Shown: piece by piece, positions 1-35,982 of the stretch
Layout: the number at the start of each line of letters is the position of its first letter
Numbering within the stretch: position 1 is the first letter of the stretch
Origin: Thainema sp.
GTDB lineage: Bacteria; Cyanobacteriota; Cyanobacteriia; Phormidesmidales; Phormidesmidaceae
Length of the DNA stretch: 35,982 nt
Assembly (NCBI GenBank): GCA_052168235.1
Contig: JBQLZK010000069.1
Location: forward strand, 1-35,982
Direction of reading: 5' to 3'
Position numbers and translations under genes: made by a program
Notes under the pieces: model-generated
The model's database searches: none
Told to the model about the DNA's origin: nothing
The model's input: the letters and a program-made list of their open reading frames with translations, nothing else

Positions 1-44
1 GTGTGGCTTTTCCTCTACATTGATCGTACCTTGCCCATTCAGGA

Positions 45-132
45 ATCGCTATAAACCAAATCCAGGTTGAAAAGTGGAGTTTTCTCTGCAGGGAAAACTC
101 CACTTTTCAACCCTATTGAGGTTTATAGCGAT
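45..132. repeat. Long inverted repeat / MITE-like palindromic element
   Basis: Outer arms ATCGCTATAAACC (45-57) / GGTTTATAGCGAT (120-132); perfect 20-bp inner arms at 65-84 and 93-112. Confidence 0.8.
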
Positions 133-146
133 AGTCATATTGGTTA

Positions 147-189
147 GGACGTTGTTGTGGCGCGACAGTGCCGCGCCACAACAACGTCC
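147..189. repeat. 18-bp perfect inverted repeat just downstream of cls (repeat element or terminator)
   Basis: GGACGTTGTTGTGGCGCG (147-164) / CGCGCCACAACAACGTCC (172-189). Confidence 0.7.
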
Positions 190-220
190 GTATCCTAAAC
201 TTAGCTAGCTACAGCTATAA

Positions 221-1660
221 CTATTGCAGAGGGGCCAGTAGTTGCGCCGCCCGGACAGATAACCGGAACCATAATGGTTGGCGCTCGAAGCTGTATAAAT
301 CAACCTCATGGGACTGCTCCAGGTCGGTTAGCAACATCTGTTCAACCTGCCGAAGTCCTTTACCGTTGGTCATGTAGGCCATTACTTCAAAATTGAGGTG
401 AAAGGAGCGGTTATCTAAGTTCACCGTACCCACACCTGCGATAATATCGTCCACCAAAAGCGCTTTTTGGTGCATAAAGCCCGTTTTGTAGCGATACAGC
501 TTGATGCCCGTTTCTCGCAGCTCAGCATAGTAGGCAAATGAGCACAGGTAGACAATTAAATGGTCGGGGCTATCGGGCAGGAGAATGCGAACATCGACAC
601 CGCGCAGAGCGGCCATCTTCAGGGCTGCTAGGGTTGGTTCATCGGGGACGAAGTAAGGTGTGGCGATCCAAATCCGAGACCGAGCCAAGCAAAAGATACT
701 GCTAAAGAACAGCGTACAGGTTTGTAGGGTGTCGTTGGGGCCAGAAGGCAGAATCAAGATAGCTTCATTGCTGTGACGGTCGGGCTGCACATTCCAGCGC
801 GTTTCAGGAATTTTACCCGTTGCCCAGTACCAATCTTTGAGAAACGAAACTTGTAGACATTCCACAGAAGGGCCACGCAGGCTGAGATGGGTGTCTCGCC
901 ATTTGCCGAATTTGGGGTCTTTGCCCACATACTCATCGCCAATATTTAATCCGCCCGTAAATGCGATCGCACCATCAACAACCACAATTTTGCGGTGATT
1001 GCGAAAGTTGATTTGAAAGGGATTGCCCCTCCCCTTCGTGGATCTAAACTTACAGACTTGAACCCCGCTATTGCTCAGCTCATTAAGATAGCGGCGGGTG
1101 AGCCGACTAGAACCAATGCCGTCGTATAGGACATACACCTGCACCCCCTGCCGCGCTTTTTCCGTTAATGCCCGCAGAAAGCGGCGGCCACTGTCGTCGT
1201 CGTGAATAATATAGAACTGAAACAAAATATAGTCTTGCGCTTGAGCGATCGCGGCCAAAATGGCCGCATAGGTTTGCTCTCCGTCCACCAGTAGCTCAGT
1301 CTGATTCCCAGACGTAAAGGGCACCTCAGCCAGAGTTTGCACCGTTTTCTTCAGAGCCGACAGCTCTGGCGGCAGAGCATCAAGATAAGGAAAAAGATTT
1401 TGAACAATGGTCAGGGTACGTTCTTCATATCGGCTGTAGGCTTGGCGAATGGCGTCGGTATAGCCCCTAAATTTACTTTGGCCTAACGTCCAATACAGCG
1501 GAATGGCGATCCACGGAAAGGTGATCAGGCTGATGCTCCAGGCCGTTGCACTCTGAGATAGTCGCACGTGCATCACAGCATGGGCAGCATTGAGCACCCC
1601 TAGCAGATGCACGGCGATTACAATCAAACCAAAGAGCGTAATGTCTTGCAGCCAATTCAT
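221..1660 (-). CDS. cls: Cardiolipin synthase (phospholipase D family)
   Basis: Two N-terminal TM helices; two HKD motifs (NHRKIVVVDG...GGLNIG and HQKALLVDD...GTVNLD); ATPYFVPD motif; 479 aa. Confidence 0.95.
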   Translation of the reverse strand: MNWLQDITLFGLIVIAVHLLGVLNAAHAVMHVRLSQSATAWSISLITFPWIAIPLYWTLGQSKFRGYTDAIRQAYSRYEERTLTIVQNLFPYLDALPPELSALKKTVQTLAEVPFTSGNQTELLVDGEQTYAAILAAIAQAQDYILFQFYIIHDDDSGRRFLRALTEKARQGVQVYVLYDGIGSSRLTRRYLNELSNSGVQVCKFRSTKGRGNPFQINFRNHRKIVVVDGAIAFTGGLNIGDEYVGKDPKFGKWRDTHLSLRGPSVECLQVSFLKDWYWATGKIPETRWNVQPDRHSNEAILILPSGPNDTLQTCTLFFSSIFCLARSRIWIATPYFVPDEPTLAALKMAALRGVDVRILLPDSPDHLIVYLCSFAYYAELRETGIKLYRYKTGFMHQKALLVDDIIAGVGTVNLDNRSFHLNFEVMAYMTNGKGLRQVEQMLLTDLEQSHEVDLYSFERQPLWFRLSVRAAQLLAPLQ

Positions 1661-1745
1661 CTTTCGCGATCGCAGATAGTCAACAAGGATACTGTGTTCA
1701 GAACAGTATCCTAGAATTAGCAGCCGGAAAGCCGAAAAGCGTTGA

Positions 1746-3143
1746 TTACTTTAAGGTGGCCTGACACGCACTAAATGGTTCTCGCACGAAATAGAGCGCA
1801 TCGCGTCCCTGGACTGTCATCCCTCCTTGATTCCAGGTGCCCCAGCGCGTGACGTACTTCTTGCCGTCCCGCTGCTCAATTGCCACCGTAAAACCATTCC
1901 GTAGCTCTCGATAACAGCCATCAAGATTGGAGAGCGTCACATCCAGCGTCGGCCTGCTAAACAGGTCTATGCCCTTATTCTCAACCAAAAATCCCTCTGT
2001 GCCTCGCTCCATCAGTAGAATAGTCGGACTGTCGATCACCCGTAGAATATTTTCCGCCACGTTTTTACCTTCTCTACCGCGCTGATTCATAATCTGGCGA
2101 AACTTGACGCCATAGGGAATATAGGGCGCATTGATGTTATCGGCATTGAAAACCAGCGGGGTACCTGCTTGGCGGGCCAGCACGTAGGCTGTCGCCAAGT
2201 AAGCATCGATCACGTCATCATAGGGATTAATCGCGTTTTCATTTAGGGCGCGAATTGTGTCGTGGTTCTGCCCAAACGTAACGCTGCGTGGGTCATTGAC
2301 GGCATTGGCAGGTAGCGATCGCAGATCGCCACCAAAGGTAAAGGCAGTTTTTAGCGAGTTGTACAGCACAAAGTCGGTGACGGCTGCAACTTGGTTGTAA
2401 TCTTCAGCTCGCGTATCACCATCGGTAATCACTTCCAGGTAGTTCCAAGCGCTACCGCTGCTTTCTTGATTGATATAGTCAAGATACTCTTGCAGCACGT
2501 CAGCGGGAATGTGCTTGGCCGCATCAAACCGGAAGCCATCAACGCCTAAGTCAAGCAGCGTCTTGAGATGAGCTTTTTGCAGCGCTTTGACGGTGTCGGT
2601 AAATTTCAAGTCCGGTAAGCCGCCTAACCAGCAGTTTAGTTCTGACTCCCGATTGCCGTCGCTATAGTTGATGTCGCAAGGCTTCTGGCCGAGATTATCA
2701 CTGACCGTATTGAAATCATTGGGTGATAGGTCGGGAAACTGCGTCAGATCTTCAAATCCTTCATCCGCATCCAGATTGGCCATGTGGTTAAATACCACGT
2801 CTGCAATCACCTTAACTTGGCAACCATGAGCCGTGCTGATCATCTGCTGAAGATCAGTCGCAGAGCCAAGTCCCTCGATCACGCTGTAGTCAATCGGCTG
2901 GTAGCGCTTCCACCATTCAGCACCAGGATTAGATTGCTGAGCAGGAGAAATTTGGACATGGGAATAGCCCTGATCCGCTAGCTGGCAAACGAACGTCTCG
3001 ATCTCACTATAGTTTTGATTAAATGCGTGAAAAATTGCCGTCGGCTGTTCTGGGGTGGTAGCCGTTGCCTGCAACTGCGTAATTGACAATGCAACCAGCA
3101 CGACAATCAGAAGAAACCGTCTGATAGAACTTCGTTTAAACAC
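1746..3143 (-). CDS. Secreted alpha-amylase family glycoside hydrolase (GH13)
   Basis: Signal peptide; GH13 motifs WWKRYQP, DVVFNH, GFRFDAAKHI, YLEVI and NHD. Confidence 0.9.
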   Translation of the reverse strand: MFKRSSIRRFLLIVVLVALSITQLQATATTPEQPTAIFHAFNQNYSEIETFVCQLADQGYSHVQISPAQQSNPGAEWWKRYQPIDYSVIEGLGSATDLQQMISTAHGCQVKVIADVVFNHMANLDADEGFEDLTQFPDLSPNDFNTVSDNLGQKPCDINYSDGNRESELNCWLGGLPDLKFTDTVKALQKAHLKTLLDLGVDGFRFDAAKHIPADVLQEYLDYINQESSGSAWNYLEVITDGDTRAEDYNQVAAVTDFVLYNSLKTAFTFGGDLRSLPANAVNDPRSVTFGQNHDTIRALNENAINPYDDVIDAYLATAYVLARQAGTPLVFNADNINAPYIPYGVKFRQIMNQRGREGKNVAENILRVIDSPTILLMERGTEGFLVENKGIDLFSRPTLDVTLSNLDGCYRELRNGFTVAIEQRDGKKYVTRWGTWNQGGMTVQGRDALYFVREPFSACQATLK

Positions 3144-3372
3144 TTGCCGAAAGCCTCCTGCCGTTTGGGTTTAACGTACACACGGTAGAGATCTTCAGAC
3201 AATAGCTTTCTGCGAGATTGCTGTTAGACTTCTATTGCTGTTTAAGGTCTACCCAATGCGCCATTAAAGTTGAACTAATAAGAGGCCGCAATACGCTGAG
3301 GGACAGTTACAGCAGTGGCTAATCATGAATTTTCTACTTAAAAATTGTCCTGCTATTTAATAGAGCTACATA

Positions 3373-3435
3373 AAACCCAACTTATTTTTGTGAGCGGCTT
3401 GCCTAGCAAGCCGCTCACAAAAATAAATTGGGTTT
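3373..3435. repeat. Long near-perfect palindrome between genes (repeat element or terminator)
   Basis: AAACCCAAcTTATTTTTGTGAGCGGCTTGC-cta-GCAAGCCGCTCACAAAAATAAaTTGGGTTT. Confidence 0.75.
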
Positions 3436-3489
3436 CAAAGGGACTTCAAACAGCTAAGCCATGCTGATTTCACAGCACGAGCGTTGAGA

Positions 3490-4194
3490 TTACCCTCTCG
3501 CCTGTGCCACATCAATAAAGGCTTCCCAGGTGTTCTCACCCACAATGCCATCGGCACTTAAATTCACGTACGGGCCTTGAAACGCTAGGACAGCCTCACG
3601 GGTACTCGATCCGTAGATGCCATCCACAGCACCTGCATAGTAGTTATTCTCTTTGAGAAAAGCTTGAACCGCTTCCACCGCAGGCCCACGTGTACCGTAA
3701 GCCAATGTTGGGGCAGTGGCTGGACTGTATTCTGTGACAGCACTTTCACCGATATCAGGTGACGTGCGGTTATACGCGTCTAGCAGTGCTTCCCAGGTAT
3801 TCTCGCCCACGATGCCATCGGCTGAGAGATTGCGCGATCGCTGAAAGGTAATTACCGAAGAAGCCGTTCTGGAGCCATAGATACCATCAATGACACCGTT
3901 GTAGAAGCCTTGCTCCTGAAGGAGTGACTGCACATTTTCTACAGCGTCACCGCTGCGACCCTGATACAAAACAGGGGCAGTCGCTGGAGCATATTCATCT
4001 AAATTGGCTGCTCCAGTGCGGTCGTCATCCCCCAAGTATTCAAGATCGTTGTCGCCAGATGGAGTCTGGGCCACCGCCATTTGAGGAACTGCGATCGCAG
4101 GTGCAACAAACAGAGCTGAGGCTAATCCCAATTTCGCCAAACCAGTTTTCAAGCTGTTTTTTATTGAGTGAGGTGCGAGGGTTCGCATAATCAT
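3490..4194 (-). CDS. Exported protein with two peptidoglycan-binding (PG_binding_1) domains
   Basis: Two repeats of G.AV..VQ..L....Y.G..DG.YG..T...V..FQ....L.ADG.VG..TW; signal-like N-terminus. Start moved to ATG 4194, which follows AGGAGG. Confidence 0.9.
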   Translation of the reverse strand: MIMRTLAPHSIKNSLKTGLAKLGLASALFVAPAIAVPQMAVAQTPSGDNDLEYLGDDDRTGAANLDEYAPATAPVLYQGRSGDAVENVQSLLQEQGFYNGVIDGIYGSRTASSVITFQRSRNLSADGIVGENTWEALLDAYNRTSPDIGESAVTEYSPATAPTLAYGTRGPAVEAVQAFLKENNYYAGAVDGIYGSSTREAVLAFQGPYVNLSADGIVGENTWEAFIDVAQARG

Positions 4195-4413
4195 GATGCG
4201 TTCCTCCTTACATGCGTCCGAGTGCTTATTGAGTTTAAGCACTAAAAATCAAAGTTTGCTTTTTCTTCGAATGTTCTAAATAGTCAAGCAAGCTAAATTC
4301 CTACTTTCTAGTCTTGCGTAATTTTCAACTATCACCATCCTGCTAAAGTGCAGTTCATACTTACTCTAAAGTCCTGTACTAAAAGATTTACCTTTAAGAA
4401 CAGCTAATTGCTT

Positions 4414-4427
4414 GTATGCCCTTATAC
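4414..4427. promoter_or_regulatory. Candidate NtcA box (GTA-N8-TAC)
   Basis: tGTA-TGCCCTTA-TAC in the divergent intergenic region. The motif is short and could occur by chance. Confidence 0.35.
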
Positions 4428-4674
4428 GCTGTATCTTGGCTCTTATATCCCAAATAGTTGCCAGCTAAAGCAAAGGTAACTACCTTTAGATACAAAAACT
4501 AAATATGTACAGCTTTTTGCATATTTCAAAAGGCGTAAATTCGCATAATCAGTAGAAGATCATTCATTTTAGCTGGAGCAGAAAAAAGATTTATTTCTGT
4601 TGCGCTTACCAAACCTTTAGCAGAGATATATGGCAATTTGAATAGTAAGAATATTATTAGATTTAGAGGCAATT

Positions 4675-4896
4675 ATGGCTAACTCAGAACAGGCACGGGA
4701 AAACCAGGCAAAAGAACGTCAGCATGATAAACATCTGCACGATACGATGCGGCAACGAAGCCAAGCTGAAATTCATCAAGCTGAGGCTGATGGAACGGTT
4801 TCGGAGCAGGCTCGTGAAAATGTCAATCAGCACCGACACCAGACGGATCATCTACAACAAACTATGCGAGAACGTTCTGAAGAAGAAATGAAGTAA
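4675..4896 (+). CDS. Small hydrophilic protein with two tandem IF7/GifA-like repeats
   Basis: AGAGG RBS; internal duplication SEQAREN-x14-M-x2-R-S-x2-E, with spacing matching the N-terminus of glutamine synthetase inactivating factor IF7 as recalled. Confidence 0.7.
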   Translation: MANSEQARENQAKERQHDKHLHDTMRQRSQAEIHQAEADGTVSEQARENVNQHRHQTDHLQQTMRERSEEEMK

Positions 4897-4989
4897 ATCC
4901 AGATTTTCACTAGAACTCAGAAGAGGCAGCGTATCGCCGCATCTTCTGGGTTTCTGCTTTGGCAGCGCAAAATCACTAATCGATATCAA

Positions 4990-5766
4990 TCAGGTTGAGG
5001 TATAAAACTCTACTACCATTGGTGCATGGTCAGATGAGATTAAATCTGGAATCACTACGGCACTACTCGGTTTAACCATTAACCCTCGATAAAAAATGTG
5101 ATCTAGCGGATGAGAAAACAGAAAGCGCTTCAGATATTGATGATGCTCATCTGTAAATTGCACCGACACAAGTCCCAGCCGAGTCGCTAACTCCGTCAGC
5201 AAATCCATGCGGCCAAAGTGCCAGGTGTTGAAGTCGCCCGAAAGAATAATTGGCCCTTGATGATGTGCGATCGCATTTTCTAACTGGTAAAGCTGGGACT
5301 CAAATTTAGCTGTGCTGACAAAATTGATGCCGTGCATATTCACTCCCATCAGGGTTTGAGCCATGCCTGCCAGCGGATATTCGGTGATCAACGCCACCTT
5401 TGGAATGTTAAAAAACGGTTCAAAATGCTCAGTTAACAGACTTTGCCAGGACGCTGCATTAGCCTCGGCTGCCGTCAGAACGCCAAAGTGAGTTTGCAGA
5501 AACGGAGTTTGAAAATTAGGCGCAAAGTGCCAGCCTGCTTGTGAATTTGGAATCGGCGATCGCTGAGCCACAACGCGAGCTTCCTGCAAAAACAGCAAAT
5601 TGGGTGTGTACTGCCGCGCAATCGACTGGAAATCTTGCCGCCATTGGGATTGGTGATTATTTTTGGCAACATTCCAGTTCAACACCCGGATCGAACGTCC
5701 ATCCAGGGCCAACTGCGTTCCCGGCTGATGCTGAATAATTGTTTCAGTCGCCTTAAACAGATTCAT
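4990..5766 (-). CDS. Endonuclease/exonuclease/phosphatase (EEP) family protein, YafD-like
   Basis: VLNWNV, LFLQE, NMHGINF, SGDFN, LDHIF and SSDHAP motifs. Confidence 0.9.
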   Translation of the reverse strand: MNLFKATETIIQHQPGTQLALDGRSIRVLNWNVAKNNHQSQWRQDFQSIARQYTPNLLFLQEARVVAQRSPIPNSQAGWHFAPNFQTPFLQTHFGVLTAAEANAASWQSLLTEHFEPFFNIPKVALITEYPLAGMAQTLMGVNMHGINFVSTAKFESQLYQLENAIAHHQGPIILSGDFNTWHFGRMDLLTELATRLGLVSVQFTDEHHQYLKRFLFSHPLDHIFYRGLMVKPSSAVVIPDLISSDHAPMVVEFYTST

Positions 5767-5911
5767 GGCTCTATTCTCACATCTCGCACCAAATCAGATC
5801 ATCACGTGATCACCCATCTAGCCCTTTACTTATCCACCTACTCTCCCGTACCCATCCACTCATCCACCATCAACTATCGACTCATCTATAGGCCAAATTG
5901 CAGAATTGATA

Positions 5912-6502
5912 TTACTCAATACCGGGAGGTACACGCTCTTCCGGCGATAGTTCCCGAATCACGCGACAGGGATTGCCCGCTGCAAAAACATTGGGCGGCA
6001 CATCTCGCGTCACCACGCTGCCTGCCCCAATCGTACTGCCATCGCCAATCCGAACGCCTGGACAGATAATCGCTCGGCCACCAATCCAAACGTCATCACC
6101 AATCGAGACGGGAGCCGCTAGCTCTAATCCTGTACGGCGAATCGACACGCTCAAGGGATGATAAGCCGCATAGATATGCACCCCAGGGGCCAACATCACG
6201 TTATTACCAAATTCCACGCGATTACAGTCCAGAATCACGCAGTCGTAGTTCATGTAGAGATTGTCCTTAGCAAAAATATGACGGCCGTAGTCGCAGCGAA
6301 AGTTTGGCTGAATCACTGGATTTGCGCCCACTTCACCAAACAGGCTGCGAATCAGTTCCTGGCGTAAAGCAAGCTCATCGGGTGCAGTTGCGTTGAAGCG
6401 ATACAGCAACCGCTGCACCTGGAGATACATCTCATACAGTTCTGGATCGCTGGCTAGATACAGCTCATTCGCCAGCATTTTTTCCCGTTCAGTTTTGTCC
6501 AT
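5912..6502 (-). CDS. maa: Sugar (maltose/galactoside) O-acetyltransferase
   Basis: TEREKML N-terminal domain, F.CDYG motif, hexapeptide repeats IGDDVWIGG...IGAGSVVTRDVP, and AGNP. Confidence 0.88.
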   Translation of the reverse strand: MDKTEREKMLANELYLASDPELYEMYLQVQRLLYRFNATAPDELALRQELIRSLFGEVGANPVIQPNFRCDYGRHIFAKDNLYMNYDCVILDCNRVEFGNNVMLAPGVHIYAAYHPLSVSIRRTGLELAAPVSIGDDVWIGGRAIICPGVRIGDGSTIGAGSVVTRDVPPNVFAAGNPCRVIRELSPEERVPPGIE

Positions 6503-6650
6503 CGGATCACGTTCCTTTGCATTGAGTAGCGCTGAATTGAGCGGGTGAGTGCTGTCTAATCCTACGGTATATCAAGGCTTAGAGAATGAGCTGTCTTACC
6601 TTATCTCTTATAAGCTAGCCACTCAGATTTCAGCAGGACATCGCCTCACC

Positions 6651-6678
6651 GTAGGGTGCATTCGCGCAGCAATGCACC
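6651..6678. repeat. GTAG-type REP-like hairpin
   Basis: GTAG followed by GGTGCATT-cgcgcagc-AATGCACC. Confidence 0.6.
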
Positions 6679-6703
6679 ACTGAATGAGTAGCCAAAACAA
6701 GTA

Positions 6704-6718
6704 TGATAATCATTCTCA
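6704..6718. promoter_or_regulatory. Zur box upstream of the Zn-binding lipoprotein
   Basis: TGATAATCATTCTCA, one mismatch to the cyanobacterial Zur consensus TGATAATnATTATCA; followed by a -10-like TGcTACACT. Confidence 0.75.
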
Positions 6719-6953
6719 TTTTGTGCTACACTTCACTGAGTAATCACCCCAAATATGCGCTGTGTAAAGACACTTTTGTTTTGCAAATCTTGATTTCAAC
6801 TCAGTACGTATCGGCTAAATCTGCCCTCTCACTTAGGTTCTGGGAGTTGAACCAGGATTAGGGGAAACGTTGCCCCACAGGGCGTGAATTACTACAAAAT
6901 GATGATGGGCGTTGCCATTCTGCACAATTAGACATGATTCAGGCGTGGACAAT

Positions 6954-8051
6954 ATGTGGCGATCTTTCTATCGAAATGCTGGATTAAAAGTGGGTATCGC
7001 GATTCTGCCGTTCACGCTGGGACTGGCAGGCTGTGGTGATTTATCTTCGAACACGCCATCTAATTCCACCAGTGACAATTCACAGCCACAGGTTGAAGCA
7101 GAGGTGCCAACCGTTGTTGCTACCAACGGCATCCTGTGCGACTTAACGCAGCAAATTGCGCAAGATACGGTGGAACTAACCTGCTTGCTTGAACCCGGCC
7201 AAGATCCTCATACCTTTGCGCCTTCTCCATCAGCAGTACGCGCCATTGAAGAGGCTGATTTGGTGCTGTACGGGGGCTACGATTTTCAGCCCAAAATTCA
7301 GGGTATGATCAAAGCGTCGCTGTATAAAGTTGCCGTCTTCGAAGCCGCTGTACCGAATCCACGTATGGCCGATCCCCACAGTCATGATCATGATCATAGT
7401 CATGAAGGTGAGCACGACCATGAACACGATCATGATCATGCCCATGACGATGCTGCCGAGGGAGATCAGGCAGAGCAGGCCAATGCAGGCGACCAAGTGC
7501 CCGATCCCCATGTGTGGCATGATGCAGTTTATGGTGCGGCATTAGTAGATGAAATTGCCGCGCGTTTGGCCGAAGCGACACCAGATGAAGCTGAACAGTA
7601 TCAAGAGCGGGCCGCTGTGATTCGCCAGGAGTTGACGGATATCGACCAGTGGATTCAAGCTCAAATCAACACGATTCCGGAGAGTAATCGGCTGCTGCTC
7701 ACGACTCATGATTCATTTGGCTACTATGCTGATGCCTATGGTTTGACAGTCGCGGGTGCCCTCAGTGGTTTGAGTACTGAGGAAAAACCGTCGGCGAATC
7801 GGCTGACGGAAATTGTGGATCAGGTGAAACAGGCTCAGGTACCTGCCATTTTTGCCGAAACCACGACTAGCCCCGATTTAATCAACACGGTGGCGCAAAA
7901 TGCAGGCGTAACCGTTGCCGAGACGCCGCTGTTTGTTGAAGGTCCCGGTGGAGCTGGCGCAGAAGCTGAAACCTATCAAGAAATGCTGATTGTCAATACC
8001 TGTACGATCGCAACTGCACTGGGTGGCAATTGCGATCGCAACTCCCTGTAA
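6954..8051 (+). CDS. znuA: Metal (Zn) ABC transporter substrate-binding lipoprotein, ZnuA/TroA family
   Basis: Lipobox LAGC; DPHTF, DPHVW and THDSFGY motifs; long His/Asp-rich loop; upstream Zur box. Start at ATG 6954 preferred over TTG 6912. Confidence 0.85.
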   Translation: MWRSFYRNAGLKVGIAILPFTLGLAGCGDLSSNTPSNSTSDNSQPQVEAEVPTVVATNGILCDLTQQIAQDTVELTCLLEPGQDPHTFAPSPSAVRAIEEADLVLYGGYDFQPKIQGMIKASLYKVAVFEAAVPNPRMADPHSHDHDHSHEGEHDHEHDHDHAHDDAAEGDQAEQANAGDQVPDPHVWHDAVYGAALVDEIAARLAEATPDEAEQYQERAAVIRQELTDIDQWIQAQINTIPESNRLLLTTHDSFGYYADAYGLTVAGALSGLSTEEKPSANRLTEIVDQVKQAQVPAIFAETTTSPDLINTVAQNAGVTVAETPLFVEGPGGAGAEAETYQEMLIVNTCTIATALGGNCDRNSL

Positions 8052-8054
8052 TCT

Positions 8055-8753
8055 CTAAGCTGTTCCCGGCTGGATGGCCGGAAATACAACTACATCACGG
8101 CACTGTTCTCCGGACGTAAACTCGATCAGTTCAGCTAGGGCAGTGCGGGGATTGGCGGTGCGGCCATTGGGCAAAACTGCTCCCCAAACTTCAACTTCGA
8201 TGATGATGGCCCGGCAGAGCTTAGCACTCCGGAGATCCGCAGAGGTTAAATCAGTCTGTTCTAGCATAGCTCCCAACAGTTCTGCACGGTAAAGCGTAGC
8301 GCGCTTCAAATTGGTATAGCGGAGCCGCACACCACCCATACGAGCTTGGCTGAAGTTAGCAGCTTGGCAATCGGCCCGATCCAAATTAGCTAGCGCCATA
8401 TCCGCTTGACAGAAGATGGCGTTCTGAAGCTGGCAGCGGCTTAAATCGGCTTTAATCAAATTAGCTCGGCTAAAATCAGCGGCATAGAGATTGGCACCGC
8501 TGAGATTCGCGCCATTCAAATCAGCACCGCTTAAGTTCGCATTCTGCAACTTAGCACCGCGAAAATTGGCATCGTTTAGGCGAGCACCACTTAAATCCGC
8601 ATTGCTTAGATTAGTGCCATTGAAATCAAATCCACTCCAATCGGTTCCACTCCAGTCCACACGGTTCAAATCTAGCCCGCTAAAGTCTCTATTTTGCAGG
8701 GCTTTAGCGAGCAAGTCTCCGCCGAGACGATTAATTGGGTTATTGAAGGTCAT
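8055..8753 (-). CDS. Pentapeptide repeat protein
   Basis: About 30 A(D/N)LxX repeats, ending in the typical GAVLPNG. Confidence 0.93.
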
Positions 8754-9900
8754 TACACCTGATCTCCACTAATGTTGCGATTGGGGGTTATCGAAAAGGG
8801 AGATTGAATCAGGCTGGAATTGATTGCTCGCCTGGATCGCGCGATATCAAATTCGTGTATGAGAACCCGATTTATTTTCATGAAAATAAATGATGGGTTT
8901 TCTACCGGATTTCATATGACTAATGATCCAGGCGCGTCTTGTCCTTGGAGAAACGATGGTTGATGGCTAGGAAAGTTAACTAGATTTAGATGCGCCCATA
9001 ACTCTAGGTACAAGACCGAAATCCATTGATTTCAATCTCGATATTGGTCAAACGAGCTAAAACAGACATATTGAATCGTTGTGTTGGTGATGTCTGGTGA
9101 AATGCGGCTGTTGACTGCTCAAATTGAGATGCTCGTGAATGACTCAGATGTGATTTGCTGAGAATTCCGTGTGAGCAGCGTCAGTTTGAACGTGAAAAAT
9201 TCGTTCTGCATAAGAATACGGAAACAAGAGATACAGCGAAGAAGCTTATTCTCACTGCTCGATAGGGATCAATAGGGCAATGTATCCTAATGCAGACCAA
9301 TTTTCGACAGCAGCACTGGTGAATTCAATGTTGAAATCATTGCATGAATCCTTACAATCTCAAACACCAATAGTTCAAACTTACGAATTGCCGATTTAGG
9401 GAAAATATGAACTGCGATCGCAGCTTATAGCTGGGGTCAAACACCCCAAATGCGATCGCACTTATCTCATTTAGTAGCAAAGATAACTAAATTAGCGCAA
9501 TTTCTGATTCGAAAATTAACTACTTGCCTGGAGGAATGTTGGTTAAAATCTAACCAAATAAAAACGGTAGATTTATTAAGGCAGCGAAAATACGTATTTC
9601 TTAAAATTTAGCTGAATCAAATTCCAATAATGGACATCAATCTTAACATTTGATGGATGTATGACTTTGGCTTTCTCTCAGGTAGCTGATTGACACAGTA
9701 AAATGTTGATTTTTGTAAACTAATTGTGTGATTTTCTCAAAAGGCATGTTTGGAGAAGCCATATAGTAATCGCTATCTATAAAAGGTTTAATTTCGCCTT
9801 GCTATATAGCATAGTGCATATTATGCTATTGAGTATTTTACCTGATTCAGTATCATGTTTAGAGAACTTTAGTTGCTACTTAAAATAATGGAGACCAAAA

Positions 9901-10263
9901 ATGAAAGCTATTTATATCGTTCTTATTATTTCTATTGCACTTGTTGCAATGATATTTATACTACGAGATCGAATTACGTTTTTCTCAGTAGGTGGATCAG
10001 GCCAACGCGGAAACAATAAACTGCAAGGCCGAATTGGAGTGAAGGCAAAAACTCCGTATGATCGGGATGAAGAGGCATTTTCTGTAGTCTTTAAAGGTAA
10101 TAGATATCAAGTAGGTGGAGGAGAGACTAACATTCGTCGAGATAAGGTGAAATTTGAAAATAATGAGGTGTATGGAAACCACAACTTTAATATTGAAGAG
10201 CCAAACCATCAACCCAAGCTAACTGATTCTGACAGAGGTACAGATTTACCTGAGAATCTATGA
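9901..10263 (+). CDS. Small single-TM protein with two Asn/Gly-rich beta-repeats (hypothetical)
   Basis: GGAG RBS; hydrophobic residues 3-21; stop overlaps the next start (ATGA). Confidence 0.75.
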   Translation: MKAIYIVLIISIALVAMIFILRDRITFFSVGGSGQRGNNKLQGRIGVKAKTPYDRDEEAFSVVFKGNRYQVGGGETNIRRDKVKFENNEVYGNHNFNIEEPNHQPKLTDSDRGTDLPENL

Positions 10264-11036
10264 GACGAACAGCAAAGGCATTTGCAAATCGAAAAAAAGA
10301 GGTTCAGCTTTTCTTGAATATGGTGCAAGGAAAGCATCCTGCCCGAATTTTTTTAATCGAAGCAACTTCAGGTATGGGAAAATCTAACTTGCTCAACAAG
10401 TTTCGAAGAGAATGCCCAAAGTCTATTCACCAAGTTAGTCTAAATTTAAGATGTGCGGAGATTGGTTTACCGTATTTGTTTAATACGATCCAAAACGATA
10501 TTGGACAGAAAAACTTTCCGCATTTTCAGCAGGAGCTACATAGGCTGTTATCTGGCTCAATAAATTTTTCTGGTAATCAGATGGAGGGAGAACAAACTAT
10601 TCAAATTGCGTTGAACATTGATGAGACAATCCGAAATTTTCGCTTAATGAAATTACAAGATGCTTTTTTCTTAGATTTAGCCATACTCTATCAACCAATA
10701 ACTATTTTGATTGACTCTTTCGAAGAAGGAATTGATGAAGTTAAGAATTGGATCGAAGGAGAATTTTTAAAGAAAGCATCTAAAATTCCGGGCTTGACAG
10801 TCGTTGTGGCAGGACAAATTGTACCGAATCCAAATAATATTGATTGGGGAGACAATTGTGAACATCATTGTCTCAATGCAATTCAAGTGGAAGAAGATTG
10901 GTATGAGTTTGTTGATCAAGCAGATTTGCCCTTTTCGAAAGACGTAACTAGAGCGATTGTTTGTTTGTGTAAGGGCAATCCTTTGCAGGTATGTGCTGCG
11001 TTTGATACTTTACTTGCAAACGGAGATTGGGAGTGA
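10260..11036 (+). CDS. Stand-alone STAND/AAA_16-like P-loop ATPase
   Basis: F.NR..E N-terminal motif, Walker A (ATSGMGKS), Walker B (ILIDSFE), VVVAGQ sensor strand, C-terminal GNPL (GxP) motif. Confidence 0.85.
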   Translation: MRRTAKAFANRKKEVQLFLNMVQGKHPARIFLIEATSGMGKSNLLNKFRRECPKSIHQVSLNLRCAEIGLPYLFNTIQNDIGQKNFPHFQQELHRLLSGSINFSGNQMEGEQTIQIALNIDETIRNFRLMKLQDAFFLDLAILYQPITILIDSFEEGIDEVKNWIEGEFLKKASKIPGLTVVVAGQIVPNPNNIDWGDNCEHHCLNAIQVEEDWYEFVDQADLPFSKDVTRAIVCLCKGNPLQVCAAFDTLLANGDWE

Positions 11037-14000
11037 TGACTACGGAACTGTTAGAAAGATTGAAGCAGGCAAAAACTGAAGAAGAGCGAGATTGGATTGT
11101 TTTATCAAGTTTGTTTGATTCTTTGCAACCTGAGCTAACCAGCGCAATATGGACGGCTGCTATACTACATTGGATCAATTGCGATATTTTGACAAATGTT
11201 TGGCCTGAGTGGAAAGATCGAGTTGATCAACTATATAATCAATTACAAAATTTTTCGTTTGTTGAAGAATTTCCGAGGCGTGGCTATTCGATTCATTCTT
11301 TGATGCGACAAAAGATTCTGAAATGGCTTTGGCTAACTCAGCGAGATGAATATTTAAGTATTTCAAATAGAGCAGCAAACTATTTTTTGCGATTTGATGA
11401 TTCAATTTCACAAATTGAACGTCTTTATCATTTAGCAGTTGTATCAGATAGTAGCGCTGTAAGAGAGTTAGATGGCTTAGCACAAACTTGGTACAAAAAA
11501 TTCCGCCTAGCTGAGCTTCACTCTTTACTGAAGAGGTTGAAAGAGCAAATTGATCAGGATCGTTCTAAACCTATTGTCCAAAAAGCTGTTTTGGGTTGGT
11601 GCGAAAAAATTTCTTCGCAGACGAGCAATGTACTTAGTAGTAATCAAACAAAAAGAAAGGAAGAACAATTAGTTTCCATATATTCTTCTAATAAAAAGTT
11701 GAAAAATAATGAGACATACAAGCCTGACCAATCCCGAGCCAGAATCACAGGCGGCTATCTGATTGAGCGGCTGATTGCCCTACGGACGTTTGATCAAAAT
11801 AAACCTCCCAGCCAAAACGAACTGGCTCAGTTGTTCTATCCCGACAAAAGCCCCAAAACTGGACGCGATTACATCAATAAACTGCGGCAGGGGGAGCGCA
11901 GCCTCACCACAGGGGAACTAGTTGATCTGCTGTATCGCTTGCAGGAACACTATCAGAGCCAGCAGCAGCAACAGCGGCGCAACAGCGATCGCACATCTAA
12001 ACCCTCACCTGCCAGTAGCTACGTTCTAACACCGGAGGAAATGCTGGTGCTGCTGCAAAAGCTGGTGCAGTTGACTCCAGTTGAGCGCCAGCAGCTCAGT
12101 CTGCCAGCCGGGATGGAAGAGGTCATGCTACAGCAGGCGCTGCTCAATCTCAGCCTCTACCAAGATCAGCGCGACTATGAAACGATTATCAGCCTCTATC
12201 GCTCCTCGATTGGGCTGGCCTTTGTGCAGGAAACCTCTTCGCCGTTTGGTGGACTGGATGACGTGCATCGCTATATTGAGACGCTGGTGGAGCAAGATCC
12301 GCCCTATTTGCCAGCGGGTCTGAGCCGCAGCAAGCTGGATGAATTGGCTAGCAAGGCCAAGCGGGAAATCGATCGCATTTTGCTCAAGTGCGGCGTGGGC
12401 CAGTTTCAGTTTCAGTTTCCCAATGTCTACCGTCAGGGGCAGTCGGCCTACATTCAGCAGTATTTGCCGCGCGGCTTTGTCCGCCGTCTCACCCAAGCGG
12501 TGATTGAGAATGAGCTGCTGACCCAGGATTTCCCGATTTTTATTAAGGCGATCACGATTCAGCAGATCGGGCCGTTTCCGCTGCGGGTGGCCAATCAGCC
12601 GGATGATCCGGGTTTGCTGCTGGGTAATCTTCTGCGCTTCGATGATACCGACGTGGAAATCGCCTCGCAGTATGCCAATCGGGTAACGGTGCATTTTTAC
12701 ATGCGGTTGCCTGCCGATTATCAGTCTGACTTTCCGGCCATTTTCGAGCAGCTCAAAAGCCAGGACGACACAGGATTACGCATTGATTTTTCCCTCAGCA
12801 GTACGGGTATCGGGGGCACATTGTCCCACGTGATTAAGGTGATTAATCTGCTGCTGCTGACCGATAACCAAAGTCTGCGATCGCAGTATTTTCCGATTGC
12901 CCATGATGTGCTGATCAATCAGGAAATCATCCGCAGCAACATGCCGTCGCCTGTCTGGTCACACAGTCTGGTCAAGCTCTGCAAGGTTAAAACGCTGGCT
13001 GAGGCGATGGATCAGAGTAAAACCGTGGGCAGACTCCAGCTTTATGAGCAGTTTGCCTTTGGTGATCCGGTGGGGCGGGGCGACTACTGCGGCTTTGATT
13101 TGATTCTCTGTTCGGCCAATGCGGCGCTACAGGCGCGACTGCGAGCCATCCGCTACACCGAAATTGCCCCCGCCAACTATGGGCAAGAACTCTGCCGCCG
13201 GATTGAGCGGCTGTATCTGCTGCAAGAGGCGATTTCCTACGTGGAATCCTATCCGTTTTCGTCCTTTGCGCTGTCCAGTCGCTTGCGGACGACCCTGTTG
13301 CGATCGCTGCAAAACCGGGCGCTGACGACCGCTGATCCCTACAGCTTGTTCGATGCCTGTTTGACGATTGCCCAAATTGATCTGAACGAAGGAGCCTATC
13401 GTCGCGCCTACAGCTATCTGGATCAAGTGGCTGTGCTGAAAGGCTTATCAGACAGCGGCATCAACTGGCTAAGGCGCTTTGGCAATGAAAATCAGGCCAC
13501 GCTGAGCGAGTTCGAGATTTTCTCAGGGGCGCTGATCACCCGCTTTGAACTTTGCCGCGCCCATTATTTCTACTTAGTGGATCGGCGGGCGGAACGGGGC
13601 GTGCGCGATTTTCTGCCTTCTTATATTCCGCTCGATCTGGATGAGCGCACCTTCCATCAGCGGCTGGTGGATGAAACCTGGCAGGCGCTCAACCGCGCCG
13701 AGGAACACCTGAACATTCGCTTAGCCAAGTATTTCATCATTAACGAAGTCTCCCAGGGACTGTTCCATCCCCACAATCAGCTCTTGGCCGAAATTTACTT
13801 CTTGAGAGCGAAACTGCTGATTTTTGCCGCGCCACAGGTACGGGTGGAAGAACCTAGCTCACCCCACTACATTCCTACCGACAGCAGCGTTGCGGGTACT
13901 TTCCGCGAGACAGAAACGGCGATCCACAGCGGTCGGCTCTACCTGATGGAAAAGGCGCGTCTCTACGCCGCCAGCAACGGTAACGAGGAACAGTATGCCT

Positions 14001-15112
14001 GCTACACCGCTTGTCAGGCTTGGCTGTATCTGATGGCTGCCTTCTCATCAGTTGCTGAGATTAACGTGCAGGTGGGGACGCAGCAAATCAAACTGAATCG
14101 CGATCGCGGTTTGGACTGGGCCAGACGCCTGCGCGATCACGCCTTGATTTCCTACGCTGAAACGGGCCAGCGCTGCTATTACCAAATTAAAGAAAACAGC
14201 GGATTGTCCGATGATTTGAATCCGCCCTTCGGTAACTATCGGATTAGCGCCATTCCACCGATTAGCGAAATGCTGGCGGAACACCTACCGGGACAAGACC
14301 AGGACAGCGGCGTTCTGTACTTAGATATGTCTCTGCTGTCGGTGCGGCGGGCTTGGTGTGGAGCCAGCGATGCCGACAATTCCAGCAGCCGAATCTATTT
14401 ATTTGGTGCCCATGCTTGCTACCTATTGCTGGCCAGAGGGCTGTTTCACCTCTGTAGCAACCAGTTGACGGCAGGTGATAATGAGTTTGAGCTAGTGGTA
14501 GAGCAAACCGACGATCCGCAGCTTTGGGATTGCAAGTTTCATATTGCCAGTCGGCTGCTCAATTTGGCCTGGGCCATTGCCGACGACGGGGCACAGGTTC
14601 ATCAGTCTGGTGAAGATGGCCAGTACGACATCCGGCGCAACTTCATGGCTAGCGATTGCTCCAACAGCGAGTTGTTAAATGCTGAGCCAAATTCAGCCGA
14701 TCCGGATGTTGCCTCGGTGCGTGACCTTTATCCCCACCGCGTCACCGAAATTGCCGACTTGGGCCGCATCTTTGCCGCTGCTTGCCTGACGCTGCGGTTC
14801 TACACGGCTCCAGTTGAGCAGCACCCGCAGCTTGACGAGCGGATTAGCTGGATTCTGGGTGATTTGCAGAGCTTGCGCCACTGTAACCGCCCGATTACCC
14901 GCCAAACTCTCCGACAGCAAGAGCGCTACAACGGCCACATGACGGCCTATCTGGAGCGCTGCCGGGATATTCTCATTGCCGAGTGTCGCCATGCAAAGGA
15001 GTTATACGTTAAGGAGGATGTGCGATCGCATCTTCCAGTTGATCACATCATCGAACGCCGCGATCAGCTTGTCCATCAGCTTTTCACAGCCCTACATTCA
15101 GATTCACCATAA
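11036..15112 (+). CDS. Large hypothetical protein: winged-helix-like N-terminal module, XRE-like HTH and helical/TPR-like C-terminal region
   Basis: ATG overlaps the ATPase stop (TGATG); L..FSFVE...YSIHSLMR resembles the post-NTPase winged helix of STANDs; SQNELAQ...YINKLRQGER is HTH-like; LTIAQIDLNEGAYRRAYSYL is TPR-like. Confidence 0.75.
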   Translation: MTTELLERLKQAKTEEERDWIVLSSLFDSLQPELTSAIWTAAILHWINCDILTNVWPEWKDRVDQLYNQLQNFSFVEEFPRRGYSIHSLMRQKILKWLWLTQRDEYLSISNRAANYFLRFDDSISQIERLYHLAVVSDSSAVRELDGLAQTWYKKFRLAELHSLLKRLKEQIDQDRSKPIVQKAVLGWCEKISSQTSNVLSSNQTKRKEEQLVSIYSSNKKLKNNETYKPDQSRARITGGYLIERLIALRTFDQNKPPSQNELAQLFYPDKSPKTGRDYINKLRQGERSLTTGELVDLLYRLQEHYQSQQQQQRRNSDRTSKPSPASSYVLTPEEMLVLLQKLVQLTPVERQQLSLPAGMEEVMLQQALLNLSLYQDQRDYETIISLYRSSIGLAFVQETSSPFGGLDDVHRYIETLVEQDPPYLPAGLSRSKLDELASKAKREIDRILLKCGVGQFQFQFPNVYRQGQSAYIQQYLPRGFVRRLTQAVIENELLTQDFPIFIKAITIQQIGPFPLRVANQPDDPGLLLGNLLRFDDTDVEIASQYANRVTVHFYMRLPADYQSDFPAIFEQLKSQDDTGLRIDFSLSSTGIGGTLSHVIKVINLLLLTDNQSLRSQYFPIAHDVLINQEIIRSNMPSPVWSHSLVKLCKVKTLAEAMDQSKTVGRLQLYEQFAFGDPVGRGDYCGFDLILCSANAALQARLRAIRYTEIAPANYGQELCRRIERLYLLQEAISYVESYPFSSFALSSRLRTTLLRSLQNRALTTADPYSLFDACLTIAQIDLNEGAYRRAYSYLDQVAVLKGLSDSGINWLRRFGNENQATLSEFEIFSGALITRFELCRAHYFYLVDRRAERGVRDFLPSYIPLDLDERTFHQRLVDETWQALNRAEEHLNIRLAKYFIINEVSQGLFHPHNQLLAEIYFLRAKLLIFAAPQVRVEEPSSPHYIPTDSSVAGTFRETETAIHSGRLYLMEKARLYAASNGNEEQYACYTACQAWLYLMAAFSSVAEINVQVGTQQIKLNRDRGLDWARRLRDHALISYAETGQRCYYQIKENSGLSDDLNPPFGNYRISAIPPISEMLAEHLPGQDQDSGVLYLDMSLLSVRRAWCGASDADNSSSRIYLFGAHACYLLLARGLFHLCSNQLTAGDNEFELVVEQTDDPQLWDCKFHIASRLLNLAWAIADDGAQVHQSGEDGQYDIRRNFMASDCSNSELLNAEPNSADPDVASVRDLYPHRVTEIADLGRIFAAACLTLRFYTAPVEQHPQLDERISWILGDLQSLRHCNRPITRQTLRQQERYNGHMTAYLERCRDILIAECRHAKELYVKEDVRSHLPVDHIIERRDQLVHQLFTALHSDSP

Positions 15113-15132
15113 GCAACTAAAAACCCGAAGAG

Positions 15133-15167
15133 GATAGTTTGCCGCCGCAATGCGGCGGCAAACTATC
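15133..15167. terminator. Palindrome between convergent genes (bidirectional terminator or repeat)
   Basis: GATAGTTTGCCGCCGCA-a-TGCGGCGGCAAACTATC. Confidence 0.65.
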
Positions 15168-15184
15168 TTTGAAAACTATCAAGA

Positions 15185-16975
15185 TTACCCTTGTGCTAGC
15201 AAATTCTCGGCGGCAGCCGCATCTATGGGTCGAGCAAAGAGATAGCCCTGGGCAAACTGGCTACCCAGGGTGATGAGATAATCCCGTTCATCGGTTGTTT
15301 CTACGCCTTCCGCAATCGTTTTCACACCTAAGCTGCTGGCTAGCGCGATAATGGCTCGCACAATCGCCTCATTTTGAGGCTGCACATGCAGATTATGGAC
15401 AAAGCAGCGATCAATTTTCAGCGTATTAATTGGATACTGATGCAAGTAGCTGAGCGACGAATAACCTGTACCAAAATCATCAACTGAAATTTGAATATTG
15501 CGGCAGCGAAGCTGTTCTAAAATCTGGGCTGCGGCTTTAGCTCGCTTCATCAAGCCATGCTCAGTCACTTCAAAGTTCAAATACTGACCATCAATATTAT
15601 ATTGAACCAGTAACTTATCAATTTTTTTCAGAAATTCAGTTTTGGAAAAATGTCGGGCTGAAAAATTAACGCCGATTCGGAACGGCTGCTGAACTAAACC
15701 TTTAGTTTGCCATTCTGTGAGTCGTTGACACACCCGCTTCAGCACCCAAAAGTCAATCATCTCAACAAGTTCCGACTCCTCAGCTAGCGGCATAAAAGCA
15801 CCGGGCTGAAGTAATCCTTTGATTGGATGCTGCCATCTGACTAAGGCTTCAAACCCGTATATTTGATTCGAAGCTAAATCGACAATCGGTTGAAAATGGA
15901 GAATGAATTCATCGCTTTTAATGGCTCGTCGAAGTTCAGCTTCTAAACTAAAGCGATTCAGAGCTAGCTGATGTAAATTGGGGCTAAAAACGTAGTGACA
16001 ACCTTTACCTGCTTCTTTCGCTTTGTACATAGCGGCATCAGCATCTCGCAGGATATGCTCCGGCGCTTCGTAACTAGGATTGCCAATCACAATGCCGATG
16101 CTGACGCTGGTGGAAAACTCATGTTGTTCAAGCTGGTAGGGCGTTTTGACCTCCTGCTGAATCGCCTCGGCAATCCGAATCACGCTGGCTTCATCGGCAA
16201 TATTTTCTAACAAAATAATAAATTCATCACCGCCGAGTCGCGCAATCGTGCTGCCTGCGGGTAAACAGGATTCAATCCGACGTGCGATCGCAATCAGCAA
16301 CTGATCGCCAATCGAATGCCCCAGAGAATCGTTGACCAATTTAAAGCGATCGCAATCTAAGAAGAACACCGCAAACCGCGAATCTTCATGCTCTTTGGCA
16401 TCCTTTAGCGCTAGCTTTAGCCGTTTCATCAACAGCGCCCGATTCGGTAAGCCTGTCAGATCATCATGCAGCGCCAAATGCAGCAGCTCTTGCTGAGCTT
16501 TGCGCCGTTCAGAGATTTCAGTTTCGAGCTGGATTGTCCGTTTGCGAACTCGTTTTTCCAGCTCAGTATTCATAATTTGCAGCTCTTGCTTAATTTGTCT
16601 GAGCTTGAGCTGAGTGTCAATCCGGACAATAACTTCTTCAGTGTGAAATGGCTTGGTAATAAAATCAATTCCGCCAACTTCAAATGCTTTAACTTTATCA
16701 AATGGAGCGTCTAAAGCACTCAGAAAAATAATTGGAATTTCCGCAGTTATTTCTTTGGATTTTAATGCTTTACAGACATCATAGCCGTTGATATCCGGCA
16801 TCATGACATCCAATAAGATCAAGTCGGGCTGGGCTTCCTGGGCAACAGTGAGAGCAAGTTCTCCTGAGATTACGCTCCGCACCTTGTACTGCTTTTCTAC
16901 TAACAAGGCCGAGAGGATTCTCAAGTTATCTGGTGTGTCATCAACGATTAAAATATCGCCTTTATACTGCTGCAT
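15185..16975 (-). CDS. Response regulator with REC-GGDEF-EAL domains (c-di-GMP turnover)
   Basis: ILIVDD, LLDVMMP and KPF receiver motifs; ARLGGDEF; FEALVRW, DDFGTGYSSL and AEGVE. Alternative start at 17008. Confidence 0.93.
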   Translation of the reverse strand: MQQYKGDILIVDDTPDNLRILSALLVEKQYKVRSVISGELALTVAQEAQPDLILLDVMMPDINGYDVCKALKSKEITAEIPIIFLSALDAPFDKVKAFEVGGIDFITKPFHTEEVIVRIDTQLKLRQIKQELQIMNTELEKRVRKRTIQLETEISERRKAQQELLHLALHDDLTGLPNRALLMKRLKLALKDAKEHEDSRFAVFFLDCDRFKLVNDSLGHSIGDQLLIAIARRIESCLPAGSTIARLGGDEFIILLENIADEASVIRIAEAIQQEVKTPYQLEQHEFSTSVSIGIVIGNPSYEAPEHILRDADAAMYKAKEAGKGCHYVFSPNLHQLALNRFSLEAELRRAIKSDEFILHFQPIVDLASNQIYGFEALVRWQHPIKGLLQPGAFMPLAEESELVEMIDFWVLKRVCQRLTEWQTKGLVQQPFRIGVNFSARHFSKTEFLKKIDKLLVQYNIDGQYLNFEVTEHGLMKRAKAAAQILEQLRCRNIQISVDDFGTGYSSLSYLHQYPINTLKIDRCFVHNLHVQPQNEAIVRAIIALASSLGVKTIAEGVETTDERDYLITLGSQFAQGYLFARPIDAAAAENLLAQG

Positions 16976-17014
16976 TGCTGTAGATTCCCCGACCCTAAAA
17001 CATTCCATATAGAG

Positions 17015-20000
17015 CTATTGGCATTCTGATTCTGTGCTTTGGCATTCCAGATTTAGCTTTTCGCTTGTAACCTGGATGAGAATGTCATAACGAAAATGAT
17101 CAATAATATTCTGAATAATTATTGACAGTTGGGGATTGATATTTTTCTGTGACTGAATTAAATCTATAATCAAGTCATTATCAGCAACTTTGGCGGCTTG
17201 CCAAAGCGACTTAACCCATTCAAATGGTAGATGGGTAAGGTGCTGTTTCAGTTGTTCAGCACAGTCATCAACTGGCTGTAAGCGGGGACTGATTGTGGAC
17301 TGATTAATTTCCCTATAATCGTAACGCACTCCAATGTGCTCGGCTATTTTCTCCAAAATCAAACTTTCTTGAAATGGCTTTCTAACATAATCGTTACATC
17401 CGGCTGAAAGGATGAAAGCCCGTTCGCTGTCTAAACCACTAGCCGTCAGCGCAATAATGGCGGTCGCTTGCCCTTTAATATGAGAGCGAATATATCGTGT
17501 CGCTTGATAACCATCCATGACTGGCATGCGCATGTCCATCCAAATCAGTTCTGGATTCCATTGTTCCCAAATTTCGACTGCTTCTCGCCCATTTTCAGCC
17601 GTTTTGATCTTAAATCCGAGTGGACTCAAGATTTGCTGGAGCAGGTGACGACTTTCCCAGCGATCTTCTGCAATTAAAATCCGACGGGGCGTTTCGCCTT
17701 TTGCCAAGCCAATTATTTGTCGTTTTGGCAGCAAGTTTTCGACTGATGTGGGGCTGCCTGGTGCGGCTTGAATCGTGAAGCAAAAGCGAGAGCCAATCAT
17801 GCAATCAGCCTGAGAAGAGAGGACTGGCCGAGCGTTTGGCTGTCTAGGCGCGTAAGTCATATCGCGACTGGTTACTGTAATTTGGCCGCCCATTAGCTCA
17901 ACAAACTTTTGGGTAATAGGCAGACCGAGTCCAGTTCCTGAACGGGTGTTCAGACCCACTTCGCTTTGGACAAAGGCTTCAAATATTTTGGGCATGTCAT
18001 CCGCTTCAATTCCATAGCCAGTATCCTGTACTTCGAACAGCAGAATTAAAGGCGAATGATTGCTTGATTCTATGGGCTCTATAGACTTTCTAGAGTTCTC
18101 ATCTGCTTTCGCATCTGTTTTTGCATCGGTTATTTTTGCATCTGTATGACTAGTTATCTCTGCACTATTTGTGTTTACCTCTAAATCTAAATGCAAATTT
18201 AGATGCGTGCTTGAATTCGCAGTTATATTAAAGCTTTTGCCTGTTGTAATATCGGTGTCTATATTCAGTCTTGTATATATGTCTTTCTCTGTATTTTTAT
18301 CTATATGTGAATCTGTTCGCAAATCTAGATCTGAGTCTGCATTATTATCTGATTTAATATCTGCATGAATATCTATGTTGATGTTGGTATTGATATGGGT
18401 AGTTGTACCAGTGGAATCAGCCGAGCTGAGAGTTCGGCTCCGCAGCGCAATGGTTCCTTCCTTGGTGAATTTGAGAGCATTGCTCAGTAGATTAACTAGA
18501 ACTTGGCGTAATTTCCCGGCATCCGCTTGAATATAAACAGGTAAATTGGCATCGGTATCGAGGATCAAGTTAATTCCTTTTTCATGTGCCCGCAGCTCAA
18601 ACATATTGCTGATATCGGTCAGCAGTTGATGCAGATTAAAGTGGGTCATATGGAGCGTGTTGTAGCCCGCTTCGATTTTAGACATGTCGAGCACATCGTT
18701 AATCAGCTCCAGCAGATGCTCGCCGCTGCGGTTGATGATATTGAGGTTTTCTTTTTGGGTACTGCTGAGGCTGATATCCTGAGCCATTAGACGACTAAAA
18801 CCCAGAATGGCATTGAGGGGCGTTCTCAGCTCGTGGCTCATGTTGGCCAAAAACTCACTTTTAGCCTGATTGGCGGTTTCGGCAATTTGTTTAGCCTGGT
18901 CAAGGGCGATATTGGCCATGCGTAGGGCATTTTCCTGCTGTTTGCGATCGCTAATATCAGTATGAGAGCCCGTCATGCGGATTGGTAAACCTTCCACATC
19001 AAACAGCGCCCGCCCCCGGTCTAAAATCCAGGTATATTGCCCTGATTTATTCAGCAAGCGATATTCAGCTTGATAGTACTCGGTATGACCCGACAGATGC
19101 TGATCGATCGCCTGCATCATGCCGTCCAGATCATCAGGATGAATCCGCATTACCCAGTGAACCCGCTGATTGGGGAACTCATCATCCTGAAAGCCCAGAA
19201 TTTCCTTAAAACGCTTTGAGTAGAAAATTTCATCTTCCGAAACTTTCCAGTCCCAAATGCCATCATTGTTGCCGCGAATGGCAAGCTGCCAGCGTTCCTC
19301 ACTTTGACGTAGCTCGTGGGTGCGCTGTTCGACTAATGCTTCCAACTGTTGCGAATAGGCTTCTAGTTGCGATCGCGATTGGCTCAGGTTCGCCATCATG
19401 TGGTTGAACCCTTGCACCAGCAAATTCATTTCTCGGATGCGCGAGGGGGTAATCGGATCGTGGCGCTGACCCTCGGCAATGGCCTGACTGGCTAATCCTA
19501 GCCGCTGCATGGGACGACTAATCCAGTGCGCGACAACAAGACTCATCCCAGTGGACGTTACCAAAGCGAGCAAACAAAACAGGATGGTGTTGCGAGTGTT
19601 GGCCTGAATCTGTGCAGTGAAGTCAGACTGCGGCAGGATGGACACGCCCAGCCAGTTCAGCCCGTATCGATCACTAAATGGGCGCACCTGTACCCAGTAA
19701 ACCTCTCCTTCCGTGCGAAACATGAGCTGCTGCCGGGTTTTGATTTCGCTTAGGTCTTGAAACTGCGTCAGGAGCTGTTGAGTTGTGCGCTGGAGGATGG
19801 GATGGGTAGGTTGAGAGTTATTGGTTGATGGTGGACTGGTTAATGGTGGGTTAGTTGATGAAGAATTAGTTGATGGTGAATGGGTGAATGGGTAGGTGGC
19901 TGTGTTTGAGGCGGCGTCTGTGGCGTCAGTTGGAGTGATATCTGCTGTGGAATGGGATTCTGTTGAGCTGGCGACAACTGTACCGTCTGGTTCGATAATG

Positions 20001-20752
20001 AACATTGCGCTGGTGGGGCTGGGTTTAAGCTGTTGTAAAAACCGCTCCACTTTTTCAGTCGTAAAGTCCACTCCGACGACGCCTTGTAGAGACTCGTTTG
20101 AGCTGAAGTAGGGACGAACGAAGCTAATGCCAAATGTGGGTTCATCATCAGCATCAACAAACTCGTATACTTCCGTCCAAGCGGGTTGGCCGGAGCTGAC
20201 TGCGACTTGATACCAAGGGCGCTGACGTGGCTCATACGTGCTCGTGCGCAAAAAGTCGCCGACCTGACCATCGGTTGAGATTGCGTAGGTGATAGCTAGA
20301 TTGTTGGTCTGCTGATTTTTGATGCTGAATTCAAAGCGATTGTCCGGCAGTTTATAAATCTCGACATAATCCCCTTGGGTGTTGCCGTAATAAATATAGT
20401 TAACCGCTGGGAATCGCTGACTTTGACGGATCAGATGAGGAGCCCAGCTATTCAAACTTGTTGGATCAAGCTGTTCTATCTCCAGAGCATCAATATTCCG
20501 CTGGGTAATCAGAGGCGGTATCGAGGTATAGGTTCTTAACCGATCATTGAGCCGATCGCTGGTTTCGTTCAGTAGGCGATAAGCCAGTGACTGTAACGCT
20601 TGCTGACCATTCCGGTGCGCTAGCCAACCCGTGACGGTAACGGCAATAAAAACCTGCGCCACGAACGGAATGATCAACAGCGATCGCAACGAGACCCGCA
20701 ATGGAGGCTGCTGTGGTTGTGGTTGTGGTGAGGATTGCGGGGCCAAATTCAT
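17015..20752 (-). CDS. Hybrid sensor histidine kinase (TM-Cache-TM-HAMP-PAS-HisKA-HATPase-REC)
   Basis: PRQRPWY (Cache), GIWDW...IHPDD (PAS), FLANMSHELRTPLN (H box), NLLSNALKFT, DTGYGI, GTGLGL, and a WMDMRMP receiver. Confidence 0.93.
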   Translation of the reverse strand: MNLAPQSSPQPQPQQPPLRVSLRSLLIIPFVAQVFIAVTVTGWLAHRNGQQALQSLAYRLLNETSDRLNDRLRTYTSIPPLITQRNIDALEIEQLDPTSLNSWAPHLIRQSQRFPAVNYIYYGNTQGDYVEIYKLPDNRFEFSIKNQQTNNLAITYAISTDGQVGDFLRTSTYEPRQRPWYQVAVSSGQPAWTEVYEFVDADDEPTFGISFVRPYFSSNESLQGVVGVDFTTEKVERFLQQLKPSPTSAMFIIEPDGTVVASSTESHSTADITPTDATDAASNTATYPFTHSPSTNSSSTNPPLTSPPSTNNSQPTHPILQRTTQQLLTQFQDLSEIKTRQQLMFRTEGEVYWVQVRPFSDRYGLNWLGVSILPQSDFTAQIQANTRNTILFCLLALVTSTGMSLVVAHWISRPMQRLGLASQAIAEGQRHDPITPSRIREMNLLVQGFNHMMANLSQSRSQLEAYSQQLEALVEQRTHELRQSEERWQLAIRGNNDGIWDWKVSEDEIFYSKRFKEILGFQDDEFPNQRVHWVMRIHPDDLDGMMQAIDQHLSGHTEYYQAEYRLLNKSGQYTWILDRGRALFDVEGLPIRMTGSHTDISDRKQQENALRMANIALDQAKQIAETANQAKSEFLANMSHELRTPLNAILGFSRLMAQDISLSSTQKENLNIINRSGEHLLELINDVLDMSKIEAGYNTLHMTHFNLHQLLTDISNMFELRAHEKGINLILDTDANLPVYIQADAGKLRQVLVNLLSNALKFTKEGTIALRSRTLSSADSTGTTTHINTNINIDIHADIKSDNNADSDLDLRTDSHIDKNTEKDIYTRLNIDTDITTGKSFNITANSSTHLNLHLDLEVNTNSAEITSHTDAKITDAKTDAKADENSRKSIEPIESSNHSPLILLFEVQDTGYGIEADDMPKIFEAFVQSEVGLNTRSGTGLGLPITQKFVELMGGQITVTSRDMTYAPRQPNARPVLSSQADCMIGSRFCFTIQAAPGSPTSVENLLPKRQIIGLAKGETPRRILIAEDRWESRHLLQQILSPLGFKIKTAENGREAVEIWEQWNPELIWMDMRMPVMDGYQATRYIRSHIKGQATAIIALTASGLDSERAFILSAGCNDYVRKPFQESLILEKIAEHIGVRYDYREINQSTISPRLQPVDDCAEQLKQHLTHLPFEWVKSLWQAAKVADNDLIIDLIQSQKNINPQLSIIIQNIIDHFRYDILIQVTSEKLNLECQSTESECQ

Positions 20753-20974
20753 CGCGATAGTGAAAATTTGGTGGAGATTTGGTCATTGCAACCGATCTTA
20801 ATGTTTTTTATTCAGCGAAGCATACGTGTTAGCGCGAACCAGTCATATGTACTAATGTGATCTCCACGTTTTTTAACCCGCGAATTTACGGATTGTATTT
20901 AAGCTGACAAAGTTGCTGAGTGCTAAGCATTGATGGCTGAGTGAAATGAAACTTGCTTTTGCTTTACGCTTTGA

Positions 20975-21021
20975 AACTAGAAACCGGAGAGCGTTTGCCA
21001 AACACCCCCCGGTTTCTAGTT
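20975..21021. terminator. Long hairpin downstream of the desaturase gene (terminator or repeat)
   Basis: AACTAGAAACCGG (20975-20987) / CCGGTTTCTAGTT (21009-21021), with further internal pairing. Confidence 0.55.
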
Positions 21022-21155
21022 CTTGAGTTCTATCCTGAGACGGTATCTCAAGACAAGTTCAAAACTAAACGTGCAATATCGTTTTCCTGAATCGTAGCTG
21101 CAACCAGTTAATTCCTACCACTCAGTCCTCAGCAGCCAGCACTCTTAGTAGGCTC

Positions 21156-22007
21156 CTACTGTGCTGTAGGTGATTTCTGGGGCGGCATGACGACTTTGCG
21201 GGCGAGGCCAACCTGCTTCAGCAGCCAAATGGCCCACCAGGTGACATCTAGTTCCCACCAGCGCCAGCCCGCTTTGGCTACATTGGGATAGGCGTGGTGG
21301 TTATTGTGCCAGCCTTCCCCATAGGTGAAAATGGCGGCCCACCAGAGGTTGCGTGAGTTGTCGTCGCTCTCAAACGTGCGATAGCCCCACATATGGGTGA
21401 CGGAGTTGATCATCCAGGTGGTGTGCCAAAGCAAAACAGCTCGCAGAAACACACCGTAGATCACAAACGACCAGCCGCCCAGAACGTAGAGCAGGAGAGC
21501 GATTGGAATCTGGAGCAAGAAAAAGTAGCGATTCAGCCAGCGGTAGAATGGATCGCGCACTAGGTCAGGCGCAAAGCGCTGGTACTGCTCATACTCAAAG
21601 AATTCAGACCGAGGATAAAAAATCCACAGCATGTGGCTCCACCAAAAGCCCTTGCGAGCCGAATAGGGATCTTTCTCCTCATCTTCGGTAAAGCCGTGAT
21701 GCAAACGGTGTCCGGCAGCCCAGAAGATGGGGCCACCTTGAAGCGCTGACGCACCGATCAGTGCGATCGCATATTCTAGCCATTTGGGTACCTGAAAACT
21801 CCGGTGGCTCAGCAGCCGATGATAGCCCAGGCAAATGCCAATGCTGCCAAACAGCCAGTGCAGGAACAGCATGACGCCCAGGGCTGACCAGGAAAAGAAC
21901 CAGGGAGCTAATAGGGCGAGAGCGTGAATACTCGCGAAAAAGGCTACAGCAGCCCAATCTAACCTCAGTTTTTCCTGGGGCGCTGTAGGTACGTGATTCG
22001 ATGTCAT
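21156..22007 (-). CDS. desF: Delta-9-type acyl-lipid desaturase (DesC family); DesF-like by low-oxygen cluster context
   Basis: His boxes HRLLSH, HRLHH and HNNHH; located at the end of ho2-hemN-bchE. The paralogue name is from context only. Confidence 0.75.
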   Translation of the reverse strand: MTSNHVPTAPQEKLRLDWAAVAFFASIHALALLAPWFFSWSALGVMLFLHWLFGSIGICLGYHRLLSHRSFQVPKWLEYAIALIGASALQGGPIFWAAGHRLHHGFTEDEEKDPYSARKGFWWSHMLWIFYPRSEFFEYEQYQRFAPDLVRDPFYRWLNRYFFLLQIPIALLLYVLGGWSFVIYGVFLRAVLLWHTTWMINSVTHMWGYRTFESDDNSRNLWWAAIFTYGEGWHNNHHAYPNVAKAGWRWWELDVTWWAIWLLKQVGLARKVVMPPQKSPTAQ

Positions 22008-22066
22008 TCAGATTTCCTCTACCACACAAATTTCAGTTGTTTTTTGTATTACGTCTTGCATCCGGA

Positions 22067-22355
22067 AGATTCCCCCTAGCCCCCCTTTTAAGGGTATTCA
22101 TATACTTGGCGCATCATAGTAAGTCATCTCGCTGCCCTCACCCTAAATCCCTCTCCCACGGGGCGAGGAACTTTCGATCCGGCTCCCCTTCTCCCGCAAG
22201 GAGAAGGGGCTGGGGGATGAGGGCAAGCAGTCGATGCTTCAAGTCAGTTATTACCTTAAAAAGAGGGGAATTGGGTTTGTAGGTATGACTTTGCTTAGAA
22301 CAAGGGGAGGATTGACTCAAAGTCCCCCCTTTTTAAGGGGGATTTAGGGGGATCT
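22067..22355. mobile_element. Nested cyanobacterial short dispersed repeats / MITE
   Basis: Outer GATTCCCCCTAGCCCCCCTT...AAGTCCCCCCTTTTTAAGGGGGATTTAGGGGGATC element, split by a unit with imperfect TIRs (about 22088-22259) that holds a CCCTCACCCTAAATCCCTCTCCC...GGGGATGAGGG core (22134-22224). Confidence 0.75.
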
Positions 22356-22430
22356 CAATGCCGAAACGAAGCTAAGAGACTGGACACATTCGGCAGCCTT
22401 TGATGCAAGTTAGGTGCCAGATAACAAGAG

Positions 22431-24530
22431 CTACGCGCCTGCCACAGTTACAGGTTCCGGGAGATTCGCGATCGCAGGATCGCGATAGCTGCCTGTGCGA
22501 TAAGTCGTTCGCACGGCCTCGGCTAGCTGCTGGATAGGCGCAGTTTTGAGACAGACCGCATCGGCTCCGGCTGCGATCGCATCTGCCAACAGCGACTGCT
22601 GATCGGGATGGGCCAGAACGAGAATCCGGGAAGGCGTGACGTAGGATGTAGTCTGCACCTTGCGGGCCATGCGGATGAACTTGGCGATATCCATATCGGG
22701 CAGCGTGGCATCGACCACGGCTACGTCGATATCGATGGATTCCAGCAGCACCAGCCCGGTTTCGGCATTGGTGGCTTCGCTGGCCACTTCAATACCGGAT
22801 TGCGATCGCAGATTAACCCGCAGATCAATCCGCGTTTGCTGCTCATCCTCCACGATGGCTGTTTGAATTACCGCATGGAACGGCTGGAGCCGCGTGGGCT
22901 GCGTCTCGCACTCCGGCAGCTCCGGCAGGTCATTGGGCGCACCGCAGGCGGAAATCGTCCCTTCAATGGTGCCTTGAAGCGTGCCTTCAACTGCGCCTTG
23001 AACTGTACCTTCGAAGTTCACGTCAGCCCCCTGATGCTGCCGGAGCTGCGCCATTTGGTCGGCAGTGAGAATGCGGGACTCGTCAAAGCCAAACTCAATT
23101 TCTGTGTGCAGCCCTTTCTGCTTGACGCGGGTCAAGTTGTAGAACCGCTTGTTCAGCGTCGTCTTGACGAAGGCCCAGAGGCAGCCCAGCAGATACCGTC
23201 GCTTAAACGGATCGCGCTCAAACCAATACTCCAAGAACTTCCAGGAGTAGAAGCGGGCATAGTTGCGCAGCACCCCCTTCAGCACCTCTTCCCGCGTCAT
23301 ATTGTCCGGCTTGATGATTGGCGTAACGAAGTTGTAGTGCGAGTAGTCGCGAATCTCAACTTTGTCCTGCAAATCCTGGAACAGCTCAGAGAAGGGCCAA
23401 GGGGTGTACATGTTCCAGTTGGTCATGTCAGCTTTCCAGTCCCGCGCCATCAGATAGGTTTCTTCAATGGTTTCGGGAGTCTCGCTGGGCAGACCCATGA
23501 TGAACTGCACTTCGGCCAGAATGCCGTTTTCCCGCAGGAGCTGCACGGCTCGCTTGTTGTCAGCAATCGTCGTTTCCTTGCGGAACAGGTTCAGGTTGAG
23601 CTGAGCGGCTGCTTCGGTGCCAAGCGATACATGCACCAGCCCCGCCTTGCGATAGAGCGGCAGCTCCTTCTCATCGCGCAGCACGTCGGTGACTCGGGTA
23701 TTGATGCCCCAGTGAACGCCCAGATCGCGCTCAATCAGCTCATGACACAGGGCAATGAAGCGCGACTTATTAATCGTCGGCTCCTCGTCAGCCAGAATGA
23801 AAAAGCCGACGTTATAGTCCTTCACCAGCCGCTCAATCTCGTCCACAAAGTTCTTGGGCGAACGAGAGCGGTATTTGCGCCAGAACTTCCACTGGGAGCA
23901 GAAGCGGCAGCGGAACGGGCAGCCCCGTGCATAGTTGGGCACGGCCACCCGCGTATTTAGCGGCGTGTAGATGTACTTGTCCCAATCCAGCAAATCCCAG
24001 TCCGGCGTGAGGGTGTCTAGATTTTGGATCGGTGGATGAGCTGGCGTGGCCACCACCTGACCCTCATCCAAGAAGGCAATGCCCAGAATCTCACGACGAT
24101 CCTGCTCGTCTGTGCCATTTGCGATCGCACGCAGCAGGTTAACCGTAATCTCTTCGCCTTCCCCCCGAATGATGTAGTCAATCCACGGGGCTTCATGCAG
24201 CACCTCCCGATACATGTAGGTGGGATGAACACCTCCCATAATGGCTTTGGCCGAGGGGCACACCTCTTTGACTAGCCGCAGCGTACTCTGCGACTTGTAG
24301 ATCATCGGCGTGATCGCCGTTGCCAGCACTACATCCGGTTGATAGGCTCGAATCTCTGCCGCCAGCTCCGCATCATCAATGTAGTTGCTCATGGCATCAA
24401 TGAAGCGAACCTGATCAAAGCCTGCTGCCTTCAGTGCTCCACCGACATAGGGCACCCAACTGGGCGGCCAATTCCCAGCAATTTCAGCTCCGCCAGAGTG
24501 ATAATTGGGTTGAATCATCAGGATACGCAT
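22431..24530 (-). CDS. bchE: Anaerobic Mg-protoporphyrin IX monomethyl ester oxidative cyclase (B12-dependent radical SAM) with a C-terminal receiver domain
   Basis: BchE-type N-terminus PNYHSGGAEIAGNWPP; CPFRCRFC; ILADEEP; LGTEAAAQ; C-terminal AIVED...VVD..LP...CLK REC fold. Confidence 0.92.
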   Translation of the reverse strand: MRILMIQPNYHSGGAEIAGNWPPSWVPYVGGALKAAGFDQVRFIDAMSNYIDDAELAAEIRAYQPDVVLATAITPMIYKSQSTLRLVKEVCPSAKAIMGGVHPTYMYREVLHEAPWIDYIIRGEGEEITVNLLRAIANGTDEQDRREILGIAFLDEGQVVATPAHPPIQNLDTLTPDWDLLDWDKYIYTPLNTRVAVPNYARGCPFRCRFCSQWKFWRKYRSRSPKNFVDEIERLVKDYNVGFFILADEEPTINKSRFIALCHELIERDLGVHWGINTRVTDVLRDEKELPLYRKAGLVHVSLGTEAAAQLNLNLFRKETTIADNKRAVQLLRENGILAEVQFIMGLPSETPETIEETYLMARDWKADMTNWNMYTPWPFSELFQDLQDKVEIRDYSHYNFVTPIIKPDNMTREEVLKGVLRNYARFYSWKFLEYWFERDPFKRRYLLGCLWAFVKTTLNKRFYNLTRVKQKGLHTEIEFGFDESRILTADQMAQLRQHQGADVNFEGTVQGAVEGTLQGTIEGTISACGAPNDLPELPECETQPTRLQPFHAVIQTAIVEDEQQTRIDLRVNLRSQSGIEVASEATNAETGLVLLESIDIDVAVVDATLPDMDIAKFIRMARKVQTTSYVTPSRILVLAHPDQQSLLADAIAAGADAVCLKTAPIQQLAEAVRTTYRTGSYRDPAIANLPEPVTVAGA

Positions 24531-24566
24531 GATCGATCCTCCTGAGTTAGGTCAAAAAGTTGGCGT

Positions 24567-25952
24567 TTAAATTGCTCTAGAGAAATTGGCAATAATGCGA
24601 TCGCGCAGGTAAGCATCAAATACAGCGGCAATATTGCGAATGAGCAAGCGGCCAGCCGAGGTTACGTCGATAGCATCGGCATATACTCTAACTAAGCCAT
24701 CGGCTTCCAGTGCTTTCAGGTCAGCTAATTCCGGCTCAAAGTAGGCATCAAAATCGAGGTGATATTTCGCTTCAATCTCTGATTTGGAGAGACCAAAGTG
24801 GCACATCAGCTGCATGATCACCTCACGGCGAATGATGTCATCGCGGTGCAGATTAATTCCTTTTTCAATCGGTGGCTGTTCCTGATCGATGGCTTGATAG
24901 TAGTCCCGCAGCTGCTTGTGGTTTTGGATATAAGCATCGTGCAGCATACTGATGGAGGTTAAACCAAAGCCCAGCAGCTCCGCATTGGGCTGGGTGGTGT
25001 AGCCCTGGAAGTTCCGTTTTAGCAAGCCATTGCGCTGCGCCACTGCCAGCTCATCATCCGGCTTGGCGAAGTGATCCATACCGATATAGTAATAGCCACT
25101 GCGGGTCAATTCTGCGATCGCCATTTGCAGAATGTCTAGCTTTTCTTGACCAGAGGGCAGAGCAGCTTCGTCAATATTTTTCTGTACGGGCTTCAGCCAG
25201 GGCACATAGGCAAAGTTGAAGATCGCCAGCCGATCAGGATTTAAATCAACTGTATTTTGAATCGTTTCTTCAAAGGTTTGCAGAGATTGATGGGGCAGTC
25301 CGTAGATCAGATCAACGTTAACGCTGTCATACTTAGCCTGCCGAATCCAGTCCATGACGTTAAACAACAGTTCTTCCGGCTGCACCCGATTAACGGCGGC
25401 CTGCACCTTGGGATTGAAGTCCTGAATCCCAAAGCTAATCCGGTTAAAGCCTATCTCCCGCAGGGCTTGAATATAGGCTTGGTCAACGTAGCGGGGATTA
25501 ATTTCAATTGAAATTTCGGCTTCCGGTGCAAAGTGGAAATGACGATTAATCACATTCCACAGCAGCTTAACCTGTTCAATCGTCAGATAGTTAGGCGTGC
25601 CGCCGCCCCAGTGCATCTGCACCACGGGCTTTTCGGTGTTTAGTCTAGCGGCTGTTTGCTGAATGTCTTTAATTAAATATTCAAGATAATTTAAAGCGAT
25701 GTTCTTATTATTGGAAACAATAACGTTGCATCCACAGAAATAGCAGGCGCTTTGGCAAAACGGAATATGCACATACAGCGACAGCGGCGACGAACGCTGA
25801 TTAAGGGCTGTAATCGCCTGTTTGTGGTCAAAAGCGCTATAGTCCGGGCGCAATTCGGTGGCGGGTGGATAGCTGGTGTATCGCGGTAAGGGCTGATCGT
25901 ACTTTTTGAGTAACTCCGTGTCGAATTGCACAGTGGGCAACAGATATTTCAT
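24567..25952 (-). CDS. hemN: Oxygen-independent coproporphyrinogen III oxidase
   Basis: PRYTSYP, HIPFCQSACYFCGC, HWGGGTP, IGMDHFA and RNFQGY motifs. Confidence 0.96.
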   Translation of the reverse strand: MKYLLPTVQFDTELLKKYDQPLPRYTSYPPATELRPDYSAFDHKQAITALNQRSSPLSLYVHIPFCQSACYFCGCNVIVSNNKNIALNYLEYLIKDIQQTAARLNTEKPVVQMHWGGGTPNYLTIEQVKLLWNVINRHFHFAPEAEISIEINPRYVDQAYIQALREIGFNRISFGIQDFNPKVQAAVNRVQPEELLFNVMDWIRQAKYDSVNVDLIYGLPHQSLQTFEETIQNTVDLNPDRLAIFNFAYVPWLKPVQKNIDEAALPSGQEKLDILQMAIAELTRSGYYYIGMDHFAKPDDELAVAQRNGLLKRNFQGYTTQPNAELLGFGLTSISMLHDAYIQNHKQLRDYYQAIDQEQPPIEKGINLHRDDIIRREVIMQLMCHFGLSKSEIEAKYHLDFDAYFEPELADLKALEADGLVRVYADAIDVTSAGRLLIRNIAAVFDAYLRDRIIANFSRAI

Positions 25953-26002
25953 GTGGATGGTTTCTCCTTTGGGGTAATAGTTAGGCGCGTCAAGGTGTAG
26001 GG

Positions 26003-26152
26003 GGTGACTGACAATCTGTTCCCCTCATCCCCCACCCCCTTCTCCCACAAGGGAAGAAGGGGAGCCGCACAATCAGATTTAGTTTTCAAAGTCCCTCTCC
26101 CGCTCTGGGAGAGGGATTTAGGGTGAGGGCTAAAAACTTGTGCCAGTCAACC
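26003..26152. mobile_element. MITE-like element carrying the same core repeat as 22134-22224, in inverted orientation
   Basis: Ends GGTGACTGACAA / TTGTGCCAGTCAACC; core CCCTCATCCCCC...GGGAGAGGGATTTAGGGTGAGGG. Confidence 0.72.
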
Positions 26153-26186
26153 AGCTTGTAGTAGCGCGGCCAGCTTAATTTGCTGG

Positions 26187-26360
26187 GTAAGGTGGGCAGT
26201 GCCCACTCTACAAGATCGCTGTTTTAAGGAATGGGACAACCCCGCATTTTAGGCGTGTCGCGCTAGTAGGTTGGGTTGAGCAAAGCGAAACCCAACAGAT
26301 GCGAAGAGGTGTTGGGTTTCCAAGACGTATCAAGACCTATATGGTGAGCGATGCCCACCC
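26187..26360. repeat. Cluster of REP-like hairpins
   Basis: GGTGGGCAgTGCCCAC (26191), GTAGGTTGGGTTGAGCAAAGCGAAACCCAAC (26266-26296) with a GTTGGGTTTC partner, and GGTGAGCGATGCCCACC (26343). Confidence 0.65.
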
Positions 26361-26369
26361 GATGACAAC

Positions 26370-27128
26370 CTAAGCCGTGTATTCGGGAACAGGGGCTGGA
26401 TGGGAACCTGCGGCAGGTCGCTCTGTTGCACCGGGGATATTTTGACGGGTTAGCAGATCGAAAACATGTTCGCCGATTGCCGCTCTCACGTCGTCTTCCA
26501 GATCATGCACCACATCTCGATTTAGCGTGAATGCATAGTTCGCTTCATCGACAATTCGCTGAATAGTGGCATCATCAATTGGCAGCGAATTCATCGCATC
26601 GCGATAGACACCTTTGAAAGCGCGCTGTGCTTCGACGGTTGGCAACTCCTCAAAATCGTGCAGCCCCGTACCCTGACCTTCCGGTAGATTCAGCGCTGAA
26701 CGAATGATGCGTTTTAGTGCCTGCCCACCCGACAGATCGCCCATGTAGCGAGTGTAAGCGTGGGCAATCAGCAATGCCGGATCGGTGTTAGCAATTTCGT
26801 GAATCCGTTTTACATAGACCTCACCAGCCGGTAAGGGTTCAATCTGCTCTTCCCAGTTTTCACCATAGTAAAAGACTAAATCCCGCTCTAGGTTGGCGGT
26901 GCGATTCAGCTCTGGGAAATACATTGGGCCAACGGCGGGGTGATCCTGATGGCGGCGCATTTCAGTTTCCAGCGCGTTGTAGACCATGTATAGATTGGCT
27001 AACAGCTTCCGAAACGGCTCTCGTTCGACAATGCCCTTCAGGAAACATTTCATATAAGCGGTATTCTCGGCAGCGGTATGAGACTGTTGCGTTCCTTCTC
27101 GTAGGCGCTGGGCTAAATCACAAGTCAT
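26370..27128 (-). CDS. ho2: Heme oxygenase (biliverdin-producing), low-oxygen paralogue
   Basis: LREGT..SHT.AEN and AHAYTRYMGDLSGGQ motifs; AGAGG RBS before ATG 27128; lies upstream of hemN. Confidence 0.9.
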   Translation of the reverse strand: MTCDLAQRLREGTQQSHTAAENTAYMKCFLKGIVEREPFRKLLANLYMVYNALETEMRRHQDHPAVGPMYFPELNRTANLERDLVFYYGENWEEQIEPLPAGEVYVKRIHEIANTDPALLIAHAYTRYMGDLSGGQALKRIIRSALNLPEGQGTGLHDFEELPTVEAQRAFKGVYRDAMNSLPIDDATIQRIVDEANYAFTLNRDVVHDLEDDVRAAIGEHVFDLLTRQNIPGATERPAAGSHPAPVPEYTA

Positions 27129-27483
27129 GCGAGTACCTCTAGTTGCTTGGCATCTCTTCATCGCAAACTTTATAACTATTGAGTGATTAAAGTCAATATT
27201 TTGCGATCGCAAATCTCCCTAAATCTGATCAAATCTCCCTAAATCCCATCCTGTAGGATAACTATCTGACCATTCCGAAATCAGTGCAATCTCTTTCATT
27301 ACAAGCTTACAAGCGATTTAGACCCCAAAAGAAGTTCAACAGAATACTTGACCCACAGTTTGATGAACTGAGAACACCGTCAAAAAACTTTATCTATCTT
27401 TACAGCTCAAGCACTAGTCGATAGTAGAGACAGGCTGTACTATAACCAAATAGTTATTAAGTTTACTTAGCGGATTTGAATCT

Positions 27484-28554
27484 ATGGTCAATCTGTCTCA
27501 GCCCACTCTCGACACTACAGCTACCAAGACAACGGCCATCCGGGAGAACATCCTCACGCCCCGGTTCTACACAACCGACTTTGATAAGACGGCAACCTTA
27601 GACCTATCCAGCCAAGAGGTTGAGCTACAGGCCATGCTGGATGAAATGCGGGCTGACTATAACCGCTATCACTTTGTCCGCGACGAGTCGTTTAACCAAT
27701 CCTGGGATCACATCACCGGAGAAGCGCGGAAAGCGTTTATTGATTACCTAGAGCGCTCCTGTGTGTCGGAATTCTCCGGTTTCCTGCTCTTTAAAGAACT
27801 CTCGCGCAAGCTGAAAACCCGCAGCCCCATCCTGTCGGAAATGTTTCACCTGATGGCGCGGGATGAAGCGCGGCACGCCGGATTCCTGAATAAGGCAATG
27901 GCCGACTTTGGCTGCACGATGGATTTGGCCTATCTGACTAAGAATCGGGTCTACACCTTCTTCCCTATTGAATGGGTGCTCTACACGGTTTACCTGTCCG
28001 AGAAAATTGGCTACTGGCGCTACATCATTATCTATCGCCATCTCGAAAAGCACCCCGAAAATCAGTTCTACCCACTGTTCCGCTACTTTGAGAGCTGGTG
28101 TCAAGACGAGAACCGCCACGGTGATATTTTTAAGGCATTGTTGCGATCGCAACCCCAGCTTTGGAAAACCTGGCGCTCTCGCTTGTGGAGTCGCTTCTTC
28201 TTACTGACCGTGTTTGCTACTCACACGCTGACGGTGCATGAGCGGAGCGATTTCTACCGCACACTGGGCCTTGACCCGACCGAATTTGACGAAGAAGTGA
28301 TTCGCCAAACTAATGACACTGCCGCACGGGCATTTCCCTCTGTGCTTAACACCGAGCATCCCGAATTCTTCGATCGCCTACGCCGCTGTTCGGATATCAA
28401 TTTACGCATTTCTGAGATCAATGCCTCATCGCAACCTAAGTGGTTAAAAACATTGCGGAAGCTGCCGTTGATTAGTGCGATCGCAGGTCATCTACTGCGA
28501 ATTTACCTGCTAAAACCTATTGATGCAGAAGCATTGCGAGGTACAGTGCGCTAA
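27484..28554 (+). CDS. acsF: Aerobic Mg-protoporphyrin IX monomethyl ester cyclase, probably the micro-oxic paralogue (AcsF-II/ChlAII)
   Basis: LTPRFYTTDF, EFSGFLL, DEARHAG, YLSEKIGYWRY and DENRHG di-iron motifs; clustered with ho2 and hemN. Confidence 0.94.
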   Translation: MVNLSQPTLDTTATKTTAIRENILTPRFYTTDFDKTATLDLSSQEVELQAMLDEMRADYNRYHFVRDESFNQSWDHITGEARKAFIDYLERSCVSEFSGFLLFKELSRKLKTRSPILSEMFHLMARDEARHAGFLNKAMADFGCTMDLAYLTKNRVYTFFPIEWVLYTVYLSEKIGYWRYIIIYRHLEKHPENQFYPLFRYFESWCQDENRHGDIFKALLRSQPQLWKTWRSRLWSRFFLLTVFATHTLTVHERSDFYRTLGLDPTEFDEEVIRQTNDTAARAFPSVLNTEHPEFFDRLRRCSDINLRISEINASSQPKWLKTLRKLPLISAIAGHLLRIYLLKPIDAEALRGTVR

Positions 28555-28590
28555 CCGTTTAATCCTAAATTTTTGTGATAAATAGGAGAG

Positions 28591-28628
28591 GGCATATGCT
28601 GACAACATTCGGTTAGCATATGCTTTTT
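28591..28628 (+). terminator. Rho-independent terminator after acsF
   Basis: GCATATGCTGAC...GTTAGCATATGC followed by TTTTT. Confidence 0.65.
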
Positions 28629-28682
28629 CATGCTTAAAGCAGATGATGAGCTAGTCGAAAGCCAGCTTTGGCAGTAGGTGCA

Positions 28683-28708
28683 TGAAGTGCCCCCAAATTT
28701 CGGACACA
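28683..28708. mobile_element. Isolated IS3-family-like terminal inverted repeat
   Basis: TGAAGTGCCCCCAAATTTCGGACAC resembles IS3-type ends; no transposase follows. Confidence 0.4.
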
Positions 28709-28724
28709 AGGCTAAGAGCTGGAG

Positions 28725-28930
28725 TTTAGACTAAAAAGCTAAAGAAAATCGCGGTCGTGCTAGGCACGAACCGCGTTATAGCAGAAGCTGAGACAATACC
28801 ACTCACCTCAGCAACTACTATGCCCTACGATAGCCTGTACGGATTCCGCCAGCGCGCCGATGAGTGTTTAGGACAGGCGCATGATGCACCTTGGAACTCA
28901 TTGATGCGGTGTTGACGACACGGCAAGCGC
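28725..28930 (+). pseudogene. 5' remnant of a cyanobacterial DDE (IS701/IS4-like) transposase
   Basis: From ATG 28820: MPYDSLYGFRQRADECLGQAHDA, a frameshift, then ELIDAVLTTRQA and truncation. Resembles the FRQ..Y..LG.A.DA.FEL.DAVL start of such transposases. Confidence 0.65.
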
Positions 28931-28959
28931 CCAACTGAGTTGCATGAGCCGTCGTTATC

Positions 28960-29130
28960 TTCATGGGATCTTAAGCGTCGTTTCAGAGCTGACAATGACC
29001 ACTGGGAAACGCCATCTAGATCCGGTGGTTGTTGAGCCAACTCCGTAATTCGTTAGATCACGGAGGGGATTTTTTTGGCGACGGATCATAGCAAGGCGTC
29101 AGAGGATTCTCTTCTATCTTGACAGTCCCT
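28960..29130 (-). pseudogene. Degraded IS630-like transposase HTH fragment
   Basis: Reverse strand reads RITELAQQPP...GVSQWSLSALKRRL, preceded by a corrupted DA.RSGRP-like segment with stops. Confidence 0.4.
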
Positions 29131-29713
29131 ATTAAAAAATGGGCGTATCCATGCCAAATGACCCATTAGTACCGAGGTTCATGTTCAGACCCTATAAAAA
29201 TTCATACCCAAATCAACTGGCTTTAAGAACGTTTGCGCGTTCTTTGAACATGAGCCGCTGATTGTTGGATGAGCGAAAATGATCTTCCAGAAGTAAACAA
29301 TCTTTAACTTATGTATTTTGTTTGTGAAAACATCTTTCGTTAAGTGACTATTGAATTCTATCTTTTTAGTGTAAGCCTGGCTGGAATATTTGTTCATCAT
29401 CGTGTCTAGCGATGTAGGAATTGGGCCATGCTAAAAATGCATTGGTTTCGAAAGGCAATAATCAATGTTTGCGACGTTTTCAATAGCTTTGATTGACTTA
29501 ACAAGGCATTTGATTCGTTGTGGAGAATTTCTTGTTGTTTTGAGACCAATCGTTGACCTATGGGGGAGTTAAGTGGGCCAATCTTTCTGGATTTACTTCA
29601 CTAGATTTCCTCCCATGGGCTAATTCGATTCTTTCTAAAATGCCTAACAAGACGATTACGTCAAATTGAGCTTTGTCCTAATTTTGTGAGTTTATTCAAA
29701 AGAGGTTTCATCA

Positions 29714-30187
29714 ATGAGTATCGTAGCTAAAGCCATTGCTCAGTCAGATCGGGCCGATCGGTTCCTGAGTAGCGCTGAGCTGACACAGCTCCAAGACTTT
29801 TTTACCAAAGGAAACATACGCATCAGTGCAGCTCAAAAACTAGCCGATAATCAGCAGAAAATTGTTGATGAAGGCAGCCAGAAATTCTGGGCTCAGTGCT
29901 CTAACACCCCTAGCAATAAGGGTAATGCCCAGAAGACGGCTCTTTGCCAACGAGATCAGGGTTGGTACATCCGGTTAGTGAGCTATTGCGTTTTAGCAGG
30001 AAATTCTAAGCCTCTCGAAGATATTGGCTTAGACGGCATGCGCGAAATGTATGTTTCACTAGGGGTCCCTCTAGCCAATTTGAAAGTCGCCATGCGCTGT
30101 CTAAAAGAAGTTGCCATGGGGATCCTAAGCCCTGAAGAAGGGGCCTTAGCTGCTCCCTACTTTGATCAATTGATTCGCGCTTTCTAG
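29714..30187 (+). CDS. apcD4: Far-red-absorbing allophycocyanin alpha subunit ApcD4 (LoLiP)
   Basis: Phycobiliprotein alpha fold; FWAQCSNTPSN and KTALCQRDQGWYIRL are ApcD4-type signatures; followed by apcB3 and isiX. Confidence 0.88.
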   Translation: MSIVAKAIAQSDRADRFLSSAELTQLQDFFTKGNIRISAAQKLADNQQKIVDEGSQKFWAQCSNTPSNKGNAQKTALCQRDQGWYIRLVSYCVLAGNSKPLEDIGLDGMREMYVSLGVPLANLKVAMRCLKEVAMGILSPEEGALAAPYFDQLIRAF

Positions 30188-30274
30188 GAATTCCTTGTTT
30201 CGCGTCTCTAGGGATTTAACCGGAACGGCATTTTATTTTTTGTCCTTAACTGAAGATTGATTCTAGAACAAACC

Positions 30275-30760
30275 ATGCAAGACACCATTACAGCTGTCAT
30301 TAATCCTGCCGATGAAAAAGGCGTTTACCTTGAAGCTGAAGAGTTAAACCGGCTGAAGCAATATTTCCAATCTGGTACTCAACGGGTAAAAGCAGCAACT
30401 CAAATTGGGTCAAGTGCTGCCAGCATCATTAGTGCAACGGTTGAAAAAAGCCTGCTATACGGGGATATCACCCTACCGGGTGGCAACATGTACCCTACTC
30501 GACGCTACGCGGCTTGTCTACGCGATTTAACCTACTTTTTGCGTTATGCGACCTACGCTATGCTGGCCGCCGATGCCTCCATTATCGAAGAGCGAGTGTT
30601 GAATGGCCTAAAAGATACCTACTCAGCCCTTGGGGTGCCTATTGAGCCTACGATTCAGGCAATCCAGGCTATGAAGGAAGTTGTCACCCAGCGGGTGGGA
30701 ACTGAAGCGGGTCAGGAGATGGATATTTATCTTGATCACATCATTAATGGTCTGAGCTAG
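30275..30760 (+). CDS. apcB3: Allophycocyanin beta subunit ApcB3 (LoLiP)
   Basis: [16 protein letters not shown] start; [25 protein letters not shown]. Confidence 0.88.
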
Positions 30761-30779
30761 GCACTAACCCTCGGCTTAA

Positions 30780-30807
30780 ATGGCCTGCCTCTTGGGGCGG
30801 GCCCATG
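30780..30807 (+). other. Intergenic hairpin between apcB3 and isiX (possible stabiliser or attenuator)
   Basis: ATGGCCTGCCTC-ttg-GGGCGGGCCCAT. Confidence 0.45.
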
Positions 30808-30839
30808 TTTAACTTTGCTGTTGCCGTTAACCGAATGCT

Positions 30840-32327
30840 ATGTACGCTTCTAATCAAACCCAGGAGCAATATCCCTGGTGGTCGGGGAATGCCCGATTTA
30901 TAGACTTATCCAATACGTTCATTGTTGCCCATGTTGCTCAGGCGGCCCTGATTATGTTGTGGGCCGGAGCTTTTACTTTATTCGAATTGGCTGTTTATTC
31001 TCCTGATGAGCCCTTGTATACCCAGGGTTTAATTTTGCTGCCGCATCTGGCCACTGAAGGATGGGGAATTGGCGCTGGAGGAGCCGTTGTAGACACTTAT
31101 ACCTGGTTTGCGATCGGTGCGATTCACATCGTAGCAGCTGGGGTTTTAGCAGCAGGAGCCTATTTCCACCGGACTCGATTGCCCCAGAGTTTATCTTCAG
31201 CTTCTGGCAACGCTGCTAAGTTTCACTTTGAGTGGCAAGATGCTGGCAAGCTGGGCGTCATTTTGGGGCACCATCTAATCATTCTGGGATTGGGGGCTCT
31301 GCTGTTAGTTGCTAAAGCTCAGTTTTTTGGCGGGTTGTACGATTCAAATCTGGGCGAGGTTCGGTTAGTCACCTCGCCGACCCTTGACCCCGCCACTATC
31401 TGGGATTACAGAACTCATTTATTTGATGTCAACAACCTAGAAGATTTGGTCGGGGGGCACATTTATGTCGCGGTGCTGTTGATTGCTGGAGGGGCCTGGC
31501 ATATTTTGGTTCCCCCCTTCAATTGGGTGAAGCGGGTCTTCCTGTTTTCGGGAGATGGCATTTTGTCCTATTCCCTATTTGGCATTGCTATCGCCGGATT
31601 TGCTGCTTCCTATTACTGTGGATTTGACACTCTGTCCTATCCAGAGGAATTTTACGGTCCTACCCTAGAGCTTAAATCGGCGTTTCTACCCCGATACTTT
31701 GAGGCACAGCCGACCATGGCGAACGGTTACACCTCTCGGGTTTGGTTAGCTAATGCTCACTTCTATCTGGCCTTTTTCTTCCTCCAGGGTGGACTGTGGC
31801 ACTTCCAGAGAGCGATGGGCTTTGGCTTCAATAAGGTACTGGACAAGTGGCGACAGAATTTGAACATAGCCAGTGATCATCCAACCCTGGTTTATCAGTT
31901 TTCTGGAGTCTCGCAGCTCCAACCTTTACTGTCGTTACAGTACGAAAGACCCCAGGCAGAAATCAAGCCTGTACTGAAGCGAGAGCAACCCTTTGAAGAC
32001 TATTTATATCGACCCTCCCAGGGCATTGAGAAGTCCGATTTAACTGATGTTAATGGGGTCAAAAATACGCTCTACCAGACCACTTACCATACTCACAAGG
32101 ATACGTTTTATCAAAATTCGAAACGGGCTGAGGCCGAAGCCATGTTTGGCTACAATAATCAGTATTCGAAGTGGCTGTATGAACTGCCTAAGAACCTTGA
32201 AAAAACCTTAGCCTATTCTCAGCCTATGGAGACTGTATTCTACGAACCCAAATACAATTACGATTCCGTTGGTCATGACAAGGGGACGGAAACAAAAACA
32301 GAGGCTAAAGTTGAAGTTAATGGGTAA
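30840..32327 (+). CDS. isiX: IsiA/CP43-family chlorophyll-binding protein IsiX with a long hydrophilic C-terminal tail
   Basis: [35 protein letters not shown] and YPEEFYGP motifs; six TM helices and no large CP43 loop; follows apcD4-apcB3. Confidence 0.88.
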
Positions 32328-32491
32328 CAGGAATAGGGTGATTCTGAGGTAATTGTGAAAGCAGACAGGGAGCATGTTGATCCACCCTCTACCTCTTTTT
32401 CCAGCTTAGGAAAAGGGTGGCCAGATAGCAGCCTCTCTCCCGCTCTAGGCTACAGCTTATCCATCTCTCTGTAAGAGCACAATGCCGCATT

Positions 32492-32532
32492 GGCCCCCTT
32501 TATCTCCTAAATCTGGGGAGATAAAAGGGGGC
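32492..32532. terminator. Hairpin downstream of isiX
   Basis: GCCCCCTTTATCTCCT...GGGGAGATAAAAGGGGGC. Confidence 0.55.
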
Positions 32533-32720
32533 TATTCCGCCGCCAAGAGATAAGGCAAGTTACCAGTTTTGAGCAGAACGATGAGATGTTCAATCCGCTC
32601 ATATTCATCCAGTTCCTGAGATTCTTCGGGAGTGATAGTCTCGTCTAAGCTGCGAGCTAGGAGATATTGCAATCGATTCTGCATTTCCGAAGGGGGTCGA
32701 AATCCAGCAATTTGCTGATC
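32532..32720 (-). pseudogene. 3' fragment of a small helical hypothetical (antitoxin-like) protein
   Basis: Reads QQIAGFRPPSEMQNRLQYLLARSLDETITPEESQELDEYERIEHLIVLLKTGNLPYLLAAE*; the protein-like sequence begins at a degenerate HIP1 site (TGATCGCA). Confidence 0.5.
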
Positions 32721-32980
32721 GCAATTTAATCCCAGTGGTTTGCAGCTTTTTGGGTCAGACCTGTTTCATTCTCGATAATTACTCCCGATAAGAAGGTTCC
32801 GTCTTCGCTGATTGCGATCGCAGTTTTCTTTTGCACAATTTGAACGTAAGTTACCGACTGCAAGATTTGGTCAAAAATATCGTTCTCCCTGGCTCATCAT
32901 GACGCTGATTGGGCAATCTGGCAGAGAAGAGTAAAATTAAAGCCCCTGACAGTTACCTCTAGTTGATGAACACTGAAAGT

Positions 32981-33254
32981 CATTCCCTGGTCGCGTTTTC
33001 CGGCAAAGTACCGCCGGATGACGTGATTCCCGAAGAAGTCAGCGCAACCAGCAGCGTATTAAATCCGGATCTCAACGAGCGCGACTTAGCAAAAGCCTTA
33101 TGATACCGATGGCTACAACATCATGATTGTGGTTAACAAGTACCAAACTGGCTTTGATCAGCCCAAACTCTGTGCCATGTATGTGGACAAGAAACTGCAT
33201 GGCGTAGACTGCGCCCAAACTCTGTCGCGCCTGAACCGCATCTTCCCTGGCAAG
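32981..33254 (+). pseudogene. hsdR: Internal fragment of a type I restriction enzyme R subunit
   Basis: SLVAFSG...LNPDL..RDLAKA, a frameshift, then DTDGYNIMIVVNKYQTGFDQPKLCAMYVDKKLHGVDCAQTLSRLNRIFPGK (HsdR helicase C-terminal motifs). Confidence 0.85.
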
Positions 33255-33650
33255 CTCAATTGGATCGCTTTGATGATGAACGGATTGAAACCCTAAATCA
33301 GCTAACGGATCGCTTTGAAGAGTCTCGGGATGAAAATCTAGACAGCTAATCTCTTCCCTGCTCACGCTGATCGCTCTACTGCCGACTATTCCTCAAGTGC
33401 TCTCGCTTGGGGGTTTACTCTCAGCCATCAAAGTTTGGAATCAGATTGTTTTCCTTCGATTCCAGCCCTCCTCCACCTGGGGAGGGTTTCTGCATTTGGA
33501 AACGTGATTATCTTCAAAAACAGCAAAACCGAGTGCAAATTCAATCTTGTGGATGACTGTAATAATTCCAGCCCATGATTGTTTCAGCTCAACTGTTATA
33601 TGAGTGACACTTTCTAATTTAGAAACAACCTATTCTAAGTGCTATTACTG

Positions 33651-33817
33651 ACGGCTGTTTATCTCTCTTTAGTCAGTCTGGAGGAGAGTGTTGGCAACGG
33701 CAACTTGTTGGGCACTCCTCGGTTAAGTAATAGGAACTCAAGATAAATAGCGATGCTATTCCTTGGGTATCAAGATTGACAAAAGAGGGTTATATCTTGC
33801 TGGGTGCAGTCAGCCGT
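33651..33817 (+). ncRNA. Candidate structured leader RNA upstream of the amidase
   Basis: Four nested helices can be drawn by eye (see findings); no match to a riboswitch I recognise. Confidence 0.3.
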
Positions 33818-33854
33818 GCCGATTTGACGTGTTCATCTACCTAACTAAGCCCCT

Positions 33855-35567
33855 ATGAGAACAGCATTTGTTCCCACTGCTGTTGCATCCGTTGCAACGG
33901 CTACTTTGTCCATCTTTTTTACAGCGGAAAACGTATTAGCCGCTACATTCAAGTTAGAAGAAGCAACGATTGATAGCATCAATGAAGCGTTTGATGCAGG
34001 TGCATTAACAGCAGAAAGTTTGACCCAACTCTACCTGAACCGGATTGAAGAATATGACGATTCTCTAAATTCAATTATCGCGGTGAATTCGGATGCATTA
34101 TCGATAGCCAAAGCACTCGATCTTGAGCGACAAACGTTTGGCCCCAGAAGCCCGCTGCATGGTATTCCAGTCATTCTTAAAGATAATTACGATACTTTTG
34201 ATATGCCAACCACGGCAGGATCATCTGTATTAGCAGGTTCGATTCCTCCAGATGATGCTTTCACAGTTAAAAAGTTGCGTGATGCGGGCGCAATTATATT
34301 AGCCAAAGCCAACATGTCGGAATTTGCTTCGGGGGTTCCAGGAGGTTCTCTTGTTGGCTTGACAAGCAATCCTTACAATTTGGATCGCAGTCCAGCCGGA
34401 TCTAGCGGTGGAACAGGTGCTGCGATCGCAGCTAACTTTGGGGTAATTGGAACTGGATCAGATACAGGCGGCTCGATTCGGGGGCCAGCGGCTGCCAATG
34501 GTCTAGTTGGGATTAAGCCCACACTGGGCCTCACAAGTCGTGATGGAATCATTCCCCTGGCGCTCTCGTTTGATACCGGGGGGCCTCTAACTCGAACCGT
34601 AAAAGATGCGGCGCTAGCCCTGAGCTACATGGCAGGCATTGATCCATCTGACCCTGCAACTCTCGAAAGCGAAGGGAAAGTGTTTGACGACTACACGCAG
34701 TTTCTCGACGCGGATGCTTTGAACGGTGCGACGATTGGAGTTGCCAGAGATTTCTTTGGACGCAATCCAGAAGTCGATCTGTTGATGGAAGAGGCCATTG
34801 CAACTATGGAAAGTTTAGGAGCAACGATTGTTGACTCTTTATTTTTTCCAGAGCAAGTTATTGAAGAAAAAGACACCATCTATACCCGCATTCGCTGGCC
34901 TGAGTTCAAGGCGCAGATCCCGGATTATTTGGCCACCATTGGTGATGAATATCCCAAAGATTTAGCTGAAATTATTGAACTCGCCGAGCAAGATCCATTT
35001 TTTGAAACTTACCCTGGGCGCTTGGATCTCTTCAAAAACGAACAGGCCAGTGTTCCGTTAACCGATCCTGACTACATTGATGCTTTGACCAACGGCAGAG
35101 ATTTAATTCGGAATTCCGTTTTAGATTTGTTTAGTGCAAATGGTCTGGATGCGCTAATTTATCCAACGTCTGGCTGTCCTTCTGGGCCTCTTCCCGGCCT
35201 AACAGATCCCTCGTATGTGTGTGACTCAGGGTCTTCTGCAACCAATATCGCTAACCTATCTGGTTTTCCAGATGTGCAGGTTCCTGCTGGATTCACATCT
35301 GACGGAATGCCTGTCGCTTTATCATTCTTTGGTTCCGCCTGGTCTGAGCCTGACCTTCTGGGTTTTGCGTACTCGTTCGAACAAGCGACCAAAGCTCGTA
35401 AACCTCCTGCTCTCTTTCCTGCTCTACCGGGTGAGACGATTGAGTACACCAAAGTCCCCGAACCTGCTAGCGTTGGTGCGCTGATTGGAGTTGGAACTGT
35501 CTTGATTGGCAGCAAACTCATCAAGCGTCGCCAACCCAGCAAAACGTTAGTCTCTGGGGAGTATTAG
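33855..35567 (+). CDS. Secreted amidase-signature enzyme with a C-terminal PEP-CTERM sorting signal
   Basis: Signal peptide; LHGIPVILKDN, GSSGG and GSDTGGSIRGPA (Ser-cisSer-Lys triad); ends VPEP, TM helix, KRR. Confidence 0.92.
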   Translation: MRTAFVPTAVASVATATLSIFFTAENVLAATFKLEEATIDSINEAFDAGALTAESLTQLYLNRIEEYDDSLNSIIAVNSDALSIAKALDLERQTFGPRSPLHGIPVILKDNYDTFDMPTTAGSSVLAGSIPPDDAFTVKKLRDAGAIILAKANMSEFASGVPGGSLVGLTSNPYNLDRSPAGSSGGTGAAIAANFGVIGTGSDTGGSIRGPAAANGLVGIKPTLGLTSRDGIIPLALSFDTGGPLTRTVKDAALALSYMAGIDPSDPATLESEGKVFDDYTQFLDADALNGATIGVARDFFGRNPEVDLLMEEAIATMESLGATIVDSLFFPEQVIEEKDTIYTRIRWPEFKAQIPDYLATIGDEYPKDLAEIIELAEQDPFFETYPGRLDLFKNEQASVPLTDPDYIDALTNGRDLIRNSVLDLFSANGLDALIYPTSGCPSGPLPGLTDPSYVCDSGSSATNIANLSGFPDVQVPAGFTSDGMPVALSFFGSAWSEPDLLGFAYSFEQATKARKPPALFPALPGETIEYTKVPEPASVGALIGVGTVLIGSKLIKRRQPSKTLVSGEY

Positions 35568-35602
35568 TTAATAAGTTTCTCTTCAATATCTGAAACTTAA
35601 AC

Positions 35603-35638
35603 GAATGGCTAGAGAAGTTCTGGTTTCTCTAGCCATTC
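35603..35638 (+). terminator. Hairpin after the amidase
   Basis: GAATGGCTAGAGAA-gttctggt-TTCTCTAGCCATTC. Confidence 0.6.
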
Positions 35639-35982
35639 TGAAGTTGCGATCGCAACTCTGCAAGTTTTTCTAGATCATTTCGCCCTACGCCAATCCCAAG
35701 GCCGCTGATACTCTCCGCCATCCCAAACCTCTACCTGTGATCCTTTTGCCATCTCTTCAGCCATTGCGATCGCAGATGAGATCGCGTGACTATTCCTTTG
35801 GGTTGTTCATACTCTGGTGCCTTAACGCTGCAGAGTCGATCTTTAACTCTCTTGACAGTGACGTAGGATTTTCTCCTGGGCTTAAACTGATAGAGGTAGC
35901 GTGAACCAGAACGTTGTACCTTGATTGGCCTGCATTATTCATGAGGATAGCCAAAGGTGTGTAAGAAGACGCATAGCATTGT

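Follow-up and report, generated by a model that had tools for sequence, protein, structure and literature searches.

A low-GC island in a Thainema genome encoding a candidate motif-coupled pair of small membrane protein and mini-STAND NTPase

NLR-like proteins can be linked to their effectors by paired motifs or EADs that neighboring genes encode, a precedent documented in the available portions of Dyrka et al. 2020 and Kaur et al. 2020 (PMC7159879). A stretch of 35,982 nucleotides of contig JBQLZK010000069.1 from Thainema sp., hereafter the window, raises the question whether a small membrane protein and a neighboring ATPase might be connected in a comparable manner, here by a motif embedded in the nucleotide-binding domain. 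An earlier note on this DNA had described three translationally coupled genes, a motif common to the products of the first two, and what looked like a STAND protein split between the second and the third; the genes, overlaps, motif positions, Walker segments and GxP that it named all match the sequence, and the features of the locus are compiled in Table 1.

Gene layout and the low-GC island

Both overlaps between the three genes were found again, ATGA at 10260-10263 between ORF1 and ORF2 (4 nt) and TGATG at 11034-11038 between ORF2 and ORF3 (1 nt), with the ATG of ORF3 at 11036 and a GGAG located 6 nt 5' of ORF1. According to the composition profile of the window, the genes reside on an island with a GC content of 30-41%, compared to 51-58% in the flanks; its right edge is defined, at ≈ 11722, and its left edge is diffuse, between 8800 and 9500. 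HIP1-type GCGATCGC palindromes are present inside the island.

Table 1. Features of the locus in the window, with the basis of each assignment.
Feature	Position	Strand	Basis
Low-GC island	8800..11722	.	Composition profile; right edge = start of homology to P0155
ORF1, 120-aa small membrane protein	9901..10263	+	Translation; homologues P0005 and L001 small ORF
Single transmembrane helix predicted for ORF1 (aa 3-21)	9907..9963	+	Read from translation
ORF1 motif copy 1 (aa 62-78), one residue longer than the ATPase motif	10084..10134	+	Translation, alignment
ORF1 motif copy 2 (aa 83-98)	10147..10194	+	Family half-motif PSSM, 18-mer match
ORF2, 258-aa mini-STAND/AAA+ NTPase (nucleotide-binding domain + helical lid)	10260..11036	+	Pfam, family search, AF2, Foldseek
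Walker A (aa 35-42; G38/G40/K41/S42)	10362..10385	+	G40, K41 invariant in 113 sequences
Family-wide Asn/Gly-rich motif of ORF2 (aa 101-119)	10560..10616	+	Column counts, 113 sequences
Walker B strand (aa 147-156)	10698..10727	+	D152 invariant in 113 sequences; strand 147-152 in model
GxP motif of lid (G239-N-P241)	10974..10982	+	G239, P241 each in ≥ 90% of 113 sequences
ORF3 N-terminal 229 aa, island-derived, possible winged-helix + helical module	11036..11722	+	Low GC
Resident cyanobacterial gene, 1129 aa of a ≈ 1132-aa conserved hypothetical protein	11723..15112	+	Identity to P0155

The jump in GC content falls inside ORF3. Beyond residue 229, 1062 of 1129 residues (94%) are identical to the protein P0155 (1132 aa), without gaps and starting from P0155 residue 4. 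P0155 begins at the island junction; the resident gene has had its native start codon replaced, and the reading frame of the island gene continues into it. Along these lines, 38 of the 40 clusters of ORF3 homologues consist of proteins of 1077-1161 aa, and none of the 40 covers the first 229 residues. The chimeric nature of ORF3 is absent from the earlier note. The proposal that ORF3 constitutes the split-off sensor half of a STAND protein had to be abandoned: only residues 1-229 come from the island, and the other 1129 aa, 94% identical to P0155, are a resident gene. As the sequence past residue 229 belongs to a resident, unrelated gene, in which neither a Pfam repeat nor STAND C-terminal sensor repeats were found, no sensor arm is visible.

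The winged-helix domain that follows the lid in STAND proteins is not part of ORF2. The winged-helix-like start suggested for ORF3 survives as a lead from the Atlas search, which returned short proteins of 149-244 aa and a WHD_MalT cluster (score 0.93), but it received no Pfam or PDB sequence match. The single-sequence model of this part reached a pLDDT of 50, similarity to the third gene of a related locus on a Streptomyces plasmid was not significant (E=15), and the last ≈ 50 island-encoded residues are of low complexity, rich in Lys, Ser and Asn. The island-derived part may be either a truncated or a near-complete third gene, the latter because the nearest Atlas clusters, themselves a lead only, comprise proteins of 149-244 aa. 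The locus documents the movement of a module: a low-GC island inserted precisely at the start codon of a resident gene, and a chimeric ORF arose.

The Asn/Gly-rich motif in NTPases and small membrane proteins

In Pfam, ORF2 matched AAA_16 only, with an E-value of 8.6e-5 under the Pfam cut-off. It belongs to a widespread family of AAA+/STAND-like NTPases of ≈ 255 aa, with hundreds of sequence clusters and 648 representatives at E ≤ 1e-3; conservation counts refer to the 113 sequences of 240-275 aa out of 152 collected. The AF2 model of ORF2 (mean pLDDT 93.6; lid helices 211-253) retrieved PabY2304, Cdc6/Orc1, a STAND-TPR protein (6mfv), MalT and CED-4 in Foldseek, all with a probability of 1.00 and TM-scores of 0.45-0.58. 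The predicted fold is that of an AAA+/STAND protein, with a P-loop nucleotide-binding domain followed by a lid carrying GxP, and the stop codon is located 17 residues past GxP. Family alignment, model and Foldseek thus agree with the earlier description of an AAA+/STAND-type domain and lid that end just after GxP. As K41 and D152 are invariant, ORF2 can be rationalized as a predicted active NTPase; it has no repeats and is not an NB-ARC or NACHT protein with TPR or WD repeats. In the family member P0150, the NTPase follows a fused transposase fragment.

The motif noted earlier at nt 10560-10607 (aa 101-116) lies between Walker A and Walker B (D152), in the connector that leads from strand 2 to the Walker B strand. 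It is family-wide and not peculiar to this locus: among the 113 sequences, its columns show N in 79, G in 99, N in 65, I in 85 and L in 88, so that it is conserved in homologous ATPases. In the ORF2 model the first half (aa 101-110) forms a coil with a mean pLDDT of 70, the lowest internal value, and the second half (aa 111-118) a short helix packed as part of the fold; the motif is modeled as an exposed loop of lower confidence and not as a core strand. Its composition is enriched in N (4.0x), I (2.3x), V (1.75x), Q (1.5x) and G (1.16x) and depleted in P (0.07x), K (0.58x) and L (0.88x), the effects for G and L being weak. In terms of sequence composition it resembles the published amyloid signaling motifs, with the residue bias of the BASS motifs described in the available text of Dyrka et al. 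2020.

A further property of the family concerns additional domains. The motif is absent in 16 of 18 members with extra domains, compared to 29 of 119 without them (Fisher p=2e-7), and 13 of the 18 extra domains could be identified by Pfam (TIR_2, SEFIR, EAD1, EAD4, EAD7, Trans_reg_C). On the family tree, at least 15 separate origins of the fused state are seen; for motif against fusion, only 7 pairs give phylogenetically independent contrasts (median p=0.06 in a sign test). In three members EAD7 is inserted at the motif site. Because most fused members lack the motif and EAD7 can occupy its position, the sequences suggest that the motif acts as an interchangeable adaptor.

ORF1 starts with a hydrophobic N-terminal helix (residue 2 is Lys; Glu in its Pseudanabaena homologue), followed by the basic juxtamembrane segment RDRIT, a linker rich in Gly, Ser and Arg, two motif copies and an acidic, Pro-containing tail. 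Since the basic residues come after the transmembrane helix, the C-terminal part is predicted to face the cytoplasm, following the positive-inside rule applied by eye. Neither Pfam (no model even at E ≤ 1) nor NCBIfam nor PADLOC gave a match, and the Atlas search with ORF1 returned nothing; homologues are P0005 (120 aa, 60% identity) and the small ORF of locus L001, a Pseudanabaena MAG (28% identity). Among these three proteins, conservation peaks in the transmembrane helix and the RxRIT segment and not in the repeats.

That ORF1 carries two related copies and the ATPase one was correct with respect to coordinates and spacing, the Phe residues F64 and F85 being 21 residues apart; as an internal repeat, however, the pair is not significant, as 1332 of 2000 shuffles reach its score. 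The same spacing is found in P0005, where 448 of 2000 shuffles do so, again not significant. The resemblance between copy 2 and the ATPase was evaluated with a PSSM of the first half of the motif (10 columns), built from 109 other family members with the window locus and L001 left out. Across 34,246 six-frame windows, the two ATPases ranked at the top, followed by the small ORF of L001 (14.6 bits, third) and by ORF1 repeat 2 (12.4 bits, rank 4), with the next windows at 12.2 and 11.9; repeat 1 scored -0.6 when aligned without gaps. With this PSSM, to which neither locus contributed, the copies in P0005 gave 15.3 bits (the equivalent of ORF1 copy 1) and 10.8 bits. When the 18-mer of the ATPase was compared with the window, ORF1 copy 2 came out as its best non-self match (rank 1 of 25,045; score 25 vs 24 for the next). 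The match put forward earlier accordingly stands as the top non-self hit, but with thin margins on both scales, and in the window alone this sequence match is marginal. On the small proteins, the full 18-column PSSM yielded 5-6 bits only and a HMMER profile of the motif only 4-6 bits, a range given jointly with the full-length PSSM. Blind local alignment of small protein and whole ATPase was not significant in any of three loci (86, 159 and 359 of 500 shuffles); the region it selected in the window is not the motif.

Gene contexts were covered at three loci: the window, L001, and L002 on a Streptomyces plasmid. A small ORF with an N-terminal transmembrane helix precedes the NTPase in all three, overlapping it by ATGA in the window and separated from it by 6 nt in L001 and 43 nt in L002, so that the linkage of small ORF and ATPase also holds at both loci outside the window. 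A motif common to both proteins is found at two of the three. In L001, the small ORF directly upstream of the NTPase is homologous to ORF1 and contains a significant tandem repeat with an offset of 20 residues (0 of 2000 shuffles); both copies are the best non-self matches of the ATPase 18-mer (ranks 1 and 2 of 5,465 windows). The ORF2-like domain is there fused to a NACHT-like module and followed by a WD40 gene, with a recombination scar at residue 206 of the NTPase. In L002, on the other hand, the gene order is kept but no shared motif is detectable (590 of 3000 shuffles), and the expectation that homologous loci share the motif is borne out in one of them. Motifs scored higher with their own partner (25, 25, 28) than across loci (16, 17), yet other motifs among the 114 of the family score better than that of the own partner, which ranks 21 in the window and 4-7 in L001; within-locus co-variation of the motifs, as proposed, is therefore weak.

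Proposed mechanism and alternatives

Signaling by ORF1 and ORF2 through a shared motif, in a BASS- or EAD-like manner, is plausible and has moderate support. That these two genes, together with the first 229 aa of ORF3, represent a horizontally acquired, motif-coupled three-gene conflict or cell-death module is a reading to which we assign slightly less than an even chance. ORF2 would present its conserved ≈ 19-aa motif on the connector predicted to be exposed between Walker A and Walker B, and the presumably cytoplasmic part of ORF1 would offer copies of the first half of that motif at a distance of ≈ 21 residues. By analogy with STAND biology, a trigger sensed via a third component would lead to NTP-dependent oligomerization of ORF2. 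The clustered motif loops, acting as homotypic adaptor or template, might then capture and order the ORF1 repeats into an amyloid-like β-arch, and clustering of the transmembrane helices could finally damage the membrane. Amyloid or β-solenoid formation by either protein is something we infer. The fully elaborated version, in which a mini-STAND ring presents an Asn/Gly-rich β-arch cluster, templates a two-layer β-solenoid in a single-pass membrane protein and so kills the cell, with TIR or EAD adaptors able to substitute for the motif, we consider rather unlikely; amyloid-like signaling without a free terminal prion domain was not found described in the literature searched.

Several observations also fit an NTPase family in which the motif is an intrinsic structural or oligomerization element, placed at the site of the helical insert of AAA+ initiators and STAND proteins, with the small protein serving as anchor or regulator without amyloid-like templating; it could, for instance, mimic the loop and dock into the ring, or act via its conserved juxtamembrane segment. 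The motif occurs family-wide whatever the partner, its second half is a packed helix in the model, and the small proteins resemble many motifs of the family no less than that of their own partner; furthermore, they are most conserved in the transmembrane helix and RxRIT, and in L002 the two genes stay together with no shared motif detected. A structural element, however, should not vanish preferentially upon fusion to TIR or EAD domains (16/18 vs 29/119), nor be replaced by an inserted EAD7, and it is difficult to reconcile with a loop that is the least confident part of a monomer model of very high confidence elsewhere, and with the tandem occurrence of the motif in the small protein of L001. 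We regard this explanation as rather unlikely. Still less probable is a chance likeness of short Asn/Gly-rich segments in genes that are merely co-transcribed neighbors, for which the thin margins in the window, the blind alignments, the insignificant repeats of ORF1 and P0005 and the lack of a shared motif in L002 would speak; it has to contend with the replication in L001, a locus outside the earlier note (ranks 1 and 2; 0 of 2000 shuffles), with the scores of the P0005 copies obtained independently of these loci, and with the small transmembrane ORF upstream of the NTPase in every context covered.

Compatible with any of these readings, the present copy may be impaired, as the stop codon of the third gene is gone and its reading frame continues into the resident gene. 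That the module is in fact dead, a decaying remnant left once the island had inserted at the start codon of a resident gene and the end of the third gene had been lost, is a possibility that we hold as doubtful, though not remote. The GC jump inside ORF3, the replaced start codon of the P0155-like gene at the junction and the low-complexity end of the island-encoded part agree with decay, as do the scar in the L001 NTPase and the position of P0150 behind a transposase fragment. ORF1 and ORF2 are nevertheless intact with invariant catalytic residues, and the N-terminal part of ORF3 may be nearly full length, if the Atlas lead holds.

Through motif coupling of this kind, a bacterial cell-death switch might recruit its membrane effector in a new manner, and a motif inside a short, split NTPase combined with a bare single-helix membrane partner would escape screens. 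If the coupling is real, the repertoire of templated or homotypic signaling in bacterial immunity gains a large family, in which peptide motif and folded adaptors (EAD, TIR) can replace each other at one site, and the two proteins of 120 and 258 aa offer a compact model for the conversion of NTPase oligomerization into membrane damage.

Comparison with known systems

No described system matching the locus was found in the PADLOC 2.0 models or in the literature searched, in line with the earlier expectation: ORF1 and ORF3 match no PADLOC 2.0 family, and ORF2 matches mad8 only, in the P-loop and not significantly (E=0.014). Weak matches to this MADS component (PDLC04140) occur in 29 of 113 family members (best E 8.5e-8), but MADS is, in the available text of PMC13662399, an eight-gene methylation-associated operon, the other genes of which are absent here. 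The EACC1 two-gene system of multicellular bacteria, likewise a conflict system, has a small 5' gene product with one conserved transmembrane helix and short flanks; its partner, however, is a caspase-family protein and not an NTPase, and the available part of Kaur et al. 2020 (PMC7159879) describes no shared motif.

The same study (eLife) offers in EAD coupling a closer parallel, with a small non-enzymatic module both on a core NTPase and in a stand-alone neighbor, the two adjacent copies being expected to resemble each other most. Members of the ORF2 family carry EAD1, EAD4 and EAD7, and the motif is mostly absent there; EADs are folded domains of ≈ 60-120 aa, whereas the shared element here is a peptide of ≈ 10-19 aa, and no description of the ORF2 family or its motif was found in the portion of the paper available. 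With HET-S/NWD2 of Podospora (HRAM), as treated in the accessible text of Dyrka et al. 2020, the locus would have in common a membrane-targeting effector with two motif copies at a period of ≈ 21 residues, matched by a single copy on the NLR side. That system is fungal, its effector contains a HeLo domain, its NLR carries the motif at the N-terminus, and the HET-s repeats are separated by a flexible loop, in contrast to the contiguous copies here, where shuffling supports the repeat in the L001 homologue alone.

The abortive-infection pair Bab/Agp (BASS11), as far as the available text of Ibarlosa et al. 2024 (10.1101/2024.11.07.622273) goes, consists of a 109-aa effector with N-terminal hydrophobic helix and C-terminal motif and of a partner with the same motif, the product of the neighboring gene; foci depend on a conserved Asn and are abolished by N12P and N100P. 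Bab differs in its structured helical domain, and the motif here is of other sequence and internal. BASS1-10, in the available text of Dyrka et al. 2020 (10.1101/2020.01.06.895854), carry the NLR motif at a free N-terminus and pair Bell-domain effectors with NB-ARC or NACHT proteins bearing TPR or WD repeats, whereas here the motif lies inside the nucleotide-binding domain of a ≈ 255-aa-type protein with lid; the copies in the effector, as in BASS, sit toward the C-terminus (aa 62-98 of 120). Family and Atlas searches recognized no Bell helical bundle in ORF1; a Bell domain is defined by a hydrophobic N-terminal helix, which ORF1 has, an acidic residue at position 2-3 and a five-helix bundle. 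On the other hand, BASS share with it adjacent, collinear and often overlapping genes, an effector of ≈ 120 aa that begins with a hydrophobic helix, a short motif rich in N, G, Q, V and I and poor in Pro that is common to effector and STAND-type NTPase, and an occurrence in filamentous cyanobacteria and actinobacteria; some BASS effectors have two or three pseudo-repeats for one copy in the NLR, as may be the case here.

Layout of the gene trio and the low-GC island

The phycobilisome, PSII, heme oxygenase and pentapeptide-repeat genes of the window identify it as cyanobacterial DNA, in which a small membrane protein (ORF1), a mini-STAND/AAA+ ATPase (ORF2, the NTPase) and a chimeric third gene product (ORF3) are encoded head to tail. 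Direct reading of the ORFs bore out the descriptive part of the earlier note, which had reported translational coupling, a motif shared between ORF1 and ORF2, and an ATPase ending shortly after its GxP motif. Neighbouring reading frames overlap as ATGA (10260-10263) and TGATG (11034-11038), and a GGAG lies 6 nt upstream of ORF1; promoter-like sites were not more frequent than in shuffles (11 vs 9.4±3.3). ORF1 begins with a hydrophobic helix at aa 3-21, which is followed by the basic segment RDRIT and a Gly/Ser-rich linker; two copies of the motif, located as described and with their Phe residues 21 residues apart, precede the acidic/Pro tail. In ORF2, Walker A (G38, G40, K41, S42) and Walker B (D152) flank the Asn/Gly-rich motif at aa 101-119, and the stop codon follows 17 residues beyond GxP (G239, P241). 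Neither ORF1 nor ORF3 matched Pfam, NCBIfam or PADLOC, and ORF1 gave no usable match in the Atlas.

Features of the window and their coordinates
Feature	Position (nt)	Strand	Remarks
ORF1	9901-10263	+	120 aa
ORF2	10260-11036	+	258 aa
ORF3	11036 (ATG) to 15112	+	1358 aa
GCGATCGC HIP1-type palindromes	9412-9419, 9452-9459, 11985-11992		two inside the low-GC stretch
AT-rich stretch	8754-9900		1.15 kb separating ORF1 from the pentapeptide-repeat gene; free of ORFs ≥60 aa
18-nt direct repeat, 83% identical	10150-10167, 11696-11713		coding for ORF1 repeat 2; last bases of the island, before the junction
Radical SAM and heme oxygenase cluster	22431-28554		B12-binding radical SAM protein with receiver domain, HemN-type radical SAM protein, heme oxygenase, rubrerythrin-family protein
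Phycobilisome and PSII genes	29714-32327		two phycobilisome-family genes, then a 495-aa PSII-family protein

Between about 8800 and 11750 the GC content is 30-41%, and it rises to 51-58% from 11800 onwards, such that the jump falls inside ORF3. The 40 homologue clusters of ORF3, of which 38 are 1077-1161 aa long and the named ones belong to Leptolyngbya/Nodosilinea-type cyanobacteria, cover only its C-terminal 41-83%, and the first 229 aa are covered by none. The best homologue, P0155 (1132 aa), aligns with ORF3 aa 230-1358 without a gap (1062/1129 identities), and since this match starts at residue 4 of P0155, the right-hand limit of the island falls at about nt 11722, on the start codon of the resident gene. 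Judging from this alignment, the resident gene's own start codon is replaced, and the third ORF of the island (229 aa) reads in frame into the resident gene, whose family (about 1132 aa) is conserved, hypothetical and devoid of a Pfam domain. The island part of ORF3 had no Pfam match and only chance-level PDB sequence matches, its final ~50 residues are of low complexity, and a single-sequence AF2 model of aa 1-229, computed without an alignment, was unusable (pLDDT 50). The Atlas returned short hypothetical proteins (149, 244 and 177 aa, scoring 0.97-0.93) and, at 0.93, a WHD_MalT cluster, a lead according to which this part may be a nearly complete WHD-containing protein.

At the island edges, no notable flanking direct or inverted repeats and no tRNA-like or Rfam element were detected, nor was a transposase or integrase remnant in 8750-9900; the AT-rich stretch matched nothing in Rfam, and its short ORFs had no Pfam match. 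The 18-nt direct repeat may be due to chance in AT-rich DNA. The position of two of the GCGATCGC palindromes inside the low-GC stretch points tentatively to a cyanobacterial origin of the island or, at least, of its left part. The window copy of the trio resides on a foreign island and may be damaged. Farther downstream, the radical SAM and heme oxygenase cluster looks like the low-oxygen tetrapyrrole clusters known from cyanobacteria, and in the 495-aa PSII-family protein the Pfam model match is confined to the first 276 residues.

A mini-STAND family with an embedded motif

While a word-indexed search with ORF2 found two clusters only (53% and 42% identity), an exhaustive search recovered 648 representatives with an E-value of up to 1e-3, 278 of them with at most 1e-10. 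The short form, a nucleotide-binding domain plus lid, is the norm of the family and not a local truncation, since 113 of the 152 family sequences analysed are 240-275 aa long. In the alignment of 113 members, no variation is seen at G40, K41 and D152, and almost none at G239 and P241. Pfam recognized AAA_16 alone, under its cut-off, and a PDB sequence search with the ORF2 profile gave P-loop-level or chance matches only. The AF2 model computed with the family alignment (pLDDT 93.6, pTM 0.90) was matched by Foldseek, with probability 1.00 and TM-scores of 0.44-0.58, to PabY2304, Cdc6/Orc1, a STAND-TPR protein, MalT, CED-4 and Avs3, which places the predicted fold among the AAA+/STAND proteins. 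One family member, P0150, combines a Mutator-family transposase fragment and the C-terminal half of the NTPase in one predicted protein, probably as the result of an insertion sequence disrupting the gene.

The motif turns out, from the alignment, to be a family-wide feature and not peculiar to the window locus. Its consensus is roughly [VI]-N-[IV]-S-x-N-x-h-h-G-x-(x)-N-x-I-x-V-A-L, with column counts of 79 (N), 99 (G), 65 (N), 85 (I) and 88 (L) out of 113. It occupies the connector joining strand 2 and the Walker B strand, presumably the place of the helical insert that lines the ring hub in the initiator and STAND clades. A structural role as a core strand of the NTPase fold, the alternative that the earlier note had named against its own reading, finds no counterpart in the model, in which the motif is exposed and all five predicted sheet strands lie outside it; among internal segments, confidence is lowest over the coil of aa 101-110 (block mean 70), and a short helix spans aa 111-118 (block mean 85). 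Relative to the rest of the same proteins, Asn (4.0x), Ile (2.3x), Val (1.75x) and Gln (1.5x) are enriched in the motif and Pro is depleted (0.07x); the same compositional bias is described for bacterial amyloid signalling motifs in the accessible text of Dyrka 2020 (bioRxiv 10.1101/2020.01.06.895854).

Extra parts are present in 18 of the family sequences analysed and were identified by Pfam in 13 of them: TIR_2 (3 members), SEFIR/TIR (1), the effector-associated domains (EADs) EAD7 (2), EAD1 (1) and EAD4 (1), and Trans_reg_C (1) at the N-terminus, EAD7 at the C-terminus (1), and EAD7 inserted precisely at the motif site in three members (P0120, P0124 and P0143). The motif is absent (score <8) from 16 of the 18, whereas its median score in the 113 stand-alone members is 29 bits. 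With leave-one-out scoring of 137 near-complete rows, two fused members were motif-positive and 16 negative, against 90 and 29 of the unfused (Fisher p=2e-7). A tree inferred with the motif columns removed shows at least 15 changes of the fused state; among seven independent pairs on supported branches, the motif changed opposite to fusion in about five and the same way in about none, a consistent but thin trend (sign test, median p=0.06). EADs are homotypic adaptors carried by a core component and also by the product of an adjacent gene, as set out in the portion of Kaur 2020 (PMC7159879) available. The exclusion pattern and this adaptor role together suggest that the embedded motif serves the function for which other members of the family have EAD or TIR fusions.

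Motif resemblance between the NTPase and the small membrane protein

The only close homologue of ORF1 in the protein collection is P0005 (120 aa, 60% identity). A single scan of genome contigs, with patterns taken from three sequences only, yielded one locus, L001, located in a Pseudanabaena MAG. There, a 152-aa ORF with a TM helix at its N-terminus stops 6 nt short of an ORF2 homologue; this ORF is 28% identical to ORF1, with the TM helix and RxRIT conserved. A PSSM of the first half of the motif (10 columns, 109 family members, window locus and L001 left out) was scanned on the 34,246 ten-residue windows that the window and L001 yield from their ORFs in all six frames. The two ATPases came out on top (22.8 and 18.0 bits), followed by copy 1 of the L001 small ORF (14.6) and copy 2 of ORF1 (12.4 vs 12.2 and 11.9 in the background directly below); L001 copy 2 was ninth (9.8). 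P0005 scored 15.3 and 10.8 bits, and copy 1 of ORF1, ungapped, -0.6. With an 18-mer of ORF2, the best non-self match in the window was ORF1 (rank 1 of 25,045, by a margin of 25 vs 24), and the 18-mer of the L001 ATPase found its upstream small ORF at ranks 1 and 2 of 5,465 (27 and 18 vs 16).

Own-partner motif scores were equalled by 19, 12 and 5 of 2000 shuffles in three pairings, the first of which (P0005 with P0002, another protein from the searches) is not a known locus pair, and cross-locus scores by 97/2000 and 189/2000. Against sharing of the motif, the full 18-column PSSM and a HMMER motif profile gave the small proteins only 4-6 bits; on six-frame ORFs the profile ranked them marginally on top (4.1 and 3.8 vs a background of 3.5), with the L001 small ORF about 27th. 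Blind local alignment of the small protein to the whole ATPase was not significant in any of three loci and settled, in the window, on a region other than the motif. Of the three internal repeats tested, that of the L001 small ORF alone was significant (offset 20, 0/2000 shuffles), those of ORF1 and P0005 being reached by 1332/2000 and 448/2000. Since the own partner ranked 21st among 114 family motifs for ORF1 and 4th-7th for L001, the small proteins resemble the family motif generally, and co-variation within loci is weak.

Plasmids searched by tblastn with the family proteins P0001, P0127, P0032 and P0016 gave no match, nor did phages searched with P0001, and a search for further gene contexts with P0196 found only itself. 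With P0010, one Streptomyces plasmid locus (L002) was obtained, encoding a 105-aa N-terminal TM protein, a 251-aa NTPase (E=2e-7 to ORF2) and a 696-aa protein whose gene overlaps that of the NTPase by 13 nt. Its NTPase motif is degenerate and was not matched by the small protein (590/3000 shuffles), and the third gene product showed no significant similarity to the N-terminal part of ORF3. Several hydrophobic helices are encoded at the end of this third gene (5735-7825), which is followed 0.8 kb downstream by an integrase gene (8605-10633). L001 (901-6622) is also rearranged: its NTPase, 83% identical to the stand-alone P0003 as far as residue 206, loses the lid thereafter and is fused to a NACHT-like NTPase module. 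The L001 ORF that follows encodes WD40 repeats succeeded by a long multi-pass membrane region; in L001 as in L002, the third component is membrane-associated. A small TM gene thus precedes the NTPase in three of three contexts, and the motif is shared in two of them. The reading of the trio as a split NLR with amyloid signalling is plausible, though it draws on two loci, thin statistics in the window itself and an exclusion pattern that is indirect, if striking.

Relation to known systems

PADLOC assigned no system to the trio; ORF2 matched its mad8 model at 0.014, and 29 of the 113 aligned family members did so weakly (best E 8.5e-8), which may reflect a distant relationship between ATPases. 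Membership in MADS was rejected, the matches being weak and MADS being, in the accessible text of PMC13662399, an unrelated eight-gene operon. Full-text literature searches, together with passages of individual papers, yielded in the text they covered no description of this gene trio or of a motif embedded in the nucleotide-binding domain. The closest described systems are the Bell/NLR pairs of bacterial amyloid signalling (BASS) and Bab/Agp (BASS11), as portrayed in the available text of Dyrka 2020 (bioRxiv 10.1101/2020.01.06.895854) and Ibarlosa 2024 (bioRxiv 10.1101/2024.11.07.622273). With both the window locus shares, to the extent of that text, the adjacent genes, a small effector with an N-terminal hydrophobic helix and the motif composition, and with some BASS pairs also repeats in the effector, putative ones in ORF1. 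It departs from the BASS pairs, as they appear there, in that ORF1 has no recognizable Bell domain, that the motif on the NTPase side is internal, and that the NTPase is a split mini-STAND.
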